DNA from: Escherichia phage SP22
Strand: one strand, 5' to 3'
Sequence record: LC519489.1
Length of the DNA stretch: 64,000 bases
A model generated the notes under the pieces. It did not search any database and was not told where the DNA came from. It saw only the letters and a list, made by a program, of their open reading frames with translations. The translations under genes and the position numbers were made by a program. How positions within the stretch are numbered: position 1 is the first letter of the stretch; the number at the start of each line of letters is the position of its first letter. Below, one piece after another: positions 1 to 64,000 of this stretch.

Positions 1-93
1 CTCCTTTGTAGAACAAGGCAGACCTACAGCTTTAAGTAAGATGGTACAGTAATCCATACAACAAGTCAAGAACTATTGCAAGTTAAAAAAGTT

Positions 94-118
94 GTTGACA
101 AAGTACTTGACAAGGTGT
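94..118 (+). promoter_or_regulatory. Conserved 25-nt element GTTGACAAaGTACTTGACAAGGTGT (two tandem TTGACAA half-sites); candidate early promoter/operator
   Basis: Near-identical copy (24/25) at 42283-42307 at the head of the other plus-strand early block; -10 hexamers downstream are weak and not conserved. Confidence 0.4.
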
Positions 119-154
119 AGGCTTATAAATACTTAGAAGATAACTTAAAAGGTT

Positions 155-225
155 CCTCTAAAAAGGCTATTTAAACAGATATCTTTCTGGATATCTATCT
201 TTTATCTTAAAAGCCTTTTAAGAGG
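155..225. repeat. Nested inverted repeats upstream of first ORF (outer 13-bp arms 155-167/213-225, inner AGATATC/GATATCT 177-183/190-196)
   Basis: Arms reverse-complementary by eye (outer 12/13, inner 7/7). Confidence 0.45.
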
Positions 226-244
226 TCTTATAAGAGGCATACCA

Positions 245-616
245 ATGAAAAACAGAACAAACAAAGGCCAGTTTAAAAAAGGCCAGTCTGGAAACCCATC
301 TGGAAGACCAAAAGGCTCTCGTAACAAAAGCTCACTTGTAAAAGCTCAACTGACCATTGATAATTCTGCTGAGTTTGCTGCAAAACTGTTTGAGGCGATT
401 GTTACAAGGGACGCTGCTAAGCTTGCAGAGTTCGGGTTAAACACTGACGACGTAACCATCAAGAGCATGATTGAGGTCGGTAAAACTATCATGACTCACT
501 CAGCAGGTGAGATGAAAGCAATTGCAGCAGACACTAAGAAAACCCCTGATAACGGCGGTCAACCTCAGACAGATAACAAACCAACGTTCTCTGCTGTAGC
601 GACTCTCAAAAAATAA
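245..616 (+). CDS. DUF5681-like hypothetical protein
   Basis: N-terminal KGQSGNPSGRPKG motif recalled as DUF5681 signature; ORF track. Confidence 0.45.
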   Translation: MKNRTNKGQFKKGQSGNPSGRPKGSRNKSSLVKAQLTIDNSAEFAAKLFEAIVTRDAAKLAEFGLNTDDVTIKSMIEVGKTIMTHSAGEMKAIAADTKKTPDNGGQPQTDNKPTFSAVATLKK

Positions 617-696
617 TTTTAAAAGGTGTTGACAGACTCTACAAAGTTGTTCTAAAGTCTGTCACATCAAACAACAATGAGAGAAGAGAGTAAAAT

Positions 697-2112
697 ATGA
701 GCAAGTTATTTAAACATGCGCACCTTCATGCAGGTCGAACTGAAAATGGTGCTGTAAACCATACTTCATCAATGTCTGCTCTGGTAGACTTCTACAAAGC
801 CGCTGGCTCAAGCCGTAGCAATGTAGAAATCTTACCAGACCTGTTCTACAAAGCTTTGCGTGAGGATGTTGATGTTGCAGTTCGTATTTTGCTTCACATG
901 CGAGATGTACGAGAAGGTATGGGTGAGCGTAAAGCCTTCAGAACTGTTTTACTTCAAGCAATCGAAGATAAAGTTTTAGAGCCTACACAGGTTCTTCGTA
1001 TTATGGATAAGATTGCAGAACTTGGTCGTTTTGATGACTTCAAAATCTTCGTAGGTACTCGTTTTGAGACAGATGCCTTCAAACATTTAGAAGCAGCATT
1101 ACTAGACCCTGAAACAGCAGGTTTAGCAGCCAAGTGGTTACCACGAGTAAAACCACGACACAAACAGTTTGTAAAACGTTTCTGCAAGTTTGCTAACTTA
1201 AGTGAGAAAGAGTACCGCACACTGTTGTCTGCACTTTCTGATACGGTTGAGCAAAAAATCTCTGCTAATGAGTTCGGTAAGATTGACTACAGCAAGATTC
1301 CTTCACTCGCTGCTGCACGTTACCAAAAACTCTTTAACCGTAAAGATGGAGAACGCTACAAAGCTTACATTGAGTCCTTATCAAAAGGTGAGACTAAGAT
1401 TAACGCTGGTGCTGTTTACCCATACGATGTGATTAAATCTATCAAGTATGGTAATGCAGATGTTGCTAATGAGCAGTGGAAAGCACTACCAAACTGGATG
1501 GCAGAGGGTGAAAACATCTTGTGTATGACTGATGTCTCAAGCTCGATGTCTTGGGTAAATCTTGGTTCAATCACTGCTCTTGATATTGGTGTATCTCTTG
1601 CCTTGTATGTAGCAGAACGCAACACAGGATGCTTTAAGGACGAGTTAATGGTCTATTCAACAAACCCTCATTTCATTGAACTGAGTGGTGATTTGAAAAA
1701 CCGTCATCGTCAGGTGATGCGTCATGTTGAATATGGCTCAACTAACTTACAAGCAGCTTTTGACCGTATTCTTGAGACAGGTAAGAGAAACAACTTGACT
1801 CAGAAAGATATGCCAAGTAAGCTTATCATCTTCTCTGATATGGAGTTCAATCAGGTTGATGGTGCAAATGGTCGTACAAACTTTGAAGAAATTCGCAGTA
1901 AGTACAAAAAAGCTGGATATGAGATGCCACAACTGGTATTCTGGTACTTAGCAAACCGTAATGGTACTTGCGAAGTGTCTGTTAAGGATAACGGTGTAGC
2001 AATGGTATCAGGGTTCTCTCCAGCCACTTTAAAAGCTCTGCTTGGTGGTGAGAAGTTTGACCCAATCAGCGTAATGCTCAAAGCAGTAATGATTGACCGT
2101 TACATCTGGTAA
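697..2112 (+). CDS. vWA-domain protein with alpha-helical N-terminal region (DUF2828/TROVE-like)
   Basis: MIDAS-type DVSSSMS motif and LIIFSDMEF strand in C-terminal half; RDVREGMGER motif N-terminal; 471 aa. Confidence 0.5.
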   Translation: MSKLFKHAHLHAGRTENGAVNHTSSMSALVDFYKAAGSSRSNVEILPDLFYKALREDVDVAVRILLHMRDVREGMGERKAFRTVLLQAIEDKVLEPTQVLRIMDKIAELGRFDDFKIFVGTRFETDAFKHLEAALLDPETAGLAAKWLPRVKPRHKQFVKRFCKFANLSEKEYRTLLSALSDTVEQKISANEFGKIDYSKIPSLAAARYQKLFNRKDGERYKAYIESLSKGETKINAGAVYPYDVIKSIKYGNADVANEQWKALPNWMAEGENILCMTDVSSSMSWVNLGSITALDIGVSLALYVAERNTGCFKDELMVYSTNPHFIELSGDLKNRHRQVMRHVEYGSTNLQAAFDRILETGKRNNLTQKDMPSKLIIFSDMEFNQVDGANGRTNFEEIRSKYKKAGYEMPQLVFWYLANRNGTCEVSVKDNGVAMVSGFSPATLKALLGGEKFDPISVMLKAVMIDRYIW

Positions 2113-2130
2113 AAAGTTTTAAAAAGGGTA

Positions 2131-2159
2131 TTGACAATGTGTTTAATACCCTTTAATAT
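2131..2159 (+). promoter_or_regulatory. Sigma70-like promoter TTGACA-N17-TAATAT heading the tRNA array, embedded in hairpin AGGGTATT/AATACCCT (2124-2151)
   Basis: Hexamers and 17-nt spacing read directly; flanking 8-bp inverted repeat. Confidence 0.4.
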
Positions 2160-2382
2160 GTTCTACATAGAAACGAAATGAGAGCTTTTCTAAGATACTG
2201 AAAAATATTTTAAAAAAGTTCTTGACAACTACTAAAAAATAATGTTAAAGTGGTTACATAGAGTTTGAAAATGACAGTACTGACCGGAACATCGAAAGAT
2301 GGGTACTGCGCCGGGGTTTTACACCCTCCCAGCCTGAGAGCGGGATAACCAAAGGAAAGACCGAATTTATTAAAAAGTTTAT

Positions 2383-2459
2383 CTCTGTTTAGCTCAGCTT
2401 GGTAGAGCGTTCCGTTTGGGGCGGTAAGGCCGGAGGTTCAAGTCCTCCAACAGAGACCA
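2383..2459 (+). tRNA. tRNA-Pro(TGG)
   Basis: Acceptor ctctgtt/aacagag, D-arm AGCTCAGCTTGGTAGAGC, anticodon loop TTTGGGG, T-loop TTCAAGT, CCA encoded. Confidence 0.7.
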
Positions 2460-2466
2460 AATTAAT

Positions 2467-2544
2467 GTTCCAGTAGACAAAATGGTAAAGTCACCACTCT
2501 TTCAAAGTGGATATTTGAGGGTTCAAATCCCTTCTGGAACGCCA
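2467..2544 (+). tRNA. tRNA-Glu(TTC)
   Basis: Acceptor gttccag/ctggaac, anticodon stem ccact/agtgg, loop CTTTCAA, T-loop TTCAAAT, CCA encoded. Confidence 0.7.
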
Positions 2545-2635
2545 GTTTTGACAGAAGACCAATTACAGCAAACTTAATCTTATTCATCTGAAGGTAAATC
2601 GGACAAAGAAGAGATTTGGTTTGGTCATTAAGAAT

Positions 2636-2712
2636 TGCGGGTATAGAGAAAGGGCGTCTCACATGTCTCATTAGCATGGTATCGGCAGGTTCGACTCCTG
2701 CACCCGCCTCCA
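2636..2712 (+). tRNA. tRNA-Met(CAT) type, with U1-C72 mismatch or extra nucleotide before the D-stem
   Basis: Anticodon stem catgt/gcatg, loop CTCATTA, D-stem gaga/tctc, T-arm gcagg-TTCGACT-cctgc, CCA encoded; acceptor register ambiguous. Confidence 0.6.
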
Positions 2713-2789
2713 ATTTTGCAGAAGACCGTATTCAGCAACAAAATACTTTTTGCGGATAAAAGAAAAAACACGGTCTGGCAATGTATTAA

Positions 2790-2866
2790 GGTTAGGAAGC
2801 ACATAAGGTATGTGCGGTCGCCTGTTAAGCGAATGGCACAGGGTTCGAATCCCTGACTAACCGCCA
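2790..2866 (+). tRNA. tRNA-Asn(GTT)
   Basis: Acceptor ggttagg/actaacc, anticodon loop CTGTTAA, T-arm caggg-TTCGAAT-ccctg, CCA encoded. Confidence 0.7.
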
Positions 2867-2935
2867 AATTTAGGAGAGAAGCGATTGCTCACCGATTTGT
2901 AAGGTGCAAGTCCTTAGCCTGAATAGAAATTAAAT

Positions 2936-3023
2936 GTGTCGTTATCCCGTAGATGGTAGCGGTGGGGACTGTAAATCCCTTGTCATTGAGACTCGGTAGG
3001 TTCGACTCCTACACGGCACACCA
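2936..3023 (+). tRNA. tRNA-Tyr(GTA), type II (long variable arm)
   Basis: Acceptor gtgtcgt/acggcac, anticodon stem gggga/tccct, loop CTGTAAA, about 15-nt variable arm, T-loop TTCGACT, CCA encoded. Confidence 0.65.
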
Positions 3024-3029
3024 AATAAA

Positions 3030-3106
3030 GGTTATGTAGTTTAACTGGTTAAAATACTCCCCTGTCACGGGAGATGATGAGGGTTCAAATCCCTTCGTAA
3101 CCGCCA
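3030..3106 (+). tRNA. tRNA-Asp(GTC)
   Basis: Acceptor ggttatg/cgtaacc, D-stem gttt/aaat, anticodon stem ctccc/gggag, loop CTGTCAC, T-loop TTCAAAT, CCA encoded. Confidence 0.75.
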
Positions 3107-3318
3107 AATTATAATAAGTATTTCAAAATGATGTTTTGAGAGGGCTATTTAGCCCCTCCCTTAAAGAGTTCTTACGAGTATTCTTTAAAGGAGCAGAAGA
3201 CCAAATTCAGCAAGTACGTATGAAATTTTCAAGCCAATTTAATTTTGAAAAAATTTAAAACTTGGTCTGGCTCAACAAATTTACAGAAGACCGTTTACAG
3301 CAAACTTTAAACAATCTA

Positions 3319-3392
3319 TTTCTCCGGTAAAGAAAAGGCGAAGGTTCGATTCCTTCACTCGGCAGATGTCGAGTTGGTGTAATGGTAGCACT
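3319..3392 (+). tRNA. Circularly permuted tRNA-Thr(GGT)-like locus: 3' portion (anticodon arm, T-arm, acceptor 3' strand; 3319-3364) lies upstream of 5' portion (acceptor 5' strand, D-arm; 3368-3392)
   Basis: Anticodon arm tttct-CCGGTAA-agaaa, T-arm gaagg-TTCGATT-ccttc, 3' strand actcggc, linker, 5' strand gtcgagt (7/7 pairs incl. one G-U), D-arm gtgt-AATGGTA-gcac; no partner halves in the conventional order nearby. Confidence 0.35.
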
Positions 3393-3564
3393 TAAGATGA
3401 TAAACAACGGTCTGGTAATTATCTTTGTAGATAAGTTATTAAGCTTACCTGTGAGTATGCGACCACAAAGGGTGAAATGGTAAATTCTAGATTTAAACCC
3501 AACAATGCACATCGCTACAGACCTTAAGCAAGTCTGGGTAGCTTATCTACAAAGATAATTTAAT

Positions 3565-3640
3565 GGAAGTGTAGCAGAATGGTGATGCGGCAGACTTTTA
3601 ATCTGACAGGCGATGGGTTCGAATCCCTCCACTTCTACCA
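3565..3640 (+). tRNA. tRNA-Lys(TTT)
   Basis: Acceptor ggaagtg/cacttct, anticodon loop CTTTTAA, T-loop TTCGAAT, CCA encoded; T-stem has a bulge (gatggg/ccctc), shared with the Lys(CTT) paralogue. Confidence 0.65.
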
Positions 3641-3644
3641 ATAT

Positions 3645-3721
3645 GGTTCAGTCGCAGATAAGGTAATGCAGGGGTTTCATAAGCCCTATGAATGTGGGTT
3701 CGATTCCCATCTGAACCTCCA
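3645..3721 (+). tRNA. tRNA-Met(CAT) type (elongator Met or Ile2 not distinguishable)
   Basis: Acceptor ggttcag/ctgaacc, anticodon stem ggggt/gccct, loop TTCATAA, T-arm gtggg-TTCGATT-cccat, CCA encoded. Confidence 0.7.
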
Positions 3722-3722
3722 A

Positions 3723-3798
3723 GCTGGTATAGTTAAGAAGGTTATAACACTCCCCTGATAAGGGAACATCGGTGGTTCGATTCCACCTACCAGTACCA
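3723..3798 (+). tRNA. tRNA-Ile(GAT)
   Basis: Acceptor gctggta/taccagt, D-stem gtta/taac, anticodon loop CTGATAA, T-arm ggtgg-TTCGATT-ccacc, CCA encoded. Confidence 0.75.
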
Positions 3799-3813
3799 AT
3801 TTCAATAAAGTTG

Positions 3814-3842
3814 TTGACATTGAGATGTGACTACTTTATAGT
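3814..3842 (+). promoter_or_regulatory. Sigma70-like promoter TTGACA-N17-TATAGT inside the tRNA array
   Basis: Hexamers and spacing read directly; followed by about 290 nt with no tRNA or ORF. Confidence 0.5.
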
Positions 3843-4136
3843 AACTGAAAATGATTCAGCATATGTATAATTCAAACACCAATACATGAGCGTTAGACGT
3901 AACACAATGTGGGGAAATTTGTTGTACATATTCTGAATAGTTTTCGTTGCGTAGCGTCTATTTTGCAAATTTAAAATAAATGCAAACGACAATGTTTTTC
4001 TGGCAGTAGCTTGATAGGCTAAACACCAGTGAGGTCTTCCAATCCCTCATCAAAGAATTTGGCGTACTCGCCCACGGTATGATTAATAAGGTGGGCATCT
4101 TTAAGGGCTTTCTAAGAGAGTCTTTAAAGATAATTA

Positions 4137-4218
4137 CGGGGCGTATCTCAGCGGTCTTCTAAACCGCCGTTAACCGAGTAAGTGGAGTATGCGGGTTCGA
4201 GTCCTGCCGCCTCGACCA
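4137..4218 (+). tRNA. Atypical tRNA-like gene, anticodon TCT (Arg), no recognisable D-arm and a 23-nt extra region; possible pseudo-tRNA
   Basis: Acceptor cggggcg/cgcctcg, perfect hairpin gcggt-CTTCTAA-accgc, T-arm gcggg-TTCGAGT-cctgc, CCA encoded; only 7 nt between acceptor and anticodon stem. Confidence 0.35.
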
Positions 4219-4232
4219 ATTTTGGAGAAATC

Positions 4233-4580
4233 ATGAAAACTTGTATTAGGTGCAAACTTAGCAAGGATGAAAATGATTTCTACATGAAAGATGGTAAGAG
4301 AACTCATTCATACTGTAAAAAGTGTGTTAATGAGCAAACCATAGAAAGACAAAGAGCACTTAAACTTTCAGCTATTGAGTACAAAGGTGGGGTTTGTCAT
4401 GATTGTGGTAAAAGGTATCATCCAGCAGTGTATGACTTCCATCATTTGAATCCTTCAGAGAAAGATTTTAACATTGGTCATAGAAAAAGTCTGAAGTTCT
4501 CTCAAGAACTAAAAGATGAACTTGACAAATGTGTTTTGCTATGTTCAAATTGCCATAGGGTAAGACATGCAAAGTATTAG
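4233..4580 (+). CDS. HNH homing endonuclease
   Basis: HNH motifs (YDFHHLNPSEKDFNIGH ... LLCSNCHRVRH); start placed at ATG after GGAG; upstream extension in the ORF track overlaps the tRNA-like gene. Confidence 0.7.
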   Translation: MKTCIRCKLSKDENDFYMKDGKRTHSYCKKCVNEQTIERQRALKLSAIEYKGGVCHDCGKRYHPAVYDFHHLNPSEKDFNIGHRKSLKFSQELKDELDKCVLLCSNCHRVRHAKY

Positions 4581-4717
4581 TTAGCAGATTGCTTAGACGA
4601 CCTTATCGGGTCTCCGTGTAAGGAGGTGGTCTGTATCTCATGTTTTCCAGAACATGTAAATAATCTGAGAAGGGGCTTTACAGTGTTGCGAAAATACGGT
4701 AAGCTTCGAATTACAAT

Positions 4718-4800
4718 ATGGGACGATGTTAAGACTCTAAGGCATGAGCAACGGCCTCCAAAACCGTTTCAAAGGGGTTCAACTCCTCCGTCCCATGCCA
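4718..4800 (+). tRNA. tRNA-Trp(CCA)-like with a 7-nt insertion between acceptor and D-arm
   Basis: Acceptor atgggac/gtcccat (7/7), D-arm ctc-TAAGGCAT-gag, anticodon loop CTCCAAA, T-loop TTCAACT, CCA encoded; would complete the 20-amino-acid set. Confidence 0.45.
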
Positions 4801-4813
4801 AAGTCTTATTAGG

Positions 4814-4901
4814 GGTAGGTAGCGGCTAATGGCAGCCAAACAGTCTTGAAAACTGTTGCCACTGTAGAGATACGGTGAGGGTTCGACTCCTTTACTTACC
4901 G
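4814..4901 (+). tRNA. tRNA-Ser(TGA), type II
   Basis: Acceptor ggtaggt/acttacc, D-arm ggc-TAATGGCA-gcc, anticodon stem acagt/actgt, loop CTTGAAA, long variable arm, T-loop TTCGACT; CCA not encoded. Confidence 0.65.
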
Positions 4902-5057
4902 CCTAATAAGATTTATACCGTCCATGCTTGCTCGCATTTTCGGTTTATCCTCGTGTATTGGTTGTACACACTGATAAAGCACCTAGTAGGTGTCACGGAG
5001 AAGAGATAATATCAAGCTCTCCAAAGGTTCTAGTCACCGGATTAAACAAGACTATGC

Positions 5058-5079
5058 AAAGACCAAATTAGGTCTTTTT
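5058..5079 (+). terminator. Weak rho-independent terminator-like hairpin (AAAGACC/GGTCTTT + T-run)
   Basis: Inverted repeat and T-tract read directly; AT-rich stem. Confidence 0.3.
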
Positions 5080-5171
5080 AGAGGGCTTCTAAGGTTATTA
5101 CAGCTTGTTGTGGAACCTTGTTGCTTAGGTTCTTAGAAGTTCTCTAAAAAGATTTAATGGGAGATTGACAC

Positions 5172-5624
5172 ATGGCACGTAGCAGTTTGACTAAAGATAT
5201 TCTTGAACCTTTAGTAAAGGATTCAGTATCATTCAGAGAAGTACTTATTAAGCTTGGGAGAAAACCAGCAGGTGGTTCTCAGTCACATCTAAAGCGTGTT
5301 ATAGAGAAGTTTGAAATAGACACTTCTCATTTCCTCGGACAAAAGGCTGGTAAGGTTAAAACTGTACCAAAAAGAAAGCCTGAAGAAATACTAATTCTGC
5401 GTGAATCTGGTGAAAGAGCTAGGTCTTCACAACTAAGAAGAGCTTTAATAGCCTCTGGTGTCGAATACAAATGCTCTAAATGTGGTCAGTTACCGTATTG
5501 GTTGGGTAACCCTCTAACTCTTGATGTTGACCACATTAACGAGAACTGGTTAGATGATAGAAAAGAGAATCTTCGGTTCTTGTGTCCAAATTGCCACAGT
5601 CAATTCTCAAGACATTTGATTTAA
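5172..5624 (+). CDS. HNH homing endonuclease
   Basis: HNH motif LDVDHINENWLDDRKENLRFLCPNCH; GGGAG RBS upstream. Confidence 0.7.
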   Translation: MARSSLTKDILEPLVKDSVSFREVLIKLGRKPAGGSQSHLKRVIEKFEIDTSHFLGQKAGKVKTVPKRKPEEILILRESGERARSSQLRRALIASGVEYKCSKCGQLPYWLGNPLTLDVDHINENWLDDRKENLRFLCPNCHSQFSRHLI

Positions 5625-5625
5625 T

Positions 5626-5702
5626 GCACCTATAGCCCAACTGGTAGAGGCAGCAGACTTAGAATCTGCTCAGTGTGAGTTCGAATCTCTCTAGGTGTAC
5701 CA
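5626..5702 (+). tRNA. tRNA-Leu(TAG) by anticodon, type I length (short variable arm)
   Basis: Acceptor gcaccta/taggtgt, anticodon stem gcaga/tctgc, loop CTTAGAA, 5-nt variable region, T-loop TTCGAAT, CCA encoded. Confidence 0.6.
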
Positions 5703-5709
5703 AATTAAT

Positions 5710-5785
5710 GCAGGTGTAGCAAAATGGTTATGCGGCTGACTCTTAATCAGTAAGACGATGGGTTCAATTCCCTCCACCTGTACCA
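5710..5785 (+). tRNA. tRNA-Lys(CTT)
   Basis: Acceptor gcaggtg/cacctgt, anticodon stem ctga/tcag, loop CTCTTAA, T-loop TTCAATT, CCA encoded. Confidence 0.65.
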
Positions 5786-5791
5786 AACATT

Positions 5792-5867
5792 GGGGATGTA
5801 GTTTACATGGTTAAAACATAAGTTTTGCAAACTTAAGTACAGGGTTCAATTCCCTGCTTCTCCACCA
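5792..5867 (+). tRNA. tRNA-Ala(TGC)
   Basis: G3-U70 wobble pair present (Ala identity element), D-stem gttt/aaac, anticodon stem taagt/actta, loop TTTGCAA, T-arm caggg-TTCAATT-ccctg, CCA encoded. Confidence 0.75.
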
Positions 5868-5873
5868 ATTAGT

Positions 5874-5948
5874 GCATCCATAGTTTAAACGGGAAAATTA
5901 CAGTCTTCCAAACTGAGGTTGAGGGTTCGATTCCCTCTGGATGCTCCA
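5874..5948 (+). tRNA. tRNA-Gly(TCC)
   Basis: Acceptor gcatcca/tggatgc, anticodon loop CTTCCAA, T-arm gaggg-TTCGATT-ccctc, CCA encoded. Confidence 0.75.
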
Positions 5949-5962
5949 AATTAAGGTGTGAT

Positions 5963-6376
5963 ATGAAAATATGTAGTACTTGCAGAATACCAAAAGATGA
6001 AAGCTTATTCCATAAGAATAAGAACAAGAAAGATGGTCTTCAAAGTCAATGCAAAGACTGTGCAAGACTTCGTGATGCAAAGAGTTATCAAGCAAATGAT
6101 AAAAGGAAAGAGGCTATCAAAAGCACTCGTAACTTCAAGAGGGAGTATAATAAAACTCTAGCTAGAAGGTACAAAGCTTTATGCAAATGTCATATATGTG
6201 GTGAGAAAGAACCAGCTGCACTGGATTTACACCATACAGACCCTTCCCAGAAAGATTTGAATCCTGCATCACTTTATTCATACTCCACAAAAAGATTAAA
6301 AGATGAAATCAGAAAGTGTATCGTCTTGTGTGCTAACTGTCACAGAAAAGTACACGCTGGTATCATACAAGTTTAA
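5963..6376 (+). CDS. HNH homing endonuclease
   Basis: HNH motifs LDLHHTDPSQKDLNPA ... VLCANCHRKVH; Cys-rich N-terminus. Confidence 0.7.
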   Translation: MKICSTCRIPKDESLFHKNKNKKDGLQSQCKDCARLRDAKSYQANDKRKEAIKSTRNFKREYNKTLARRYKALCKCHICGEKEPAALDLHHTDPSQKDLNPASLYSYSTKRLKDEIRKCIVLCANCHRKVHAGIIQV

Positions 6377-6377
6377 T

Positions 6378-6454
6378 GCTGCTTTCGTATAATTGGCTAT
6401 TACACATCCCTTGTAAGGATGGAAATGCAGGTTCGAGTCCTGTGAGCAGCACCA
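6378..6454 (+). tRNA. tRNA-Thr(TGT)
   Basis: Acceptor gctgctt/gagcagc, anticodon stem catcc/ggatg, loop CTTGTAA, T-arm gcagg-TTCGAGT-cctgt, CCA encoded. Confidence 0.75.
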
Positions 6455-6550
6455 ATTTAGAGGTCAAGTGAAAGACCGCTTTGAGTCAACTGAAGACCGT
6501 AACAAATCCCACGGAGTTGAGTTAGCGGCACAACTTCAGACCTCTTTCAT

Positions 6551-6625
6551 ACTCGCTTAGTTTATATGGTAAAACATCACCCTTACAAGATGAAGAAAAA
6601 GGTTCAAGTCCTTTAGTGAGTACCA
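6551..6625 (+). tRNA. tRNA-Val(TAC)
   Basis: Acceptor actcgct/agtgagt, D-arm gttt-ATATGGTA-aaac, anticodon loop CTTACAA, T-arm aaagg-TTCAAGT-ccttt, CCA encoded. Confidence 0.7.
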
Positions 6626-6626
6626 T

Positions 6627-6704
6627 GTTCCAGTATCCCAATTGGCAGAGGATGCAAGCTCAAACCTTGTACTAGTGACGGTTCGAATCCGTCTTGGAAC
6701 ACCA
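6627..6704 (+). tRNA. tRNA-Leu(CAA) by anticodon, short variable arm
   Basis: Acceptor gttccag/ttggaac, anticodon stem gcaag/cttgt, loop CTCAAAC, 6-nt variable region, T-arm gacgg-TTCGAAT-ccgtc, CCA encoded. Confidence 0.6.
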
Positions 6705-6709
6705 ATTTT

Positions 6710-6785
6710 GCAGGATTAGTTCAAATGGATAGAGCAACAGTCTACGAAGCTGTTAATAGGGGTTCGAATCCCTTATCCTGCGCCA
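6710..6785 (+). tRNA. tRNA-Arg(ACG)
   Basis: Acceptor gcaggat/atcctgc, D-arm gttc-AAATGGATA-gagc, anticodon loop CTACGAA, T-loop TTCGAAT, CCA encoded. Confidence 0.75.
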
Positions 6786-6804
6786 ATTTAAAGAGGCTAT
6801 TTAG

Positions 6805-7362
6805 ATGAGATATTTGAAGTATGCTTCATGGATTTTCTTAGCTTTGTTAGAACCATTTGCAGCAATCTTAGCAGTTATCTTAGCACCTTTCGTAGTCCCA
6901 TTCTACAGTGAGAAGAAAGGACACTTACCTTTCGGCTTCAGATGGATGGAGACATATGACAACCCAATTGATGGTGATAAAGGGCATGTCGAACGATGGG
7001 CTAAGATTAGAAAGATTGGCAAGCTTGGTGTCTATATGCAGAGAGTCGGTTGGCTCTGGAGAAACAAAGCTTATAACTTCTCTTACCATGTGTTAGGAAG
7101 AGATGTAAAAGATGTTACTAAGTGGAAAGGCAATATCAACGTAAGTTCTAACCCTGAAGATAATCAGACAGGTTATCTCCTAATGTGGAACAGCAATGCT
7201 TGGGGATTATTCGCTTTTATCCCATCAATTAAAGTCTTTGGTAAACAATTTTACTGGAGAATTTATATTGGGTGGAAGCTAAAAAGTGTTGTCCCAGAAG
7301 AAAGAGCATTCTCAAGGGAAAGAGTTATGTTGGCATTCTTTATTCATCCACTAAGAAAGTAA
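6805..7362 (+). CDS. Hypothetical membrane protein (N-terminal hydrophobic segment, Trp-rich)
   Basis: ORF track; AGAGG RBS upstream; no motif recognised. Confidence 0.5.
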   Translation: MRYLKYASWIFLALLEPFAAILAVILAPFVVPFYSEKKGHLPFGFRWMETYDNPIDGDKGHVERWAKIRKIGKLGVYMQRVGWLWRNKAYNFSYHVLGRDVKDVTKWKGNINVSSNPEDNQTGYLLMWNSNAWGLFAFIPSIKVFGKQFYWRIYIGWKLKSVVPEERAFSRERVMLAFFIHPLRK

Positions 7363-7370
7363 AGATTTAA

Positions 7371-7446
7371 AGGGGATTAGTTTACAAGGTTAAAACCTCG
7401 GTCTTTGAAATCGAAGAAGTTGGTTCAATTCCAACATCCCCCGCCA
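7371..7446 (+). tRNA. tRNA-Gln(TTG)
   Basis: Acceptor aggggat/atccccc with unpaired A1-C72 (weak 1-72 pair is typical of tRNA-Gln), anticodon loop CTTTGAA, T-arm gttgg-TTCAATT-ccaac, CCA encoded. Confidence 0.7.
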
Positions 7447-7448
7447 AT

Positions 7449-7527
7449 GCTCCATTACTCCAATTGGCAGAGAGGCCAGACTTAAAATCTGTGTTATGTA
7501 TCGGTTCGAATCCGATATGGAGTACCA
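7449..7527 (+). tRNA. tRNA-Leu(TAA) by anticodon, short variable arm
   Basis: Acceptor gctccat/atggagt, anticodon stem caga/tctg, loop CTTAAAA, about 8-nt variable region, T-arm atcgg-TTCGAAT-ccgat, CCA encoded. Confidence 0.6.
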
Positions 7528-7532
7528 AATTT

Positions 7533-7608
7533 AGCGGTATAGCATAACTGGCAATGCAGCAGTCTCTGAAGCTGTCTTATTAAGGTTCAAATCCTTATGC
7601 CGCTGCCA
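7533..7608 (+). tRNA. tRNA-Gln(CTG)
   Basis: Acceptor agcggta/tgccgct (A1-U72), anticodon loop CTCTGAA, T-arm taagg-TTCAAAT-cctta, CCA encoded. Confidence 0.7.
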
Positions 7609-7639
7609 CTTCTAAGGGTTCTTACGAGAGTCCTTAAAT

Positions 7640-7715
7640 GTGGCCTTATCATAAATGGTAATGACCCATGCTGTGAACATGGTCTATACGGGTTCAAATC
7701 CCGTAGGTCACCCCA
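7640..7715 (+). tRNA. tRNA-His(GTG)
   Basis: Acceptor gtggcct/aggtcac, D-arm tcat-AAATGGTA-atga, anticodon stem ccatg/catgg, loop CTGTGAA, T-arm acggg-TTCAAAT-cccgt, CCA encoded; no G at -1. Confidence 0.75.
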
Positions 7716-7720
7716 ATTTA

Positions 7721-7797
7721 TAGTCCAAGTAGCTTATATGGTTAAAGCGCGTGTCTGAAAAACATGAGAAGAGGGTTCAAATCCCACTGGACTACCA
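7721..7797 (+). tRNA. tRNA-Phe(GAA)
   Basis: Acceptor tagtcca/tggacta, D-arm gctt-ATATGGTTA-aagc, anticodon stem cgtgt/acatg, loop CTGAAAA, T-loop TTCAAAT; two extra nt at the acceptor/D junction. Confidence 0.65.
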
Positions 7798-7813
7798 ATT
7801 TCAAAGGTGCTTA

Positions 7814-8548
7814 ATGAAAGAGATGACAGAACAAGGTAAGGAGATTTTTAATCTCTTAAAAACCGGTAAAGGGTTTTCTAATCCCCTTATTACTGGTGCA
7901 GCAGTTCTCGGTGGAACCGTAGCTGCCTCTACATCACTTGTAAGCTCTATTAGCTCTGTAACAGACCCTACAATAAAAGATAAGCTTGTTGCTGCTGGAC
8001 TTACAACAGTCCTGCTTAACAGCTTTACAACGAGTCTGACAAGCACTACATCAACTACCAAAACACTGACAGATTACGGTCAAAAATCTATTGATGAGTT
8101 TTCATCACGTATGCAGGTAGCAAAAGGCTATTCTAATGTTATGGGTGCAGCAGGAGAGCAGGTTGGTTGTACACCATTTAGTGGTATTATGGGTGTTGCT
8201 ACAGAGTATGGTCAAAAAGCTATTGACACGATTAACAGTGCACTAGATGGTGTTAATGATGTATTAAGTGACTTACAAGATGCTATTGACAAAGGTCTTG
8301 ATACTATTTCTGATTTAGCTAACCAAGCTGTTAGTAAGATTAATGAAGGTATTTCGAAGATTACAGCTTATGCAGATGAAGTTGTGCAGATGATTGAAGA
8401 AGAAGCTGCTCTTATTGCAGAGTACCTTAAAACGAATATCAATGGGTTCTTAGCAGGTATCTTACCAGACTGGTTTGATGATGCTTGTAAAACTGGTGTA
8501 ATTGATACTATTGCAACACCAGAAATGAAGAACGCATTACAGAAATAA
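7814..8548 (+). CDS. Hypothetical protein (Ser/Thr-rich N-terminal region)
   Basis: ORF track entry 7751-8548 overlaps tRNA-Phe; start moved to ATG after AAGGTG. Confidence 0.5.
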   Translation: MKEMTEQGKEIFNLLKTGKGFSNPLITGAAVLGGTVAASTSLVSSISSVTDPTIKDKLVAAGLTTVLLNSFTTSLTSTTSTTKTLTDYGQKSIDEFSSRMQVAKGYSNVMGAAGEQVGCTPFSGIMGVATEYGQKAIDTINSALDGVNDVLSDLQDAIDKGLDTISDLANQAVSKINEGISKITAYADEVVQMIEEEAALIAEYLKTNINGFLAGILPDWFDDACKTGVIDTIATPEMKNALQK

Positions 8549-8549
8549 T

Positions 8550-8642
8550 GGAAGATTAACCCTAAAAGGTAAGGGAGCAGTTTGCTAAACTGCCAGTAGC
8601 TGAGAAATCGGTGTACCAGTTCAAGTCTGGTATCTTCCTCCA
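8550..8642 (+). tRNA. tRNA-Ser(GCT), type II
   Basis: Acceptor ggaagat/atcttcc, D-stem ccc/ggg, anticodon stem gcagt/actgc, loop TTGCTAA, long variable arm, T-arm accag-TTCAAGT-ctggt, CCA encoded. Confidence 0.7.
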
Positions 8643-8646
8643 ATTT

Positions 8647-8722
8647 GAATCCGTGACAGAAATGGTTATGTGCCTGTCTGCAAAACAGGTTTATAAGGGT
8701 TCGAGTCCCTTCGGATTCTCCA
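8647..8722 (+). tRNA. tRNA-Cys(GCA)
   Basis: Acceptor gaatccg/cggattc, anticodon stem cctgt/acagg, loop CTGCAAA, T-arm aaggg-TTCGAGT-ccctt, CCA encoded. Confidence 0.75.
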
Positions 8723-8884
8723 AGTTATTTTACTCTCTCTCAATTAAAATAATAATAATGCCCTGCTATAAGTATTCTTCCTTTCGCTACCGAAGAGTAT
8801 TTTTAGACAGGGCTTTTTTACAGAGTTATACTTTATAAGAAGACTTATACAGTATGTCTCTGACGTACATTGTGGTTTCTCCTT

Positions 8885-8908
8885 GACGGTCTCTGTACCG
8901 TCTTTTTT
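8885..8908 (+). terminator. Rho-independent terminator (GACGGT-ctctgt-ACCGTC + T6) closing the tRNA array
   Basis: Perfect 6-bp stem and T-run read directly; a second GC hairpin + T-run at about 8760-8819. Confidence 0.6.
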
Positions 8909-8944
8909 AAGGGGAAACATGGTTAACTATTTGGAGAAAACATA

Positions 8945-9145
8945 ATGAGCGAGACCGTTTATAAAGAACTTTACGAAGCTAACAAGAAGCTAGAATTTAT
9001 GCAGAACACTATCATGGCAATTGCAGACAGATTATCTGTAGCAACAGGTATTGATATTCAAGAAGCGTCTATGGATGCACTTCTTGATGCTGTTGATGCA
9101 AAGTTCGAAGTTAAGAAAGAAGAGACTGCTACAGACTCTGAATAA
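8945..9145 (+). CDS. Small hypothetical protein preceding terminase
   Basis: ORF track; position only. Confidence 0.4.
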   Translation: MSETVYKELYEANKKLEFMQNTIMAIADRLSVATGIDIQEASMDALLDAVDAKFEVKKEETATDSE

Positions 9146-9166
9146 TTCTATTTGCGGAGGTGCTTA

Positions 9167-10768
9167 ATGGACTTAAATGCTGTTAAGCAGAAGCGAGTGG
9201 AAGATGTTAGGAAAGTCCTAGCTGGAGAGTTGGGGCTTTCTGATGAAGTAAAAGAAATTATCAAATCATTCGGTAAAGACCCCTCTAAATTCCTTCCAAC
9301 TCAAATTCTGACTTTATTAAGATACACACCAGACCAAGTTAGACTTATCTTCAAATTGATGACTGATAAGAACTATGTAGCCCCTCAGCCGGGTTCTCAA
9401 GAGGTCTTTTTAAATACTAATGCTGACTTGGTTCTCTATGGTGGTGCTGCTGGTGCTGGTAAGACTGCTGCATTGTTAATGGACTCTTTAAGGTTTATTG
9501 AAGACCCTAACTATAATGCTGTATATTTCCGTCGAAATACAACACAGTTACAAGGTGGTTTATGGCCTGCTGCAAAGAAACTATTTGGTAAGTTTGGTGG
9601 CGTTCCTCACGAGCAGAAGATGACTATCACATTCCCTTCTGGGGCAACTATCAAGTTCACCTACCTAGAACTTGAAAAGCACGCTGAAGGTCATCAGGGT
9701 ATTGAGTACTCAGCTATCTACTTTGACGAAGGTACGCACTTCTCTGCTTCACAGATTTCATACCTACAGACTCGTCTGCGTTCTGGTGCTGAAGGTGATT
9801 CATACATGAAGATTTCTATGAACCCAGATAGAGACCATTTCATTTACGATTGGGTAGAACCATTCTTAGATGAAGAAGGTTACCCAGACCCTGAAAAGTG
9901 TGGTCGTATCCGTTGGTATGTTATGAACGATGGTGTGATGGTTTCTGATTGGGAGAGAGACAAGATTCTTGAAATGTTTCCTCTTGAGATTCCTCAGACA
10001 TACACCTTCATCTCTGGTACGATTGATGATAACCCAATTCTTGACTTCTTAGAACCTAAATATCGTGGTAAGTTGGAAAACAACACACCTGTAAACGTTG
10101 CAAGACTTCGTTTCGGTAACTGGAAGGCTCGTGCAGAAGGTTCAAACTATTGGCAAAGACAATGGTGTGAAATTGTTGATTCACTCCCAGAAGATGTATT
10201 CGATGTCAGAGCATGGGACTTAGCAGCAACTTTACCATCTGAGATTAACCCTAATCCAGACTGGACAGCAGGTGTTAAGATGGGTAAATCTAAAAAAGAC
10301 GGTTGCTATTATATCATTGATGTAGTAAGATTTAGAGATAGACCCTCTGGAGTCGAAACACAAATTAATTTGACTGCTGAAAGTGACGGTAAGCGAACTG
10401 GTATTTTTATCCCTCAAGACCCAGGCGCTGCTGGTAAATCCTACGCAACATCCCTCATCAGGAAACTTGCCGAGAAAGGTTATCGAGCAAGAGCTAAACC
10501 AACAAATAAAGATAAAGTTACCCGATTTGCGGGGTTTTCTGCTGCTTCTGAAGCTGGACTTGTAAAAGTCTTGAGAGGTAGTTGGAATGAAGCTTACTTC
10601 CAAGAACTTGAAGGCTTTTGTGGTGATGGTAAAACTAAAGATGACCAAGTGGATGCTACCAGTGATGCTTTCAACAGTCTTAACGAAGTTAAATTATTCA
10701 AGCCACCATCAATGGGCGCTCACACAGACTTAGTGAGAGGAAACCCATATGAGGGGCTTAGACGTTGA
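9167..10768 (+). CDS. Terminase large subunit
   Basis: Walker A LYGGAAGAGKT, Walker B-like AIYFDEG, C-terminal nuclease-like region; start placed at ATG after GGAGG. Confidence 0.85.
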   Translation: MDLNAVKQKRVEDVRKVLAGELGLSDEVKEIIKSFGKDPSKFLPTQILTLLRYTPDQVRLIFKLMTDKNYVAPQPGSQEVFLNTNADLVLYGGAAGAGKTAALLMDSLRFIEDPNYNAVYFRRNTTQLQGGLWPAAKKLFGKFGGVPHEQKMTITFPSGATIKFTYLELEKHAEGHQGIEYSAIYFDEGTHFSASQISYLQTRLRSGAEGDSYMKISMNPDRDHFIYDWVEPFLDEEGYPDPEKCGRIRWYVMNDGVMVSDWERDKILEMFPLEIPQTYTFISGTIDDNPILDFLEPKYRGKLENNTPVNVARLRFGNWKARAEGSNYWQRQWCEIVDSLPEDVFDVRAWDLAATLPSEINPNPDWTAGVKMGKSKKDGCYYIIDVVRFRDRPSGVETQINLTAESDGKRTGIFIPQDPGAAGKSYATSLIRKLAEKGYRARAKPTNKDKVTRFAGFSAASEAGLVKVLRGSWNEAYFQELEGFCGDGKTKDDQVDATSDAFNSLNEVKLFKPPSMGAHTDLVRGNPYEGLRR

Positions 10769-10784
10769 TAGCTAGGTGAGAAGA

Positions 10785-12251
10785 ATGGCAGATATTACAG
10801 AAACACAAGAAAGCTTACCACCATTTAGAATGGGTGAAGTAGGTTCTTTGGGTCTGAAGGTTAAGAATGGAAGAATCTATGAAGAACCTCGTCAGGCACT
10901 AAGGTTCCCTGAAAGTATTAAAACTTTCCAATTAATGATGCGTGACCCTGCTGTAGCAGCATCTGTAAATATTATTAAGATGTTTGTCAGAAAAGTCAAC
11001 TGGAGATTCGTACCTCCAAAGGGAAAAGAGCAAGACCCTAAAATGCTTGAAAGAGCAGACTTCTTTAATTCTTTAATGGATGACATGGAGCATGATTGGG
11101 CAGATTTTATTAACTCTGTAATGTCATTCTGCACTTATGGGTTCTGTGTTAACGAAAAGGTTTATAAGAAACGTCAGGGTAAAAAAGGAAAGTACCAGTC
11201 AAAATTTGATGATGGTCTAATTGGGTGGGCTAAATTACCAATCAGAAACCAGTCAACACTTGATAAGTGGTATTTTGACGAAGACTTTAGAAAAGTTACT
11301 GGTGTTAGACAGAATCTGAGAAATGTTTCACATATTGCTGGAGCAATCAATCTCGGAGAAAGACCACTAACAAGAAAACTTCCACGAGCTAAATTCATGC
11401 TGTTTAAGTATGACGATGAATATGGAAATCCAGAAGGTCGTTCACCATTACTTAATGCTTATGTACCGTGGAAATATAAAGTACAGATTGAAGAGTATGA
11501 AGCTGTTGGTGTTTCAAGAGACTTAGTAGGTATGCCAAAGATTGGTTTACCACCAGACTATCTGGATGAAAATGCAGAACCTGAAAAGAAAGCTTTCGTA
11601 CAATACTGCAAAACTGTTGTTAATGATATGATTGCTAACGACAGAGCAGGTTTAATCTGGCCTAGATATATCGACCCAGATACTAAAGAGGATATCTTTG
11701 AGTTCTCATTAGTTTCTAGACAGGGTGCTAAAGCATACGATACAGGCTCTATTATTGATAGATATTCCAAGCAGATTATGATGGCATTTATGTCAGATGT
11801 TCTTGCTATGGGTCAGTCAAAATATGGTTCATTCTCTCTTGCAGATTCTAAGACAAGCCTATTAGCAATGTCAGTAGATATTCTGCTGAAGCAAATTAAG
11901 AACGTAATTAACCGTGATTTAGTTGCACAAACTTATGCTCTTAATATGTGGGATGATGAAGAACATGTACAAATCACATATGATGATATCGAAACTCCAG
12001 ACCTTGAAGCAATTGGTTCTTATATTCAGAAGACTGTTGCAGTAGGTGCTTTGGAAGTTGACAAAGAGCTATCTAACAAACTTAGAGAGCATATTGGTCT
12101 TCCTCCTGCTGATGAGTCTCAGCCAGTATCTGAAAAACTTTCTCCAAATAGCCAAAGCCGTTCAGGAGATGGTTATAAGACCGCTGGAGAAGGTACTGCA
12201 AAGACACCTTCAGCGAAAGACCCAAGCACAGCAAATAAGGCAAATAAATAA
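10785..12251 (+). CDS. Portal protein (putative)
   Basis: About 490 aa directly downstream of terminase; alternative GTG start at 10776. Confidence 0.6.
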   Translation: MADITETQESLPPFRMGEVGSLGLKVKNGRIYEEPRQALRFPESIKTFQLMMRDPAVAASVNIIKMFVRKVNWRFVPPKGKEQDPKMLERADFFNSLMDDMEHDWADFINSVMSFCTYGFCVNEKVYKKRQGKKGKYQSKFDDGLIGWAKLPIRNQSTLDKWYFDEDFRKVTGVRQNLRNVSHIAGAINLGERPLTRKLPRAKFMLFKYDDEYGNPEGRSPLLNAYVPWKYKVQIEEYEAVGVSRDLVGMPKIGLPPDYLDENAEPEKKAFVQYCKTVVNDMIANDRAGLIWPRYIDPDTKEDIFEFSLVSRQGAKAYDTGSIIDRYSKQIMMAFMSDVLAMGQSKYGSFSLADSKTSLLAMSVDILLKQIKNVINRDLVAQTYALNMWDDEEHVQITYDDIETPDLEAIGSYIQKTVAVGALEVDKELSNKLREHIGLPPADESQPVSEKLSPNSQSRSGDGYKTAGEGTAKTPSAKDPSTANKANK

Positions 12252-12751
12252 TGGCTGAAGTTATCTCTATTTCAAATGCTACACGAGTGCATTCGTATAG
12301 GGGTGTTCTTATCATTACTGATGAGTTATCTGTAGAGGCTGGCTCAAGGGTCAGCCTTTCAGGTTATGTTAGTGATGGTGGAATCTCTGACGTTTTCACT
12401 ATTTGTAGGTTACTTGATGCACCAATGAGTGGAAAACCGTTTATTTCAGGAAATTGTAGTGAAATTGTTAAAATTCCATTTGACAGTTCATGCCTTTTGG
12501 GTGTAAAGTTATATAACTGCGAGAATAAACGTATCAATGTTAATAGCATTGAAGCCGCTTTCATTACCCTCGATACTGCATTTCAATCCCCAATGACAGT
12601 TAACAAAGAAACAAACAGACTTGAATACATTTTTTCACAAAATGATTACAAAGTACTTGTCAAAGGTAAAGTATATGATATGATTGTAAATGTGGTAGAT
12701 GAATCTGGTAACCATTCAACAGTCCTTAAACAAAAAGTAAGGTTTAATTAA
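12251..12751 (+). CDS. Hypothetical virion protein
   Basis: ORF track; start codon overlaps portal stop. Confidence 0.45.
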   Translation: MAEVISISNATRVHSYRGVLIITDELSVEAGSRVSLSGYVSDGGISDVFTICRLLDAPMSGKPFISGNCSEIVKIPFDSSCLLGVKLYNCENKRINVNSIEAAFITLDTAFQSPMTVNKETNRLEYIFSQNDYKVLVKGKVYDMIVNVVDESGNHSTVLKQKVRFN

Positions 12752-13083
12752 TGGGAACATTAACTATTGATGGTAAGAATAAAATCCTCGCCACGCTAAC
12801 CCCAACGACTATTATTTTACACAATGTAGACCCAACGGCAGACCCTACAGCAAATAAGGTTACTCAGCCAGTGGCTATTTATTTTTCTGAACCGGATAAT
12901 GGCTTAATTGCCTCAGAAGACACAGTTAATATTACTGTTCCAGCTTCTGCAACGGTCTCACACTATAGCTTGTGGGATGCTAACGATAAATGCGTGGCAA
13001 CTGGTACTCTTAGCAAACCTCAATTCTTTGCTGAAGAAGGTATCTATGTTATCTCTTCAGTCTCTGTAGATTTAAACAAATAG
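12751..13083 (+). CDS. Hypothetical virion protein
   Basis: ORF track; position. Confidence 0.45.
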   Translation: MGTLTIDGKNKILATLTPTTIILHNVDPTADPTANKVTQPVAIYFSEPDNGLIASEDTVNITVPASATVSHYSLWDANDKCVATGTLSKPQFFAEEGIYVISSVSVDLNK

Positions 13084-13094
13084 GGTGAGTAAAA

Positions 13095-14441
13095 ATGAGT
13101 TCGAATATCTTCAGACTTGCTGATAGATTATTCAACCAACCTTTACTAGCCACTGAATCATTAGCTCACTCAGCAGCAACTTATGTGAATAACAGATTGC
13201 TGGGTGATGTCCAAGCAGCAGTAAACTTTGATAAACCTAAAGGTGAAGCAAGAAGTCTTTTAAAAGTAAAAGATGATATTGCTATTATCCCTATTATGGG
13301 TGGCTTAACCCATCGTATGACATTCATTGATGCAATGTGTACTGGTGGTTTAAGCTCTTATGAAGGTTTACGTAGAGGCTTTGACGAAGCTTTAGCAGAT
13401 GAGTCAATCAAGACTATTGTTCTGCATATTGATTCTGGTGGTGGTGAAGCTTCAGGTTGCTTTGAATTAGCACGTCACATTATGGCTTCAAGAGGCCAAA
13501 AGAAAATTATTGCTTATGTAGATGAGTTCGCTTGTTCCGCTGCATATGCTCTTGCATCTTCTGCTGAAGAAATTATTGCATCACCAGATGCAGATGTTGG
13601 TTCTATTGGTGTAATCATGGTTCATCAGGAATTAACTAAGGCATTTGAAAAGAATGGCGTAACAATTAACGTCATCAAAGCTGGTGAGTTTAAAGGTATG
13701 GGTTCACCATTCCAAGCACTTTCAGAAGAAAGCAAAGAAAGACTTCAAAAGAGAATTAATGATACCTACGCAACCTTCACAGGTTTTGTAGCTGAATCTC
13801 GTAATCTCTCTGAAGAAGCTGTAAAGAATACTGAGGCGAATGTTTATTCTGCTCAGGAAGCTCTTGAACTTGGTTTAATTAACTCAATCATGTCTCAAGA
13901 TGATTTCTTAAATTACTTACAAGGTTCTGAAGAGGCTCCTGTAAGTTTAAACGTTAACAATTCAGGTGAAGAAATGACTGAACAAGAAAAGCAAGAACTA
14001 GAAGCTTTGCGTCTTCAGGTTGCTCAAATGAAAGCTAAAGAACAGGAAGCTGCTTTGTCAGATTTGACTAATAAGATTTCTGCTTCTGCTGAAGCTTTTG
14101 GATTTGATGCAAAAGAAGCTGCAACGACTATTTTAGGTGCTGGTCTTGATAACCCTCTGAGTGTTCTGTTTATGAATGCTATGGAAGGTGCTAACCAGAA
14201 ACTTAATGAAACTATCGCGTCCCATGCTTCTGCAATGGAAGAAAAAGAATCAGAAATTACCAAGCTGAAAGAAACTGCTGGTGCTGTTCTTGAACATTCC
14301 AACGCTATGGAAGAAGTGGGTAATGACGGCGAAGCTGATTTGGTTGAAGAAGAAAAAGAACCAGCTAAGAATGCTTCCGAAGACACCGCTGAACAACGCA
14401 AACTGGCTCTCCAGAATGCTCTAAAATCTCTTATCAAATAA
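13095..14441 (+). CDS. Prohead protease, S49 (SppA/ClpP-like) family, with Glu/Ala/Lys-rich scaffold-like C-terminus
   Basis: Motifs IVLHIDSGGGEASG and ACSAAYALASSA; coiled-coil-like acidic C-terminal third. Confidence 0.7.
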   Translation: MSSNIFRLADRLFNQPLLATESLAHSAATYVNNRLLGDVQAAVNFDKPKGEARSLLKVKDDIAIIPIMGGLTHRMTFIDAMCTGGLSSYEGLRRGFDEALADESIKTIVLHIDSGGGEASGCFELARHIMASRGQKKIIAYVDEFACSAAYALASSAEEIIASPDADVGSIGVIMVHQELTKAFEKNGVTINVIKAGEFKGMGSPFQALSEESKERLQKRINDTYATFTGFVAESRNLSEEAVKNTEANVYSAQEALELGLINSIMSQDDFLNYLQGSEEAPVSLNVNNSGEEMTEQEKQELEALRLQVAQMKAKEQEAALSDLTNKISASAEAFGFDAKEAATTILGAGLDNPLSVLFMNAMEGANQKLNETIASHASAMEEKESEITKLKETAGAVLEHSNAMEEVGNDGEADLVEEEKEPAKNASEDTAEQRKLALQNALKSLIK

Positions 14442-14452
14442 GGAACACAACA

Positions 14453-14830
14453 ATGGCATATCAAGGTTTTACTAAGTTAGGTAAAAGAGAACCTCTGAAT
14501 GATATCATTCTTTGGGAACAGGTTACCCCAACAGGCCACTCTCGTAAAGAGTACACTCCGGTTGCTTCAACAGAATACCGTGTAGGTGAAGTTCTGAAAG
14601 CAGACGGTACTAAAGTTACAGCAGGGCAAGAAGCTCAGGCTGATTCTGTATGTATCGTTAACTTCTATGCAGACCTGCAACTGTCTTACCACGGTCAGTT
14701 GAAAGTTGTTGGTATTTACCGCGACGCAGAGCTAAAAGACCTGCTTACTCTTGAGTCAGGTGTTGATGCTGCCGCAGTCAAGACAGCTCTGGCTGCTAAA
14801 GGTATCGATTTCGTACCAACTGGCCTGTAA
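14453..14830 (+). CDS. Hypothetical head protein
   Basis: Between protease and capsid gene; position only. Confidence 0.45.
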   Translation: MAYQGFTKLGKREPLNDIILWEQVTPTGHSRKEYTPVASTEYRVGEVLKADGTKVTAGQEAQADSVCIVNFYADLQLSYHGQLKVVGIYRDAELKDLLTLESGVDAAAVKTALAAKGIDFVPTGL

Positions 14831-14863
14831 TAACAATAATAAGACATTCTGGAGAATTTTACA

Positions 14864-15973
14864 ATGTTGACTAATTCTGAAAAAAGCAGATTTTTCCTTG
14901 CTGACCTGACTGGTGAAGTCCAGTCTATCCCAAATACTTATGGGTATATTTCCAACTTAGGTCTGTTCCGTTCAGCACCAATCACCCAAACTACTTTCCT
15001 TATGGACTTGACTGATTGGGATGTTAGCTTGCTTGATGCGGTAGACCGCGATAGCCGTAAAGCAGAGACTAGCGCACCTGAGCGTGTTCGTCAAATCAGC
15101 TTCCCAATGATGTATTTCAAAGAAGTTGAAAGCATCACTCCTGATGAAATTCAGGGTGTACGTCAGCCAGGCACTGCAAACGAACTGACTACTGAAGCTG
15201 TAGTACGTGCTAAGAAGCTGATGAAGATTCGTACCAAGTTCGATATTACTCGTGAGTTCCTGTTTATGCAAGCTCTGAAGGGTAAAGTTGTTGATGCTCG
15301 TGGTACTCTGTATGCTGACCTGTACAAGCAGTTCGACGTTGAGAAGAAGACTGTTCACTTCGACCTCGACAATCCTAATGCTGACATCGACGCTGCTATT
15401 GAAGAACTGCGTATGCACATGGAAGACGAAGCTAAGACTGGCACTGTAATCAACGGTGAAGAAATTCACGTAGTTGTTGACCGTGTATTCTTCAGCAAAC
15501 TGGTTAAGCATCCTAAGATTCGTGACGCTTATCTTGCACAGCAGACTCCGCTGGCTTGGCAACAGATTACTGGTTCTCTGAGAACTGGTGGTACTGACGG
15601 CGTTCAGGCTCACATGAACACTTTCTACTATGGTGGTGTTAAGTTTGTCCAGTACAACGGTAAGTTCAAAGACAAGCGCGGTAAGGTTCACACTCTGGTT
15701 AGCATTGATGGTGTTACTCAGGATGGAACTGTAGGTGTAGGACACGCTTTCCCTAACGTTTCTATGCTGGGTGAAGCAAACAACATCTTCGAAGTGGCAT
15801 ATGGTCCATGTCCTAAGATGGGTTATGCAAATACGCTTGGTCAGGAACTGTACGTATTTGAATACGAAAAAGACCGTGACGAAGGTATCGACTTTGAAGC
15901 TCACTCTTACATGCTGCCATACTGTACTCGTCCTCAGTTGCTGGTAGACGTTCGTTCTGACGCTCAAGGCTAA
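14864..15973 (+). CDS. Major capsid protein (putative)
   Basis: 369 aa downstream of protease; GGAG RBS; overlapping antisense ORF rejected. Confidence 0.6.
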   Translation: MLTNSEKSRFFLADLTGEVQSIPNTYGYISNLGLFRSAPITQTTFLMDLTDWDVSLLDAVDRDSRKAETSAPERVRQISFPMMYFKEVESITPDEIQGVRQPGTANELTTEAVVRAKKLMKIRTKFDITREFLFMQALKGKVVDARGTLYADLYKQFDVEKKTVHFDLDNPNADIDAAIEELRMHMEDEAKTGTVINGEEIHVVVDRVFFSKLVKHPKIRDAYLAQQTPLAWQQITGSLRTGGTDGVQAHMNTFYYGGVKFVQYNGKFKDKRGKVHTLVSIDGVTQDGTVGVGHAFPNVSMLGEANNIFEVAYGPCPKMGYANTLGQELYVFEYEKDRDEGIDFEAHSYMLPYCTRPQLLVDVRSDAQG

Positions 15974-15994
15974 TATTCTTAAGGAGGGTTATGA

Positions 15995-16444
15995 ATGTGC
16001 TATACAGGCGACCCAGCCAATAACCCTCTTGATAGAGTAAGAATCCTCTGCACAGACACCAATAATGATGAAATTCTTATTGAACAGTCTGTGCTAGAGT
16101 GGTTCTATCTAGAATCTGGAAAGGATGAAAAGAAAGCAGCCATCAAAGCTCTTAAATATTTACTCTTTCAAGTAGCCAAGATGGGAGATGAGAAGGTTGG
16201 TGGTGTTTATTTACGTAACTCTTCCAGATTCAAATCTCTGAAAGCTGTTTATGACGACCTTGTTAAAAGCTCTGTTTCAGGACTACCCTATGCAGGTGGT
16301 ATTAATCAGTGTGATATTGATATGCGTCGTCAAAATCCTTGCTCTGTCAAGAAATACACAGAATATGGTGATGCTGCCAGATACGAAGGCAGAGATTACT
16401 GCAACCGTGTTAATGGCGTATTTATTATCGAGCGAGATGAATAA
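15995..16444 (+). CDS. Hypothetical head-completion/connector protein
   Basis: ORF track; position. Confidence 0.4.
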   Translation: MCYTGDPANNPLDRVRILCTDTNNDEILIEQSVLEWFYLESGKDEKKAAIKALKYLLFQVAKMGDEKVGGVYLRNSSRFKSLKAVYDDLVKSSVSGLPYAGGINQCDIDMRRQNPCSVKKYTEYGDAARYEGRDYCNRVNGVFIIERDE

Positions 16445-16926
16445 TGGTTAAAAGGGTTATTCACCCCGCTAGAGCAAAATTAGTCGGGGCTATGAAGAAC
16501 TTGCAAACGGCTAATGCTCAAGTTGGGTATTTTCAAGAACAAGGTCAACATAGCTCTGGTTTTTCTTATCCTGCTTTAATGTATTTACAAGAAGTTATTG
16601 GGGTTCCCTCAGCTTCTGGTAAAGTATATCGTAGGTTGTTTGAAATCACTATGATGCTAAACAGACAGACCTTGTTAGAGCAGACTAAGAAGAATCTATA
16701 TAAGCAACTTAGCAGTCTCAACACAGACCCTTCAAATACCTTAGAAGCATTTGCAAAGAATGCTCAAAAGGCAATTAAAAGAGGTTTTGGTAATTCTGCT
16801 ATCCTCCCTCCTAACGCACCTTCCACAGTCAAGAAAAAAGGCTTTAATGCACCTCTTGTTGAGACAGGTGACTTAAGGGATAACCTTGCTTATAAAATTT
16901 CTACTAAGAAGGGTATTAAAAAATGA
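16444..16926 (+). CDS. Hypothetical head-tail joining protein
   Basis: ORF track; position. Confidence 0.4.
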   Translation: MVKRVIHPARAKLVGAMKNLQTANAQVGYFQEQGQHSSGFSYPALMYLQEVIGVPSASGKVYRRLFEITMMLNRQTLLEQTKKNLYKQLSSLNTDPSNTLEAFAKNAQKAIKRGFGNSAILPPNAPSTVKKKGFNAPLVETGDLRDNLAYKISTKKGIKK

Positions 16927-17324
16927 GACTCTTAAACAGACACAGCTTTGTAGTAAAGCGCAAAGCCTCTGAAGATGGTTATTACAATGATGATGGTGAT
17001 TGGGTAGCTTCACAAGATATTGTAGAGGTTAACTGTAAAGGTAATATCCAGCCATATATCAAAGGTTCTGTAAAGAATGGTACACAGATTGCTTTACCGG
17101 AAGGTATCAGACTTACCGATACAAGAATCCTGTATACTACATATAAACTTAGAACTTCAGATGATGTAGAGTGGAATGAGTCTGACATTGTTATGATTGA
17201 TGGTCATGAGTATGAAGTATTTATGACTATGGATTGGTCACAGCAATTAGCCCATACGTCCCATTATGAATATATCATTATTAGAAGGGATAAAATGAAT
17301 GCAGTTAGAAACAGCAGAACTTGA
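16923..17324 (+). CDS. Hypothetical tail-completion protein
   Basis: ORF track; start overlaps previous stop. Confidence 0.4.
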   Translation: MRLLNRHSFVVKRKASEDGYYNDDGDWVASQDIVEVNCKGNIQPYIKGSVKNGTQIALPEGIRLTDTRILYTTYKLRTSDDVEWNESDIVMIDGHEYEVFMTMDWSQQLAHTSHYEYIIIRRDKMNAVRNSRT

Positions 17325-17898
17325 AAAAGGTCTAGTTAGAACCTTAGTGGATGTTATTGGTCACAGACTAGCTCGTGATAAAAATAATAGACCAAATGTA
17401 ATTAGAGCTTACCCTTCTGATAACTCAAATGACAAAGGTTTAAAACCTGACCAGCCATTTATTACCGTATATTGTCAAGATGCTGCAACACCTTATGGTT
17501 GGGTTCTTGATAAGTTTGTTGAGGATGATGTAGTTTGCTATAGAATTGCTTTTCAAATTCCAGTATTAATTACGGTAAATGGTAAAGGTGCTCACAGTAT
17601 TATGCTTGAGCTTAAACAACGATTAGAGATGAGTTCAGTCAGAGATTTAATTCTTGAAGAGACAGGAGCTACAGTTTTAGACACTGGAGCTATCCCAAAT
17701 GACTACACTTATCTTAATACAGATTTCGAAAATTCTGCACCTCTTGTTGTAACTCTTGTAAAAAATTCAGTCCTGAAAGATGAACGTGGAAGTATTATTG
17801 AGCGTGTCATTGTTGATGGTGAATTAGTTTACGAAGAAGGACAAGAGCCACCAGAATATACTATCCATCTAGATGTAGACTCCAAAGGGGTAAAATAA
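17299..17898 (+). CDS. Hypothetical tail-completion protein
   Basis: ORF track; position. Confidence 0.4.
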   Translation: MQLETAELEKGLVRTLVDVIGHRLARDKNNRPNVIRAYPSDNSNDKGLKPDQPFITVYCQDAATPYGWVLDKFVEDDVVCYRIAFQIPVLITVNGKGAHSIMLELKQRLEMSSVRDLILEETGATVLDTGAIPNDYTYLNTDFENSAPLVVTLVKNSVLKDERGSIIERVIVDGELVYEEGQEPPEYTIHLDVDSKGVK

Positions 17899-19251
17899 AT
17901 GTGGAATCCAATTGTTAATGTAGATATTACATTGAACACCGCAGGAACTACAAGAGAAGGTTTTGGGCTGCCACTATTTTTAGCTTCAACAGATAACTTT
18001 GAAGAAAGAGTCCGTGGTTACACTTCCTTAACTGAAGTTGCTGAAGATTTCGATGAAAATTCTGCTGCATATAAGGCTGCTAAACAACTTTGGAGTCAGA
18101 CTCCTAAAGTAACTCAGCTTTATATTGGTAGACGTGCTATGCAGTACACTGTATCAATTCCTGATGAGGTTACTGAGAGCACCGATTATTCTTTAACTGT
18201 AGCTGTGGGCGGTGGAGTTTCTCAGCCATTCCAGTATACAGCACAGACATCAGATACCGCTGAGAAGGTGTTGCAGCAGCTTAAAACACAAATTGAAGCA
18301 GAACCTTCTGTAAAAGACCTTGTTACTGTCAATGTAACTGGTTCTGGTGGTTCAGCAACAATGGTAATCACCAAAGCTGGTGTCAACGACTTCGTGAAGG
18401 TTACTACTACAGCACAAACAGTGTCAATTGCAAGTACAACTGCTGACACAGCATCGACTGCTCTGGCAGCTATTGAAGCGTATTCAACTGACTGGTATTT
18501 CATTGCAGCAGAAGACAGAACTCAACAGTTTGTCTTAGCAATGGCTTCTGAGATTCAAGCTCGTAAGAAGATTTTCTTTACAGCTAACTCCGATGTAGCA
18601 GCACTGCAAGGTACAGAATTAGCCAGTGCAAATGATGTTCCAGCACAACTTGCTAAGAATAAGTACACTCGCACAGTTTGCTTGTGGCATCACACAGCAG
18701 CAGAAGACTATCCAGAAATGGCATACATCGCTTATGGTGCTCCATATGATGCAGGTTCAATTGCTTGGGGTAACGCACAGCTAACTGGCGTAGCTGCTTC
18801 TCTACAGCCATCTAATCAGAGACCTCTGACAAGTATTCAGAAGTCAGCTTTAGATGCACGTCACTGTAACTTTATTGACCTTGATGGTGGTGTTCCAGTG
18901 GTTCGTAGAGGGATTACTTCTGGTGGGGAATGGATTGATATCATCCGTGGTGTTGACTGGTTAGAATCAGACCTGAAAACTTCTCTGAGAGACTTGCTAA
19001 TTAACCAGAAGGGTGGTAAGATTACTTATGATGATACTGGTATTACCCGTATTCGTCAAGTCATTGAAACCTCTCTGCAAAGAGCAGTCAACAGAAACTT
19101 CCTGTCATCTTACACAGTTAATGTTCCTAAAGCCTCTCAAGTTGCTTTGGCAGACAAGAAAGCTCGTATCCTGAAAGATGTTACCTTCGCAGGTATCTTA
19201 GCAGGGGCTATCTTGGATGTTGACTTGAAAGGTACAGTGGCTTACGAATAA
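17899..19251 (+). CDS. Tail sheath protein (putative)
   Basis: 450 aa immediately upstream of a tube-sized ORF, chaperone pair and tape measure (myovirus order). Confidence 0.55.
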   Translation: MWNPIVNVDITLNTAGTTREGFGLPLFLASTDNFEERVRGYTSLTEVAEDFDENSAAYKAAKQLWSQTPKVTQLYIGRRAMQYTVSIPDEVTESTDYSLTVAVGGGVSQPFQYTAQTSDTAEKVLQQLKTQIEAEPSVKDLVTVNVTGSGGSATMVITKAGVNDFVKVTTTAQTVSIASTTADTASTALAAIEAYSTDWYFIAAEDRTQQFVLAMASEIQARKKIFFTANSDVAALQGTELASANDVPAQLAKNKYTRTVCLWHHTAAEDYPEMAYIAYGAPYDAGSIAWGNAQLTGVAASLQPSNQRPLTSIQKSALDARHCNFIDLDGGVPVVRRGITSGGEWIDIIRGVDWLESDLKTSLRDLLINQKGGKITYDDTGITRIRQVIETSLQRAVNRNFLSSYTVNVPKASQVALADKKARILKDVTFAGILAGAILDVDLKGTVAYE

Positions 19252-19266
19252 TAGAGGTAAATTGGA

Positions 19267-19713
19267 ATGGCTATGTATCAGCAATATTCCCCTAAAGACG
19301 TTGTGTGTAGCTGGAATGGTATTGCCATTGAAGGCTTTGCCCCAGACTCATTCTTACGTCTACAGAGAACATCACCACTTGTGACACCAGTTGTAGGTGC
19401 AGGTGGTCAGGTTGCTCTGACAAGAAATGCAGACAAGACAGGTACTATTGAGATTGAGCTAATGCAGACTTCTCTCTCTAATCAGATGCTTTCTGCAATT
19501 CAAGCTAAACAAGACAATATGGAACTTGAAGAAGATATCTCTTCTAACTTCGTAATCTACGACCCATCAGGCTCTGTTCTGGCAACTGGTATTAATGCTT
19601 GGTTGCAGGAATTACCACAGATTGAACTTGGTCGTGACCAGAACTCTAAAACTTGGATTTTTGGTTGTGAGAAGCTAGACTATACTTCTACAATTCCAGC
19701 GTCAAGTGTTTAA
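19267..19713 (+). CDS. Tail tube protein (putative)
   Basis: 148 aa after sheath gene; strong terminator downstream. Confidence 0.5.
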   Translation: MAMYQQYSPKDVVCSWNGIAIEGFAPDSFLRLQRTSPLVTPVVGAGGQVALTRNADKTGTIEIELMQTSLSNQMLSAIQAKQDNMELEEDISSNFVIYDPSGSVLATGINAWLQELPQIELGRDQNSKTWIFGCEKLDYTSTIPASSV

Positions 19714-19725
19714 TAAATCCTATAA

Positions 19726-19757
19726 GGGGGAGACTTTAAAAGGTCTTCCCCTTTTTT
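19726..19757 (+). terminator. Rho-independent terminator after tube gene
   Basis: GGGGGAGAC / GTCTTCCCC stem followed by T6. Confidence 0.6.
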
Positions 19758-19785
19758 GTTTCTTTTAAAGTATTAAGGAATCACA

Positions 19786-20184
19786 ATGAAAACAGAATCT
19801 AGAGTAATTAATGGTAAGAAAGTAAATATCGTTCTGCTTGGGGCAAGAGATGGTATTAAGATGTCTATGAAGTTGGGTAAAATTGTTGTTCCAACATTTG
19901 CACAGATGCTGTCAAGCCTGACTGATAAAGATAAGAAAGAAGCTCCAATGGTTCCATTTAAAGAACTTGTTGAAGCTTGTTTTGACAGAATTGAAGAAAT
20001 TAACCTTGAAGAAATGGCTACCATGTTATTTCAAGGGGCAACTGTTGATGACTTCCCACTTAATATTGATACATACTTCCAAGCAAACTACGGTGAATTT
20101 ATTGATTACTTAGCATTTGCGCTGGAGGCAAACTTCGGAAGTTTTTTCGAAGCAAGCATTTTCAAAAGCCTAACTTCTCAGTAA
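19786..20184 (+). CDS. Tail assembly chaperone (G-like)
   Basis: Upstream of tape measure; slippery heptamer T_TTT_TTC at 20142-20148 near 3' end. Confidence 0.5.
   Translation: MKTESRVINGKKVNIVLLGARDGIKMSMKLGKIVVPTFAQMLSSLTDKDKKEAPMVPFKELVEACFDRIEEINLEEMATMLFQGATVDDFPLNIDTYFQANYGEFIDYLAFALEANFGSFFEASIFKSLTSQ
20142..20148 (+). promoter_or_regulatory. Candidate -1 programmed frameshift site (T TTT TTC) joining 19786-20184 to 20187-20426
   Basis: Heptamer in X_XXY_YYZ register of the upstream ORF; -1 frame open from here into the downstream ORF. Confidence 0.45.
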
Positions 20185-20186
20185 AC

Positions 20187-20425
20187 ATGGGTAACACTCT
20201 ACAGACACCACTAACTGATGCTGCTGTAGAGGCAACCTATGAAGAAGCAGACGAGATGAAATTTGTGCTTGCTATTTATGGTATGGAAGGGTGTAAAGAA
20301 ACACTTGACCAACTCTTTGCTATGACATTCTCTGATTTATTATCATTGAGACAATTTCTTGAAATTCAGAGGTCGTATAAAGAGGAAATTGCTTACAACG
20401 AACTTAGAAGAGCAGGAAAAATGTA

Positions 20426-20426
<1 letters not shown>
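20187..20426 (+). CDS. Tail assembly chaperone extension (GT-like, likely expressed by frameshift)
   Basis: Frame is -1 relative to 19786 ORF; immediately precedes tape measure. Confidence 0.45.
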
Positions 20427-25789
<5,363 letters not shown>

Positions 25790-25790
<1 letters not shown>

Positions 25791-27259
25791 TGGCAGGATT
25801 AACTACAACAGGATTACAAACTCTAAGATATCAGGAAATTTTTGATAATATCAAATCAAGACTTCTTAGAGATATTTCACCCAACCTTGACGTTTCTGAA
25901 GATAGTCAATTAGGACTCTTCCTAGCTTCAATTGCAAGGTCTTTAGCTGATACTCATGAGATTCTATCAGAAATCTACGATGGAGGTACAATTGATAAGG
26001 CTGAAGGGTTTAACCTTGATGATATTACAGCTTTAAATGCGGTATACAGATATGTTGCTCAGGCAACAAGAGGTCAAGTTGAGTTTACTGGAACGACTGG
26101 TGCTACCATTCCTTCAACAACAAGGTTAAGAAGTACTGCCGGAAACATCTTTTATCCAGTTAATAATATTACCCTTACTCCATCATATTGTGTTGAAGCT
26201 ATCCTTGAAGTTAACTCTTTACGAACTGATGCAGATTATGTTATTATTATTGATAACGTCATTTTCTCATATAAACCAACCTCATCAGACACAATCACCA
26301 CGCTTCTAACAAAATTAGCAGAAGCTATTAATGGTGGTATTGTAGCAAAAGCAGAAGTCATTAATGATGGAGCCGCACTAAGAGTCTATAAAGACGAGGG
26401 TGATATCATTGCAAGAACAAATCCTATGGTTGTCACTGCAACAACGTTTCTGACCTTTACAAAAATTACAACTATTTCAGATGTAGTAGCTGAAGAGGTT
26501 GGTGCTACCCCTGCTTTGGCTGGTACGCTTATTGAGATTGAGACAACTGTTGATGGTCTTGACAGTATTTATAACAGGTATGACTTAACAACTGGTAGAA
26601 ACGAAGAAACTGACACAGAACTTAGACAGAGATATTTAGAATCTTTAGCAGTTACTGGTGTAGGGACTTTGGATGCAATTGTAGCTGCTGTTAAAAGAGT
26701 TCAAGGTGTCTCAGATGCTTCAGGTGTTGAGAATGATACTGAAGAGACAAGCTCAGAAGGTCTTCCACCAAAATCTTTTAAGATTGTTGTAGTTGGTGGT
26801 CAAAATGATAATGTTGCTCAAGCAATCTGGGATACAAAACCTGCTGGTATTAGAGCTTATGGCTCAATTTTTGGTACAGCCCATGATTTAGGTGGATTGG
26901 CACATAATATTTATTTTAGCAGACCAACACCAAAATACGCATTTGTTAAAGTCTCTTACTCTTTATATGATGAAGAAAGCTTGACAATCCCTGAAGAGGA
27001 TATCAGAGACAGCATTGTACAAGGTATTAATGCTTATGGGAGAACTCTTAAGGTTGGTAATGATGTTATCCCTAACAGAATCTATGGATATATCTATGAC
27101 GTAATTAAAGGTATTGAGATTAATGAGGTTAAAGTAGCCTTATCAAACAGCCAATCAGTCCCACCTAGTGACGGGCAGTATACTACAGCAAGAATTACTG
27201 TTGACGGTGACCAATATACTGTTTGGGAAAGCAGCCAGTATACCATCACTAAGGAGTAA
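25790..27259 (+). CDS. Baseplate J-like protein (putative)
   Basis: 489 aa, position in baseplate cluster. Confidence 0.45.
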
Positions 27260-27261
27260 TA

Positions 27262-28116
27262 ATGTTTGAAAAGATTGATAGTGTTTATTACAAAACACTT
27301 GATGAAAGGACTGTAACACAGTTTAAAGATAAATTTATCTATACAAGTATCTTGAAAGCAATCACTGATGAATTACAAACTCTAGAGGATGTTTGCTGGC
27401 AGATGCACACAGAGAGAAATATCAGGACGTCAGTAGGCCAACAGCTTGATAACATTGGCTCACTGATTAAAGTTCCTAGACCTTTAGGTGCAGATGATGA
27501 AACATATAGGGCTATGCTTTATATTCAAATCTTCCTAAGACGCTCTGACACCACCCCAACATTCTTGCAAAAAGCAATTATGACGCTATACGGTGCAACT
27601 TTCTCTCAGATTTTTGAGCATATTACTCCTAAGACTGGTGGTATCGTTATCCGTATCAACACTAGAAAAAGCGTTCTAGATGCTGCATATACACTGTCAA
27701 AGATTTCTGCAACAACTACTGGCTCCGCTGTTATCTTAAGAGATGTTACTTTAAATGGGACTGCTTGGACACCTGTAGAGGTTGCTGATTCATCACTTGC
27801 TATTGTTGATGATAAAGAGAACTGGTTTGTAACTGATGCTAACAGAGGTCTTGTCACAAATAACACTGGTGGCTCTCTGGAGTCCAACTTAGTAGGTAGT
27901 CTTGCAGATGCTGGTGTTATTGATGGTTACTTTAGGGTTGACAGAACAGCAAACTCACAGAGTGATGATTATATGACTGTAGATAGGTCCAATAATAGTG
28001 GTTATTTCATCGTTGGTAAAGAAGCTATTGCAGGTGGTGCATATGGAATCATGGCTGAGGTTGCACAAATTGTCAAAGGCAGAAAAGATAAATCACAACA
28101 AGAAGGAAATTCTTAA
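27262..28116 (+). CDS. Baseplate/tail fibre attachment protein (putative)
   Basis: Position. Confidence 0.4.
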
Positions 28117-28418
28117 TGGCAGTTTTAAATTGGTCTACAAATGAAGTAGATACTGATGGTAACCAGTTAAAAGTTTTACCACCACCGGAAGTTCAAGAGA
28201 CAGGTCTTTTAAAGGGTGAACCTATGGGTAGACAGTGGTTCAACTATATTATCAACTACCTGCTTAATAAAGTAAACGGCACTGTTGGTGAAGTTCGCTC
28301 ATATGCAACTGAGCAACCAGATTTAGTGGCTAATGGATGGAATCTGATTAAATCTGAGACAGGGACTGCATCAACAAGTACAGGAAACCTTTACACATAT
28401 GAATATGTAGGAGCTTAA
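28116..28418 (+). CDS. Hypothetical tail protein
   Basis: ORF track. Confidence 0.4.
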
Positions 28419-28420
28419 TA

Positions 28421-29596
28421 ATGGCAGTAGGTGAAATTCAAATTAGTGCCTTGCCACAAGCGGCCTTACCAGTTGATTTAAGTGATATCTTCCATCTTAA
28501 GCAAGGTGTTGAGGATAAAAGATGTACGCTTGAACAGTTGTTAGCACCTCACGCATCTTTGAGGAATAATCCTCATGGTGTAACCAAATCGCAAGTGGGT
28601 CTTGATAATGTTATTAACTCTCTCCAATTAGTTGCAGCTAATAACTTGTCAGACATTGTGAATGTTGCTGAGGCAAGAGCAAATCTACAAATTATGTCGT
28701 CAGAGGAAGTGAATAACTTAATTCAGCAACATATTGACGACAAAAGTAACCCACACAATACAACGAAAGCGCAGGTCGGTTTAAGTAATGTTCAGAACTG
28801 GACAACATCTAATCTGTACAATGAAGATGCTGATAAGTACGCTACCGCGAGAGCAGTGAATAATTTATACAAAGCTATTCAAGCATCATATCCAGTAGGG
28901 ACTATTCATCTATCTGTTAACTCTGCTAACCCATCAACTTACTTGCTTTGTGGAGGTACTTGGGAGTTAGTTTCTAAAGGTAGAGCACTAGTTGGTTATG
29001 ATACAGATTCTAGACCTGTTGGTTCAATGTTTGGTTCTCAGACTGTAGCATTAACGAATAATAATTTACCAGCACACACACACTCTATCTATCTAACAGG
29101 TGGTGGTCATACACACTCTGCAAGTGTATCTATCTCTAGTTTTGATTATGGTTCAAAGAGTACATCAACTTTTGACTACGGTACAAAAACGACTAATAGT
29201 ACTGGTGCTCATACTCACACGTTTAGTGGTACAACAAGTAATGCTGGTAACCACAACCATAGAGTACCTATGAGGGGTAATGATAGGGGCGGTACAAATG
29301 CTATTACTGCATCTGCTGATGCTGGTGTTGGTAATGCTATGTATACTGATTTAGCTGGTGCTCACACCCATAGCTTCTCAGGCACAACTGCATCATCTGG
29401 TGCTCATAGCCATACTGTTGCAATTGGTGCTCACAGCCACACTGTTAATATTGGTTCACACAGTCATACTGGCACTGTTACTGTTTCTAGCTCTGAGCAT
29501 ACACACTCAGGGACATCTGGTTCTGTTGGTGGTGGTCAAGCTTTCAGTGTTGAGCAACCATCTTTTGTAGTATATGTGTGGCAGAGAACAGCTTAA
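28421..29596 (+). CDS. Tail fibre protein with C-terminal His-x-His repeat array
   Basis: Repeated GAHSHTV / HTHS motifs; C-terminus resembles that of the next ORF (ends W-x-RTA). Confidence 0.6.
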   Translation: MAVGEIQISALPQAALPVDLSDIFHLKQGVEDKRCTLEQLLAPHASLRNNPHGVTKSQVGLDNVINSLQLVAANNLSDIVNVAEARANLQIMSSEEVNNLIQQHIDDKSNPHNTTKAQVGLSNVQNWTTSNLYNEDADKYATARAVNNLYKAIQASYPVGTIHLSVNSANPSTYLLCGGTWELVSKGRALVGYDTDSRPVGSMFGSQTVALTNNNLPAHTHSIYLTGGGHTHSASVSISSFDYGSKSTSTFDYGTKTTNSTGAHTHTFSGTTSNAGNHNHRVPMRGNDRGGTNAITASADAGVGNAMYTDLAGAHTHSFSGTTASSGAHSHTVAIGAHSHTVNIGSHSHTGTVTVSSSEHTHSGTSGSVGGGQAFSVEQPSFVVYVWQRTA

Positions 29597-29642
29597 TTTC
29601 TTTACAGGGGTTTTGTAGCCCCTTTTAAGAGGAAAATTTATA

Positions 29643-32012
29643 ATGGCAGATTACAAATTGAGTCAATTAAACTCAATCGACACAATTCGTTCAGAAGACC
29701 TATTGCACATCAGAGTTAAGAAAAGACCTGAAATGTTGGGTGACGAAGACCGTAGAATGACCTATCAAGACTTCTTAGCTTCCTTCAAACTAGAAAGGTT
29801 TGTTCAGATTGCTGGGAGTACTATGACGGGAGACTTAGGTATTGTCAAGTTACTTTACGGTGGTAAGGCAGTATTTGACCCAACAGGCTCTTCTGAGATT
29901 ACTATTGGGGATATTTTAAAGACTTTTAAAATTAACTCAAATGGGCTTAAACTCACTATTGCAGATGCCACAAGGTCGGCAACTGTTTATCATACTTTGA
30001 ATAAACCAAGCCCTAATGAACTTGGTATGAGAACTAATGAAGAGAATGATGCAAGATATGCAAGGCTTGCTGTTACAAACACATTCTCTGGAACTCAGAA
30101 CATTCAAGGTGATGCTAACTTACTTCGTCTTAGAAACCAGAATGCAAATAATGCGCAATATATTGAGGGTGTGAACTTAGATGGTTCAGCTAGATGGTGG
30201 GTTGGTATTGGTAGTAATGGCTCTGATGAAGTAAAACTGTACAATAACAAATACAACTCAGCTTTGACTATTGCAAGCAATATCTCTGTTAATAAGTCTT
30301 TAGCAATCACTGGTCAAGTTCAACCTTCAGACTTCTCTAACTTAGATGCTAGATACTTCACTCAGACAGTTGCTAATCAGAGATTTGCACAGTTAGCTGG
30401 TAATAACACTTTTACAGGTGCTAACACATTTAGGACTATGAGTGTTATTTCAAATGCTGCTGCTATCACACTGCAATGTGCATCAGCAAACGAATCCCTG
30501 TATCTACTTGCAAAAGATTATGAAGGTGGAAACTTATGGTATCTTGGTAAAGGTAGTTCAGGTGCTGGTGTAACTATCTACAACTATACCACTAACACCT
30601 CTTTGGTCTTAGATGCTGCTGGGGTATCAGCAAATAAAAATGTCAGAATCACTGGTCAAGTTCAACCTTCAGATTGGGCTAACATTGACTCTAGATATAT
30701 TCCGGCAGCAACATTAAGCACGATTGCAAGAACTAATGCACAAAATACTTTTAATGGTGTACAGAAAGTTGTTACGGATGATGAAGCCCTAATTGTGAAA
30801 AACTCTACTCAGAACAGACCATTGTATATCCGTGGTGTGGACACTGCTAATGTTTCAAGATGGTGGGTAGGTGTTGGTGGGGCAGATACTAATGACGTGA
30901 CACTAAATAACAGTTTTTCTGGAACTCAGTTAGTTTTAGGTAACTCATCTGCAAGTATCAACAAAACACTAACTCTAACTGGACAGATTCAACCTTCAGA
31001 TTTCTCTAACTTAGATGCTAGATACTACGTTAAATCTGCAACAGATGCAAAGTACTTATGGTCATCAGCCAGAGCTTTGGTGGAGGAGTCTGATGGTGGT
31101 GTGGCTTGGAACCAACCTTCAGGAATTTATGCAGAGACTATCAATGGTGGTGGTTCAAGCCGTTTAGTCTTACACCTATTCGCTAATATGTTAGCATCAA
31201 CACCAACTGCACAATTAAGATTTGATTACAGGAATAGTGGTTTATGGTATAGAACAGCCAGAGATAGGTATGGTTTTGAGGCTGAATGGTCTAAGGTTTA
31301 CACTGAAGCTCAGAAACCAACACCTTCAGAAATTGGTGCATACACTAAAGCAGAGACTGACCAGAAGATTGCAGAGGCGATTAGTGACTCTACAGACCTG
31401 AATAAAATCTATCCAGTAGGTATTGTAACGTGGTTTAACAGTAATGTTAACCCTAATACAGCACTTCCTGGATTAACTTGGACGTACCTGAACAATGGTG
31501 TTGGTAGAACTATTAGAATTGCAGCAGCAAATGGTTCAGATGTTGCTACAACTGGTGGTTCAGACTCTGTAACGTTGTCTGTCGGTAACTTACCTTCACA
31601 TACACATAGCTTCTCTGCTACCACTTCATCATTTGATTATGGTACTAAGACAACAAATACGACTGGCAACCATGCTCATGATAGAGGTAACATGGAAATC
31701 TCTGGTGTGTTTGGTTGGTTCAGAAGTGACAATGGTGCATTTTACACTGCGAGTGGTGCGTTTGTGATGGGTAGTAGTCAGGCTTCACATGGCTTCACAG
31801 GCTCTAACTTCACTTACGGTGCTCCTGTTGATTTCCACGCGTCAAGAACTTGGACAGGTGTAACTAATACAACCGGTAACCACGCTCACAGCGTCGGTAT
31901 TGGTGCTCACAACCACACAGTTAGCGGTAACACTGGTGGTACAGGTTCTGGTTCAGCATTTAGTGTTACTAACCAGTTCTACAAGTTAATGGCTTGGGTG
32001 AGAACTGCTTAA
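29643..32012 (+). CDS. Long tail fibre protein with internal repeats and C-terminal His-x-His array
   Basis: Three copies of ITGQVQPSD(F/W)SNLD(A/S)RY; C-terminal NHAHSVGIGAHNHTV. Confidence 0.65.
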   Translation: MADYKLSQLNSIDTIRSEDLLHIRVKKRPEMLGDEDRRMTYQDFLASFKLERFVQIAGSTMTGDLGIVKLLYGGKAVFDPTGSSEITIGDILKTFKINSNGLKLTIADATRSATVYHTLNKPSPNELGMRTNEENDARYARLAVTNTFSGTQNIQGDANLLRLRNQNANNAQYIEGVNLDGSARWWVGIGSNGSDEVKLYNNKYNSALTIASNISVNKSLAITGQVQPSDFSNLDARYFTQTVANQRFAQLAGNNTFTGANTFRTMSVISNAAAITLQCASANESLYLLAKDYEGGNLWYLGKGSSGAGVTIYNYTTNTSLVLDAAGVSANKNVRITGQVQPSDWANIDSRYIPAATLSTIARTNAQNTFNGVQKVVTDDEALIVKNSTQNRPLYIRGVDTANVSRWWVGVGGADTNDVTLNNSFSGTQLVLGNSSASINKTLTLTGQIQPSDFSNLDARYYVKSATDAKYLWSSARALVEESDGGVAWNQPSGIYAETINGGGSSRLVLHLFANMLASTPTAQLRFDYRNSGLWYRTARDRYGFEAEWSKVYTEAQKPTPSEIGAYTKAETDQKIAEAISDSTDLNKIYPVGIVTWFNSNVNPNTALPGLTWTYLNNGVGRTIRIAAANGSDVATTGGSDSVTLSVGNLPSHTHSFSATTSSFDYGTKTTNTTGNHAHDRGNMEISGVFGWFRSDNGAFYTASGAFVMGSSQASHGFTGSNFTYGAPVDFHASRTWTGVTNTTGNHAHSVGIGAHNHTVSGNTGGTGSGSAFSVTNQFYKLMAWVRTA

Positions 32013-32091
32013 TCACTTGTTGACTGATTGTTAAGATGGTGTTAATATTCTTTATAGGTATTCTCACCATCTTGGCTGATGAGGTGATTAA

Positions 32092-32289
32092 ATGCCTACA
32101 ATCCTAGCAATTCTTCTAAAAAATCTAGGTAGCTTCTTCTGGAAACTCGTTTTATCCCTTCTAAGTGAATACATGATTGAGAAAGTGTTCTTCAGACTTG
32201 CAAGATATCTTGCGAGTAAAACAGATACACCTATTGATGATGAGTTCGTAGATAACTTAGAAAAAGCTTTTAAGGGGGAGAATAAATGA
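32092..32289 (+). CDS. Small hypothetical membrane protein
   Basis: Hydrophobic N-terminus; ORF track. Confidence 0.4.
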   Translation: MPTILAILLKNLGSFFWKLVLSLLSEYMIEKVFFRLARYLASKTDTPIDDEFVDNLEKAFKGENK

Positions 32290-32657
32290 AGTGGCTAGAG
32301 GAAGCTTTTAAAAATAATATTGGTGCAATTGTAGTTGGTATTTTTAGTGTTATTGGGATGTATACCACCATGCAAGTTTCGGATGGTAAGCAAGAAGTGT
32401 CTGTCACAACAAAGTTACAACAGCTAGATAATTATTCCAAAAGTAACTATTCAGCTATTCGTGATTTACAGTCTGACATGAGACTGATTCAGCTAGGGAT
32501 GGAGAACCAGAAAGTTCAGTTAGAGAATGTTAAGGGTGAGAATGCAAAACTTACCAAAACTCTTGATAAATTCTCTGACAGTGTGAACAATCTGGCTCAA
32601 TCAGTATCAGCCTTGCAAGCTATTACTGAAAAGAACACAAAGAATACTGAAAAATAA
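32286..32657 (+). CDS. Hypothetical membrane-anchored coiled-coil protein
   Basis: One hydrophobic segment then helical Gln/Lys-rich region. Confidence 0.4.
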   Translation: MKWLEEAFKNNIGAIVVGIFSVIGMYTTMQVSDGKQEVSVTTKLQQLDNYSKSNYSAIRDLQSDMRLIQLGMENQKVQLENVKGENAKLTKTLDKFSDSVNNLAQSVSALQAITEKNTKNTEK

Positions 32658-32664
32658 AATTTTA

Positions 32665-32692
32665 AGGCTCCCGTAAAAAGGAGCCTTTTTTG
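32665..32692. terminator. Bidirectional rho-independent terminator between convergent modules
   Basis: AGGCTCC-cgtaaaa-GGAGCCT hairpin flanked by A-run and T-run. Confidence 0.65.
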
Positions 32693-32694
32693 TT

Positions 32695-33594
32695 TTATTT
32701 ACCTACTGATAAAGGTGCTTCAATTTTTCCTGCATGTTGGTAATTATTAATACCACCGATAAAATCACTTGCAGTGAGATGTTTTAAGTCACTTAAAGTG
32801 TTAAGTGGGATACCAATCTCAAAAGTTGGTGCATGGAACTCTTCATTGTTCATCAGTTCATAAACCTGTTTCATATGGTTCTGATAAATCTGAGTATCTC
32901 CAAAGACTCCTATCAAGTACCGTGGAGTGTATCCAGTCATCTTACAAAGAACTTCCAGAATAAAGCCGTAAGATGCAATGTTAAATGGAAGTCCTAAAAA
33001 GGTGTCTACAGAACGCTGATACCATTGCAAATCTACTTCACCTTCATTAGTAATGTAAATCTGAAACAGAACATGACAAGGTGCTAAAGCCATTGAGTTT
33101 GCTGCGATATCTGCTGCATTCCAAGCATTAACAAGCATGTATCTGTCTGTGATATCACCCTTCATCTTCGTTACTAAGGTCTCTAGCTGGTCTACAACAC
33201 AACCGTTATGACCTTCAAAGTTTCTCCACTGAACTCCATAGATTCTCCCACCTGCATCCTCTAACCAATCTTGTTCAGAAGAATAATTAGAGCTTAACCA
33301 ACGTTTAAAATCATCTGACCAGATAGTCCAGCGTTCTCCGTCATTTTCATCCCAAGTACGGTAACGAAGTTCACCCAGCTTATTCTCACCATTCAGGAAC
33401 CATAAAGCCTCCCCAATAACTTGCCGTGTAAACACCTGTTTAGATGTTAAGAGCGGGAAACCAGTCCTCATATCAAAACGAAACTGAGGTGGAGCAAAAG
33501 CAGAGATAACATCTCCAGTTCGTGTAGTACGCAGTTCACCAACGGATAAAACATGGTTCAGGATATTTTTGTAACTTGTATCTGCTTGTGACAT
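32695..33594 (-). CDS. thyA: Thymidylate synthase
   Basis: Active-site ALAPCH motif; 299 aa. Confidence 0.85.
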   Translation of the reverse strand: MSQADTSYKNILNHVLSVGELRTTRTGDVISAFAPPQFRFDMRTGFPLLTSKQVFTRQVIGEALWFLNGENKLGELRYRTWDENDGERWTIWSDDFKRWLSSNYSSEQDWLEDAGGRIYGVQWRNFEGHNGCVVDQLETLVTKMKGDITDRYMLVNAWNAADIAANSMALAPCHVLFQIYITNEGEVDLQWYQRSVDTFLGLPFNIASYGFILEVLCKMTGYTPRYLIGVFGDTQIYQNHMKQVYELMNNEEFHAPTFEIGIPLNTLSDLKHLTASDFIGGINNYQHAGKIEAPLSVGK

Positions 33595-33595
33595 A

Positions 33596-34141
33596 TCAAA
33601 AGTGTCCTTTTACTTGTGGAACATAAATTTCAAAAGTTGCTTTACCATCCTCTGATGGTTTTGACTGTACCTTTGTAAACACACGGTTATCATACAGCTT
33701 CTCAAAGAAGTTTTCAAAAGGTAAATGCACAGTGGCCTCTTCAGTAACTTTATGGAAAACAGTATGGAACACCACACTAGCATACGGTAAAGCATTGACA
33801 AGGATATCTGCACCACCAATTACAAAGACATCTTCATCAATAGAGCTATCAAGATACTTCAAAAATGCTCCAAATGACTCTTTACTGGCTTTAGCATACA
33901 TTACATCATCTTTGCCAAAGTCTATGCCTAAGTATGGTACAGAATTTGTTAAGATGAGGTTTGCACGTTCTGGTAAAGGTTTACTACCCAGAGTCTTAAA
34001 AGTCTCATTACCCATGACTACTAAGTTATTTTTAGTGAGTCTCTTAAACTCTTGCATGTCCTGTTTATGTCGAGGCCACGGCATACCAGTCGGTGTACCA
34101 AATTCACCGTTTTCACCACTTGCAAATATTAGCTTAATCAT
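33596..34141 (-). CDS. Dihydrofolate reductase
   Basis: GMPWP and VVMGNETFKTLG motifs; adjacent to thyA. Confidence 0.75.
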   Translation of the reverse strand: MIKLIFASGENGEFGTPTGMPWPRHKQDMQEFKRLTKNNLVVMGNETFKTLGSKPLPERANLILTNSVPYLGIDFGKDDVMYAKASKESFGAFLKYLDSSIDEDVFVIGGADILVNALPYASVVFHTVFHKVTEEATVHLPFENFFEKLYDNRVFTKVQSKPSEDGKATFEIYVPQVKGHF

Positions 34142-34398
34142 TTTGTAAACCCTTTCTTAATGAACCAGTTAATAACATTCTTCACAGCTTTATTGCTGTG
34201 GTAGATTAAGTGTGGTGTAGGTTGGTATGAACCATAGGCCCAGAATGATAGATGCTCACCACAACCAACACATGTAGTACTTTCTTCAGCTATATGGCCA
34301 TTAACAATCACATGAACTTCACCTTGTAAGTCTGTACACCCACAATGTGGACATCGGATAGGTGTTCCGTCAGGCTCATAGCAGTGTTCAATTTTCAT
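34138..34398 (-). CDS. Zinc-ribbon protein
   Basis: CPHCGC ... CVGCGEH cysteine pairs. Confidence 0.45.
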   Translation of the reverse strand: MKIEHCYEPDGTPIRCPHCGCTDLQGEVHVIVNGHIAEESTTCVGCGEHLSFWAYGSYQPTPHLIYHSNKAVKNVINWFIKKGFTK

Positions 34399-34914
34399 TT
34401 ATTTAACCTCAAAAACTGGTTCAAGAACCAATATAAAGTCTACACAGTCATCTTCTTCATCCAGAATACCATCAAAGTTCTTAGGAACGAAGTCGAAGAG
34501 GCTCATCACAAAACAGTCAGAAGTAACCTTTATAGTTCCCCCCATGTTCTCTACAGTTAACACTGTACGACTTTCTTTTACCTCCCTCAGAAGATTACCC
34601 ACAAAGTCATCTAAGAAGTACTTCATCAATGACTTGAAACCTTTAGGGTAATCTGTACCAGAGTATGTTTCAATCTGAGGCACAAGCTTAACATTTATAC
34701 TAGTCTTTGTTAAGAATGCACTAGAGAACATACTATCAGGTAGCTTACAAACAGTCTTTCCAGTACCTTCATGTTCAATCTCAACAAAACCAGCTTCATC
34801 GCCACATGTAACTATTTTAAAAGATGCTTCATTCTCATACTGTGAAGCCATAAACTTTTTAAGCATCTCTTTAAGGAAGTCTGCATGAGCATCTTGTAAG
34901 AAGATATCAATCAT
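34399..34914 (-). CDS. Hypothetical protein
   Basis: ORF track. Confidence 0.45.
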   Translation of the reverse strand: MIDIFLQDAHADFLKEMLKKFMASQYENEASFKIVTCGDEAGFVEIEHEGTGKTVCKLPDSMFSSAFLTKTSINVKLVPQIETYSGTDYPKGFKSLMKYFLDDFVGNLLREVKESRTVLTVENMGGTIKVTSDCFVMSLFDFVPKNFDGILDEEDDCVDFILVLEPVFEVK

Positions 34915-34927
34915 AGTTAATCACCTA

Positions 34928-35287
34928 TTATGGGAACAAGCACTTAATGTCGTCGTTTTTGAAAACAAAACTCGTGTAGTTGTGACCATCAACATCCAAC
35001 CAAACAGCCTGAACATCTACACCGTCAAGATTATGGTAAAGCTCTTTGATGAAGTGGTCTTTTACAATCTGACTACTAGTGGTTTCCAGCTTAATGTTCG
35101 AGATTGCTGAACCTACAGCCATGTAGCCCATGACACGTTTCTTCTCAGTGTGCTTAATCTTACCATCTTTGTAAGCCATAATGAGATTGGAAAGAATTTT
35201 TACACCGTAGTACTTTTCAAGGTGAGTAGGTGCACCATAAAAGCCTAATGCGAAGTTTTCAGAGTGGATAATGTTTTCACGTTTCAT
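34928..35287 (-). CDS. Hypothetical protein
   Basis: ORF track. Confidence 0.45.
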   Translation of the reverse strand: MKRENIIHSENFALGFYGAPTHLEKYYGVKILSNLIMAYKDGKIKHTEKKRVMGYMAVGSAISNIKLETTSSQIVKDHFIKELYHNLDGVDVQAVWLDVDGHNYTSFVFKNDDIKCLFP

Positions 35288-35288
35288 A

Positions 35289-35618
35289 TTAATCTGCCAA
35301 CCTTAAATTGAAATTAACACCAAATTTTTCACACACTTCCAACATATACTCAAGAGAGACATTCCCAGTGAGGTGGATTATGTTGGATACACGAGCTTGA
35401 GAGATACCACAAATTTTAGCGACTTGTTCTTGAGAAAGACCTCTGGATTTAATCTCTCTCTTAAAACGATGTGCAACGAAGTCTCTCATTTCGTCTACAT
35501 CCATTGGACAAATATAACTCTCCATTTCAGCCTCTCTATCAGCCTCCCAATCATCTTGTGGAGCATAAGGGTCAAAAACCTCATTCATCTTTCTTCTTCC
35601 GTTTACGTGAAGTATCAA
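35289..35618 (-). CDS. Helix-turn-helix (XRE-like) DNA-binding protein
   Basis: LSQEQVAKICGISQARVSNI motif. Confidence 0.5.
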   Translation of the reverse strand: MILHVNGRRKMNEVFDPYAPQDDWEADREAEMESYICPMDVDEMRDFVAHRFKREIKSRGLSQEQVAKICGISQARVSNIIHLTGNVSLEYMLEVCEKFGVNFNLRLAD

Positions 35619-35793
35619 TTAATGAGTCTATGTTTGTAGCTCTGACCTTTTCACGTTCATCATTAAGATAATCATCAAGAGCCTTTTCAATCTGTGAATC
35701 ATCTTGACAGATGACTGTAAAGACTGTAAAGCCGTCTGTATCGTCAATTATCTTACCATAACCGCTTCTGGGATGTAACTTTTTAAGAGCCAT
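35581..35793 (-). CDS. Hypothetical protein
   Basis: ORF track. Confidence 0.35.
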   Translation of the reverse strand: MALKKLHPRSGYGKIIDDTDGFTVFTVICQDDSQIEKALDDYLNDEREKVRATNIDSLIDTSRKRKKKDE

Positions 35794-35794
35794 A

Positions 35795-36178
35795 TCAAAT
35801 ACCTGTGCAGCTTCTGTTTTCTAAGAAATACTCAACACCATACATAGCTTTTTGCATCAAATCTTCTTTAAACTGGATACGGTGGTTGAGCATCGCCTGT
35901 ACATCAATATCATCATGGTGCTTCTCTTTAATATTTGCAGATTGCAGGAAATACTCTGCAAGAACGCGATATTGATAGTCAGTCACCTTATCAGTCATCT
36001 CTGTCAAAGACTCTTCAGAAATTGGTTTTAGTAGCTCACCATTAGCTAGAGCAACACCTTTTACAATCTGACAAGTATCCTCTGGGACACCTGATAAGTT
36101 CACATTTGGCAGTTCTGTTGCATTGACTGGTAAATTCATTGCCATAATCATTGCAGCAGCTAATAAAATCTTTTTCAT
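35795..36178 (-). CDS. Secreted/periplasmic hypothetical protein
   Basis: Signal-peptide-like N-terminus MKKILLAAAMIMAMNLPVNA. Confidence 0.45.
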   Translation of the reverse strand: MKKILLAAAMIMAMNLPVNATELPNVNLSGVPEDTCQIVKGVALANGELLKPISEESLTEMTDKVTDYQYRVLAEYFLQSANIKEKHHDDIDVQAMLNHRIQFKEDLMQKAMYGVEYFLENRSCTGI

Positions 36179-36459
36179 AATGACCTCAAAGTTATATTAA
36201 ATTTTGTATTACGTTGAGTATAAAAATAAGCTATAACACCTGACTTGTCAACAGATTTTATAGCTTATTTGGCAGATTTTTTATAAGGCTACTGCCATCC
36301 TTCCATACCAGACTACACCATGCAAGACCAGACTTCACATCACCTTACCGTGCAATACATTACTTAAAAACCCTCTTAGAAGACTCTTAAGTGATGCTGG
36401 TGAGTACCTGTTGGTTTATGCTGCTCAGTATACTCACCAAATTTTCTATGTCAACAACT

Positions 36460-36606
36460 TTATATAAAAGCCCTGATAACTATATGTGTTACAAAACAGA
36501 AGATTGTGAACAAGACACCCATTGCAAAGGATGTGTTCAAAAGTTTACTTGTTATGTAAGATAACACAAAGACAACTAATGCAAACAGAATGATTGTGCT
36601 TAACAT
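36460..36606 (-). CDS. Small hydrophobic peptide (48 aa, two predicted membrane helices), not in ORF track
   Basis: Hand translation of minus strand: MLSTIILFALVVFVLSYITSKLLNTSFAMGVLFTIFCFVTHIVIRAFI. Confidence 0.3.
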   Translation of the reverse strand: MLSTIILFALVVFVLSYITSKLLNTSFAMGVLFTIFCFVTHIVIRAFI

Positions 36607-36609
36607 AGT

Positions 36610-37749
36610 TTACTCATAATCCCTAATAACTAGCCCAACAGGGAACTGTAAAGACCCTTTACGAGTCATCTTCTGGAACTGAACCGTTAAAGGTTTCCCG
36701 ATAAACTCATCAGGATGCTCAGCAAGGTACTGTTTCTTCTCATGAGTAGTCTTCCATGAGACATCTACAAAGACGTTAGGAAGAGTCTCTACAACGAACT
36801 TGCCATGACCACGTTTATCGGTCTTTACACCAGTCACTTTAAACTCTTCAGTGTGCATCTTCTTGTGCTTAATCAAGAAGTATGAACGGTGACCACACTC
36901 GTAGAAGGAGTCTTCAGAGATTGAACGGTACATTGCACCTTCAAACTTAGCTTCAACCCACTTATCATGAGCTTCATCAAACTCTTCCCAAGAATTTACA
37001 CGACGAGACTTAACAGGAACAACTTTACAGCCATCCCTGAAGTCATTCAATGGTGAAGTCTCAATGATATCTCTACGCTCAGGCCACGTCTTAGTACTGT
37101 CACAGATATCATACCAGTAAAACTTGAGTAGGTGTCTGTCAGGATTGTCTTCATTTTTAATCATGGAGACGATATCTTCTAAGTCCCACCCATGAGCATA
37201 AATCTCTCCATCAAATTCATCAACATCTTTGTGGAGCCTTAACATTACCATAATGTCAGGTATTAGTTCAGTAGGGATTTTGTAAACAGTATTCTCACGA
37301 GAATATGCTGTAAATACACTGCCAATACTCAAGTGCCTTGAAATCCTACAACGGACACCATCAAGTTTCGGTTGAGCATCAGCAGGGAACTTCAGATACT
37401 TTGCATGGCTAACCTTTGCAGCATCATGAGCAAGCTGTACACCTACCTTCTCGGTATTCTGTGCAGACTCTTTTGTGTAAGCATAACCTTTGCGGTCAAC
37501 CTGCTTTTTATACTTTGCAGCAACTTCAAAGAGAGCTTGCTGTTCAGCGTTACGCTCATTCTTTTTACCGATGTTTTTAGGTTCTGCTGTATACTCTTCA
37601 AACATCATCTTGCCATTTTCTTTACCATACGTGGTAACAACTTTGTCACCTACAGCAACACATGACCAGACGTTGAAGGAGCCATCTTTATTTTGTTTGT
37701 ACAGAATTGTCATTTTTAACCTCTGAATGATACCAAGTATAACAAGCAT
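36610..37749 (-). CDS. ATP-dependent DNA ligase
   Basis: Adenylation KxDG motif (PKLDGVRC); 379 aa. Confidence 0.7.
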   Translation of the reverse strand: MLVILGIIQRLKMTILYKQNKDGSFNVWSCVAVGDKVVTTYGKENGKMMFEEYTAEPKNIGKKNERNAEQQALFEVAAKYKKQVDRKGYAYTKESAQNTEKVGVQLAHDAAKVSHAKYLKFPADAQPKLDGVRCRISRHLSIGSVFTAYSRENTVYKIPTELIPDIMVMLRLHKDVDEFDGEIYAHGWDLEDIVSMIKNEDNPDRHLLKFYWYDICDSTKTWPERRDIIETSPLNDFRDGCKVVPVKSRRVNSWEEFDEAHDKWVEAKFEGAMYRSISEDSFYECGHRSYFLIKHKKMHTEEFKVTGVKTDKRGHGKFVVETLPNVFVDVSWKTTHEKKQYLAEHPDEFIGKPLTVQFQKMTRKGSLQFPVGLVIRDYE

Positions 37750-37906
37750 TACATGCGTAAAGCTCTAAGTCATTTTTATCTGGTTTATGGAAACAGTTTG
37801 ACCCACAACGACACCGGAATAGCTTACCATCAACACGAAGAATGAATGTTTCAAGCTCACCATCTTCTGTAAGAACTGCGTTCTTAAATTTATCTTCTAC
37901 AGTCAT
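37688..37906 (-). CDS. Small zinc-finger protein
   Basis: CRCGSNC ... CNAC cysteine pairs. Confidence 0.4.
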   Translation of the reverse strand: MTVEDKFKNAVLTEDGELETFILRVDGKLFRCRCGSNCFHKPDKNDLELYACNACYTWYHSEVKNDNSVQTK

Positions 37907-38208
37907 TTTCTCTTACCACCAATCTCTACGTCGATAACCTGAACATCACCAGCAACATCAAACTTATGGATGATGCTTTCCACAGTGTAAGTCCAACCCT
38001 CGATGCGAACCAACTCACCTTCTCGTGGGACGATTGGGTTACGTTGAGCTACGGTTGTAGTGGAGTGAACAACATCATAACAATAGATATAGTTTACTAG
38101 GACTTCCATCGTGAAAACCTCACTCAATAACCGTAGTGTGTGATTGACCATTTTTCCCATAACTATAAGATGTTGTTGTTTGAGAGTTTGGACATCTGAC
38201 AACAACAA
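37903..38208 (-). CDS. Hypothetical protein
   Basis: ORF track. Confidence 0.4.
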   Translation of the reverse strand: MLLSDVQTLKQQHLIVMGKMVNHTLRLLSEVFTMEVLVNYIYCYDVVHSTTTVAQRNPIVPREGELVRIEGWTYTVESIIHKFDVAGDVQVIDVEIGGKRK

Positions 38209-38377
38209 TATCTCTGCTTATGGCATCACCATGTAACTTATAGACTTTGCAATCTTGCATCTCTGGTGGGAGGCTATAAGAAGCGTTTTTGTCCTCGTAA
38301 GAGGGGTTGCAGCCAGATAGAAAAATTACTCCAAGTGCAACCATTGCTTTCACACAACTCTTAACCTTATTGTTCAC
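38120..38377 (-). CDS. Small lipoprotein (putative)
   Basis: Signal peptide ending in lipobox-like LSGC. Confidence 0.4.
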   Translation of the reverse strand: MNNKVKSCVKAMVALGVIFLSGCNPSYEDKNASYSLPPEMQDCKVYKLHGDAISRDIVVVRCPNSQTTTSYSYGKNGQSHTTVIE

Positions 38378-38509
38378 GATAGTCTACCTCTCTGTATGTT
38401 TTTAAATAGTGAGTAATGAGTTCTGGTAATTCACTACGTTTAACGTTTGAACGAAGAAGTGTCCAGTCAAAACCTTTACCAACCCTTCCCCAGAGACTGT
38501 ACATTTTCT

Positions 38510-38743
38510 TCATAGCAACTCCAGAATATCAATACGCTCGCCTTTGAGTACTCCAGTACGGTCTTTTGCAATCTTACCTTCAACAATAAGAATGTGTGTA
38601 GACCTTAAAGTGTCGCTGTTAAAGGTTTTTACGAACCTACTAGGCATGACTACAATGCACATCTCCTGAATCAACTCTGGAGTATAGCAGTTGTCGTGAA
38701 GTTGCTGAATAACGTCTGCAAGTGTCATTTTTGATGCCTCCAA
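38510..38743 (-). CDS. Hypothetical protein
   Basis: ORF track. Confidence 0.4.
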   Translation of the reverse strand: MEASKMTLADVIQQLHDNCYTPELIQEMCIVVMPSRFVKTFNSDTLRSTHILIVEGKIAKDRTGVLKGERIDILELL

Positions 38744-38934
38744 TACTCAATATCAATAAGTTCTTGTGCAATGCTTTTAAGGTTACCTTTCAAGAAAAAC
38801 TTCTCAGAACCTGAAAGAGATGAATTGTCAATTAACCTGTTCATCCTCTCAAACAACTTCTGCTTACGATTCTTGATAGTCTCTTTTGAAGCACCTTTCA
38901 TCATCGCTGCATGGGTTCTTCCACGGTGGCTCAT
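38725..38934 (-). CDS. Hypothetical protein
   Basis: ORF track. Confidence 0.35.
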   Translation of the reverse strand: MSHRGRTHAAMMKGASKETIKNRKQKLFERMNRLIDNSSLSGSEKFFLKGNLKSIAQELIDIEYWRHQK

Positions 38935-38985
38935 AAGCCCTCCTATATAAGATATAGTATAAGGTACTCTTCCATGAGCACCTTG

Positions 38986-39552
38986 TCAACTTAGTTTTGC
39001 AAACTCTCCGTGGAGTTTAATAGCAGCTTCACAGTAAGCTTTATGGGCTTCTTCAGGCGTGTCATAGTAACCTAATGACATCTTTTTACCTTTATAGCTT
39101 ATTTGCGCAACCCACCTACCAGACTTCTTCTTCAGGCTTACACCTTTATAGCCTGATTTATTGGTGGATAGTTTGCTTTTATTCCAAGCACTTTGGCAGT
39201 CATCTGCTTCTCTTAAGTTTACAACCCTGTTATCAAGAGAGTCCCCATTAATATGGTCAATAACACCTTTCGGTAGCCTACCATACACGTACAGCCATGC
39301 GAGTCTGTGTGCTTTATGTGCTTTCTTGTCAAAATAGATAGTAATCTGCTTATGACCAGTTGAGTCAATCTGGATGCTCCCCGCTACCTGTCCGGCGTAC
39401 TTACTATTAAAGACTTTAACAGCCCTTGAGTCACCATCTCTACGAAGCCAAGTAAAGACCCCTGTTTCGGGGTCATAGTGTAGTAGTTCCTTTAAACGTT
39501 CTTGTGTAATCATTTTGTCACCATTAATGCACTTCCAACCACGATTTACCAA
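38986..39552 (-). CDS. HNH homing endonuclease with AP2-type DNA-binding domain
   Basis: HNH motif IDHINGDSLDNRVVNLR plus AP2-like YKGVSLKKKSGRWVAQISYKGKKMSLGYYDTPEEA; overlaps 3' end of polymerase gene. Confidence 0.6.
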   Translation of the reverse strand: MVNRGWKCINGDKMITQERLKELLHYDPETGVFTWLRRDGDSRAVKVFNSKYAGQVAGSIQIDSTGHKQITIYFDKKAHKAHRLAWLYVYGRLPKGVIDHINGDSLDNRVVNLREADDCQSAWNKSKLSTNKSGYKGVSLKKKSGRWVAQISYKGKKMSLGYYDTPEEAHKAYCEAAIKLHGEFAKLS

Positions 39553-42253
39553 CCTTACCAGTACCAGTTACCAGTGTTTCACTCTTTAGTCCTAAGTTCT
39601 TAGAGGCTTGCCCGTAATACCAATCAGTGACAGCCTTCACCTCTGCCGTCATACTTTCTGGACATTCCCAACTTGTCTCGTCGTGATAGGAGCACAATAA
39701 ACGAGCACCTATAGCTGGTTTACGACCGTTCAACTTCATCAAACCTTCGTCAATCATACGACGGCAAGCAAGGTTAATTGCCTCGTTCTGAATCTGACTT
39801 TCCGAACCCATGAGCAAATAATTCAACAGTTTGTGTGGAGATTTACACCACAACCAAGCTCCAGCAACCTTTACAAAACCTCCTTTAGAGATTGCAGCAG
39901 TCTTACCAAACACCTCTTCAAGTGCCTTTTTAGTTGCTTTGTAGTCAGCTTCCAAGTCATCTAGCAGCTTCTTAATTTTAGGCAAACGAATAAAGTAAGT
40001 CTGTTTAGTCAGCGCACCTTCCTGAGTAGTTGCAGCTTTAATCGTCTTAGCAAACTTCTCATCCCCTGCACCGAACAGTAGTGCATAGATACCATTCTTA
40101 GCTTTCTTACGACCTTTACTAATCTCATGAAGAAGATTCTCATCCTGCGTTGCACGACAAGTCAAGATATCCTGCTCATCATTCAAGCTAAAGTAAATAC
40201 TGTTCAGTGTGTGTGCATCAGTCCCTGAATAGACAACGTATAGGTCATTCTCAGAGTCATAGCGAAGGTACTTATCAATCTCTGGGTTGAGGTACTCATC
40301 AAAGTGTTTGCAGTAATAGCGTCCATCTTCTTGACGAATGAACTCAATTTCTTCTTTACCTTGCGTTACCGCTTTGGTGAAGTCTTTATCACCCATAAAG
40401 TTACAAAGAAGAACTAGCTGGGCTGAGTTCATATCTACAGAGACAACGTTAGTACCTTCCTCACAAATCCACACTGCCCTCATTGGTTCCCCATAGACAG
40501 CAGCACCAGACGGTACGTTTACAATACCATATTGTGTCATACGTCCAGTTGAAGTACCAAACACCATTGCACCAGCACTAAGGCGACCATCAGGACGAAT
40601 CTGGTTCAACCAACCTTTTTCATCATCCTTTGAGTTCTCAATAGTTCTGCGTCGGTGCATCAAAGTATAGTACTTAGCAATCTTCTGTCCAAGCTCACCT
40701 TCAATCGTATCATAAGATGATTCAGTAAGTTTTGGTGAAGTACGGATTAAGCAAGGCTCAAGCAAATCTGTGTACTTCTTCACAGACCAGTTATGCTCAA
40801 TGTACTGTACACCTTCATGTTCAACATAGCTCAAACCACACTGCTCAACCATTTCCTGCCACTTAGGATGTTTTGTAATCATCTTTTTATTGTCTTTGAA
40901 ACGACAAACTTTGACAGGGCGACCGTCTGAGTCTTTCTTGTAGTTCCAGTCATCTGGAATCCAACCAACTGATTTCAAGTAGTCTTTAACAACTGCTACC
41001 TGAGTCATACGAGAAACTTCAAAATCAATTGGTGTATATGGTGCATCAATCAAACCTGTGTAGCGACTTGACTCAAGTTCAAAGTGGTTAACAACGTGAC
41101 TGTTATAGTACTTCACAGTTTTGACTGTTTTCACTGGCTTCCAGTCTTTGCATTTCTTACCAATCTTTGCATTCAACTCATTGCAAATTGCACGAGCATC
41201 CTTCATTGCTACAAAGCCTTCCTTGTACTCTTCACCAGTTACAGAGTTGGTTGGTGTATAGCAATTTCTCTTTTCAATGTTAAAAATCTTTGTAGTTGGC
41301 TTACCAAATGGTTTGATTTCGTATGTCTGCATCTCACCGTTACGCACCTGTTGACGGTACTTCGTCTTAGGATACTTGGTGATTCTCTTCAACCCATCTG
41401 CATGACCAAATGTTTCAACATACTCATTCCAAGCCTTTGCAAACTCTTCACCAGTTACTTTACCTTTGGTCTTAATAGTTGGAGGTAGATGTGGTTCAAC
41501 CTCTGAAGCAAGCTCATTAGTCAACTTGTCAAGTTCCTTTACATGGAACTCCATAAGCTCTTTATCAGCTTTCCAACCATTGATAGCTTGCTGGCTCATC
41601 CAGAAAGATGTTTCTTTAGCTCGCATGTAGGTTTCATAAGTATCTATGCCACACTTCTTAAGCTTGAGATACTCATTATCAAGTGCTCGTTTAGTTTTGG
41701 CGTTAATACGAATATCTTCTACAACACGGGTGAAGATTTCTGCATTCCACACACCCCAATGCTCAATCTCTGGCTTACGAACACCGACACGAGCACCCCA
41801 TGCAGCCAAACCATGAGCACCTTTATAACCCTTTGGAGTTGGTCTATCCATCCACTGAACACGAGACTGGATAAGAGAATCCTGAAAGAAATTACTCCAC
41901 GGCTTACATTTTGGATTATCAAAGTTCCATAAATCCGGTGCAATGTGATTGAAGACCCACCAGTCATAACCGAGGCCGTTATGGATACAAAGTCGTTTTG
42001 CCTTTAACGCAAACTCAACACCTTCACGTAAACCACCCTTAATGTACTTAGTGTACTTGTGACCGAGGATAGGTTCATCTGTAAAGACCCATACAGGTGG
42101 CTCTTCATCGTCAGATTTATAATCTGCGAAAGCCATTACGTGAACTTTAGTGAACTCAAGGAGTAAACCATCAGTTTCTGTATCACCAACTAAATGTAAG
42201 TTTTTAAAATCTACGTTTTCCATTTTTACTCCCTCTAAAATCATTAACCTCAT
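39524..42253 (-). CDS. DNA polymerase, family A (Pol I-like) with 3'-5' exonuclease domain
   Basis: Exo I VGDTETDGL; motif A DMNSAQLVLL; motif B RKKAKNGIYALLFGAG; motif C YHDE. Confidence 0.85.
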   Translation of the reverse strand: MRLMILEGVKMENVDFKNLHLVGDTETDGLLLEFTKVHVMAFADYKSDDEEPPVWVFTDEPILGHKYTKYIKGGLREGVEFALKAKRLCIHNGLGYDWWVFNHIAPDLWNFDNPKCKPWSNFFQDSLIQSRVQWMDRPTPKGYKGAHGLAAWGARVGVRKPEIEHWGVWNAEIFTRVVEDIRINAKTKRALDNEYLKLKKCGIDTYETYMRAKETSFWMSQQAINGWKADKELMEFHVKELDKLTNELASEVEPHLPPTIKTKGKVTGEEFAKAWNEYVETFGHADGLKRITKYPKTKYRQQVRNGEMQTYEIKPFGKPTTKIFNIEKRNCYTPTNSVTGEEYKEGFVAMKDARAICNELNAKIGKKCKDWKPVKTVKTVKYYNSHVVNHFELESSRYTGLIDAPYTPIDFEVSRMTQVAVVKDYLKSVGWIPDDWNYKKDSDGRPVKVCRFKDNKKMITKHPKWQEMVEQCGLSYVEHEGVQYIEHNWSVKKYTDLLEPCLIRTSPKLTESSYDTIEGELGQKIAKYYTLMHRRRTIENSKDDEKGWLNQIRPDGRLSAGAMVFGTSTGRMTQYGIVNVPSGAAVYGEPMRAVWICEEGTNVVSVDMNSAQLVLLCNFMGDKDFTKAVTQGKEEIEFIRQEDGRYYCKHFDEYLNPEIDKYLRYDSENDLYVVYSGTDAHTLNSIYFSLNDEQDILTCRATQDENLLHEISKGRKKAKNGIYALLFGAGDEKFAKTIKAATTQEGALTKQTYFIRLPKIKKLLDDLEADYKATKKALEEVFGKTAAISKGGFVKVAGAWLWCKSPHKLLNYLLMGSESQIQNEAINLACRRMIDEGLMKLNGRKPAIGARLLCSYHDETSWECPESMTAEVKAVTDWYYGQASKNLGLKSETLVTGTGKVGKSWLEVH

Positions 42254-42282
42254 ACATTACTGCAAAAAATTATAAAAAGCAA

Positions 42283-42307
42283 GTTGACAATGTACTTGAC
42301 AAGGTGT
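42283..42307 (+). promoter_or_regulatory. Second copy of conserved element GTTGACAAtGTACTTGACAAGGTGT at head of plus-strand early block
   Basis: 24/25 identical to 94-118; lies in the divergent region between polymerase and the 42480 operon. Confidence 0.4.
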
Positions 42308-42479
42308 TAATCTTTGCGAAGTGGGTTTTACTTAAAAGGTTACTTAACAGTTTAACTATACAGATACTTTAAAACTCTTAAAAGATTATTTAATAGCTTT
42401 TAAAAAGCTTTAAAGTATAACGTATAGAATACGTTAAGATAAAAGATTAAAACTTAATAGTTACTTAAAAGAGGCTTAC

Positions 42480-42902
42480 ATGCAGAAAATGTTTGTTCAC
42501 CCAGACATAGCTGACTTTGTTAGAGCTTTGCAGAAGTTGGAAGAACTTGACATTGCTGCTCAACGGGAATATGCTCACCATCACAGGAGAATGGTTGATA
42601 TACAACATGAAATAGAGTTGTCTGAAAACTATGAAGATGACTTAAAATGCTCTGTATTTGAGCATATGAAAGATGTTGCTACAGCGAGACGTAAAGCTAA
42701 AGACACAGTTGCTTTACTAGATTCTCTTAAAAAGAGGTTGCAAAGTGGTACAGACCTGTGTAATCTAGCGTCACTGATTAATGATGTTGAAACTTCTTGG
42801 GATAGACATTACTATCCACGTTCTGAAAAGACACTTGACTTTTCTTCATCCGAAAACTTAAAATGTTCTAGAAAGAAACTTAACCAACTGAGAGAGAAAT
42901 AA
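42480..42902 (+). CDS. Hypothetical early protein
   Basis: First ORF after conserved element. Confidence 0.45.
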   Translation: MQKMFVHPDIADFVRALQKLEELDIAAQREYAHHHRRMVDIQHEIELSENYEDDLKCSVFEHMKDVATARRKAKDTVALLDSLKKRLQSGTDLCNLASLINDVETSWDRHYYPRSEKTLDFSSSENLKCSRKKLNQLREK

Positions 42903-42903
42903 T

Positions 42904-43704
42904 ATGAATATCGATGTAGAAAAGATGCTTGAAGAGAAAGGTGTTGATGAAGCATTCTTAATCAATGCCGTAGAAAGCATGGCTATGATTCTTCGTGGTA
43001 ACAACTACACAGAACAGTTTATGCCTGCAAGCTATAACTTGCCTGAAGACAAGTCTGATAACGGTGCTTTTGCAGAACAGGTCAACATGATGTTAACAGA
43101 CACTACACTTGCTCTGGCATCTATTGCGGTTGGTGTTGATGCACTTGCTGAGTTCATTTTTTATGAAATGCAAAAGAATGACTATATCAGGATGTCAGAC
43201 GAAGATAAGGAACTGTTGCTGACTAAGGACACTGATTTCATTATTGATACGCTTATCTCATCAACGAGTGCTGTTATGGCTGTTCTTGAGAAGCGTATGG
43301 AAGAGAAACTTTCACGATATGAAAAACTTGATTGGGGCGTAGAAGAATTAAACCCACGAATCAAAGAGATTATCCAGCAAACTAAAGAGTCTTTGGAAGA
43401 AGCTGTTGAAAATGACTCTGTAGCTGACATTGAACCACTTCAGGTGAAAGTTGCACTGATGATTCCAGCTATCTCTACGATGATGAATATCGTTGCACTA
43501 ATCCAACTGTCACAGATGATGGGTGTGAGTATTGAGTTCATTGAGGAAATGACTGGTGGCGTTAGTATGCAAGCAATCAATGATGTTCTGGTGAATATTG
43601 GTGCTTCAATCATTGAAGAGAAGCTACGCATTAACTTCGGTGATGATTTTGTGAAGCAAATCTCAGCTATGGCTGAAAAAGAGTCTGCTGACCAACTGCA
43701 CTAA
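42904..43704 (+). CDS. Hypothetical acidic early protein
   Basis: Asp/Glu-rich; ORF track. Confidence 0.45.
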   Translation: MNIDVEKMLEEKGVDEAFLINAVESMAMILRGNNYTEQFMPASYNLPEDKSDNGAFAEQVNMMLTDTTLALASIAVGVDALAEFIFYEMQKNDYIRMSDEDKELLLTKDTDFIIDTLISSTSAVMAVLEKRMEEKLSRYEKLDWGVEELNPRIKEIIQQTKESLEEAVENDSVADIEPLQVKVALMIPAISTMMNIVALIQLSQMMGVSIEFIEEMTGGVSMQAINDVLVNIGASIIEEKLRINFGDDFVKQISAMAEKESADQLH

Positions 43705-43722
43705 GTCTTTATAAATCTTACA

Positions 43723-43747
43723 AGCCTCCTTAGTTGGGGGCTTTTTA
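43723..43747 (+). terminator. Rho-independent terminator
   Basis: AGCCTCC / GGGGGCT stem + T-run. Confidence 0.5.
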
Positions 43748-43765
43748 GTAATTAAGGGAGATAAA

Positions 43766-44509
43766 ATGAGTAATATTATCGCATTTACTGGAAAGGCACG
43801 TTCTGGAAAAGACACCTCATGTTCTATTGTGAAGAACATCTTAGAGGATGAGTATGGCTACAATGTTGCTGTAATGGCCTTTGCAGACAACCTTAAACTG
43901 TCTGCATCAAAGATATTTGACCTGACTTGGAATGACCTGTATGGTGAAACTAAAGAGACTCCACAGGTATTTGACTTATCATATCCTGAACTGATGTTTA
44001 AAGTTACGGAAGCTATGGAGTTCACCTTCAGAGATGAACGTTACCATATGGACTTCAAGCTTATGTCAGAGTTAACCGGACGATTAATCATGGAGCTTAA
44101 GAAGGTTGCTAAACCTACCCTATTAACACGTCTGGGATTTAGTAAAAAGTATAAATTCTCATCAAGACAAATTCAACAGATTTGGGGTACTGAAGTTGTC
44201 CGTAAAGTAATGGGCGACAAGTTCTGGTCTAAAGACCTTGAAAAAAGAATGGTTAGATTCCATGAAATGTGCTCACTTAGAAATCAATATGGTTTTGTCT
44301 TAATCAGTGATTTAAGATTTGACTCTGAAGCTGAATGGCTGAGTAGATTTGCACACCAAACTATTGAAGTAAAAAGAGACAATGTGGACAAAGTTTCATC
44401 ACATGTTTCAGAAAATGGGATTTCTACAAAATATGAGCGTGACATTATTCATAATAATGGTACTCTTGCAGACCTTGAGAACAAGCTAAGAGCCATCATT
44501 AAAGTTTAA
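43766..44509 (+). CDS. Deoxynucleoside monophosphate kinase (putative)
   Basis: N-terminal P-loop FTGKARSGKDT, resembling recalled T4 gp1 motif. Confidence 0.5.
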   Translation: MSNIIAFTGKARSGKDTSCSIVKNILEDEYGYNVAVMAFADNLKLSASKIFDLTWNDLYGETKETPQVFDLSYPELMFKVTEAMEFTFRDERYHMDFKLMSELTGRLIMELKKVAKPTLLTRLGFSKKYKFSSRQIQQIWGTEVVRKVMGDKFWSKDLEKRMVRFHEMCSLRNQYGFVLISDLRFDSEAEWLSRFAHQTIEVKRDNVDKVSSHVSENGISTKYERDIIHNNGTLADLENKLRAIIKV

Positions 44510-44517
44510 AAGAGAGA

Positions 44518-44718
44518 ATGAAGATGAGAGTAAAAGACAATTTTAAAGTTATTGACCACCGTTTAGTGGAACTCTCATCTCTTTCCAATGAGGTAATGAT
44601 TGAACGTCTTAAGAGAGTTGAATCACGAAGGAAAGAGATTGCAGATGAAATTCATGAACTGGACAAGATTGAAAATGGATTGAAGGCAGAACTACAACGA
44701 AGAGGTGCTAATGTCTAA
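44518..44718 (+). CDS. Small hypothetical protein
   Basis: ORF track. Confidence 0.35.
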   Translation: MKMRVKDNFKVIDHRLVELSSLSNEVMIERLKRVESRRKEIADEIHELDKIENGLKAELQRRGANV

Positions 44719-46696
44719 AGGTCGTAAATTGAAAGAGGCTGGTCAGTTTATTGGTCATTGCGCATGTCCACGTTGTGGTTCATCAGATGCTGGTTCAATC
44801 TATCATCATGACGATGGTTCTTATTCAATGACTTGCTTTAGTTGTAACAAAGGTTTCCCAGAGTGGGATTTTGATAAAGGACAAATCGTGAGCACTTATT
44901 CTACTGGTTCAGACAATAAAAACCGTACTTTCCGTGGAATGGATTTAGACGATGTGAAAGAAAACCTTGAAGCGATGGACTTGAAAGACAGGAAGATTCC
45001 TGCAAAAGTTCTTGAGCGTTTGGGTATCAAGGTTGACATTGACAGTGACGGTGAAATTGATGCGCACTTCTATCCAACTTACAAACGTAATGAAGATGGT
45101 AAGCTAGAACATGTTGGCTACCGTGTACGTCACCGTTACCCAGAAGACCATCCAAAAGAGCACCTACGTGGTAAGCTAAAAGACTTTTCTGGTGGTGTTG
45201 GAGACATTAAAGGTGAACTGGCAATGTTCGGCTCATGGATTGCTCCAGAAGGTGGTAACCGTCTATTCATCTGGGAAGGTGAGATGGAATGTGCGACAGC
45301 AATCTATATGACTTCTCTTGCGATTAAGGACAAATCTCGTCGTAAGAATTACTGTCATGTATCTGTTCCGTCAGGTGCAAACATCAAGTCTATCAAAGAT
45401 AACTATCAGTACATCACATCATTTGATGAAATTTACTTGTGCTTTGATAACGATGAAGCAGGTGCTAAAGCTACCAAAGAGGCTGCTGGTATCTTACCTA
45501 TTGAGAAGGTTCGTTTATTCCAGTATCCAGAGGGTGTAAAAGACCTTAACGAATGGTGGACAAAGTTCTATAAAGAGAAAGACACAGTTCTGGAAGGATT
45601 TAAGCAGCGTATCTACAACGCACCTCGTTATTGCCCTGCTGGTATCAAGAACTTTGCAGATGGTTTTGAGGCAATGAAGAATCGTGGTCAGATTCCATTG
45701 ATTCCTTTCCCAGAATCTTTCGGGGATTTGAACAGACTGACTTACGGTGGTTATGGTTTGGGTGAGATTACAACTATTGCAGCACCATCTTCAGTAGGTA
45801 AGTCAGCTTACACTCGTGAGATGATTTATTCAGCTTGGAAAGAAACTGATTATAATATCGGTGTAATTCCTGTAGAAGATACTTACGAAGAACTTATGGA
45901 AATGCTCTGTGCAATCCACCTGAGCAAGCAGATTTCTGAGATTCCTTATGACGAACGTGATTGGGATGAACTAAAAGGGGCACACGCAGAACTGTCTAAA
46001 GGTCGTCGTATCCACATCGTTGACCATCAAGGGGCAATTGACCAAGATAACCTGCTGGAATTTGTTGACTATCTTGTTAACAGTTTAGATTGCAAGATTA
46101 TCATTCTTGACCCTATCACGTTAGCTCTGTCACGTTCAGATACGGATGAAGAGGAAGTTTTGTCTGAGCTATTGCGTCGTTGCAAACGCTACCAGTATGC
46201 GCAGGTAAACGTATGTCACGTTCGTAAGAGTGCAGGTGGTCAGAAAGCTAACTCTGAAGGTGGGGATATCTCTGAAGAGGATATCAAGGGTTCTGGTGCG
46301 TATTTCCAGATTTCCATGAATAATATTTTGTTAATGCGTAACAAGGTTGACCCAGACCCTGTTAAGAAAAACTTGACAAAAATCAAGTTAACTAAATGTC
46401 GTCGTCACGGTAAGTCAACGGGTATTGCTGGTCATACTTGGTACAATCCAGATACAGGGCGTCTCATTAAAGCATCTGGTTGTGGGGTTGACATTGATGG
46501 TGCAGCAGAAAATATCCGTCAACAGTTTGGTATTGGTGAGGCTGAAGACCATTACGATGACTCTTTGCCACATTATGAGGATGAAGTGTTTGACCGTGAG
46601 ACTGGTGAAGTCTATACTGATGAGCAGCGTCAAAGCTCAACGATTCCACCTGTATTAAGTGAGGATGCAGATGACTGCCCGTTCGAAACTGAGTGA
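44705..46696 (+). CDS. Primase-helicase (T7 gp4-like)
   Basis: N-terminal zinc ribbon CPRCGSS ... CFSCNKG, TOPRIM-like FDNDEAGAKAT, Walker A APSSVGKSAYT. Confidence 0.8.
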   Translation: MLMSKGRKLKEAGQFIGHCACPRCGSSDAGSIYHHDDGSYSMTCFSCNKGFPEWDFDKGQIVSTYSTGSDNKNRTFRGMDLDDVKENLEAMDLKDRKIPAKVLERLGIKVDIDSDGEIDAHFYPTYKRNEDGKLEHVGYRVRHRYPEDHPKEHLRGKLKDFSGGVGDIKGELAMFGSWIAPEGGNRLFIWEGEMECATAIYMTSLAIKDKSRRKNYCHVSVPSGANIKSIKDNYQYITSFDEIYLCFDNDEAGAKATKEAAGILPIEKVRLFQYPEGVKDLNEWWTKFYKEKDTVLEGFKQRIYNAPRYCPAGIKNFADGFEAMKNRGQIPLIPFPESFGDLNRLTYGGYGLGEITTIAAPSSVGKSAYTREMIYSAWKETDYNIGVIPVEDTYEELMEMLCAIHLSKQISEIPYDERDWDELKGAHAELSKGRRIHIVDHQGAIDQDNLLEFVDYLVNSLDCKIIILDPITLALSRSDTDEEEVLSELLRRCKRYQYAQVNVCHVRKSAGGQKANSEGGDISEEDIKGSGAYFQISMNNILLMRNKVDPDPVKKNLTKIKLTKCRRHGKSTGIAGHTWYNPDTGRLIKASGCGVDIDGAAENIRQQFGIGEAEDHYDDSLPHYEDEVFDRETGEVYTDEQRQSSTIPPVLSEDADDCPFETE

Positions 46697-46796
46697 TAGT
46701 TAAGTCTATACTGATGAGCAGCGTCAAAGCTCAACGATTCCACCTGTATTAAGTGAGGATGCAGATGACTGCCCGTTCGAAACTGAGTGATAGTTA
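46609..46796 (+). repeat. Perfect tandem direct duplication, 2 x 94 bp (46609-46702 and 46703-46796), spanning the helicase stop codon
   Basis: Second copy read as identical to the first by eye. Confidence 0.7.
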
Positions 46797-46860
46797 CAAA
46801 AGAGAGGGGTTCATACCCTTCTTTGAAGAAAAAAGTTTAAATAAATTTCAGGAAGAGTGT

Positions 46861-46889
46861 TTGACAAAGGTTGATAGGTTCTATAGAAT
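46861..46889 (+). promoter_or_regulatory. Sigma70-like promoter TTGACA-N17-TAGAAT
   Basis: Hexamers and spacing read directly; upstream of small basic ORF 47043-47192. Confidence 0.45.
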
Positions 46890-47042
46890 GCTCTACATGA
46901 AATGTGATGGGGGTGTTGAGGTAGAAGAAAAGTTCCATCACAGCATAATCACAGTCACTATTACTATACCTAAACATAATATTGGTTGGCTGTTTATAAT
47001 GAAAGAAAATGTGTTTGAATATCAAGTATATCGGAGAATATC

Positions 47043-47192
47043 ATGAAACACTCTAAAGCATTTGAAAAAGTTTTTGGGGACTCTTTAAAAGCCACTGCTG
47101 GAAAACCAGCAAAATACTATGAAGAAAAACGTGTAAGAACTGGAAAAACTGCACGTAAAGCAGCTTCTAAAGATAAGCACAACTTCCAGTAA
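47043..47192 (+). CDS. Small basic protein (49 aa), not in ORF track
   Basis: Hand translation MKHSKAFEKVFGDSLKATAGKPAKYYEEKRVRTGKTARKAASKDKHNFQ; GGAG about 9 nt upstream. Confidence 0.35.
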   Translation: MKHSKAFEKVFGDSLKATAGKPAKYYEEKRVRTGKTARKAASKDKHNFQ

Positions 47193-47199
47193 TTAATGT

Positions 47200-47228
47200 T
47201 TGACAATAGAGTATCAACAAATTAGAAT
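47200..47228 (+). promoter_or_regulatory. Sigma70-like promoter TTGACA-N17-TAGAAT
   Basis: Hexamers and spacing read directly; upstream of 47265 ORF. Confidence 0.5.
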
Positions 47229-47264
47229 TGGTACTCTTCATAAATTGAGATAGAGGTTTAAATA

Positions 47265-48122
47265 ATGTCTAAAGTTGTTAAAATGAAAGCTCCGGTAGAG
47301 AAGTACAACGGTACTGAACGTCAAACTCTGCGTTACCTGCTGAAAGATGTCTGGTTTTATTACCTGAATACTTCACCACGTCCTGGAAAAGGTAAGTCTA
47401 TTGATAAGAAATTCCCAGGAAAAGATTGTAACTACAGCGTATCAATTCTGGCAGAAGACGGTAACAAACTGTTTAAAGAGTTTACTAAGTCTAAGAAAAA
47501 TCCAGAAGGATGGGATAAAGTTACTACTGAAGCAGTTGATGCAGACGACTTCGAAGAGAAGTTTGGTTGTAAACCACCTTTTGAAGCAGACACTTACTAC
47601 ATCTTGAAAGTAAGTCGTGCAGCAGCTTATAAAGACGGTGCTGTATGGACAGCTAAACAGTCATTCCCTGTGATGCTGATTGAAGAAGTAAATGGTAAGC
47701 GTGTAGCTGTTAAACAGCCGATGAAGAAAATCAAAGCTCAAGCATCTGATAAACATGAAGATGACAAGAACTATGATGTAATTCATCCAGATATTGCAGT
47801 CGGTAACGGTTCTTTTGGTAGTGTGATTCTTTCTACTCACTTCTACACTTTTGAGAACAATGTTCTGACAAAACCTATTCAGGAACAGTTTATCATTGAT
47901 ACTCTTGTACCTTACACTGGTGGTAACGGTGCTAATGGTGAACCTGAACTGGATGAAGATGAACTGGCTATGCTTGGTCTTGATGGTGTTGAAGATAACG
48001 GTGAAATCACTGAAGAAGACGCAACAGACCATAAACCTTCGAATGCTTCTGATGATGGTGACGATGAAGACTTGCCAGACCCAGATGACGAAGAAGATGA
48101 AGACTTCGATACAGAAGACTAA
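47265..48122 (+). CDS. Hypothetical protein with strongly acidic C-terminal tail (possible ssDNA-binding protein)
   Basis: C-terminal DDGDDEDLPDPDDEEDEDFDTED; position among replication genes. Confidence 0.35.
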   Translation: MSKVVKMKAPVEKYNGTERQTLRYLLKDVWFYYLNTSPRPGKGKSIDKKFPGKDCNYSVSILAEDGNKLFKEFTKSKKNPEGWDKVTTEAVDADDFEEKFGCKPPFEADTYYILKVSRAAAYKDGAVWTAKQSFPVMLIEEVNGKRVAVKQPMKKIKAQASDKHEDDKNYDVIHPDIAVGNGSFGSVILSTHFYTFENNVLTKPIQEQFIIDTLVPYTGGNGANGEPELDEDELAMLGLDGVEDNGEITEEDATDHKPSNASDDGDDEDLPDPDDEEDEDFDTED

Positions 48123-48141
48123 TCTCTAAAAGTTACTTTAA

Positions 48142-48168
48142 AGCCCTGTACTCAGTATGGGGCTTTTT
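48142..48168 (+). terminator. Rho-independent terminator
   Basis: AGCCC / GGGCT stem + T5. Confidence 0.45.
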
Positions 48169-48184
48169 CATATGGAGAGCCATA

Positions 48185-49225
48185 ATGGAGAAGTACACAT
48201 TAACAAAACTTCCCGATTCAGTTACACATGTTTTTATTGACTCTGACAGTATTGCCTACAAAGGTGCTTGTGTAGTTGAGAAAGCAAAATATAAATATGT
48301 CAATAAACTCACAGCAGAAGAATCTGAGCCATTTGATAATGCGAAAGATGCTGCAAGATGGTTAGCAGACCAGAGAATCCTTGTGGAAGAACTTGGCCTG
48401 ACATTTGATGAAGATGAATGGGAAAGACAGACTTGGAAAGAAGCTAAGAGTGAAAAAGAAGCTATCATGGCTACTCAACAGGTGCTTCAGGAATGGCTTA
48501 AGGTTGTTGGGAAAGAAAGAACTTGGGTAGGTTATTTAACAGAGAAAGGTGTACATAAACATAAAGACATTAAAGGTCTTGAGCACCAATATCAAGGTAA
48601 CCGTAAAGATGCTGTCACACCAACACACTTAGTTGCTTGTCGTGAATACCTTCTGTCAAGACCAGAGTTTAAGCTCTTAAAGGGGGGCTTCGAAGCCGAT
48701 TCAATCGTAATCGCTAAAGCTGAAAAGATGGGTAAGAAAGCTGCTCTTATGAGTATTGACAAAGACCTTCGACAAGCTGAAGGAACTTATTGTATTGATA
48801 TGACTTATGAAAAGTCACCACTAATTTTTATTGCTGACAATAATGTTGGTGATATCTGGGATTGCCCTATCAAATCAAAACCAAAAGCTGCAAAAACAGT
48901 TGGCGTAGGTTTTAAATTCTTGTGTTATCAGGCTGTTGCTGGAGATAATGCAGACAACTACTTCGGCCTAAAAGGTGCTGGTAAAGTAGCTGTGATGAAT
49001 GCTTTAGAGGGTAAAGAGACCTACAAAGAGTGTCTTGACGCTATCTATGAACTTTATGCTAAAAAAGATTCTTATACCTATGTGTCATGGGATGGACAGA
49101 CTGTTACCAAAACACCATTAGAGTTAATGGAACAGCATTTCTGGATAGCATATCAAGAGAGAAATCCAAAAGACAATTTCTCTTTCAAGAAATATAATTG
49201 GGAGCCGTGTATGAATGAAGATTAA
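48185..49225 (+). CDS. 5'-3' exonuclease / flap endonuclease (putative)
   Basis: N-terminal FIDSDSIAYKG and helix-3-turn-helix-like GDNADNYFGLKGAGKVA. Confidence 0.55.
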   Translation: MEKYTLTKLPDSVTHVFIDSDSIAYKGACVVEKAKYKYVNKLTAEESEPFDNAKDAARWLADQRILVEELGLTFDEDEWERQTWKEAKSEKEAIMATQQVLQEWLKVVGKERTWVGYLTEKGVHKHKDIKGLEHQYQGNRKDAVTPTHLVACREYLLSRPEFKLLKGGFEADSIVIAKAEKMGKKAALMSIDKDLRQAEGTYCIDMTYEKSPLIFIADNNVGDIWDCPIKSKPKAAKTVGVGFKFLCYQAVAGDNADNYFGLKGAGKVAVMNALEGKETYKECLDAIYELYAKKDSYTYVSWDGQTVTKTPLELMEQHFWIAYQERNPKDNFSFKKYNWEPCMNED

Positions 49226-49712
49226 AGGATTTGGCAATTGCCCTACCTACGGTCATTGGGTATCTTTATGTGGGGAAGTTGACCCCACTAAACATTTTGG
49301 CTTTGTCTATTTAGTGCACTGTAAGAAGACTGGACAATATTATATCGGAAAGAAACAGCTTAACAGTGTGACAAAAAGAAAAGTTGCTGGGAAGACTCGG
49401 AAGAAGGTAGTCACTAAGGAGAGTGATTGGATGACTTACGAAACCTCTTCTGAGTATATTAAAAAAGATATTGAAAGCTTTGGAAAAGAATCTTTTGATT
49501 TTTACATTATTCAAACCTACTACACAAAAGGTGGTCTAGTCTATGGTGAAGCAAACCTTCAACATAAATTCGATGTAATGACAAAAAGGATTGACTCGAA
49601 GCTCAGGCTCTTCTACAATGCCAATATTGCAGCAATTAAGTTTATTACTAAAGAAACTTATGAAGATGCTGAAAAAAGAATCCATAAGGTAATGAAAGCA
49701 AATTATGCTTGA
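49215..49712 (+). CDS. GIY-YIG nuclease
   Basis: FVYLVHCKKTGQYYIGKK motif. Confidence 0.55.
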   Translation: MKIKGFGNCPTYGHWVSLCGEVDPTKHFGFVYLVHCKKTGQYYIGKKQLNSVTKRKVAGKTRKKVVTKESDWMTYETSSEYIKKDIESFGKESFDFYIIQTYYTKGGLVYGEANLQHKFDVMTKRIDSKLRLFYNANIAAIKFITKETYEDAEKRIHKVMKANYA

Positions 49713-49718
49713 TAACTA

Positions 49719-49982
49719 TTGAGAGAGAATAAAATGTTTAACAAAAGCAAAGCTGTGAGTCATGTAGCAAAAGTTGACAGCAAGATTGAAGAACTTGAGC
49801 GCATTCTTGCAAATGCTAGAGAGTCAATAATTAAAGAAGTTGAAGCTGTTGAATCTCAAATGCAACACCTAATGCTTAAACGTCAAGAGCTACGTGAGCA
49901 TCTAGAATATATCGAAACACGAGAGCTAAAGGTTAACAGATATTTTAAGGAGCCAAAATGTTTAACTCAAGAGAATCAGTAA
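49719..49982 (+). CDS. Hypothetical protein
   Basis: ORF track. Confidence 0.4.
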   Translation: MRENKMFNKSKAVSHVAKVDSKIEELERILANARESIIKEVEAVESQMQHLMLKRQELREHLEYIETRELKVNRYFKEPKCLTQENQ

Positions 49983-50713
49983 AAAACTGGAATCTTCGTT
50001 GTGGAAACACTCAAAAACAACCTTACAGTAATGAGTATTGGGAATCTTTGAAATCTCAATCTCTGTGTATGCTTGAAGAAGCAAAAGAGCTTGTAAAAGC
50101 AATTGAAGAGAAAGACCCCATTGAGACACTGGATGCTCAGGCAGATTTGCAATATGTTCTTGACGGTTTGATTTACCTGTCACAACATGACCATAACGGT
50201 GCTATGAAAGCTGTTTGCCATAATAATGACCTGAAGTACACAGACGATTATGAAGAAGCTTTAAAACGTCTTGCAGACATTGAAAAGCGCACTGGTCAAG
50301 AGTGTATTATCAGAATGTCAGTTGTTGATGGTAAAGAATGGTATGCGATTGTTCGTGCAGCCGATGGGAAGATTATGAAGCAATCAAATCTCCCTAAAGT
50401 ACAGCTTGGTGAATACATTGTAGAACTTGAAAGCCAAGAACTTTTTGTGGTAGTATCTGAGACATGCGTTATCTGCAAAGGTATTGTAGATAGCTTAAAG
50501 GATTTGGGTGTAGATGGTTTTGTAGAAGTTAATCCAATTACCTCTAAAGCAGATAAAGATTTCTGTAAAGAGAATGGACTATGGATTGCAGATATTGTCT
50601 ACTATGATGGTGAGCAGTTCCATGTAACCTCATACCCGAAACTGAATTATGATGCTAATAACCTGAAGTGTTGGTTAAAAGGGGTTGGTTATAATGGATT
50701 CACAGAACATTAA
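49958..50713 (+). CDS. Hypothetical protein
   Basis: ORF track; no firm motif. Confidence 0.4.
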   Translation: MFNSRESVKNWNLRCGNTQKQPYSNEYWESLKSQSLCMLEEAKELVKAIEEKDPIETLDAQADLQYVLDGLIYLSQHDHNGAMKAVCHNNDLKYTDDYEEALKRLADIEKRTGQECIIRMSVVDGKEWYAIVRAADGKIMKQSNLPKVQLGEYIVELESQELFVVVSETCVICKGIVDSLKDLGVDGFVEVNPITSKADKDFCKENGLWIADIVYYDGEQFHVTSYPKLNYDANNLKCWLKGVGYNGFTEH

Positions 50714-51017
50714 TAAAGAGGGTGTGGCTCAGAAGAGCCACTTCTCAAACTACAATATTTCTATGACGGTGTTTATGAATGACCCGTTACTAGAAAAATA
50801 TGGTGAGACTCCAGATACACTTCTGGACAATGAACAAGTTTTAAAAGCAGTCCTGTACAAATATGGGATTGATATTGAGAAAGAGTATTCTTTTGAAATC
50901 TGTCAACACAGGAATACTTTCGGTAAAGTTGTAATGGCTCCACTCTTCATGGGTGTAGAAAGAACTGACTATGGTTGGTTATATCTAAAAAGAAACTTGG
51001 AGAAATACCGTGTTTAA
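50685..51017 (+). CDS. Hypothetical protein
   Basis: ORF track. Confidence 0.4.
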   Translation: MVIMDSQNINKEGVAQKSHFSNYNISMTVFMNDPLLEKYGETPDTLLDNEQVLKAVLYKYGIDIEKEYSFEICQHRNTFGKVVMAPLFMGVERTDYGWLYLKRNLEKYRV

Positions 51018-51345
51018 AGCAAAGAAGTTAGATTACGATGCCATTATCTCTGGTGCTAAATTAGGTGTTGACAGTCTCGGACGGGACGTTAAACACGGAG
51101 ACACAGTTATGTACTGTGATGACCGAAGAGGAAGAAGTGCAATCTTGTTTGGAAAAGTTGTATGTAAAATACGCGGTAATTATGTTGTTTCAGATATGGA
51201 TGGCAACGTCGCACAAAAGCTCAAAATAATCATGGATTGCAAGACTCCATCATGGCTCTTAAATTGTATGCACGCTTCGTCTATCACAAAAGTAAGTGAT
51301 AAGTTTTACGATATGTGGCAGAATGAGCAAATTTTCAAGATTTAA
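51010..51345 (+). CDS. Hypothetical protein
   Basis: ORF track. Confidence 0.4.
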   Translation: MFKAKKLDYDAIISGAKLGVDSLGRDVKHGDTVMYCDDRRGRSAILFGKVVCKIRGNYVVSDMDGNVAQKLKIIMDCKTPSWLLNCMHASSITKVSDKFYDMWQNEQIFKI

Positions 51346-51351
51346 ACTAGG

Positions 51352-51373
51352 GAGCCTCTTCGGAGGCTCTTTT
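51352..51373 (+). terminator. Rho-independent terminator
   Basis: GAGCCTC-ttcg-GAGGCTC + T-run. Confidence 0.6.
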
Positions 51374-51391
51374 CATCTGTAGGATTCGAAA

Positions 51392-53626
51392 ATGATTAAG
51401 ACAATTAAAAAATCAAATGGTACAGTAGTAAGCTTTGACCCAGAAAGACTGAATAAGTGGGCATCATGGGCAGATAAACGTGGAATTATCTGGTCAGAAG
51501 TCACTATGGAAGCTATGAAACGTGTCTATGAAGGTTGCACTACAAAAGAGATGCACCAAGCCATGATTGATGTTTGTGTTGATAAACAAACTCAAGAGTA
51601 CTCAGATATGGCTGGACGGCTACTTCTAGGGATTATCTACAAAGAAGCCTTTGGAGGCTTTACTAAGGTTCCTACGCTGATTACCTTCGTTAAAAATATG
51701 GAGAGAGCAGGACTTTGGGAGAAGATGGATTATTCACAGGAAGAGCTTGAATACCTGCAAGGTTACATCGTGCACTCAAAAGATATCTCTTACGGTTATG
51801 CAGTCTTGAAACAGTTCAGAGACAAGTATGGTATCCGAGATATTAAAACGGGAAGACTGTTTGAGTCACCACAATTTATGTTCATGGGTATGGCTATGAA
51901 AGCCTTTGAGAAGCAACCAAAGCACCGTAGACTGCAAGATGTTATCAAGCTGTACACTTACTTATCTGACCTGAAGATTAACGCTCCTACGCCCTATTTA
52001 AACGGGTTAAGAGCAACTAAATCAGGTTATGCGTCATGCTGTTTGATTAAGGCAAATGATACTGCTGAGTCTCTTGGTATTGCTGCAAAGGTTGCTTATG
52101 ATATGACCACAAAGCAAGCTGGTATTGGTATGCTGATGGAGACACGTACTATTGGTGATGGTATCCGTCAAAATACGATTGAGCACATGGGTAAACTACC
52201 TTATTACAAGCTTGTACGTTCATCTGTAGAGGCAAACAAACAGAAGAGTCGTGGCGGTTCAGCTAATAACTTCTACACTGCTCTAGACCCGCAGATTGAA
52301 GATTTACTGCGTTTGAAACACCCTACAACGGTTCCTTCTAAACGTATTAATGAGATGGACTATTCATTCGGCACAAACGATTATTTCTGGCAGTGTGTTC
52401 AGTATGATACAGATTGGTTGCTATTCTCTTACAAAGATGCACCAAAACTCTATGACATGTTCTACACAGCATCTGCTGATGAGTTTGCTATGGCAGTTGG
52501 TCACGCAGTACATTCAGGAGTTAAGCACAGACGAGTAAAGGCTCGTGAAATTGCCAAGCTGTTTATTCAACAGCGTTATGCTACAGGTCGTGTGTATCCA
52601 TTCTTCACTAACAATGCGAACACACATACACCATTTAAAGAACCATTGAAGATGTCAAATCTTTGTATGGAAATTGTGTTGCCAGTGTATGGTTTTGAGA
52701 AAGAGACAGACCTTTACAGAGACGATGCTGTGAAAGAGGATGGTGAGGTGGCTCTTTGCTTCCTAGCTAGTTTGGTTGCAGGGAGAATTTCAGAAGATGA
52801 ATACGCTGACGTTGCTTATTATGCTCTTGCAATGGTTGACTCCGTTATTGACCTTATGGATTATCCGTATCCGTCGATGCGTAACCATGTTCAGAAGCGT
52901 CGTTCTGTTGGGATTGGCCTTACAAATGTGGCTCATTACCTTGCGAAGAACTACGTGAACTACTCTTCACGAGCAGGTAAAACGAAACTTCATGAACTGG
53001 CAGAGATGCACTCTTACTATCTGCATGAAGCCTCTCTGAGACTTGCTAAAGAGCGTGGCGTTCCAGAATACATGAAGTTCACTAAGTATCCTGAAGGTTG
53101 GGTTCCTCCAAAGACAGCTAACAAGAAGATTGATGAAAAGCATGATGCAAAACTACGATATGATTGGGATGACTTAGCACAACGTATCAAAGAAAATGGT
53201 GGAATCCGAAACTCTGTATTAGAAGCTTACATGCCTAATGAGAGTTCTTCACTAGCAACTAACACGACAAATGGCTTGTACCCAATTCGTGACTTTATTT
53301 TAACTAAAAAGTCTGCAACTGGTAACGTACTGTTTATTGTTCCAGATTATGAAGAGTTGAAGTATGTCTATGAAATTGCTTGGGATATTGACACCTTTGA
53401 TATGATTGATTGTTATGCAATTGTTCAAAAGTTCACTGGTCAAGCTATCTCTTCAGATTTCTATGTTGACTACGCAAAAGCTAAGAAGGTATCATTGGCT
53501 CAAGCTTTGAAGTACATGATTTATGCCAACTCGGTAGGTATGAAAACCATGTACTACCTTAACAGCCGCATTGGTGTAGGTAAATCTGCACTGCAAGATG
53601 CTTATTGCGAGGGTTGTGGTGTTTAG
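51392..53626 (+). CDS. nrdA: Ribonucleotide reductase class Ia, alpha subunit
   Basis: N-terminal ATP-cone-like region, SNLCMEI active-site motif, C-terminal CEGCG. Confidence 0.85.
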   Translation: MIKTIKKSNGTVVSFDPERLNKWASWADKRGIIWSEVTMEAMKRVYEGCTTKEMHQAMIDVCVDKQTQEYSDMAGRLLLGIIYKEAFGGFTKVPTLITFVKNMERAGLWEKMDYSQEELEYLQGYIVHSKDISYGYAVLKQFRDKYGIRDIKTGRLFESPQFMFMGMAMKAFEKQPKHRRLQDVIKLYTYLSDLKINAPTPYLNGLRATKSGYASCCLIKANDTAESLGIAAKVAYDMTTKQAGIGMLMETRTIGDGIRQNTIEHMGKLPYYKLVRSSVEANKQKSRGGSANNFYTALDPQIEDLLRLKHPTTVPSKRINEMDYSFGTNDYFWQCVQYDTDWLLFSYKDAPKLYDMFYTASADEFAMAVGHAVHSGVKHRRVKAREIAKLFIQQRYATGRVYPFFTNNANTHTPFKEPLKMSNLCMEIVLPVYGFEKETDLYRDDAVKEDGEVALCFLASLVAGRISEDEYADVAYYALAMVDSVIDLMDYPYPSMRNHVQKRRSVGIGLTNVAHYLAKNYVNYSSRAGKTKLHELAEMHSYYLHEASLRLAKERGVPEYMKFTKYPEGWVPPKTANKKIDEKHDAKLRYDWDDLAQRIKENGGIRNSVLEAYMPNESSSLATNTTNGLYPIRDFILTKKSATGNVLFIVPDYEELKYVYEIAWDIDTFDMIDCYAIVQKFTGQAISSDFYVDYAKAKKVSLAQALKYMIYANSVGMKTMYYLNSRIGVGKSALQDAYCEGCGV

Positions 53627-53681
53627 TTTTAACAATTATGAGGGTCGTAAAAGACCCTCTAAAAATAACTTTGGAGAGACC

Positions 53682-53939
53682 ATGAAAGATTTAATAGAAA
53701 AACATGAGCGACCTATATACTTGCTCCACAAGCCTCGGAAAACGATGTACTATGTGAGTAGCACAGACATGATGATAAAACAAAATGATGACTCATGGGT
53801 TGCTGGTATCTCTTACATCTCTACAGCAGATGGTAAAATCTACGCAAGACCTTATGAGATGTTTAACAAAGAAAATTGGGAAGTTTTAGACAGAAAACAA
53901 GCCTTAGAAATGATAAAGAAAGGAGAAATCACACTATGA
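53682..53939 (+). CDS. Small hypothetical protein between nrdA and nrdB
   Basis: ORF track entry 53598 starts inside nrdA; start moved to ATG after GGAGAG. Confidence 0.4.
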   Translation: MKDLIEKHERPIYLLHKPRKTMYYVSSTDMMIKQNDDSWVAGISYISTADGKIYARPYEMFNKENWEVLDRKQALEMIKKGEITL

Positions 53940-55009
53940 TTAACCAGCACCCAATCTTTTTAGGTGGTGAGAGAAAAACTTTTGACTCACTTAATAAGCA
54001 CTACCCAAAAATCTTTGAACTTTATAAACAACAAAAAGCACAAGACTGGTCAGAAGATGAGTTCCCTTTTGAACAATCACGTCTTGATTTTGAGAGTGTC
54101 CCAGCATCAATGTCAGGTGTAATGCTTGAGATTCTTAAGTGGCAATGGGAAGCAGATACTCAAGTTGCTAAGAGCTTGGCATTCGCCTTTGCACCATTCA
54201 TCTCTGATGACATCTATGCAACTGCAATTATGAAGCAGTCTGAGATTGAAAACCTACATGCTCTTACTTACTCAGAGATTGTAAGGCAATGTATTAAAAA
54301 CCCTGAAACAATCTTAGATGAGATTAACCAGAATGTTGCTGTGCAAGACCGATTAAAAACTGTGAATCGTGTTCTTGAAGAATTACTGGATGAAGGCATA
54401 AACTATCGTCTCAGTTATGTGCGTGACTCACTTCTGGACAAAGACCCATTACACTTTCATAAAGTGATTCTAAAAGGTCTATTTGCAGTGACTGCACTTG
54501 AAGGCATTTCCTTCATGGCATCCTTTGCATGTACCTTTGCACTTGATGCTCAGGATAAATTTCAGGGTATTGCTCAAGCTGTCCAGAAAATTATGCTTGA
54601 TGAAATCCTTCACACCAAGATTGATATTGAAGTTTTAAAAGAAACTTTAAGAGATGATGAGTGGCAGAAAGCTTTTCAACAAATTCTTCCAGAGATTAAA
54701 GTAATCTTAGATGAAGTAGTTGAAAGTGAAGAGAAATGGTCGTATTATATCTTCTCCGAAGGACGTGCTGTAGTTGGCTTAAATACAAAACTTCTTCATG
54801 AGTGGGTTTACTATAATGCTGCCCCACTGTATGATATGTTTGGCATTCTCAGAGATTTTGTAGCTCCTAAAGAACCACCTTTGAAGTATATGATTAAGAA
54901 GATGGAAATTGATAAAGAGCAGAATGCTAATCAGGAGCAACAGAACGGTGCGTACCTGTTGAATACTGTTGTAGATGATTTGAATAGTGGATTTTTAGAG
55001 GTTCCTTAA
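53936..55009 (+). CDS. nrdB: Ribonucleotide reductase class Ia, beta subunit
   Basis: Di-iron/tyrosyl-radical family pattern; start at MINQHP after AAGGAG. Confidence 0.8.
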   Translation: MINQHPIFLGGERKTFDSLNKHYPKIFELYKQQKAQDWSEDEFPFEQSRLDFESVPASMSGVMLEILKWQWEADTQVAKSLAFAFAPFISDDIYATAIMKQSEIENLHALTYSEIVRQCIKNPETILDEINQNVAVQDRLKTVNRVLEELLDEGINYRLSYVRDSLLDKDPLHFHKVILKGLFAVTALEGISFMASFACTFALDAQDKFQGIAQAVQKIMLDEILHTKIDIEVLKETLRDDEWQKAFQQILPEIKVILDEVVESEEKWSYYIFSEGRAVVGLNTKLLHEWVYYNAAPLYDMFGILRDFVAPKEPPLKYMIKKMEIDKEQNANQEQQNGAYLLNTVVDDLNSGFLEVP

Positions 55010-55251
55010 TGACTTATGTGATTTACTCCAAAACTGGATGCCCTCAGTGTGAGACTGCAAAGAATTTTGCAAAAGCTCGTGGTATTGACCATGTTGTGAG
55101 AATGTTAGGGCAGGACTATGAACTGTCAGACCTGATGGATATTGCACAGATGCCAGTTCGTCAGATGCCATTCATCATGAAAACTGATGGACAAAACCTA
55201 AAACCTGTTGGGACGCTACAGAATTTTATGGCAGAGGTGAATAATGCTTAA
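55009..55251 (+). CDS. Glutaredoxin-like protein (NrdH-type)
   Basis: CPQC redox motif near N-terminus; 80 aa. Confidence 0.6.
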   Translation: MTYVIYSKTGCPQCETAKNFAKARGIDHVVRMLGQDYELSDLMDIAQMPVRQMPFIMKTDGQNLKPVGTLQNFMAEVNNA

Positions 55252-55450
55252 ACGCATTTGGGAAGGTTTGGTTGTCGATGCACCAGCTATTGTGATTGGT
55301 ATGCTGATTGTTAACCTATTTACTGATTTTGAACAAGGTTCATTGTTTGGGGCCATGTTACTATGGGTTATCTTTGAAATATTAGAGATACAGCTAGGCA
55401 TCACTGAAAAACTGAGAAAACTCGTTTCTAAGTTTTCTAAAAAGATTTAA
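55244..55450 (+). CDS. Small membrane protein
   Basis: Hydrophobic; ORF track. Confidence 0.4.
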   Translation: MLKRIWEGLVVDAPAIVIGMLIVNLFTDFEQGSLFGAMLLWVIFEILEIQLGITEKLRKLVSKFSKKI

Positions 55451-55457
55451 AATGAAA

Positions 55458-55479
55458 GGGTCTCTTCGGAGACCTTTTT
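55458..55479 (+). terminator. Rho-independent terminator
   Basis: GGGTCTC-ttcg-GAGACC + T5. Confidence 0.6.
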
Positions 55480-55498
55480 AGCATGTAAAGGGGCAATA

Positions 55499-57643
55499 AT
55501 GAACAAAGTACAGATTATTAAAAAGAATGGCTCACTTGAAGAACCTGATATCAAAAAAGTTTTAGCAGCAGTCACAAAGTCAGCTAACAGAGTTGGTTAT
55601 AAAGAGCTTCCACCAGATGTTACTCAAGCTCTTGAGTCAGCATTTATGAGGATTCTGGTAAAGTCCACTAAGCAGAATAATTTGCTTATCTCGGTAAATG
55701 ATATTCACAGTATTGTTGAAGGTGCTTTGGCAGAAGTTAATCACGAGATTTATGAGTCTTACTCAACATATAGAAATTACCGTAAAGAAGTTGCTCAAAA
55801 TTGGGATGAACTCTACCAGAAGACCAAAGATACACTCTTCTTAGGTGACAGAGAGAATGCTAACTTTGACAGCAGTTTAATTTCTACAAAAGGTTCAATT
55901 ATTCGTGGTTATCTGACTAAAGAAATCTTTAAACAGTACCATTTAACACCAGAGGAACTTGAAGCCATTGAAAAAGGGTTTATCTATATCCATGATTTAA
56001 GAGACCTAATCTTTGGTGGTATCAACTGTTGCCTGTTTGACATTGGTAAAGTCCTGAAAGGTGGCTTTGAAATGTCTGGCATCGAATATTGTGAACCAAA
56101 GTCTGTGCTGTCGGCCTTACAGGTTATTGGTGACGTAGTTCTTTCAGCAACTGCACAGCAATTTGGTGGCTTTACTTTAGCAGAGATTGATAAGGTACTT
56201 GTACCGTATGCTAAGAAGTCTCTACGCTATCATGCTGAGAAAGCAGCATCTTATGGTATTCCTAAAGAACATTACCACAATTATGTCATGGAGCAGCTAC
56301 AGATTGAACTAACTCAAGGTTTCCAGTCACTTGAAATGAAACTAAATACCGTACCTTGTAGCCGTGGGGATTTTGCATTTACAACTTTGACATTCGGGTT
56401 ACTTGACTCAGATATGTCTAATGAAGATAACCGACTGCAATATATGATTGCAAGTACTCTCCTAGATGTTCGTATGAATGGACAAGGTAAGAGCAAGAAA
56501 CCTGTTGTATTCCCTAAACTGGTTTATATTTATGACCAGAAGAGACATAATGAGAATATCTGTCAAGGCCACCTGTACAGTAAAGCTATAGAGTGTTGCT
56601 CTAAAGCGATGTATCCAGATTTCTTAAGTGTATCTGGTCATGGTGCTGTAGCAGAAGCTTTTGAGCGTTCTGGCAAGGTAATCTCGCCGATGGGTTGTAG
56701 AGCCTTCTTATCTCCATATCTTAACGAGGATGGGGAAGAGTTCTACGTTGGTCGTGCTAACATTGGTGCTGTATCTTTGAACTTACCAATGATTTACCAG
56801 TATTCTAAAGAGAATGGTTTAGATTTCTGGAAAGAGCTTGATAAGTACCTAGAGATGATTCGCAGCTTCCACAAGAAACGCTACGAAATGATTGCTAATA
56901 TGCCAGCAAGTTCTAACCCTCTTGCATTCACACAAGGTGGTCTGTACAAAGGGACTAAGAAACCTACTGACAAGGTTGGTTGGGATATCGTGAAGTCCTT
57001 CACAGCTTCTTTTGGGGTTACTGCTCTTGATGAGCTATCTGTTCTTGCTGAGGGTAAACGACTTCATGAAGTTGGAAGCTATAGTTTTGCATACGATGTT
57101 CTGGCGTACATCAACATGAAAACTGAAGAGTTTAAAAATGAAGATGGTTTCTTATATGCAGTCTATGGCACTCCAGCAGAATCACTTTGTGGAACTCAGC
57201 TAAAACAGTTCAGAGATATGTTTGGCGTTATCAAAGGTGTTTCTGATAAAGAATACTTTACAAATAGTTTCCATATGAATGTTGCAGCAGACATTACACC
57301 ATTTGAGAAGCAGGACTTAGAAGAACCCTTCTTCCATATCTGTAGAGGCGGCAGAATCCAGTATGTAAGGGTAGCTAACCCAGAAAACTTGCCAGCACTT
57401 AAAAGTTGTATTACCAGAGGGATGTTGAAGGGTTTTTATCAGGGACTTAACTTTGACTTAGCAATCTGTGAACATTGTGGTAACAGACCAAAATCAGATG
57501 TTGAAGAGTGTGAAGTTTGTCACTCACATGATATCTCTGTGATTAACAGGGTGTGCGGATATCTTGGGTGGACTAAGATTAAAGGTGAATCTCGAATGAA
57601 TGATGCAAAAATCGCTGAGATTCGTGACAGAGTTTCTATGTAA
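55499..57643 (+). CDS. nrdD: Anaerobic ribonucleotide reductase (class III)
   Basis: C-terminal Zn site CEHCGN ... CEVCHSHD and glycyl-radical motif RVCGYLG. Confidence 0.85.
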   Translation: MNKVQIIKKNGSLEEPDIKKVLAAVTKSANRVGYKELPPDVTQALESAFMRILVKSTKQNNLLISVNDIHSIVEGALAEVNHEIYESYSTYRNYRKEVAQNWDELYQKTKDTLFLGDRENANFDSSLISTKGSIIRGYLTKEIFKQYHLTPEELEAIEKGFIYIHDLRDLIFGGINCCLFDIGKVLKGGFEMSGIEYCEPKSVLSALQVIGDVVLSATAQQFGGFTLAEIDKVLVPYAKKSLRYHAEKAASYGIPKEHYHNYVMEQLQIELTQGFQSLEMKLNTVPCSRGDFAFTTLTFGLLDSDMSNEDNRLQYMIASTLLDVRMNGQGKSKKPVVFPKLVYIYDQKRHNENICQGHLYSKAIECCSKAMYPDFLSVSGHGAVAEAFERSGKVISPMGCRAFLSPYLNEDGEEFYVGRANIGAVSLNLPMIYQYSKENGLDFWKELDKYLEMIRSFHKKRYEMIANMPASSNPLAFTQGGLYKGTKKPTDKVGWDIVKSFTASFGVTALDELSVLAEGKRLHEVGSYSFAYDVLAYINMKTEEFKNEDGFLYAVYGTPAESLCGTQLKQFRDMFGVIKGVSDKEYFTNSFHMNVAADITPFEKQDLEEPFFHICRGGRIQYVRVANPENLPALKSCITRGMLKGFYQGLNFDLAICEHCGNRPKSDVEECEVCHSHDISVINRVCGYLGWTKIKGESRMNDAKIAEIRDRVSM

Positions 57644-57797
57644 AACTTGACATGGTGGTGTGAGTCTTGATAGGCTTACATCACCTTTTTATTTGGATGT
57701 TAGATATGGCAGAGAGTATTATTGGGTTGTTCATAGGTTCTGTCTTACTAGGGTTCTTTTTAGGACTCTCTTATTGTGAATTAAGAGGCAAGTTAAA

Positions 57798-57998
57798 ATG
57801 TTTAAAATATCAAAAGCGTTGATATACATTCTCCACATTCTAATCTTCTTCTTTGGGGTTAGTGTTATGGTATGGGGTTTTTCAGACCCACAATGGAGTT
57901 TCGCATATCAGGGTCAGATGGATTTATGGTCATGCTTCAAACCATTTTTAGGGTTAGTCATAGCATTCAGTGCATTGCCAACTAAGGTGAAATTATGA
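57798..57998 (+). CDS. Small membrane protein
   Basis: Hydrophobic; ORF track. Confidence 0.4.
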   Translation: MFKISKALIYILHILIFFFGVSVMVWGFSDPQWSFAYQGQMDLWSCFKPFLGLVIAFSALPTKVKL

Positions 57999-58390
57999 TT
58001 AAGTTGAACAAAAAACAGTTAGAGTGGATTAAAGATTATACCTCAGAGTGTGGCTCTTGCGAAAAGAATCACGTAAGATATTCAACATTCCATACGACCT
58101 TCACATTGTACATCAGCGACAACGTTCTAAGTGATTCCGTAGAAGACGGTGTAGCATTGCCTAATGAATTGCTTGACAAATTAGCTGTAGTCACTGGAAC
58201 TTGGTCTGAAGAAGATGGTCACGAACTATCTGGTGATGTTGTCTTCTACAGTCTTGAAAATATCATGAATCCAGAGTACGTCATGCTAATGACTTGCGCA
58301 CAAGACTGTGTGCCATTACAAAACTTCATTAAAGAACACTGTGAAGAATTTATTACTAAACAGGTTCCTTGTCAGGTGGTGTTTGAATGA
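57995..58390 (+). CDS. Hypothetical protein
   Basis: ORF track. Confidence 0.4.
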   Translation: MIKLNKKQLEWIKDYTSECGSCEKNHVRYSTFHTTFTLYISDNVLSDSVEDGVALPNELLDKLAVVTGTWSEEDGHELSGDVVFYSLENIMNPEYVMLMTCAQDCVPLQNFIKEHCEEFITKQVPCQVVFE

Positions 58391-58686
58391 GTAAAACAAT
58401 TCGAAGAAAAGGTTTAAAGAACGTTCATGGACTTTATGAGTGGAGAAATGAGGTACGTAACAGAGAAAATGCTTCAGAGGCCTACTACCACTCTGATATG
58501 ATGTCCAGAAAAGGTGGCTCTTATGACTTTACAAGCCAACCTTGTAGAGAGATTAAGAAGGCCACTAAACGTCTTACAAGAACACAAATAAGGCAGCTTT
58601 CTAAGACATCCTTCTTAGATGAAGATTTTGATATTGATAGCAAGTCTCCAAAGAAAGCCGCTAAGAACACTTATATGTATTGGTGA
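58387..58686 (+). CDS. Hypothetical protein
   Basis: ORF track. Confidence 0.4.
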   Translation: MSKTIRRKGLKNVHGLYEWRNEVRNRENASEAYYHSDMMSRKGGSYDFTSQPCREIKKATKRLTRTQIRQLSKTSFLDEDFDIDSKSPKKAAKNTYMYW

Positions 58687-58695
58687 GGTAACTAG

Positions 58696-59181
58696 ATGAA
58701 TTACATGGAGATTCGACCATTTGACACAGCTAATGGTGAAGGGGTTCGTGTAAGCCTCTTCGTAGCTGGTTGTAAGCATCACTGTGAAGGTTGCTTTAAC
58801 AGGGAGTCTTGGAAGTTTAATGCTGGTAAAGAGTTCACTTATGCAAACCTCTATGGCATCATTAAATTAATGGATGATAATGCCGTCAGTGGGTTGTCAA
58901 TACTTGGTGGAGAACCTCTGGATGATAGAAATATCCAAGAGGTTACCAACATATGCAAACGTATTAAAACCGTTTACCCAGAAAAATCTATCTGGCTATG
59001 GACAGGTTTTCAGTTACACGAAAAAATTCACCTTGATGTGATGAAATATGTTGACGTGGTGATTGATGGTAAGTATGATTCATCTAAACCAACAGTTAAA
59101 CCGTATCGTGGTTCAGATAACCAAAACCTCTGGAGAAAAGAGTACGGATGGCAAGGTGATTGTCAGTGGAGAGCAGAGTGA
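58696..59181 (+). CDS. nrdG: Anaerobic RNR activating protein (radical SAM)
   Basis: CKHHCEGC (Cx3Cx2C) motif near N-terminus. Confidence 0.75.
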   Translation: MNYMEIRPFDTANGEGVRVSLFVAGCKHHCEGCFNRESWKFNAGKEFTYANLYGIIKLMDDNAVSGLSILGGEPLDDRNIQEVTNICKRIKTVYPEKSIWLWTGFQLHEKIHLDVMKYVDVVIDGKYDSSKPTVKPYRGSDNQNLWRKEYGWQGDCQWRAE

Positions 59182-59277
59182 TTATTCTGGCAGATGGACT
59201 AAGGTATAACTCCAATTGGTATCACTGAAGAAGAACTTCATAAGTTCTGTATTAAACTTTAATGAGAGAGACTAAAA

Positions 59278-59544
59278 ATGGGAATTTTAGGTAATATGAA
59301 AGCTGGATTCTTGAAGGCACTGGAAAAAGCAGCAGCAATTGTTTCTATGACTGGAAAGCAGGTCGGTGTAGATGCTTCAGCGGTTGCACAGGTTCTTGCA
59401 AGCCAAATTGAACAGCAGCCTTACATCTACGTAGGACGTGGTAAAGGTGGTAAGAAACAAGCCCACCGCCAATCTGGTGCAGCAGCTATTAAACGAGCAG
59501 CTAAAAAAGCTCGTAACCGTAAACGTAATAAGAAGGCTAAATAA
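59278..59544 (+). CDS. Small protein with basic C-terminal tail
   Basis: C-terminal KRAAKKARNRKRNKKAK. Confidence 0.4.
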   Translation: MGILGNMKAGFLKALEKAAAIVSMTGKQVGVDASAVAQVLASQIEQQPYIYVGRGKGGKKQAHRQSGAAAIKRAAKKARNRKRNKKAK

Positions 59545-59546
59545 TC

Positions 59547-59867
59547 ATGAGCAAAGTTTATAACACTCGTAAATTACAGATTTTCGTACTGTGCCAGTTT
59601 ATGGCTAAAGAATACAACTTCTACTATTGTGGTACAGGTTTTATTAGTGATGATGATGGCTCATACCTCCCATTCAAAGAAGCTGTAAAACTCTTTAATG
59701 AAGAGAAAAGCTCTAAGAAAGATATTGAAAAGGTTAAGCTAACTTACAGCAAGAAAGATAAGAAGATTATCTGCCTAGATAACTTTGTAAAAGTTACTGG
59801 AAAAGCAAAAGAGCTTATGGATGAGAGTGAGATTCCATTCACAAGCCTCTTGAAAGTAGCTCAGTAA
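59547..59867 (+). CDS. Hypothetical protein
   Basis: ORF track. Confidence 0.4.
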   Translation: MSKVYNTRKLQIFVLCQFMAKEYNFYYCGTGFISDDDGSYLPFKEAVKLFNEEKSSKKDIEKVKLTYSKKDKKIICLDNFVKVTGKAKELMDESEIPFTSLLKVAQ

Positions 59868-59880
59868 ACAGAGACTATAG

Positions 59881-59904
59881 GGGAACTGTAAAGGTTCCCT
59901 TTTT
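59881..59904 (+). terminator. Rho-independent terminator
   Basis: GGGAAC-tgtaaa-GGTTCCC + T5. Confidence 0.6.
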
Positions 59905-59918
59905 ATTTTGGAGGTAAA

Positions 59919-60434
59919 ATGTATCTGTCAAACCTGAAACGTTCGGTTGCAATGTCAGTTCTAAGACTCAGCTTTGATGAGCGTCAAGAGTTTATAGACT
60001 CCCACAAATATGACCCTTCAAATTCTAATCACATGGTTCTTTGGAATCGTGATAACTTCCGTGAAAGAGCACTTGTCCGTTATTACCCACACTACACAAT
60101 AGATAACCTGTATGAATGGTGTGTTGTGAAGAACACCATTGCAACACTGAACAATCTTTGCAGGTATACGGGTAAGCAAACATTTACATTAGGTCATCAC
60201 AAACCTGTTACAAAAGGTGGTGAACATCACTGTGCAAACTGGTTTATCCAAACTAAAGCTGATAACCAGAAGCAAGGAGATAGCCTCCTAAGTATCCCTA
60301 AGATGACCTATGAAGAGCAAGAGAAATATATCAAAAATAATATGCCAGATGTGCTTGACAACAACTATACAGATTTGGCAATATCTCTCCTGTTGAAGTT
60401 CGAGACAGTTTATAGGGCAACTTATAATGGCTAA
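59919..60434 (+). CDS. HNH-like endonuclease (putative)
   Basis: LGHHKPVTKGGEHHCANWF motif. Confidence 0.4.
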   Translation: MYLSNLKRSVAMSVLRLSFDERQEFIDSHKYDPSNSNHMVLWNRDNFRERALVRYYPHYTIDNLYEWCVVKNTIATLNNLCRYTGKQTFTLGHHKPVTKGGEHHCANWFIQTKADNQKQGDSLLSIPKMTYEEQEKYIKNNMPDVLDNNYTDLAISLLLKFETVYRATYNG

Positions 60435-60705
60435 AGAAAAGTGGGAGATTTTACCATTAGTCAGTGAAGGAGGTAATGGTTGTGAAATGTACATGATACG
60501 TGGTCATGTTCCAGAGCCAATTGCACTTGAGATGGTAAACAACTTTACAGATGGTTCTTACAAAGACTTAGGCGAACCAACTGTCAAGCAACAATGGGTT
60601 AAACCTGTACCAGACAGCACAGGTAACTGTAGTGTACTTTATCACGTTGTAGACCCTGCAAAATGCAAATCTGCAATGGCAGTAACAAACGTAACTTTTG
60701 ATTGA
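60427..60705 (+). CDS. Hypothetical protein
   Basis: ORF track. Confidence 0.4.
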   Translation: MAKEKWEILPLVSEGGNGCEMYMIRGHVPEPIALEMVNNFTDGSYKDLGEPTVKQQWVKPVPDSTGNCSVLYHVVDPAKCKSAMAVTNVTFD

Positions 60706-61598
60706 GAGAGAAAACTATGAAAACATCTATCCGTGTTACAGTTCATTCACCAACTAAAGGAACTCATGAAGAAGAGTTTAACATCATCCAATTTCCTTCT
60801 GGTGAGATTGGTGGACACTTTTCGCCAGAGTTTGTTGATTTCACTGCTTATGCAGCATCATCCATCAACAATGTGATTATGATTGTAAAAGGTTATGATA
60901 AGGATACATTGTTTGCTGTGGCACTTGCTAAAGAAGCAATTGATGATTTAATTCCTCATGATTATGCTTTAAAGACTGTCATCTTTTACTACTTACCAAA
61001 TGCACGTTATGACCGTCACATGTTTAAAGGCGACGCAGCAGCTTTAAAGGTTTTTGCTAAACAGGTAAATGCAATGGGATTTGGTGCAGTCTGTGCAGTT
61101 GACCCTCACAGCTATGTACCAGATAACCTGTTTAACTGCTTCCAGAGTATTCCTCAAAAGGAAATTGCAGTCCACTATGCAAATGACCCACTGATTGATT
61201 ACTTAGTAGCCCCAGATGCAGGTGCTGCTAAGAAGATTGCAGAGACTGCTAAAGAGGTGGATAAACCATATATCACAATGTCTAAAGTACGCAACCTTAA
61301 GACTGGTGAAATTACTGGTATGCGAATCCTTGATGATGTTGATTTGACAGATAAAACCGTCATGATTCTGGATGATATCTGTGATGGTGGTCGAACCTTC
61401 ATAGAAGCAGCTAAACATCTTCGTGAAGCAGGTGCAAAACGTGTGGAACTCTATGTAACACACGGTATCTTCTCTAAAGATGTTGAAAACCTTCTTGACA
61501 ATGGCATTGACCACATCTACACTACAAACTCTTTAGGGGAAGCTAAAGACCGTGGCTTAACACATTATGGTCAAGTTACTGTAGCAAACCTTGATTGA
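60702..61598 (+). CDS. prs: Ribose-phosphate pyrophosphokinase-like protein (Prs family; could instead be an ADP-ribose pyrophosphate synthetase homologue)
   Basis: PRPP-binding-type motif VMILDDICDGGRT; 298 aa; adjacent to NAMPT-like gene. Confidence 0.6.
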   Translation: MREKTMKTSIRVTVHSPTKGTHEEEFNIIQFPSGEIGGHFSPEFVDFTAYAASSINNVIMIVKGYDKDTLFAVALAKEAIDDLIPHDYALKTVIFYYLPNARYDRHMFKGDAAALKVFAKQVNAMGFGAVCAVDPHSYVPDNLFNCFQSIPQKEIAVHYANDPLIDYLVAPDAGAAKKIAETAKEVDKPYITMSKVRNLKTGEITGMRILDDVDLTDKTVMILDDICDGGRTFIEAAKHLREAGAKRVELYVTHGIFSKDVENLLDNGIDHIYTTNSLGEAKDRGLTHYGQVTVANLD

Positions 61599-61607
61599 AA
61601 CTTTATA

Positions 61608-61628
61608 GGGGCTTAAAAGCCCCATTTT
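61608..61628 (+). terminator. Terminator-like hairpin between Prs-like and NAMPT-like genes
   Basis: GGGGC-ttaaaa-GCCCC + ATTTT. Confidence 0.45.
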
Positions 61629-61643
61629 GAGAGAGATTAAAAG

Positions 61644-63425
61644 ATGACTAAATCACTTTATGCAGTACCAGCAGGTTTAAACGCAGATGCTTACAAATCT
61701 GGTCATGTTTACCAGTACCCTAGTGCAACAGAGTACTTGATGTTCAACCTGACACCACGTAGTGACAAATGGTTTAACAGCCCCTTAGCAATTGATGGTG
61801 TAGTAGCTTTTGGTATTCAACGTTTCGTTAAAGATTACTTGATAGACCACTGGAACGCCACTTTCTTTGAACGTGATAAAAAAGAAGCCATTGATGAAAT
61901 CTTAGAAGTCATGAATGGTGTTCTGGGTAAAGATGCTATCGGTCGAGAGCATTGGGAAGCACTTCACGACTTAGGTTATCTACCAGTTGAAGTATACGCT
62001 GTAGAAGAAGGTACAGTTGTTCCTATGCGTGTACCAATGATTGTCTTCCAGAACACTGTTTCAGGTTTCCATTGGGTAGCGGGATATCTGGAAGATGCTT
62101 TCTCTGCTGAGATTTGGAAGGCTTGCACCATTGCAACTATTGCATTGCATTATAAACGCATCTGTAAGAAGTGGGCTGACCTTACTTGCGACAATGACTT
62201 ACATTTACCTTATCAGTGCCATGACTTTGCTATGCGTGGTATGTCCGGCTTTACTGATGACGCATTTAACGCTGTAGGCCACTTAACCAGCTTTAAAGGA
62301 ACTGATAGCTTTCCTGCTGTGTATACGGCTAAACGAATCTATGGACAGTCCTACCCAATCTCTGATATTGGTAGTTCTGTACCAGCCACTGAACACTCTG
62401 TAATGTGTGCAAACATTGCTTGGGAAGGTGGTAATGAGTTGGTTGAAGAAGAAAGACGCTTTAAAGGTGAGTTGCAAACCTTCCGTCGCTTCTTAACAGA
62501 AACTTATCCAACTGGTATTGCAAGTGTTGTTTCAGACACTTATAACTTCTGGAGAACTGTGTCAGAAATCTTACCAGCACTCCGTAAAGAAATTATGGAA
62601 CGTGATGGCAAACTGGTAATTCGTCCTGACTCTGGAGACCCTGTACACATTGTCACAGGTTATAAAGCAATCCACTTAGAGTGTGCTAAAAAGGCTTATT
62701 ATGAGCACCTAAGCAATCTGGAAGCCAGTGACACAATGCTGAATGCTGTTCTGAACATGAAGCTTGAAAACATCAGCTATGGTATTGCTGGATGGCTACT
62801 GTCAGAAGGCTACGAAATGGTTGTTGACAGAGAAGACTTTGAAGTTGCTGATACAGTGATGTTGAAGAACGCTTATATGGTTGGTTCTGCAAACGTTGTA
62901 ACACGCCCTGTAGCAGAGGTTGATGGAGCTATTAAGACCTTGTATAACATCTTTGGAGGAACTATCAACTCTAAAGGTTTTAAGGTACTGGATGAGCACA
63001 TTGGACTTATCTATGGTGACTCTATCACGTTGGAACGTGCAAACGAAATCCTGAAGCGTCTGTATGAAATGGGGTTTGCAAGCTCTAACGTGGTGTTTGG
63101 TGTAGGCTCTTACACTTACCAGTACATGACTCGTGACACCTTTGCATTTGCTGTCAAAGCAACTCTTGCAAGCATTGGTGGCAAAGAGATTATGCTTGCA
63201 AAAGACCCTAAAACAGATAGTGGTGTTAAGAAATCTGCCTTTGGTGGTGTAGCACCTATGTGGGATGGTGAGAATTTGAAAGCTGTAGATGGCTATGGAT
63301 TCCAGAGCTTTGCAGATGCACTTGAACATCCAGCTTGTGCTTTACGTTTAGTCTTTAGCGACTCTGAGCAGTACGGTTACACAACTCTTGGTGATATTCG
63401 AAATAATATTGACAATCAGCTTTAA
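61644..63425 (+). CDS. nadV: Nicotinamide phosphoribosyltransferase-like protein (NadV/NAMPT family), 593 aa
   Basis: N-terminus DAYKSGHVYQYP resembles NAMPT; longer than typical NAMPT (about 470-500 aa from memory). Confidence 0.7.
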   Translation: MTKSLYAVPAGLNADAYKSGHVYQYPSATEYLMFNLTPRSDKWFNSPLAIDGVVAFGIQRFVKDYLIDHWNATFFERDKKEAIDEILEVMNGVLGKDAIGREHWEALHDLGYLPVEVYAVEEGTVVPMRVPMIVFQNTVSGFHWVAGYLEDAFSAEIWKACTIATIALHYKRICKKWADLTCDNDLHLPYQCHDFAMRGMSGFTDDAFNAVGHLTSFKGTDSFPAVYTAKRIYGQSYPISDIGSSVPATEHSVMCANIAWEGGNELVEEERRFKGELQTFRRFLTETYPTGIASVVSDTYNFWRTVSEILPALRKEIMERDGKLVIRPDSGDPVHIVTGYKAIHLECAKKAYYEHLSNLEASDTMLNAVLNMKLENISYGIAGWLLSEGYEMVVDREDFEVADTVMLKNAYMVGSANVVTRPVAEVDGAIKTLYNIFGGTINSKGFKVLDEHIGLIYGDSITLERANEILKRLYEMGFASSNVVFGVGSYTYQYMTRDTFAFAVKATLASIGGKEIMLAKDPKTDSGVKKSAFGGVAPMWDGENLKAVDGYGFQSFADALEHPACALRLVFSDSEQYGYTTLGDIRNNIDNQL

Positions 63426-63439
63426 AAGTATATGATAAG

Positions 63440-63461
63440 AGGCTCCTACGGGAGCCTTTTT
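63440..63461 (+). terminator. Rho-independent terminator
   Basis: AGGCTCC-tacg-GGAGCCT + T-run. Confidence 0.6.
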
Positions 63462-63478
63462 AATTTCTGGAGAAGATT

Positions 63479-63814
63479 ATGAAAATCAAAGAGATGAACA
63501 TCAACATTGTCTTAGAAGAACGTTGGGAGAATATTAAGAAACCTGAAGATGGTAAAAAGTTCCTTAACAAAATTTTAGTAGCAGCTAAAGAAGAACTGAA
63601 TGGCAAGATTGCAGCAGCAGTCACAATAAAAGTTTGTGTAAAAGGTCTTCCAGACAACCACCAATTTGCGCTTGACGAGTTTAAAAAAAGCTTCTACAAT
63701 CCAAACAAACAGATGCTTGAAAGTAACTTTGCAGTATCTACAAGTATCGTCCATGACAGAAGCTTTATCCTTTACAAAAATATGAGAGGTGAGTCATGCA
63801 AGCATATTGGATAG
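63479..63814 (+). CDS. Hypothetical protein
   Basis: ORF track. Confidence 0.4.
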   Translation: MKIKEMNINIVLEERWENIKKPEDGKKFLNKILVAAKEELNGKIAAAVTIKVCVKGLPDNHQFALDEFKKSFYNPNKQMLESNFAVSTSIVHDRSFILYKNMRGESCKHIG

Positions 63815-64000
63815 AAATTTTACTGTCACTTGGTAGCGTAGCAGTATTTGTTTACCTTCTTTGCAAGTACTTTGCAGAACACAAGAAGTGTGACTACTGC
63901 AATGGGGAAGGGTATACAAGAGCAGGTTGTTGCCCTATGTGTGGTGGTTCTGGTAAAATGTTTAATAAGTAATTTAACAGTAAACTAAGAGGAAAGTATT

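What the first reader, a model, noticed from the sequence alone, without database searches (positions are those of the whole stretch)
697..2112. vWA-domain protein with helical N-terminal region directly upstream of the tRNA array
The 471-aa ORF combines an alpha-helical N-terminal region with a C-terminal von Willebrand A domain bearing a MIDAS DxSxS motif, an architecture reminiscent of TROVE/Ro60-type RNA-binding proteins that partner with tRNA-like Y RNAs. Its position next to the tRNA array, which contains several non-canonical tRNA-like elements and unexplained structured spacers, raises the possibility of a linked RNA-protein module.
Basis: inference. Interest (0 to 1): 0.55.

Follow-up and report, generated by a model that had tools for sequence, protein, structure and literature searches.

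The report
Phage Ro60-like protein with Y-like RNAs
This Felix-O1-type phage gene encodes a protein with the ring-plus-vWA fold of the RNA-binding autoantigen Ro60, and next to it, hidden in the tRNA array, are four copies of a conserved, apparently undescribed small RNA (one is a circularly permuted tRNA look-alike) that travels with this protein family in well over a hundred unrelated phage and prophage loci.

Summary
ORF 697..2112 encodes 471 aa with a helical N-terminal part, a C-terminal vWA domain and a complete MIDAS, 270 nt upstream of a 25-tRNA array. The window is a Felixounavirus.

It is 99% identical to Bas63 gp130. A 2024 preprint showed that gp130 counters the Ppl defence, and speculated that neighbouring 'tRNAs' might be Y RNAs.

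New here are the candidate RNAs themselves:
- Three short elements (2553-2625, 2720-2780, 3195-3272) share a covarying 7-bp helix followed by UU(A/C)CAGCAA.
- One long element (3285-3417) adds a T arm, a closed acceptor hairpin and a D arm, the architecture of bacterial YrlA Y RNAs.

Covariance models find this RNA next to the gene, always on its strand, in 53 of 89 diverse phage loci and 44 of 80 held-out loci. A T5-like control gave none. Rfam has no such family, and the canonical GNCGAA Ro60-binding motif is absent.

Verdict: a new variant of the Ro60/Y-RNA system. Binding is inferred, not shown.

The parts
629..658 (+). sigma-70-like promoter (TTGACA-18-TAAAGT) upstream of the gene
   Evidence: Consensus scan, 10/12 match. 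This is a pattern match only, not evidence of function.
697..2112 (+). Ro60-fold protein gene (471 aa), DUF2828+DUF7788 family, PHROG 850. Ortholog of FelixO1 ORF42 and Bas63 gp130.
697..1491 (+). N-terminal helical (TROVE-like by fold) region, residues 1 to about 265, with invariant basic/acidic cluster R69 D70 R72 G74 G76 E77 R78
1504..2109 (+). C-terminal vWA domain with complete MIDAS: D279 (1531-1533), S281, S283 (1543-1545), T349 (1741-1743), D381 (1837-1839)
   Evidence: Pfam DUF7788. 31/48 members hit VWA_2 and 11/48 hit vWA_Ro60 weakly. Invariant MIDAS residues.
2131..2251 (+). two sigma-70-like promoters (2131-2159, 2222-2251) heading the tRNA/RNA array
   Evidence: Consensus scan. 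Both are conserved in FelixO1, Bas63 and two metagenomic relatives.
2553..2625 (+). short Y-like RNA element c1: helix 2556-2562/2616-2622, motif UUACAGCAA 2563-2571; lies between tRNA-Glu and tRNA-Met
   Evidence: R2 31.7 bits, E 0.0024. Coordinates. Conserved in relatives; the window's C-to-U change turns a G-C pair into G.U.
2720..2780 (+). short Y-like RNA element c2: helix 2723-2729/2770-2776, motif AUUCAGCAA 2730-2738; lies between tRNA-Met and tRNA-Asn
   Evidence: R2 42.4 bits, E 9e-6. Two divergent alleles among Felixounaviruses keep the helix and motif while the interior differs.
3195..3272 (+). short Y-like RNA element c3: helix 3198-3204/3262-3268, motif AUUCAGCAA 3205-3213
   Evidence: R2 32.2 bits, E 0.0019. 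Coordinates.
3285..3417 (+). long YrlA-like RNA c4: closing helix 3288-3295/3406-3413, UACAGCAA 3296-3303, V hairpin 3319-3335, T arm 3340-3356 (loop UUCGAUU), closed 7-bp acceptor-like hairpin 3357-3374, D arm 3377-3391 (loop AAUGGUA)
   Evidence: The MFE fold gives exactly this structure. Found by the structural scanner. R1 90.7 bits, E 2.6e-14. Not called by ARAGORN; Rfam tRNA scores 24.7 bits, below the 29-bit gathering score.
2383..8722 (+). array of 25 canonical tRNA genes interspersed with HNH endonuclease ORFs (context)
   Evidence: ARAGORN. Rfam. FelixO1 annotation.

Best explanation
The gene encodes a phage member of a large family (Pfam DUF2828+DUF7788) that has the Ro60 architecture: a helical TROVE-like part closed by a vWA/MIDAS domain. 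I propose that it forms a ribonucleoprotein with small RNAs encoded beside it.

In this phage the RNAs are four elements in the spacers of the tRNA array. They are transcribed from the array's early sigma-70-type promoters and are presumably released by tRNA processing. Each has a 7-8-bp terminal helix followed immediately by single-stranded UU(A/C)CAGCAA. This is the conserved, probably protein-bound module. One element (3285-3417) also carries a circularly permuted tRNA-like body, as in bacterial YrlA Y RNAs, which could recruit tRNA-binding factors.

By analogy with Ro60/Y RNA, the RNAs would gate or tether the protein to RNA-processing or RNA-degrading enzymes. The biological output is protection of the infection. 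The 99%-identical Bas63 gp130 counters the Ppl defence system.

Status of each step:
- Shown here: the fold, the RNA structures with their covariation, and the genomic linkage.
- Shown in the literature: the anti-Ppl phenotype.
- Inferred: protein-RNA binding, processing of the RNAs, and how the ribonucleoprotein relates to Ppl.
For: Protein
- The MIDAS residues are invariant.

RNA
- A structural scanner found 33 permuted tRNA-like domains on the gene strand and 0 on the other strand.
- Closing helices average 8.4 bp for cognate pairings against 5.5 bp for non-cognate ones.
- Long-form alignment: 93% of cells paired against 59% in shuffles, 136 against 43 double-sided changes, 0/500 shuffles as high.
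- Short-form helix: 89% against 59%, 0/500.

Linkage
- R1 gave 147 hits and R2 gave 81 hits, all on the gene strand.
- 53/89 diverse loci have an element, 46 of them within 500 nt. 70/97 hits fall in the 11% of flank within 500 nt of the gene.
- Held-out set of 80 loci: 65 R2 hits and 31 R1 hits, all same strand. 44/80 loci are positive, and 48/62 hits lie within 500 nt.
- Reverse test: of 26 loci found from an RNA pattern alone and confirmed by R2, 14 have the gene in the stored block, 14/14 on the same strand. This compares with 3/54 for pattern matches rejected by R2 and 1/55 for a mis-spaced control pattern.
- Controls: no R2 hit in a 41-kb T5-like tRNA region or in the ET08 canonical-Ro60 locus. 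In the 64-kb window there are hits only at the four elements.

Context and function
- RNA ligases (RtcB, Rnl) and a CCA-adding enzyme lie near homologs.
- Deleting gp130 cripples Bas63 on Ppl, and the gene is transferable to T7 (PMC11482910). gp130 is 99% identical to the window protein.
Against: - No binding data exist for any member of this family.
- gp130 alone, from a plasmid or inserted in T7, rescues T7 on Ppl. The anti-Ppl activity therefore does not need the phage RNAs.
- The canonical Ro60-binding motif GNCGAAN0-1G is absent from the elements, and there is no detectable TROVE sequence signature. The analogy rests on fold and gene-RNA linkage.
- About 40% of loci show no element at the thresholds used.
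- In many loci the element sits in the gene's own 5' leader, which also fits a cis-regulatory role.
- T, acceptor and D pairing in the first alignment was imposed by my scanner. R2's training set came from R1 hits. Only the held-out and reverse tests are free of that circularity.
Confidence: 0.68

Rival explanations
1. The RNA elements are cis-acting regulatory or processing signals, not trans-acting Y-like RNAs. Examples would be translational operators through which the protein autoregulates its mRNA, or RNase processing or stability determinants of the gene/tRNA transcripts.
For: In the held-out set the nearest element is upstream of the gene in 39 of 43 cases where it lies outside the gene, often within 0-150 nt. 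Some minimal copies end just before the ribosome-binding site, for example L025 1761-1798, L054, L072 and L078.
Against: - In this window the four copies lie 440-1300 nt downstream of the gene, beyond two strong promoters and between tRNAs. They cannot control the gene's translation from there.
- Long forms carry a complete tRNA-like body with canonical T and D loops, typical of stable trans-acting RNAs.
- Some contigs have 4 dispersed copies.
- This reading still implies that the protein binds the RNA.
Confidence: 0.15
2. The protein works purely by protein-protein contact, for example its vWA/MIDAS face sequestering Ppl or another host factor. The neighbouring RNAs would be an independent tRNA-related function, such as decoys for tRNA-targeting defences, that merely share the early 'tRNA module' of the genome.
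For: - gp130 alone protects T7, which has no such RNAs, from Ppl.
- MIDAS sites classically mediate protein binding, and the nearest non-Ro60 folds are Midasin and integrin-type vWA domains.
Against: - The RNA is linked to the gene also in loci with no tRNA at all, within tens of nucleotides and always on the same strand.
- The RNA pattern predicts the gene in the reverse test.
- A tRNA-rich T5-like region without the gene has no element.
Confidence: 0.12
3. It is a virion structural vWA protein with no RNA role. This is the refutation scenario named by the first reader.
For: The homolog CBB_183 was detected in purified CBB virions, with 8 unique peptides and 23.6% coverage (PMC5259590). It is annotated 'structural protein' in KU574722.
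Against: - The whole protein has the Ro60 fold, not just a vWA domain.
- The linked RNA family is conserved.
- The gene sits in the early/tRNA region behind a sigma-70-like promoter, not in the structural module.
- Deleting Bas63 gene 130 severely reduced plaque size on the Ppl-bearing host, and complementation reversed this.
- Packaging of an early-acting factor is compatible with the main explanation.
Confidence: 0.04

Closest known systems
Ro60 (TROVE + vWA) with bacterial and phage Y RNAs of the YrlA type (Chen et al. 2014, PMC4201824; phage phiLo Ro60, PMC12135203)
   Same: - Complete MIDAS.
- A small RNA encoded within a few hundred nucleotides to 4 kb on the same strand.
- The long RNA has T arm, then closed acceptor-like stem, then U-N linker, then D arm, with YUAY (UUAC) opening the variable region and the RNA ends pairing.
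- My model R1 detects the ET08 YrlA next to its canonical Ro60 (37.9 bits).
- Shorter partner RNAs without a tRNA-like body exist, as YrlB does in Salmonella.
   Different: - No TROVE sequence signature. The helical part is about 265 aa, against about 360 aa in Ro60.
- The RNAs lack GNCGAAN0-1G and the long outer stem seen in ET08. They have instead a 7-8-bp helix plus UU(A/C)CAGCAA, and R2 finds none in the ET08 locus.
- In this phage the RNAs are embedded in a tRNA array.
- A CCA-ending, non-permuted topology also occurs.
- The family is found in 709 phage records across Gram-negative and Gram-positive hosts, against 358 mostly actinophage records for canonical Ro60.
Bas63 gp130 (PhageMaP preprint, PMC11482910)
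   Same: 99% identical protein in the same genomic position. The authors noted the structural similarity to Ro60 and proposed that some neighbouring 'tRNA genes' may be Y RNAs. They showed that it counters Ppl.
   Different: That work did not identify any RNA. Here the candidates are not the annotated tRNAs but four spacer elements, members of a family conserved far beyond Felixounavirus.
Circularly permuted tRNA genes, and tRNA-like RNAs such as tmRNA
   Same: c4 is a permuted tRNA body with canonical T and D loops. Some relatives keep NCCA in the acceptor loop.
   Different: c4 has no anticodon loop and no CCA (acceptor loop AGAU). It is conserved as such across Felixounaviruses, so it is not a precursor of a decoding tRNA.

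Membership tests
Ro60 / TROVE proteins (Pfam PF05731 + PF25045) | TROVE-domain sequence signature | tested here: not met
   No PF05731 hit in any of 48 family members at E<=10. hhalign against ET08 gp220 (a true TROVE protein) aligns only 41 columns around the MIDAS, probability 54%. A profile search against PDB sequences gave only E 0.7-1.6 hits to Ro60.
Ro60 / TROVE proteins (Pfam PF05731 + PF25045) | Helical repeat domain plus vWA domain in the Ro60 arrangement (fold) | tested here: met
   [not shown]
Ro60 / TROVE proteins (Pfam PF05731 + PF25045) | vWA domain with MIDAS (DxSxS...T...D) | tested here: met
   D279, S281, S283, T349 and D381 are invariant in 48 sequences. 11/48 members hit vWA_Ro60 weakly.
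Ro60 / TROVE proteins (Pfam PF05731 + PF25045) | Binds Y RNA or misfolded RNA | not testable with these tools
   Only genomic linkage to a structured RNA could be shown.
DUF2828/DUF7788 family (PHROG 850, 'RNA-binding protein' / 'Ro-like RNA binding protein') | Matches to both Pfam models above gathering score, and full-length PHROG match | tested here: met
   PF11443 102 bits (cut-off 29). PF25043 146 bits (cut-off 27.1). phrog_850 E 4.7e-184 over 1-471.
YrlA-type bacterial Y RNA (Chen et al. 2014) | T stem-loop, then closed acceptor-like stem-loop, then D stem-loop, with tRNA-like conserved loop nucleotides | tested here: met
   c4: T arm 3340-3356 (loop UUCGAUU), 7-bp hairpin 3357-3374, D arm 3377-3391 (loop AAUGGUA). 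The linker is UG in the window and UA in most relatives.
YrlA-type bacterial Y RNA (Chen et al. 2014) | YUAY at the start of the variable region, after the stem that corresponds to the anticodon stem | tested here: met
   UUAC at 3295-3298 directly follows the helix. ET08's YrlA has GUCGG-UUAC at the same position. Many relatives have YUUY instead.
YrlA-type bacterial Y RNA (Chen et al. 2014) | GNCGAAN0-1G (putative Ro60-binding motif) in the 5' strand of the terminal stem | tested here: not met
   The 5' regions read (A/G)CAGAAGACCnn. The only GNCGAAG in c4 is inside the T stem and is not conserved in FelixO1. ET08 has GCCGAGAG in an outer stem.
YrlA-type bacterial Y RNA (Chen et al. 2014) | Encoded within 4 kb of the Ro60-type gene on the same strand | tested here: met
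   The elements lie 441-1173 nt downstream of the stop codon, on the same strand.
YrlA-type bacterial Y RNA (Chen et al. 2014) | Carries tRNA modifications (TruB, DusA) and is bound by the Ro60 ortholog | not testable with these tools
   Needs experiments.
Canonical tRNA | Cloverleaf with anticodon arm, recognised by tRNA finders | tested here: not met
   c1-c4 are not called by ARAGORN. The Rfam tRNA model gives 24.7 bits on 3300-3364, below the 29-bit gathering score.
Any Rfam 15 family | Match at or near gathering score | tested here: not met
   Window 1-9500 at E<=1. 27 homolog loci at gathering threshold gave only tRNAs and one tmRNA.

The most novel reading that the evidence does not exclude
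DUF2828-family proteins and the 'helix + UU(A/C)CAGCAA' RNAs form a second phage Ro60/Y-RNA-type ribonucleoprotein system, found in about twice as many phage records as the canonical one.

Its RNA comes in three interconvertible topologies:
- a minimal hairpin;
- a permuted tRNA mimic with closed acceptor;
- a CCA-ending tRNA-like RNA with the module inserted in the anticodon arm.

The system would be used by phages of Proteobacteria, Firmicutes, Actinobacteria and Campylobacterota as a general early counter-defence or RNA-protection device. The protein may even be carried in the virion.
Probability: 0.45. Interest if true: 0.82.

Novelty: new variant of a known kind. Interest (0 to 1): 0.7.

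Why it matters
Ro60/Y-RNA particles are conserved from bacteria to humans, yet what they do in bacteria and phages is still poorly understood. The protein studied here already has a clear phenotype: it defeats the Ppl defence and can be moved into T7. Its mechanism is unknown.

This work supplies a defined, conserved RNA partner candidate with a short sequence motif and a covarying helix, which makes the question directly testable by binding assays, mutants and structures. It also explains part of the 'junk' between phage tRNA genes. It suggests that a family annotated only as DUF2828 or 'RNA-binding protein' in hundreds of phages, including therapeutic Felixounaviruses, Listeria A511-like phages and Campylobacter, Vibrio and Staphylococcus phages, works as a ribonucleoprotein. 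Finally, it provides a candidate new RNA family for Rfam.

Tried and rejected
- phmmer of the protein against PDB sequences found nothing. The profile search gave only non-significant Ro60 hits. The case therefore rests on fold.
- Rfam at E<=1 gave a weak sraL hit at 2273-2394. That stretch is a 105-nt insertion present only in this phage and three Salmonella phages and has no significant fold (z about 0). It was rejected as a Y RNA candidate.
- The weak tmRNA-like hits at 3946-4218 were reinterpreted as a non-canonical tRNA-like gene.
- Counting the bare 9-mer WUWMCAGCA gave no strand enrichment (39 against 52), so it was dropped as evidence.
- A loose test for a 7-bp helix with G.U allowed within 180 nt was non-discriminating (26/56 in the control) and was discarded.
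- My first collection scan used a mis-spaced pattern (NNN instead of NN). I kept it as a chance-level control.
- The supplementary YrlA alignment of Chen et al. is not held, and the review PMC10870794 is not held. I used the ET08 locus as the published YrlA example instead.
No conclusion rests on that sequence itself.
- c4 as a precursor of a real tRNA was rejected: it has no anticodon loop and no CCA.
Full report
**1. What is there**

The window is a Felixounavirus genome segment. Megablast of 1-9000 gives 95-99% identity to 176 phage records, among them FelixO1. A 121-nt stretch (2252-2372) is 100% identical in Salmonella phage PK6.

ORF 697..2112 (+) encodes 471 aa. It corresponds to FelixO1 ORF42, which RefSeq annotates as 'RNA-binding protein'. 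It is preceded by a sigma-70-like promoter at 629-658. After its stop codon come two more such promoters (2131-2159 and 2222-2251), and then 25 tRNA genes on the same strand from 2383 to 8722, interspersed with HNH endonuclease ORFs.

**2. The protein**

The sequence matches Pfam DUF2828 in the N-terminal part and DUF7788 in the C-terminal part. It matches PHROG 850 'RNA-binding protein' over its full length.

The family is large. I found more than 2600 homologs and 709 phage records, spanning Escherichia, Salmonella, Mycobacterium, Vibrio, Listeria, Staphylococcus, Campylobacter, Enterococcus and Bacillus phages.

In an alignment of 48 diverse members, the MIDAS residues D279, S281, S283, T349 and D381 are invariant. 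So is an N-terminal cluster, R69 D70 R72 G74 G76 E77 R78.

Sequence methods do not connect the family to TROVE:
- There was no Pfam TROVE hit in any of the 48 members, although 11 hit vWA_Ro60 weakly.
- phmmer against PDB sequences found nothing.
- The family profile gives only E 0.7-1.6 hits. Four of those five hits are Ro60 proteins, aligned at the MIDAS.
- hhalign against a genuine phage Ro60 (ET08 gp220, which is TROVE + vWA_Ro60) aligns only the MIDAS stretch, with probability 54%.

The fold does connect it. The AlphaFold2 model is confident (pLDDT 90.2, pTM 0.89).
- Foldseek against the PDB returns eleven Ro60/TROVE chains first, as full-length alignments with E 1e-7 to 5e-6 and TM up to 0.66. 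Scores then drop sharply to isolated vWA domains.

The protein is therefore a Ro60-fold protein of a sequence family distinct from canonical TROVE. Canonical Ro60 is a separate phage family of 358 records, mostly actinophages such as ET08 and Bxz1. The roughly 70-78-kb mycobacteriophages whose 'Ro-like RNA binding protein' matched my query belong to the DUF2828 family.

**3. What was already known**

The PhageMaP preprint (PMC11482910) studied Bas63, a Felixounavirus. Its gene 130 lies directly upstream of tRNA-Pro, and its product is 99% identical to the window protein.

The authors reported that deleting g130 gives tiny plaques on a host carrying the Ppl defence, and that complementation rescues this. 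gp130 expressed from a plasmid, or inserted in T7, restores T7 growth on Ppl. They noted that gp130 resembles Ro60 structurally. They speculated that some of the downstream 'tRNA genes' might be Y RNAs.

No RNA partner had been identified. Searches for DUF2828, YrlA, Ro60 with phage, and Felixounavirus with tRNA-like found no description of one.

**4. The RNAs in the window**

The unexplained spacers of the array carry a repeated motif, CAGA-AGACCnn-(A/U)UU(A/C)CAGCAA ... nnGGUCU-GG. There are four copies, and the nn positions covary (AA/UU or GU/AC).

| Element | Span | Closing helix | Motif |
|---|---|---|---|
| c1 | 2553-2625 | 2556-2562 / 2616-2622 | 2563-2571 |
| c2 | 2720-2780 | 2723-2729 / 2770-2776 | 2730-2738 |
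| c3 | 3195-3272 | 3198-3204 / 3262-3268 | 3205-3213 |
| c4 | 3285-3417 | 3288-3295 / 3406-3413 | 3296-3303 |

The fourth copy encloses more. The MFE fold gives, in order:
- the closing helix;
- a small hairpin (3319-3335);
- a 5-bp T arm with the canonical loop UUCGAUU (3340-3356);
- a 7-bp hairpin closed by four nucleotides (3357-3374);
- a D arm with loop AAUGGUA (3377-3391);
- an A-rich linker, then the 3' strand of the helix.

This is a circularly permuted tRNA body, the architecture published for bacterial YrlA Y RNAs: T stem-loop, closed acceptor stem, U-N linker, D stem-loop, YUAY opening the variable region, and RNA ends paired (PMC4201824; bioRxiv 10.1101/312249).

All four elements are conserved in FelixO1, and in Bas63 as far as I fetched its sequence, and in metagenomic relatives. 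Where c2 exists as two divergent alleles, the helix and the motif are kept and the interior differs. The window's only change in the c1 helix turns a G-C pair into G.U.

**5. The same RNA accompanies the gene elsewhere**

I sampled 14 annotated phage loci of distant homologs and 80 IMG/VR loci. tRNAs flank the gene in about a third of these loci, always on the gene's strand and often within 1 kb.

A purpose-written scanner for 'T arm, closed acceptor hairpin, D arm' found 33 instances on the gene strand and none on the other strand. They include both mycobacteriophages, in the roughly 370-nt gap just after the 'Ro-like' gene, and Klebsiella phage FBKp34.

With flanks added, 17 of these show the same layout: a 7-10-bp terminal helix of different sequence in nearly every phage, followed immediately by (U)U(A/U)CAGCAA, with an A-rich linker before the 3' strand. 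Cognate helices average 8.4 bp, against 5.5 bp for non-cognate pairings.

On the MAFFT alignment of the 17, 93% of cells are paired, against 59% in shuffles and about 43% when the partner is slid. There are 136 double-sided changes against 43 in shuffles, and 0 of 500 shuffles reach the observed value. All eight closing-helix pairs covary. One caveat applies: T, acceptor and D pairing was a selection criterion of my scanner. The closing helix was not.

A covariance model (R1) then found 147 matches at E<=1 in the window plus 95 loci, every one on the gene's strand.
- They include strong new full-length hits directly beside the gene (L022, L026, L036, L040, L053).
- They also include many 40-85-nt matches that keep only the helix and the motif.

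These short forms read ..A-AGGAUnn-(U)U(A/U)CAGCAA-[A/U-rich interior]-AAA-nnAUCCU-G.. and lie 9-500 nt from the gene, also in loci that have no tRNA at all. Their 7-bp helix covaries as well: 89% paired against 59%, 97 against 29 double-sided changes, 0/500.

A second model (R2) gave 81 matches at E<=0.1, all on the gene strand. There were none in a 41-kb T5-like control region with 24 tRNAs. In the 64-kb window there were only c1, c2 and c3. On that control R1 reached at most 27 bits, against 57-103 bits for true long forms.

Overall, 53 of 89 diverse loci have an element, and 46 have one within 500 nt. Of the 97 hits, 70 lie in the 11% of flank bases within 500 nt of the gene.

**6. Tests free of training circularity**

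I fetched 80 further loci from bacterial genome assemblies, at 33-43% protein identity. None of their sequences was used to build the models.
- R2 gave 65 hits and R1 gave 31 hits, all on the gene strand.
- 44 of 80 loci were positive at E<=0.01, 37 of them within 500 nt.
- 48 of 62 hits fell in the 12.7% of flank within 500 nt, and most were upstream of the gene.

I also ran the test in reverse, scanning all viral contigs for the RNA pattern alone.
- AAGGATNNTTACAGCAAA gave 112 stretches, 80 of which were returned as loci.
- A mis-spaced control pattern (NNN) gave 55 stretches, and only 1 of the 55 had the gene.
- Among the 80 returned loci, 26 carry elements that R2 confirms.
- Of those 26, 14 have the gene inside the stored block, 14/14 on the same strand. 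The figure is 3/54 for the matches that R2 rejects.
- Several of the remaining 12 have the element at a block edge, and one is the same contig as L033, which does carry the gene.

**7. Relation to known Y RNAs**

Rfam 15 has no family matching these RNAs.

R1 does detect the YrlA-type RNA upstream of the canonical Ro60 of mycobacteriophage ET08 (L100 4171-4279, 37.9 bits), but only through the tRNA-like module. The helix and motif positions are deleted in that alignment.

The ET08 RNA has the canonical outer stem (GGGGAGGCAG...CUGCCUCCCC), a GNCGAA-like GCCGAGAG, an inner stem GUCGG/CCGGU and then UUAC. R2 finds nothing in that locus.

The RNAs linked to DUF2828 genes therefore share YrlA's tRNA-like module and the YUAY position. 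They carry a different protein-proximal module, in line with their different protein partner.

A third topology exists as well. Three other phages have 111-121-nt tRNA-like genes with an encoded CCA, and their anticodon arm is replaced by a hairpin plus UAUUCAGCA or UUACAGCA (L014, L004, L006). If that hairpin loop is opened and the acceptor stem is closed, the result is exactly the permuted form. They appear to be circular permutations of one architecture.

**8. How it most likely works**

*Shown here:* the Ro60 fold with an intact MIDAS; a structured, covarying RNA family; and tight same-strand linkage of that RNA family to the gene.

*Shown by others:* the protein counters Ppl and improves T7 growth.

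*Inferred:*
- The protein binds the helix + CAGCAA module. Ro60 contacts mainly the 5' strand of a conserved Y RNA helix.
- The RNAs are made early from the array promoters and are released by tRNA processing.
- Like Y RNAs, they would gate the protein or tether it to other factors. The tRNA-like body is a likely handle for tRNA-binding enzymes.

The neighbourhoods of homologs contain RtcB, RNA ligases, a CCA-adding enzyme and ribosome hibernation factors. This fits an RNA repair or protection theme, as others have proposed for ROT/TROVE proteins of jumbo phages (PMC7824862). Phage phiLo Ro60 with its Yrl RNAs binds and attenuates host PNPase, which gives a concrete precedent.

Three points count against a simple picture:
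- gp130 alone suffices against Ppl in T7, so the phage RNAs are not required for that activity. They may regulate the protein, or serve another of its functions.
- Many elements lie in the gene's own leader, so autoregulation is a serious partial alternative.
- The CBB homolog is present in virions, so the protein may be delivered with the DNA.

**9. Verdict**

The protein-level idea is already published, with a phenotype. The RNA family and its linkage to the DUF2828 family appear to be undescribed. That makes this a new variant of the Ro60/Y-RNA kind, and one that can be tested directly.

Noticed in passing
window 2260-2364: A 105-nt insertion lies between the array promoter and tRNA-Pro. 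It is absent from FelixO1, Bas63 and two metagenomic relatives, and present only in Salmonella phages PK6, SPJ41 and SWJM-02. It contains a GAAA-tetraloop hairpin and gives a weak Rfam sraL match, but has no significant fold (z about 0).
   Followed up: partly
window 4137-4215 and 4717-4800: Two non-canonical tRNA-like genes that ARAGORN misses. Each has a 7-8-bp acceptor stem, a canonical T arm and an encoded CCA, with anticodon-like loops CUUCUAA (UCU) and CUCCAAA (CCA, Trp) and aberrant D regions. The first overlaps the mechanical GTG start (4182) of the HNH ORF, whose real start is probably the later ATG. It also explains the weak tmRNA-like Rfam hits.
   Followed up: partly
window 2867-2935 and 6455-6550: Two further array spacers fold better than shuffles (z -2.6 and -3.3). 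Neither RNA model matches them, and they remain unexplained.
   Followed up: no
L014 5895-6015 and 6025-6137; L004 6003-6113; L006 1494-1610: These are 111-121-nt tRNA-like genes with an encoded CCA. Their anticodon arm is replaced by a hairpin plus UAUUCAGCA or UUACAGCA. They appear to be the non-permuted topology of the same RNA family and could in principle be aminoacylated.
   Followed up: partly
L082 6792-6921, L069 6525-6639, L008 1389-1453, L014 6203-6264: In some long elements the loop closing the acceptor-like stem still reads N-CCA plus a short spacer. This suggests either an origin from tandem tRNAs or opening of the loop by RNase P/Z to give a two-piece tRNA-like RNA.
   Followed up: no
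L009 3938-5452 (Pectobacterium phage CBB gp183): This homolog was detected in purified virions by mass spectrometry, with 8 unique peptides and 23.6% coverage (PMC5259590). Members of the family may be packaged and injected.
   Followed up: partly
L310, L308, L250 (IMG/VR contigs): Up to four R2 elements are dispersed over about 9-10 kb on one strand of a single phage contig, so the RNA can be a multi-copy family within a genome.
   Followed up: no
L063 7619-8092: A phage-encoded tmRNA (Rfam 70.9 bits) lies 1.2 kb downstream of the homolog.
   Followed up: no
window 245-616: A DUF5681 ORF (123 aa, PHROG 4114) sits co-oriented immediately upstream of the Ro60-like gene, as in FelixO1 and Bas63. 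Its function is unknown, and I did not check whether it is linked to the gene outside Felixounavirus.
   Followed up: no
L013 6808-8019; L009 1940-3196 and 8914-9437; L006 9070-9353: RNA repair genes lie within a few kb of homologs in Listeria, Pectobacterium and Aeromonas phages: RtcB ('tRNA-splicing ligase'), RNA ligases and a CCA-adding enzyme.
   Followed up: no

What the first reader, a model, noticed from the sequence alone, without database searches (positions are those of the whole stretch)
2383..8722. Large tRNA array covering nearly all 20 amino acids, with two CAT-anticodon tRNAs and paralogue pairs
About 27 tRNA or tRNA-like genes lie within 6.3 kb, with anticodons for every amino acid (Trp only via the atypical gene). 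Several isoacceptor pairs (Lys TTT/CTT, Gln TTG/CTG, Ser TGA/GCT, Arg ACG plus UCU-like, Thr TGT plus the permuted GGT) are present. One CAT tRNA (2636-2712) has an unpaired 1-72 position and could be an initiator or Ile2-type tRNA.
Basis: partly seen in the sequence, partly recalled or inferred. Interest (0 to 1): 0.45.

Follow-up and report, generated by a model that had tools for sequence, protein, structure and literature searches.

The report
Phage tRNA island hiding other RNAs
The tRNA cluster is real but already known from Felix O1-type phages; the odd "tRNAs" in its gaps are four Y-RNA-like partners of a neighbouring Ro60-like protein, and there is also a tmRNA-derived coding RNA that lacks a tRNA-like end.

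Summary
The window is a Felixounavirus (95-97% identical to Felix O1). ARAGORN finds 25 plus-strand tRNAs at 2383-8722. Two conserved atypical tRNA-like genes, Arg-UCU without a D arm and Trp-CCA with an enlarged D region, complete the 20 amino acids. The array is published. Codon use fits it: AGA is 42% of phage Arg codons against 3% in E. coli.

The "permuted Thr" is not a tRNA. It is the tRNA-like core (T arm, closed acceptor hairpin, D arm) of a YrlA-type RNA. It is one of four paralogous modules, each a covarying 6-bp helix followed by an invariant CAGCAA, lying just downstream of a Ro60-fold gene (DUF2828). The same module sits on the gene strand near DUF2828 genes in Mycobacterium, Listeria, Campylobacter, Cronobacter and Klebsiella phages, and in 51 of 75 environmental loci. 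There are 77 modules on the gene strand, 3 on the opposite strand and 3 in shuffles.

Between tRNA-Ile and Arg-UCU lies a tmRNA-derived RNA. It has a start-less 10-codon tag (ANDNVFLAVA), a stop-codon hairpin and a covarying pseudoknot, but no tRNA-like domain. It is widespread in enterobacterial phages, and its mechanism is unresolved.

The parts
697..2112 (+). Ro60-fold RNA-binding protein gene (Pfam DUF2828 + DUF7788, vWA-like C-terminus), directly upstream of the array
   Evidence: Pfam; PHROG 850 'RNA-binding protein'; AF2 model pLDDT 88.9, pTM 0.88; the top 11 PDB fold matches are all Ro60/Rsr/TROVE, E about 1e-7, TM up to 0.64
2131..2251 (+). two sigma70-like promoter matches (2131-2159, 2222-2251) ahead of the first tRNA
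   Evidence: 10 of 12 each; consensus matches only
2383..2459 (+). tRNA-Pro (TGG)
2467..2544 (+). tRNA-Glu (TTC)
2549..2627 (+). Y-like RNA module 1: outer helix UGAC/GUCA, inner helix GACCAA/UUGGUU, CAGCAA
2636..2712 (+). CAT-1 tRNA: U1xC72 mismatch, fMet-like acceptor, U37; identity unresolved
   Evidence: not found by Rfam; conserved, with a compensatory T-stem change in Moogle and Sf14
2716..2781 (+). Y-like RNA module 2: UUGC/GCAA, GACCGU/ACGGUC, CAGCAA
2790..2866 (+). tRNA-Asn (GTT)
2936..3023 (+). tRNA-Tyr (GTA)
   Evidence: Rfam only tRNA-Sec at 29.6 bits, below gathering
3030..3106 (+). tRNA-Asp (GTC)
3191..3273 (+). Y-like RNA module 3: GAGC/GCUC, GACCAA/UUGGUC, CAGCAA
3281..3418 (+). 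Y-like RNA module 4, YrlA-type: closing helix + CAGCAA, V-like hairpin, T arm (3340-3356), closed acceptor hairpin, D arm.
   Evidence: 14 of 19 consensus pairs keep pairing after changes on both sides; topology as YrlA (PMC4201824)
3426..3560 (+). unassigned structured RNA with a 21-bp closing stem
   Evidence: z = -4.3
3565..3640 (+). tRNA-Lys (TTT)
3645..3721 (+). CAT-2 tRNA (paired 1-72; elongator Met by default)
3723..3798 (+). tRNA-Ile (GAT)
3814..3842 (+). strongest promoter match in the region (TTGACA-17-TATAGT), ahead of the tmRNA-like RNA
   Evidence: the same promoter abuts the RNA in Moogle and Sf14
3939..4136 (+). tmRNA-derived coding RNA without a tRNA-like domain. 5' AGUUUUCGU motif; tag ORF 3982-4011 (ANDNVFLAVA); stops 4012-4017 in a hairpin 4000-4029; hairpin 4029-4050 whose loop CCAA (4039-4042) pairs with UUGG (4059-4062) as a pseudoknot; hairpin 4070-4096 with a conserved UGAUUAAUAA loop.
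4137..4218 (+). atypical tRNA-Arg (UCU): D arm replaced by 4 nt, 20-nt variable insert, encoded CCA
   Evidence: anticodon stem covaries in KpS8 and Ep030; a canonical tRNA-Arg(TCT) occupies the same slot in Moogle and Sf14; AGA is 42% of Arg codons
4233..4580 (+). HNH homing endonuclease
4718..4800 (+). atypical tRNA-Trp-like (CCA anticodon, G73, enlarged D region)
   Evidence: compensatory changes against Moogle and Sf14 in the D-region hairpin and T stem
4814..4903 (+). tRNA-Ser (TGA), no encoded CCA
5172..5624 (+). HNH homing endonuclease (no HNH gene annotated at this position in Felix O1)
5626..5702 (+). tRNA-Leu (TAG)
5710..5785 (+). tRNA-Lys (CTT)
5792..5867 (+). tRNA-Ala (TGC)
5874..5948 (+). 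tRNA-Gly (TCC)
5963..6376 (+). HNH homing endonuclease
6378..6454 (+). tRNA-Thr (TGT)
6551..6625 (+). tRNA-Val (TAC)
6627..6704 (+). tRNA-Leu (CAA)
6710..6785 (+). tRNA-Arg (ACG)
6805..7362 (+). DUF7338 protein gene inside the array
7371..7446 (+). tRNA-Gln (TTG)
7449..7527 (+). tRNA-Leu (TAA)
7533..7608 (+). tRNA-Gln (CTG)
7640..7715 (+). tRNA-His (GTG)
7722..7797 (+). tRNA-Phe (GAA)
7814..8548 (+). DUF7217 protein gene inside the array
8550..8642 (+). tRNA-Ser (GCT)
8647..8722 (+). tRNA-Cys (GCA)

Best explanation
The region 2100-8900 is the non-coding RNA island of a Felix O1-like myovirus. It is read rightward from sigma70-type promoters and is presumably cut into individual RNAs by host tRNA-processing enzymes (inferred). 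It has four layers. (1) There are 25 canonical tRNAs plus two conserved but structurally deviant ones: Arg-UCU without a D arm, and Trp-CCA. Together they give a near self-sufficient decoding set tuned to the AT-rich phage codon usage. This makes late translation independent of the host tRNA pool. (2) There are four small Y-RNA-like RNAs. Each is closed by a covarying helix followed by an invariant single-stranded CAGCAA, and one carries a YrlA-type tRNA-like domain. These are the RNA partners of the Ro60-fold protein encoded just upstream. By analogy with Ro60-Y RNA particles they would gate the protein ring or tether it to another factor. The protein's orthologue in phage Bas63 counters the Ppl defence system (reported elsewhere). 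(3) One tmRNA-derived RNA supplies a start-less reading frame for the tag AN(D/E)xx(F/Y)LAVA. How ribosomes reach it without a tRNA-like domain is not known. (4) Three HNH homing endonuclease genes move about within the array. Shown here: the genes, the structures and their covariation, the protein fold, the codon usage and the co-occurrence. Inferred: RNA-protein binding, processing, aminoacylation and translation of the tag.
For: Identity: 95-97% identity to Felix O1 and relatives over 12 kb. tRNAs; the array is published (Felix O1 22 tRNAs, abstract of PMC3185647; Sf14 26 tRNAs for 19 amino acids, PMC12482277). Codon usage, 63 phage ORFs against 24 E. coli genes: AGA 15x, CUA 3.0x, ACA 2.9x, UUA 2.5x, CCA 2.5x, UCA 2.1x, GCA 1.8x, GUA 1.7x, AAG 1.5x. 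Ro60 fold. Y-like modules: exactly 4 in the array of the window, Felix O1, Moogle and Sf14, none in 50 shuffles of the window. With a looser rule, 5 of 79 CAGCAA sites in the whole window have a partner helix, and 4 of those are the modules. Further modules: 5 directly after the DUF2828 gene of the unrelated Klebsiella phage KP13-26; 3 in Mycobacterium phage Gabriela, 3 in Listeria LMTA-57, 2 in Campylobacter F341, 1 in Cronobacter S13. In these regions 30 of 36 CAGCAA sites have the partner helix against a 3.7% background, with 18 distinct helix sequences. In 75 environmental DUF2828 loci there are 77 modules on the gene strand, 3 on the opposite strand and 3 in shuffles. Erwinia phage Ep030, of the same subfamily, has no DUF2828 gene in the syntenic slot between DUF5681 and the tRNA array and no modules in the 11 kb examined, but keeps the tRNAs. 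The tRNA-like core has the V-T-closed acceptor-D order of YrlA, and 14 of 19 consensus pairs show compensation. A 2024 preprint noted the Ro60 similarity of Bas63 gp130 and guessed that Y RNAs hide among its tRNAs (PMC11482910). tmRNA-like RNA: 103 non-identical copies; variation falls on third codon positions; TAA, TAG and TGA all occur at the same site; -5U/-4A lie upstream as in E. coli; 5 hairpin variants and 3 or more pseudoknot variants all keep pairing; the 5' part aligns with ssrA nt 7-31.
Against: No expression, processing or binding data were available. All RNA boundaries are predictions. The CAGCAA motif differs from the GNCGAA/GGUCCGA motif of established Y RNAs, and Rfam has no matching family. 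About a third of the environmental DUF2828 loci showed no module within 2.5 kb under my strict rule, and GAP32 showed none. The scanner was designed on the Felix-type modules, so the counts for those four phages are partly circular; the strand and shuffle controls are not. Single-sequence folding energies of modules 1-4 are unremarkable (z from -1.1 to -1.9). The tmRNA-like RNA lacks the feature that makes tmRNA work, and no tRNA-like domain other than the tRNAs exists in the window. The host codon sample is only 24 genes.
Confidence: 0.75

Rival explanations
1. The region is simply a tRNA array. Its main purpose is to replace host tRNAs destroyed by anticodon nucleases such as PrrC, PARIS, retron-linked nucleases or VapC. 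The atypical members are nuclease-resistant tRNA variants.
For: The set is nearly complete. It includes tRNA-Lys(CTT), for which the Sf14 study found no host counterpart. It includes Lys-UUU and Tyr, which are targets of known nucleases (established knowledge). CAT-1 has an initiator-like acceptor but a different anticodon arm, which is what a VapC-resistant initiator might look like.
Against: The detailed study of Sf14 found no support for nuclease escape (PMC12482277). Bas63 tRNA genes were mostly dispensable on four hosts (PMC11482910). Codon usage alone explains which anticodons are present. This rival does not account for the four CAGCAA modules, three of which have no tRNA-like part.
Confidence: 0.2
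2. The CAGCAA modules are not ligands of the Ro60-like protein. They are processing or punctuation signals for the polycistronic tRNA precursor (for example RNase III or RNase E sites), or decayed tRNA genes.
For: They sit between tRNAs in the Felix-type phages. One contains tRNA-derived arms. Their single-sequence folding energies are modest.
Against: In Mycobacterium phage Gabriela they occur next to the DUF2828 gene with no tRNA called in the 6.4-kb locus; in Listeria LMTA-57 they lie directly upstream of the gene, with only two tRNAs several hundred bases or more away. They are absent from the examined tRNA array of Ep030, which has no DUF2828 gene at the syntenic position. They are strand-specific with respect to the gene in 75 environmental loci, 77 against 3. 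In a KVP40-like Vibrio phage a single module overlaps the start codon of the DUF2828 gene itself.
Confidence: 0.1
3. The tmRNA-like segment is a non-functional relic of captured host ssrA. Alternatively it is an antisense or decoy RNA that blocks host tmRNA or SmpB and is not itself translated.
For: It has no tRNA-like domain. Its invariant 5' GUUUUCGU is complementary to the tag codons ACGAAAAC of E. coli ssrA (sequences).
Against: It is conserved in at least four unrelated phage groups, each copy with its own promoter. The substitution pattern is that of a translated frame: synonymous third positions, three different stop codons at one site, and F/Y and D/E exchanges. A relic would not keep a covarying pseudoknot. 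The decoy variant of this rival is not excluded.
Confidence: 0.2
4. The Arg-UCU (4137-4218) and Trp-like (4718-4800) elements are pseudogenes, so the phage set covers only 19 amino acids and lacks an AGA reader.
For: ARAGORN does not call them. Rfam scores are 31.7 and 23 bits. The Arg element has no D arm.
Against: The odd Arg form is conserved at 83-88% identity in other phage subfamilies, with a covarying anticodon stem and an invariant CUUCUAA loop. AGA is the commonest Arg codon of the phage. The Trp-like element shows compensatory changes in two helices. Both end in CCA.
Confidence: 0.2

Closest known systems
tRNA clusters of Felix O1 and of Mooglevirus Sf14 (PMC3185647; PMC12482277)
   Same: Same genes in the same order at 95-97% (Felix O1) identity; the flanking DUF2828 protein is 84-86% identical in Moogle and Sf14. 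Same flanks: DUF5681 and DUF2828 upstream, terminase downstream.
   Different: HNH genes differ in number and position. The window has about 104 bp extra before tRNA-Pro. Moogle and Sf14 carry a canonical tRNA-Arg(TCT) where the window, Felix O1-type phages and Ep030 carry the form without a D arm. In the records and passages examined here, the Y-like, tmRNA-like and Trp-like elements are not annotated or mentioned.
Bacterial Rsr (Ro60) with YrlA/YrlB Y RNAs, and phage Ro60 with Y-like RNAs (mycobacteriophage ET08; Thermus phage phiLo Yrl1/2; PMC4201824, PMC12135203)
   Same: A Ro60-fold protein gene lies next to several small RNAs on the same strand. Each RNA is closed by a 5'/3' stem with a short conserved motif beside it. 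One RNA per locus carries a tRNA-like domain in the order V - T - closed acceptor - D.
   Different: The protein belongs to the DUF2828 branch, which neither Pfam TROVE nor PDB sequence search recognises. The conserved motif is CAGCAA, three nucleotides 3' of a 6-bp helix, not GNCGAA or CGAA. There are up to five copies per locus. Binding is untested.
tmRNA (SsrA), one-piece and permuted two-piece forms
   Same: Resume codon GCA with no start codon; -5U/-4A context; a 10-codon tag starting AND/ANE and ending in small hydrophobic residues; the stop codon sits in a hairpin loop; a pseudoknot lies downstream; the 5' segment aligns with ssrA nt 7-31.
   Different: There is no acceptor stem, T arm or CCA end, so neither alanylation nor EF-Tu delivery is possible for this RNA alone. 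ARAGORN and Rfam do not call it. The tag ends in LAVA, not ALAA. It is found in phage or prophage DNA only.
Phage T4 tRNA cluster with its two stable RNAs of unknown function, and the T5 tRNA arrays (own knowledge, not checked here)
   Same: Phage tRNA operons that also encode small stable non-tRNA RNAs and homing endonucleases.
   Different: No sequence relationship was tested. T4 has no Ro60-like gene, to my knowledge.
D-arm-lacking mitochondrial tRNAs (own knowledge)
   Same: The Arg-UCU element keeps the acceptor, anticodon and T arms but has only 4 nt where the D arm should be.
   Different: It occurs in a bacterial virus, carries a 20-nt variable insert, and would need to work with bacterial ArgRS, whose recognition normally involves A20 in the D loop.

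Membership tests
canonical tRNA genes | Cloverleaf recognised by independent detectors, 7-nt anticodon loop, acceptor end | tested here: met
   25 genes by ARAGORN; 23 of them pass the Rfam tRNA gathering score; 24 encode CCA
bacterial initiator tRNA (for CAT-1, 2636-2712) | Unpaired 1-72 position | tested here: met
   U1 x C72, conserved in four phages; the E. coli initiator has C1 x A72
bacterial initiator tRNA (for CAT-1, 2636-2712) | Three consecutive G:C pairs (29-31 : 39-41) in the anticodon stem | tested here: not met
   The stem is CAUGU/GCAUG, with one G:C pair; position 37 is U
tRNA-Ile2 (lysidine, reads AUA) | CAU anticodon, TilS determinants, and a need to read AUA | tested here: inconclusive
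   The CAU anticodon is present in both CAT tRNAs. AUA is only 4% of Ile codons, 0.64x the host value. Isotype-specific models were not available.
permuted tRNA genes (3' half upstream of 5' half) | The two halves reconstitute a complete tRNA, including an anticodon arm | tested here: not met
   The outer sequences form the helix + CAGCAA module shared with three RNAs that have no tRNA part. The acceptor is closed by a 4-8 nt loop.
Y RNA / YrlA | Encoded next to a Ro60 orthologue, on the same strand | tested here: met
   The modules start 437 nt after the stop of the Ro60-fold gene. The association is strand-specific in 75 further loci.
Y RNA / YrlA | Stem formed by the 5' and 3' ends | tested here: met
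   A 6-bp helix with 18 distinct sequences in named phages and 43 in environmental loci, always complementary
Y RNA / YrlA | Ro-binding motif GGUCCGA / GNCGAA(N)G near the 5' end | tested here: not met
   The invariant motif is CAGCAA. No Rfam family matches the modules.
Y RNA / YrlA | tRNA-like domain in the order V, T, closed acceptor, D | tested here: met
   Module 4 and counterparts in KP13-26, Gabriela and S13; order as in PMC4201824
Y RNA / YrlA | Physical binding to the Ro60 protein | not testable with these tools
   Needs RIP or EMSA
Ro60 / TROVE proteins | HEAT-repeat ring followed by a vWA domain | tested here: met
   AF2 model with N-terminal helices and a C-terminal alpha/beta domain. 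Full-length Foldseek matches to 1YVR, 2I91, 2NVO, 9KOP and 9L5Y.
Ro60 / TROVE proteins | Match to the Pfam TROVE model or sequence similarity to solved Ro60 | tested here: not met
   Only DUF2828 and DUF7788 match at E up to 10. phmmer finds no PDB sequence at E up to 1.
tmRNA | tRNA-like domain: acceptor stem with G3:U70, T arm, CCA | tested here: not met
   None in the RNA itself and no spare one in the window. The adjacent 4137-4218 element is a tRNA-Arg: it is replaced by a canonical tRNA-Arg in Moogle and Sf14, and it has G3-C70 in Ep030.
tmRNA | Start-less tag reading frame with resume codon and upstream frame-setting nucleotides | tested here: met
   GCA follows AUAAAU. There is no in-frame start after the stop at 3952. 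Substitution pattern is that of coding sequence, with three kinds of stop codon.
tmRNA | Stop codon in the helix-5 loop, and pseudoknots | tested here: met
   Hairpin 4000-4029. One pseudoknot with CCAA/UUGG, CCGA/UCGG and CCAG/CUGG variants. Only one pseudoknot was shown.
tmRNA | SmpB- and ribosome-dependent tagging | not testable with these tools
   Needs proteomics and genetics

The most novel reading that the evidence does not exclude
The tmRNA-derived RNA at 3939-4136 and its roughly 100 relatives in enterobacterial phages form a new class: a stand-alone 'coding piece' that has no tRNA-like domain yet is decoded by trans-translation. It would borrow the host tmRNA-SmpB, or another tRNA-like RNA, in trans. 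One possible route is docking of its invariant 5' GUUUUCGU on the complementary ACGAAAAC of the host tag frame. Rescued ribosomes in infected cells would then add a phage-specified tag, AANDxx(F/Y)LAVA. By comparison with published work on the E. coli tag (own knowledge, not tested here), this keeps the residues that bind SspB and changes the ClpX degron.
Probability: 0.3. Interest if true: 0.85.

Novelty: new variant of a known kind. Interest (0 to 1): 0.6.

Why it matters
The tRNA array itself adds nothing new.

The Ro60-like protein of this phage group has a reported phenotype: it counters the Ppl defence system. Its RNA partners were only guessed at. The four RNAs named here, and a motif rule that finds their counterparts in actinobacterial, firmicute, campylobacterial and proteobacterial phages, make that system directly testable. 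They also extend the Ro60-Y RNA partnership to a large, unrecognised protein branch: DUF2828 is found in more than 700 phage records.

A tmRNA-type tag frame under coding selection, but without any tRNA-like domain, challenges the accepted requirement for a covalently linked tRNA-like and mRNA-like unit in trans-translation. If it is translated, phages are reprogramming ribosome rescue.

Annotation pipelines miss all of these elements. They also miss a D-arm-less tRNA-Arg that reads the phage's most used Arg codon.

Tried and rejected
1. I first read 4137-4218 as the tRNA-like domain of a tmRNA (C1-G72, G2-C71, G3:U70, A73, next to the tag frame). I rejected this because Moogle and Sf14 have a canonical tRNA-Arg(TCT) in the same slot, Ep030 has G3-C70 and keeps the element 650 bp upstream of the tag RNA, and KpS8 has it without any tag RNA.

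2. Permuted tRNA-Thr: rejected (see the membership test).

3. Ile2 assignment from codon usage: AUA is rare.

4. Rfam at gathering and at permissive thresholds gave no Y RNA, YrlA or tmRNA call. It gave only weak sub-threshold tmRNA fragments.

5. RNAduplex of whole phage RNAs against ssrA produced meaningless full-length duplexes.

6. The IMG/VR scan with CAGAAGAC(N6)CAGCAA returned mostly single chance matches and only Felix-type true hits. The first composite pattern I tried had the wrong spacing.

7. The scan of bacterial genomes for the tag-hairpin pattern returned mostly chance matches. Only 3 of 120 were real, all in Enterobacterales and phage-like.

8. I searched for a hidden acceptor partner around the orphan T arms of Kuttervirus SE14. 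The 7-nt complements occur at chance frequency, so I drew no conclusion.

9. Sequence search of the protein against the PDB found nothing. Only the fold comparison worked.

10. Literature searches for DUF2828, and for phage tmRNA-like RNAs, found no prior description of either RNA class in the held library.

Full report
**What the window is.** The first 12 kb match Salmonella phage Felix O1 and more than 200 relatives at 95-99% identity. The window is therefore a Felixounavirus (Ounavirinae) that infects E. coli or Salmonella. The gene order is DUF5681 protein, DUF2828 protein, the RNA region, then large terminase and portal.

**The observation.**
- ARAGORN finds 25 tRNA genes between 2383 and 8722, all on the + strand, and none elsewhere in the 64 kb.
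- Rfam's tRNA model confirms 23 of them at its gathering score and adds 4137-4215.
- 24 of the 25 genes encode their CCA end, and spacers inside the sub-clusters are 1-7 nt.
- The count and the coordinates are right. The array is also already published: Felix O1 has 22 annotated tRNAs (PMC3185647, abstract; record). The relative Sf14 has 26 tRNAs for 19 amino acids, analysed in detail in 2025 (PMC12482277).

**Codon usage.** I compared 63 long ORFs of the window (17,393 codons) with 24 E. coli K-12 genes.
- AGA is 42% of phage Arg codons against 3% in the host sample, a 15-fold difference.
- CUA, ACA, UUA, CCA, UCA, GCA, GUA and AAG are 1.5-3 times enriched.
- These are the codons read by the phage's U34 tRNAs and by tRNA-Lys(CUU).
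- This supports the classical supply explanation. It agrees with the Sf14 study, which favoured late-gene translation on the phage's own tRNA pool and argued against nuclease escape.
- AUA is rare: 4% of Ile codons, below the host value. Codon usage therefore gives no reason to call either CAT tRNA an Ile2 tRNA.

**The two CAT tRNAs.**
- CAT-1 (2636-2712) is not recognised by the Rfam tRNA model at all.
- It is nevertheless conserved in Felix O1, Moogle and Sf14, with a compensatory C-G to U-A change in the T stem.
- Its U1 x C72 mismatch is conserved.
- Its anticodon stem has only one G:C pair and position 37 is U.
- It fails one defining initiator feature and meets another, so its identity stays open.
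- CAT-2 (3645-3721) has a paired 1-72 position and looks like an elongator.

**The atypical Arg and Trp elements.**
- Rfam aligns 4137-4215 as a tRNA whose 15-position D arm is replaced by 4 nt and whose variable region holds a 20-nt insert.
- The same odd form occurs at 83-88% identity in Vequintavirinae (KpS8) and in Erwinia phage Ep030. The anticodon stem covaries (GCGGU/ACCGC, ACGGG/CCCGU, CCCGU/ACGGG) and the loop CUUCUAA is invariant.
- In Moogle and Sf14 the same slot holds a canonical tRNA-Arg(TCT).
- Because AGA is the phage's main Arg codon, I take the element to be a working, D-arm-less tRNA-Arg.
- The Trp-like element has acceptor AUGGGAC/GUCCCAU, G73, an encoded CCA and the loop CUCCAAA. 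Compared with Moogle and Sf14 it shows compensatory changes in a D-region hairpin (CUC/GAG to CAC/GUG) and in the T stem (G-C to U-A). It is under structural selection.

**The 'permuted Thr' is part of a Y-RNA-like family.**
- Four paralogous modules lie at 2549-2627, 2716-2781, 3191-3273 and 3281-3418.
- Each reads: outer 4-bp helix, internal loop (5' AGAA, 3' UG), 6-bp inner helix, three nucleotides, CAGCAA, a variable insert of 37-109 nt, then the two 3' strands.
- Both helices covary between paralogues and orthologues: UGAC/GUCA, UUGC/GCAA to UUAC/GUAA, GAGC/GCUC; GACCAA/UUGGUC against GACCGU/ACGGUC.
- Module 4 carries a V-like hairpin, a T arm, a hairpin in the acceptor position and a D arm.
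- That hairpin changes completely between phages while staying paired: ACUCGGC-AGAU-GUCGAGU; ACCCUUC-GCCAAACA-GAAGGGU; ACACG-UUACGG-CGUGU.
- This is the order described for YrlA, the tRNA-like Y RNA of bacteria (PMC4201824).
- A rule-based scanner finds exactly these four in the array of the window, Felix O1, Moogle and Sf14, and none in 50 shuffles of the window.

**The upstream protein has the Ro60 fold.**
- The ORF 697-2112 matches only DUF2828 and DUF7788 in Pfam. It matches nothing in the PDB by sequence.
- An AlphaFold model built from 41 homologues is confident (pLDDT 88.9, pTM 0.88).
- Its 11 best PDB matches are all Ro60/Rsr/TROVE structures over the full length: Xenopus, Deinococcus and Thermus phage phiLo, with E about 1e-7 and TM up to 0.64.
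- A 2024 preprint on the Felixounavirus Bas63 saw the same similarity for gp130 and showed that it counters the Ppl defence system. The authors guessed that 'some tRNA genes ... are possibly Y RNAs' without identifying any (PMC11482910).
- Phage Ro60 proteins with Y-like RNAs are known for TROVE-annotated proteins (PMC4201824; PMC12135203). Those RNAs carry a CGAA-type motif.

**The module travels with the protein.** tblastn finds the protein in 709 phage records from many host phyla.
- Klebsiella phage KP13-26 (47% identical protein): five modules directly follow the gene, and two contain a T arm, closed acceptor and D arm.
- Mycobacterium phage Gabriela: three modules follow the 'Ro-like' gene, one of them tRNA-like.
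- Listeria LMTA-57 has three and Campylobacter F341 has two, in both cases just upstream of the gene.
- Cronobacter S13 has one tRNA-like module.
- In a KVP40-like Vibrio phage a single module overlaps the gene's own start codon.
- CAGCAA is invariant throughout, while the helix takes 18 different sequences. 30 of 36 CAGCAA sites in these regions have the partner helix, against a 3.7% background.
- RNAalifold on eight tRNA-like modules from six phages recovers the closing helix, the T arm and the closed acceptor. 14 of 19 pairs show changes on both sides.
- In 75 environmental DUF2828 loci (39-47% identical proteins), 51 have at least one module within 2.5 kb. There are 77 modules on the gene strand, 3 on the opposite strand and 3 in shuffled loci, with 43 distinct helices.
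- Erwinia phage Ep030, in the same subfamily, goes straight from DUF5681 to the tRNAs. It has no DUF2828 gene at that position and no module in the 11 kb examined.
- I conclude that these RNAs are the partners of the Ro60-like protein. Binding itself remains an inference.

**A tmRNA-derived RNA between tRNA-Ile and tRNA-Arg.**
- A distant BLAST of the gap DNA hit unannotated DNA in unrelated phages.
- Downstream of the best promoter match in the region (3814-3842) lies the sequence AUAAAU GCA AAC GAC AAU GUU UUU CUG GCA GUA GCU UGA UAG. This is a 10-codon frame for ANDNVFLAVA. No in-frame start codon follows the preceding stop. The E. coli tag is ANDENYALAA.
- Copies occur in Felix-type and Moogle-type phages, Ep030, 47-kb Klebsiella and Escherichia siphophages, SSU5-like plasmid phages and Kuttervirus.
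- Among 103 non-identical copies, codons 1-3, 9 and 10 vary only at the third position. Codon 6 alternates between Phe and Tyr. The terminator is TAA, TAG or TGA at the same site. Positions -5 and -4 are U (sometimes C) and A, as in E. coli.
- The stop lies in a hairpin loop. The next hairpin has five variants that all pair. Its loop pairs with a downstream segment in at least three compensating versions (CCAA/UUGG, CCGA/UCGG, CCAG/CUGG), forming a pseudoknot.
- The 5' part aligns with ssrA nucleotides 7-31.
- There is no acceptor stem, T arm or CCA end in this RNA. ARAGORN and Rfam call no tmRNA. No spare tRNA-like domain exists anywhere in the window.
- In bacterial genomes the element was found only in Enterobacterales, in phage-like DNA.
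- I found no description of it in the literature I could search.
- The evidence says the frame is translated. How a ribosome enters it is unexplained.
- One lead is that the invariant 5' GUUUUCGU is complementary to ACGAAAAC in the host tag frame. This may be no more than a by-product of homology.

**Other content.**
- Three HNH endonuclease genes lie in the array (4233-4580, 5172-5624, 5963-6376). Felix O1 shares two of these positions and has a different third one, as expected for homing elements.
- Two protein genes of unknown function (DUF7338, DUF7217) also lie inside the array.
- Several further structured segments remain unassigned.

**Verdict.** It is wrong about the permuted Thr and unsupported for Ile2. 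The value of the locus lies in what fills the gaps. The first item is a Y-RNA-like family tied to a divergent Ro60 protein, which is a new variant of a known kind. The second is a tmRNA-derived coding RNA without a tRNA-like domain, which could be something new if it is used as the sequence pattern suggests.

Noticed in passing
window 2260-2380: About 104 bp between the Ro60-like gene and tRNA-Pro are absent from Felix O1, where tRNA-Pro starts 166 nt after the ORF instead of 270 nt. There is a weak sub-threshold Rfam sraL match, and the fold is unremarkable (z = -0.5).
   Followed up: partly
window 3426-3560: Strongly structured segment with a 21-bp closing stem (z = -4.3), between Y-like module 4 and tRNA-Lys. 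No family match.
   Followed up: partly
window 6455-6550: Long imperfect hairpin between tRNA-Thr and tRNA-Val (z = -3.3). It contains CUGAAGACCGUAAC, which resembles the 5' strand of the Y-like modules but lacks CAGCAA. The CUGAAGACCGUAAC segment is also present at the corresponding position in Felix O1, Moogle and Sf14.
   Followed up: no
window 3160-3190, 4100-4133, 7613-7636; L005 1600-1640: Repeated small hairpins of the type AAGGGUUCU-UACG-AGAGUCCUU, with a UACG-type loop, placed before tRNAs. They could be processing or stabilising elements.
   Followed up: no
window 3847-3945: A hairpin of about 100 nt lies between the promoter and the tmRNA-like RNA. Moogle, Sf14 and Ep030 lack it; there the promoter abuts the GUUUUCG motif. 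Its 5' GAAAAU pairs with that motif.
   Followed up: partly
window 4581-4717 and 4904-5170: Non-coding stretches flanking the Trp-like gene and tRNA-Ser are conserved in Moogle and Sf14. 5064-5163 forms a long hairpin ahead of the HNH gene.
   Followed up: no
L249 2466-2505 (Vibrio phage TCU-VP03-AIR1): A single helix-CAGCAA module lies in the 5' UTR of the DUF2828 gene. Its 3' strand (AAUGUC) contains the start codon, which suggests that the Ro60-like protein represses its own translation.
   Followed up: no
L250 4395-4637 (Cronobacter phage S13): Two 'tRNAs' of 121 and 113 nt pass the Rfam tRNA score but carry long inserts of tens of nucleotides, containing UUCAGCAC/UUCAGCAU, between the D arm and the T arm. 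They lie just downstream of the DUF2828 gene. ARAGORN does not call them.
   Followed up: no
L007 11120-11188 and L001 about 4470-4540: Moogle and Felix O1 have an extra 3' hairpin on the tmRNA-like RNA (AAAGAGCA...GGGGCUUGGCUUAAAUGCAA...UGCUCUUU). In 47-kb siphophages the same sequence block lies 5' of the RNA, and the helix CAGUGCUCUU/AAGAGCAUUG closes the whole RNA. This looks like a circular permutation.
   Followed up: partly
L002 840-1520 (Klebsiella phage VLCpiS13c): About 700 bp of unannotated DNA after the tmRNA-like RNA contains repeated CACAACAGGUAAGAGCAUU and CAGUGCUCUU blocks. This suggests a tandem series of further structured RNAs.
   Followed up: no
L003 490-525, 935-965, 1010-1045 (Kuttervirus SE14): Three T-arm-like elements that ARAGORN does not call flank the tmRNA-like RNA. 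One ends ...GGCUCCA, like the 3' end of tmRNA. GAGAACGAAA at 179-188 is a perfect complement of the 5' end of that RNA.
   Followed up: partly
L253 928-1479 (Listeria phage LMTA-57): Sub-threshold but strong match to ROOL RNA (88.5 bits, gathering score 99.1) about 1 kb upstream of the DUF2828 gene. An RtcB-type 'tRNA-splicing ligase' lies about 1.3 kb downstream. In GAP32 an RNA ligase gene lies directly upstream of DUF2828.
   Followed up: no
window 4233-4580, 5172-5624, 5963-6376 against L001: HNH endonuclease genes differ between the window and Felix O1. Felix O1 has one annotated between tRNA-Lys and tRNA-Ile and has no HNH annotated before tRNA-Leu(TAG), where it has an unnamed 198-bp ORF. 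This is presence/absence polymorphism typical of homing.
   Followed up: partly

What the first reader, a model, noticed from the sequence alone, without database searches (positions are those of the whole stretch)
2552..3305. Recurrent CAGAAGACC-N3-TT-N-CAGCAA motif between tRNA genes
Four copies at 2552-2573, 2719-2740, 3194-3214 and 3284-3305 (plus a degenerate copy at 6486-6505). Copies 1 and 2 begin a few nt after a tRNA 3' CCA, each preceded by TTTTG. The spacing is irregular and the flanks differ, so this is not a CRISPR array; it may be a processing signal, a promoter for a non-sigma70 polymerase, or a protein-binding site. A second short motif ACGGTCTGG(Y)AAT occurs at about 2769-2782 and 3407-3420.
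Basis: seen in the sequence. Interest (0 to 1): 0.5.

Follow-up and report, generated by a model that had tools for sequence, protein, structure and literature searches.

The report
Phage Y-RNA-like genes beside Ro60 homolog
The repeated motif is one strand of a conserved RNA stem that closes four small non-coding RNA genes lying among the tRNA genes of a FelixO1-like phage, just downstream of a gene for a Ro60-like RNA-binding protein, so they are most likely that protein's "Y RNA" partners.

Summary
CAGAAGACC-N5-CAGCAA occurs exactly four times (2552, 2719, 3194, 3284, + strand) and nowhere else in 64 kb. The gap is 5 nt, not N3-TT-N.

Each pair closes one RNA unit: outer 4-bp helix, AGA/G internal loop, 7-8-bp inner helix, then single-stranded UWCAGCAA. 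The units are U1 2549-2627, U2 2716-2781, U3 3191-3273 and U4 3281-3418. All 242 alignment cells pair, with compensatory and G.U changes.

U4 encloses a T arm, a closed acceptor-like hairpin and a D arm in permuted order. This is the layout of the bacterial Y RNA YrlA.

The gene 430 nt upstream (697-2112) has a Ro60 fold (TROVE ring plus vWA domain). A covariance model finds the same module beside homologous genes in 38 of 78 distant phage loci, always on the gene's strand.

Best reading: four tRNA-cluster-embedded Y-RNA-like RNAs whose stems bind the phage Ro60 homolog. Binding and expression were not tested here. The promoter reading is not supported. The copy at 6486 is not a member.

The parts
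697..2112 (+). Gene for a Ro60-like RNA-binding protein (471 aa; FelixO1 ORF42, equivalent to Bas63 gp130)
   Evidence: Pfam gives DUF2828 + DUF7788 and no TROVE hit. PHROG 850 is named 'RNA-binding protein'. The AF2 model has pLDDT 87.6. The top 9 Foldseek PDB hits are all full-length Ro60/TROVE proteins. The MIDAS residues D279/S281/S283/T349/D381 are invariant in 40 homologs. It is 31-35% identical to mycobacteriophage 'Ro-like RNA binding protein'.
2222..2251 (+). Sigma70-like promoter (TTGACA-18-TAAAGT, with TG) that probably drives the tRNA / Y-like RNA array
   Evidence: Consensus scan gives 10/12 matches. The next strong + strand promoter is at 3814-3842, and no + strand terminator-like site lies between them. 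This is a consensus match only.
2549..2627 (+). Unit U1: short Y-like RNA (YrlB-like), UGAC[AGA]AGACCAA-UUACAGCAA...UUGGUUU[G]GUCA. It lies between tRNA-Glu and tRNA-Met.
   Evidence: Descriptor scan. CM R1 scores 80.4 bits, E 8e-15. Motif copy 1 is at 2552-2571 and its 3' partner at 2615-2627.
2716..2781 (+). Unit U2: short Y-like RNA, UUGC[AGA]AGACCGU-AUUCAGCAA...ACGGUCU[G]GCAA. It lies between tRNA-Met and tRNA-Asn.
   Evidence: The MFE fold shows this stem. R1 scores 70.5 bits. The outer stem UUGC/GCAA is replaced by UUAC/GUAA in FelixO1 and others, a compensatory change. Motif copy 2 is at 2719-2738 and its 3' partner at 2769-2781.
3191..3273 (+). Unit U3: short Y-like RNA, GAGC[AGA]AGACCAA-AUUCAGCAA...UUGGUCU[G]GCUC
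   Evidence: MFE fold. R1 scores 81.2 bits. G.U variants GGGC/GCUC and GAGC/GUUC occur in relatives. Motif copy 3 is at 3194-3213 and its 3' partner at 3261-3273.
3281..3418 (+). Unit U4: YrlA-like RNA, UUAC[AGA]AGACCGUU-UACAGCAA ... AACGGUCU[G]GUAA. It encloses a permuted tRNA-like domain.
   Evidence: R1 found it at 53 bits although it was not in the training set. RNAalifold predicts the closing stems plus T arm, acceptor-like hairpin and D arm, with 10 of 28 pairs compensatory. Rfam's tRNA model gives a weak hit at 3300-3364, 24.7 bits. A de-permuted chimera is called a tRNA by ARAGORN. Motif copy 4 is at 3284-3303 and its 3' partner at 3406-3418.
3340..3356 (+). U4 T arm: GAAGG-UUCGAUU-CCUUC
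   Evidence: Read directly from the sequence. Conserved in all relatives.
3357..3374 (+). U4 acceptor-like stem closed by a loop (ACUCGGC-AGAU-GUCGAGU); it has no free CCA end
   Evidence: Three unrelated sequences keep the pairing: CUCGGCA/UGUCGAG, CCCUUC/GAAGGG and ACACG/CGUGU.
3377..3391 (+). U4 D arm: GUGU-AAUGGUA-GCAC
   Evidence: The D-loop AAUGGUA is identical to that of S. Typhimurium YrlA, whose sequence is given in bioRxiv 10.1101/312249. Conserved in relatives.
3419..3564 (+). Possibly related: a long hairpin RNA (about 22-bp closing stem) whose tip reads CAGACC-UUAAGCAA-GUCUGG, a miniature of the motif
   Evidence: RNAfold gives -41.9 kcal/mol, z = -4.75. The CMs do not detect it, so its membership is unproven.

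Best explanation
The window comes from a FelixO1-like phage (Felixounavirus). The four motif copies are the 5' strands of the closing stems of four small non-coding RNA genes (U1-U4, 66-138 nt). These genes are interleaved with tRNA genes and start 430 nt downstream of a gene for a divergent Ro60 homolog.

Each RNA pairs its 5' and 3' ends into the same structure: an outer 4-bp helix, an asymmetric internal loop (5' AGA / 3' G), a 7-8-bp inner helix (AGACCNN/NNGGUCU), and then a single-stranded UWCAGCAA. U4 additionally carries a permuted tRNA-like domain (variable hairpin, T arm, closed acceptor-like hairpin, D arm), as in the bacterial Y RNA YrlA. U1-U3 are short and resemble YrlB.

Inferred mechanism:
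- The array is transcribed from the sigma70-like promoter at 2222-2251 as one precursor together with the tRNAs.
- RNase P and the tRNA 3'-end machinery release the tRNAs, and thereby the Y-like RNAs. The terminal stems of the Y-like RNAs stop exonucleolytic trimming.
- The bulged stem plus CAGCAA is the binding site for the phage Ro60-like protein.
- The variable or tRNA-like upper parts tether or gate the protein towards other factors or RNAs, as Y RNAs do with PNPase. They may also act as tRNA mimics during the phage's conflict with host defences.

Shown here: the repeats, the RNA secondary structure, the tRNA-like domain, the Ro60 fold of the neighbouring protein, and the genomic linkage of module and gene across distant phages.

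Inferred only: expression, processing, protein binding and biological role.
For: 1. Four exact copies and none elsewhere. CM R1 and CM R2 each find exactly these four units in 64 kb, at 53-81 bits and 63-68 bits. The next best hit scores 19.6 bits.

2. Structure. Units 2-4 fold into the same bulged stem. In 22 sequences of U1-U3 from Felixounavirus, Mooglevirus and Suspvirus, 242/242 cells pair and 5 of 11 pairs show changes on both sides. Five cells are G.U. Slid controls pair at only 21-46%.

3. U4 has the YrlA layout. RNAalifold recovers the T arm, acceptor-like hairpin and D arm, with 10 of 28 pairs compensatory. The order of elements and the D-loop AAUGGUA match S. Typhimurium YrlA nt 15-93. 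ARAGORN accepts a de-permuted chimera as a tRNA but rejects the native and the scrambled sequence.

4. Protein. Foldseek's top 9 PDB hits are all Ro60/TROVE over the full length: phiLo phage Ro60 9kop/9l5y, Xenopus 2i91/1yvr, human 9nfa, D. radiodurans 2nvo (E 1e-9 to 2e-6, TM 0.5-0.64). The MIDAS motif is invariant. The protein is homologous to SEA-PHAGES 'Ro-like RNA binding protein'.

5. Linkage. The iterated model R2 gives 63 hits at E<=1 in 78 distant loci that encode a homolog. All 63 are on the gene's strand. 45 lie within 500 nt of the gene, a zone that is 11% of the sequence searched. 38 of the 78 loci have such a hit. CAGCAA is invariant in 63/63. The inner helix is 98.8% paired and all 7 pairs show compensatory changes. 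The module is present in Klebsiella phage FBKp34, including a YrlA-like copy, and in Listeria phage WIL-1.

6. Literature. Y RNAs are encoded within 4 kb of Ro60 orthologs on the same strand, including in phages (PMC4201824). A phage Ro60 binds phage Yrl RNAs (PMC12135203). Bas63 gp130, the Felixounavirus ortholog, is Ro60-like and counters the ppl defence; its authors only guessed that some annotated tRNAs might be Y RNAs (10.1101/2024.10.10.617714). In Listeria phage CKA15, very abundant unannotated RNAs lie upstream of the homolog (PMC12282133).
Against: - There are no expression, end-mapping or binding data for these RNAs.
- Rfam 15 gives no Y_RNA or other ncRNA family hit on the units at E<=10.
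- The published bacterial Y RNA motif GNCGAAN0-1G is not matched exactly. The window has RCAGAAG, and the wider family has AAAGR.
- The protein hits Pfam DUF2828/DUF7788 rather than TROVE. It has no sequence-level PDB hit as a single sequence and only E=0.25 to Ro60 as a profile.
- Single-sequence fold z-scores are modest, -1.0 to -1.9.
- The broad alignment A5 was fitted to the model, so its pair counts lean towards the structure. CM E-values come from a short calibration.
- 40 of the 78 distant loci showed no hit near the gene.
Confidence: 0.72

Rival explanations
1. The stems are structural spacers or processing elements of the polycistronic tRNA precursor. For example, they could act as barriers or guides for RNase E, RNase P or 3' exonucleases. 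In this reading they have no dedicated protein partner and no function as free RNAs.
For: U1 and U2 start 3-4 nt after a tRNA 3' end and stop 8 nt before the next tRNA. The array has no internal promoter or terminator.
Against: The same module sits next to the Ro-like gene in at least 20 distant loci that have no tRNA gene in the fetched +/-4 kb, for example L012, L014, L020, L042, L058, L063, L068, L069 and L072. The invariant CAGCAA and the AGA/G loop are not needed for a simple barrier. U4 carries an elaborate, covarying tRNA-like domain.
Confidence: 0.1
2. The module is a cis-regulatory RNA operator through which the Ro-like protein, or another factor, autoregulates expression. It would be a UTR element rather than a stand-alone Y-like RNA.
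For: In many distant loci the single module lies 15-70 nt after the stop codon or 4-50 nt before the start codon of the Ro-like gene. This is where UTR elements occur. Some copies are followed by an intrinsic terminator.
Against: In the window there are four copies, 430-1300 nt downstream, beyond a separate promoter and between tRNAs. One copy carries a tRNA-like domain. Salmonella yrlA/yrlB are likewise co-transcribed with rsr yet act as free RNAs (PMC4201824).
Confidence: 0.08
3. The motif is a DNA-level signal: a phage-specific promoter, iterons of a replication origin, or a target or recombination site for the HNH homing endonucleases of the tRNA region.
For: Four 20-bp repeats within 750 bp resemble iterons. 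HNH endonuclease genes are annotated in this region in relatives.
Against: The motif covaries with a partner 50-125 nt away. Five G.U cells would be C.A mismatches on the other strand. Strand bias is 63 to 0 relative to the Ro-like gene in distant phages. No copy precedes any gene elsewhere in 64 kb. HNH insertions in relatives are not at the motif.
Confidence: 0.03
4. The units are decaying tRNA pseudogenes or duplicated tRNA fragments without function.
For: U4 contains good T and D arms and a weak Rfam tRNA hit. The region has at least one aberrant tRNA-like gene at 4135-4218.
Against: The units are conserved with compensatory changes across three genera and, as a module, across phages of Proteobacteria, Firmicutes and Actinobacteria. 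The permuted order, with a closed acceptor hairpin that covaries, is a design and not decay. U1-U3 have no tRNA-like parts.
Confidence: 0.04

Closest known systems
Bacterial Y RNAs YrlA/YrlB with Rsr (the Ro60 ortholog), e.g. the Salmonella Typhimurium rsr-yrlBA-rtcBA locus (Chen et al. 2014, PMC4201824; YrlA structure, bioRxiv 10.1101/312249)
   Same: - The RNAs are encoded within 4 kb of, and on the same strand as, a Ro60-fold protein.
- The 5' and 3' ends pair into a bulged stem with a purine-rich 5' strand (GNCGAAG versus RCAGAAG here), followed by YUAY (UUAC here).
- One RNA carries a permuted tRNA-like domain in the same order: T arm, closed acceptor stem, D arm. The D-loop AAUGGUA is identical.
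- Shorter partners lack that domain.
   Different: - The GNCGAAN0-1G motif is not matched exactly.
- The most conserved element here is a single-stranded CAGCAA after the helix plus a 3' CUG. The sources I read do not mention these for YrlA.
- There are four copies, embedded in a tRNA gene array.
- The protein belongs to the DUF2828/DUF7788 branch, not Pfam TROVE.
- There is no Rfam hit.
Thermus phage phiLo Ro60 with Yrl1/Yrl2 (PMC12135203; PDB 9KOP, 9L5Y)
   Same: A phage-encoded Ro60-fold protein with phage-encoded stem-bulge-stem RNAs next to its gene. It is the best structural match of the window's protein. Binding and a PNPase ternary complex were shown experimentally for that system.
   Different: The phiLo Yrls lie upstream of the gene, carry a CGAA motif in the bulge, and are not described as tRNA-embedded. 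Structure-based sequence identity to the window protein is only about 14-16%.
Bas63 (Felixounavirus) gp130, the Ro60-like counter of the ppl defence (PhageMaP preprint 10.1101/2024.10.10.617714)
   Same: By position and description it is the ortholog of the window's 697-2112 gene: a Felixounavirus gene directly upstream of the tRNA genes with a Ro60-like fold. The authors noted the adjacency to tRNAs.
   Different: They proposed that some annotated tRNA genes might be the Y RNAs. Here the candidates are the unannotated spacers between the tRNAs, and the tRNAs themselves look canonical.
Metazoan Y RNAs (Rfam RF00019)
   Same: Terminal stem formed by the 5' and 3' ends, with a conserved bulged helix as the Ro60 binding site. 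Modular upper part.
   Different: No detectable sequence or CM similarity. The metazoan genes are Pol III genes with a 3' oligo-U. They have no tRNA-like domain.

Membership tests
Y RNA / YrlA-type bacterial Y RNA | Encoded near (within about 4 kb) a Ro60 ortholog and on the same strand | tested here: met
   The units start 437-1169 nt after the stop of the Ro60-fold gene 697-2112, on the same strand. In distant loci, 63/63 hits are on the same strand and 45/63 lie within 500 nt.
Y RNA / YrlA-type bacterial Y RNA | 5' and 3' ends base-pair into a stem containing a bulged or looped helix (the Ro60-binding module) | tested here: met
   Outer 4 bp, AGA/G loop, inner 7-8 bp. 100% of 242 cells pair, and 5 pairs are compensatory. 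In the broad set the inner helix is 98.8% paired.
Y RNA / YrlA-type bacterial Y RNA | Conserved 5'-strand motif GNCGAAN0-1G (bacteria) or GGUCCGA (metazoa) | tested here: not met
   The window has (A/G)CAGAAG, i.e. A in place of the C. The wider family consensus is AAAG(G/A). This is a resemblance only.
Y RNA / YrlA-type bacterial Y RNA | tRNA-like effector domain (T arm, closed acceptor stem, D arm), with YUAY after the stem (YrlA subclass) | tested here: met
   Met for U4 only. UUAC follows the inner helix. U1-U3 lack the domain, as YrlB does.
Y RNA / YrlA-type bacterial Y RNA | Bound by the Ro60 protein in vivo or in vitro | not testable with these tools
   Needs RIP/CLIP or EMSA.
Y RNA / YrlA-type bacterial Y RNA | Match to the curated Rfam Y_RNA covariance model | tested here: not met
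   No Y_RNA hit at E<=10 in 2200-3570 or at E<=1 in 1-10000.
Ro60 / TROVE protein family (for ORF 697-2112) | HEAT-repeat ring followed by a vWA domain (overall Ro60 fold) | tested here: met
   AF2 model with pLDDT 87.6. The top 9 Foldseek PDB hits are all Ro60/TROVE, with 517-559 aligned columns.
Ro60 / TROVE protein family (for ORF 697-2112) | MIDAS motif (DxSxS...T...D) in the vWA domain | tested here: met
   D279, S281, S283, T349 and D381 are invariant in 40 homologs. The profile aligns this stretch to Ro60 residues 365-440.
Ro60 / TROVE protein family (for ORF 697-2112) | Significant match to Pfam TROVE (PF05731) | tested here: not met
   Only DUF2828 (PF11443) and DUF7788 (PF25043) are hit at E<=0.01.
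CRISPR array | Regularly spaced direct repeats with unique spacers of similar length | tested here: not met
   Spacings are 167, 475 and 90 nt, with tRNA genes between the copies.

The most novel reading that the evidence does not exclude
The window's motif is the local form of a widespread RNA family that I found in neither Rfam 15 nor the paper library I searched. Its form is AG-helix-UWCAGCAA...helix-CUG. It would be the cognate ligand of the DUF2828-type Ro60 homologs found in phages of Proteobacteria, Firmicutes and Actinobacteria.

In Felixounavirus, four such RNAs would be produced by the tRNA-processing machinery, and one of them is a tRNA mimic. Together with the Ro-like protein they would form an RNP that the phage uses against host defences (ppl, or tRNA- or RNA-targeting systems), for example as a tRNA decoy or an RNA quality-control or repair platform.

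In a Klebsiella phage the same module even sits as an extra arm inside an otherwise normal-looking tRNA-Asp. This suggests direct recruitment of the protein to a tRNA.
Probability: 0.35. Interest if true: 0.8.

Novelty: new variant of a known kind. Interest (0 to 1): 0.6.

Why it matters
Ro60 and Y RNAs are known from animals, bacteria and a few phages, but their roles in bacteria and phages are still poorly understood. Here a common, easily grown group of phages (FelixO1/Bas63-like) has four concrete, testable Y-RNA candidates next to a Ro60 homolog, and that homolog already has a published anti-defence phenotype.

The authors of that work guessed that annotated tRNAs were the partners. The evidence here points to the unannotated spacers instead, and it defines the likely recognition element: the bulged stem plus CAGCAA.

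The same module tracks the DUF2828-type Ro homolog in about half of 78 distant phage loci. It could therefore seed a new RNA family model and improve phage annotation, since these regions are now annotated as tiny 'hypothetical proteins'.

The tRNA-embedded arrangement also suggests a route of biogenesis: release by the tRNA processing enzymes.

Tried and rejected
This was fixed by using N5.
- Rfam scans at permissive thresholds give no Y_RNA or other meaningful family on the units. The weak hits (Dicty_Class_I at 2724-2777, NRON, sraL) are far below gathering scores.
- phmmer of the protein against PDB found nothing. The profile search gave only E=0.25 to Ro60. Structure prediction was needed.
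- NCBIfam gave no hit.
- An exact-pattern scan of IMG/VR with AGAAGACC-N5-CAGCAA returned mostly single chance matches, plus a few Felixounavirus contigs with four copies. It was not informative.
- A regex GAAG-N4-9-CAGCA on distant loci was noisy because of coding-strand bias. It did point to the first distant examples.
- The supplement of Chen et al. 2014, which lists their 22 phages, is not held. I therefore could not check whether any DUF2828-type phage was in their set.
- The degenerate copy at 6486 was rejected as a member.
- The minus-strand ORF 3255-3512, annotated as a CDS in phage mio, was rejected as coding. U4 differs by a 1-nt indel between the window and FelixO1, mio and L005, and by larger indels in Mooglevirus.
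- CRISPR, ToxI-like and iteron readings were rejected because of the irregular spacing, the distal covariation and the strand specificity.
Full report
**Context.** The window is from a FelixO1-like phage: 2200-4300 matches Felixounavirus genomes at 93-99% identity. The finding lies in the tRNA gene cluster, which has 25 tRNAs on the + strand.

**The observation.** With a 5-nt gap, CAGAAGACC-N5-CAGCAA matches exactly at 2552, 2719, 3194 and 3284, all on the + strand. No other match with fewer than 3 mismatches exists in 64 kb.

The 9-mer alone occurs four more times elsewhere without the CAGCAA part. The second motif, ACGGTCTGGYAAT, is exact at 2770 and 3407. The site at 6490 (CTGAAGACC) is only a 9-mer near-match.

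**What the two motifs are.** GGTCT is complementary to AGACC. Downstream of every copy of motif 1 there is a motif-2-like sequence that pairs with it:
- U1 2549-2627: UGAC[AGA]AGACCAA...UUGGUUU[G]GUCA
- U2 2716-2781: UUGC[AGA]AGACCGU...ACGGUCU[G]GCAA
- U3 3191-3273: GAGC[AGA]AGACCAA...UUGGUCU[G]GCUC
- U4 3281-3418: UUAC[AGA]AGACCGUU...AACGGUCU[G]GUAA

RNAfold predicts this closing stem for U2, U3 and U4 on its own. The outer helix and the extension of the inner helix differ between the four copies yet always pair.

The four units are conserved in Felixounavirus, Mooglevirus and Suspvirus genomes. An alignment of 22 distinct U1-U3 sequences shows the following:
- 242/242 cells are paired.
- 5 of 11 pairs have changes on both sides, for example U2 UUGC/GCAA versus UUAC/GUAA.
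- Five cells are G.U, which is compatible only with + strand RNA.
- Controls with the partner slid by 1-3 columns pair at only 21-46%.

A covariance model built from these 22 sequences (R1) finds exactly four hits in the 64-kb window. These include U4 at 53 bits, which was not used for training.

**U4 is a tRNA mimic with permuted order.** Between its closing strands, U4 holds these elements in order:
- a small hairpin;
- a T arm (GAAGG-UUCGAUU-CCUUC, 3340-3356);
- a 7-bp acceptor-like stem closed by a 4-nt loop (3357-3374);
- UG;
- a D arm (GUGU-AAUGGUA-GCAC, 3377-3391).

The acceptor-like stem has three unrelated sequences in relatives that all pair. RNAalifold recovers all these helices, with 10 of 28 pairs compensatory. 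Rfam's tRNA model gives a sub-threshold hit on the 3' half, 24.7 bits.

I opened the acceptor hairpin, kept U4's own acceptor strands, D arm and T arm, and supplied a borrowed anticodon arm. ARAGORN calls this chimera a cloverleaf tRNA. It calls neither native U4 nor a scrambled control. This is an engineered test of arm geometry only.

The layout is helix, UAC, variable region, T arm, closed acceptor stem, U(A/G), D arm, helix. This is the layout of S. Typhimurium YrlA nt 15-93, whose sequence is printed in bioRxiv 10.1101/312249, and the D-loop AAUGGUA is identical.

**The neighbouring gene.** ORF 697-2112 (471 aa; FelixO1 ORF42, annotated 'RNA-binding protein' or 'vWFA protein') hits Pfam DUF2828 + DUF7788 and PHROG 850 'RNA-binding protein'.

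Sequence searches against PDB fail or are marginal. The marginal profile hit is to the Ro60 vWA domain at the equivalent position, E 0.25.

An AlphaFold2 model built from a 40-sequence alignment has pLDDT 87.6. Its nine best Foldseek PDB matches are all full-length Ro60/TROVE proteins: Thermus phage phiLo, Xenopus, human and D. radiodurans (E 8.5e-9 to 1.7e-6). Next come isolated vWA domains. The MIDAS residues are invariant.

tblastn shows 31-35% identity over the full length to mycobacteriophage proteins annotated 'Ro-like RNA binding protein'. It also finds homologs in Vibrio, Klebsiella, Aeromonas, Campylobacter, Listeria, Staphylococcus, Enterococcus and Bacillus phages.

**Linkage beyond this genus.** I fetched 80 IMG/VR loci encoding homologs. 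In about 25 of the 75 distant ones, a tRNA cluster follows the gene on the same strand.

Klebsiella phage FBKp34 (Stephanstirmvirinae; protein 52% identical) has three modules in the gap between its homolog and the tRNAs. Its gene ends at 5440 in L207 and the modules are at 5523-5600, 5612-5677 and 5678-5820. They are read from the sequence and detected by R2. They read ...GAAGAU-UUACAGCAA......AGAAGAA-AUACAGCAA... and ...AGAAGCU-UUACAGCAA.... The third encloses a T arm, a closed acceptor hairpin and a canonical D arm.

R1 gave weak hits in distant loci, 28 of 30 on the gene's strand. It also hit two sites just upstream of the homolog in Listeria phage WIL-1.

I iterated the model (A4 to R2) and searched 78 distant loci. 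This gave 63 hits at E<=1, all on the gene's strand. 45 of them lie within 500 nt of the gene, a zone that is 11% of the sequence searched. 38 of the 78 loci have such a hit. Fourteen of the 63 hits had been in the training alignment; the other 49 are new.

The consensus is AAAG-R-N4-WUW-CAGCAA ... N4-Y-CUG, and CAGCAA is invariant in 63/63. The inner helix is 98.8% paired and all seven pairs show compensatory changes, against 34-47% in slid controls. That alignment is model-fitted, which inflates pairing somewhat.

At least 20 of the loci with a module next to the gene have no tRNA gene in the fetched region. The module therefore tracks the Ro-like gene, not tRNAs. In the window, R2 again finds only the four units (63-68 bits; next best 19.6 bits).

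**Transcription context.** Sigma70-like promoters occur at 629-658 (before the Ro-like gene), at 2222-2251 and at 3814-3842. No + strand terminator-like site lies between 2251 and 3814. U1-U4 are therefore probably co-transcribed with tRNA-Pro through tRNA-Ile and released when the tRNAs are processed. U1 and U2 begin 3-4 nt after a tRNA 3' end and stop 8 nt before the next tRNA. This step is inferred.

**Comparison with what is known.**
- Chen et al. 2014 (PMC4201824) defined bacterial Y RNAs (YrlA/YrlB). They are encoded within 4 kb of Ro60 orthologs on the same strand, have a 5' motif GNCGAAN0-1G, and in YrlA carry a tRNA-like domain. The authors found them in 22 phages whose proteins were annotated as TROVE.
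- The phiLo study (PMC12135203) showed that a phage Ro60 binds phage Yrl RNAs and, with them, host PNPase.
- The PhageMaP preprint reported that Bas63 gp130, directly upstream of the tRNA genes in that Felixounavirus and so the ortholog by position, is Ro60-like and counters the ppl defence. It speculated that some annotated tRNAs might be Y RNAs.
- The CKA15 Listeria phage study saw very abundant unannotated RNAs near the tRNA genes upstream of the homolog, and found the protein in virions.
- None of the papers in the searched library locates Y RNAs in FelixO1-like phages.

The present RNAs meet the positional and structural criteria for Y RNAs, and U4 meets those for YrlA. They do not match the published sequence motif exactly (RCAGAAG versus GNCGAAG). 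They are not found by Rfam, and their protein belongs to a Pfam family other than TROVE. I therefore file them as a new variant of the Ro60/Y RNA kind, not as proven members.

**Rivals.**
- A pure tRNA-processing role is contradicted by the tRNA-free loci.
- A UTR-operator role fits some distant loci but not four copies among tRNAs, one of which has a tRNA-like domain.
- DNA-level roles (promoter, iteron, homing site) are contradicted by distal covariation, the G.U pairs and the 63:0 strand bias.
- Pseudogene decay is contradicted by conservation with compensation.

**Limits.** Nothing here shows expression, RNA ends or binding. CM E-values rest on a short calibration. Half of the distant loci gave no hit near the gene.

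Noticed in passing
window 3419-3564 (+): Directly after U4 lies a 146-nt element with an about 22-bp closing stem (UUAUCUUUGUAGAUAAG.../...CUUAUCUACAAAGAUAA). It folds at -41.9 kcal/mol, z = -4.75. Its tip reads CAGACC-UUAAGCAA-GUCUGG, which resembles a miniature of the motif. Phage mio annotates a minus-strand CDS here. The CMs do not detect it.
   Followed up: partly
window 4135-4218 (+): This is a non-canonical tRNA-like gene with an Arg(UCU) anticodon arm (GCGGU-CUUCUAA-ACCGC), a good T arm and a good acceptor stem. It has no D arm and about 18 extra nt in the variable region. ARAGORN misses it, and Rfam gives only tmRNA-end hits. Relatives have a normal tRNA-Arg(UCU) at this position. An HNH-type ORF starts just after it.
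   Followed up: partly
window 4148-4161 versus the motif; L083 4105-4181: The 5' part of the tRNA-Arg(UCU) anticodon arm (ACGGUCUUCU in Mordin, GCGGUCUUCU in the window) is the reverse complement of AGAAGACCGU (or AGAAGACCGC) in the motif's 5' strand. It shares ACGGUCU with the 3' strand of U2 and U4. This may be chance (about 0.1 expected per window), because the helix sequence is not conserved in other phages.
   Followed up: no
It is not a member of the family according to either CM.
   Followed up: partly
window 3847-4135 (+): After the promoter at 3814-3842 there is a structured, unannotated stretch. 3847-3945 forms a long hairpin (the 3800-3945 fold has z = -3.3). Rfam gives weak sub-threshold hits to permuted tmRNA and tmRNA (16-22 bits against a gathering score of 47).
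   Followed up: no
L207 6003-6116 (Klebsiella phage vB_KpM_FBKp34): This 114-nt 'tRNA-Asp(GTC)' carries a roughly 37-nt insertion between the D arm and the anticodon arm. The insertion reads AACUUCU-UAG-AGAAGUU-UUACAGCA. That is the Ro-module helix plus the conserved ACAGCA, here as a closed hairpin inside an otherwise normal-order tRNA. The arrangement is the circular permutation of the YrlA-like RNA found 200 nt upstream.
   Followed up: partly
window 2258-2382 (+): This 125-nt leader lies between the promoter at 2222-2251 and tRNA-Pro. It ends in GGAAAGACCGAAU, has only a weak sraL hit (28.5 bits against 39), and its fold is unremarkable (z = -0.5).
   Followed up: no
L209 (Listeria phage WIL-1) 3120-3388 and 6308-7519: In this Herelleviridae phage, three modules lie just upstream of the Ro-like gene, in a stretch annotated as many tiny 'hypothetical proteins' on both strands. 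An RtcB-type 'tRNA splicing ligase' lies 1.3 kb downstream. This echoes the Salmonella rsr-yrlBA-rtcBA arrangement.
   Followed up: partly
window 3107-3190 (+): The 84-nt spacer between tRNA-Asp and U3 folds into three small hairpins (z = -3.2). One of them is a GC-rich hairpin, GGGCU-AUUU-AGCCC.
   Followed up: no
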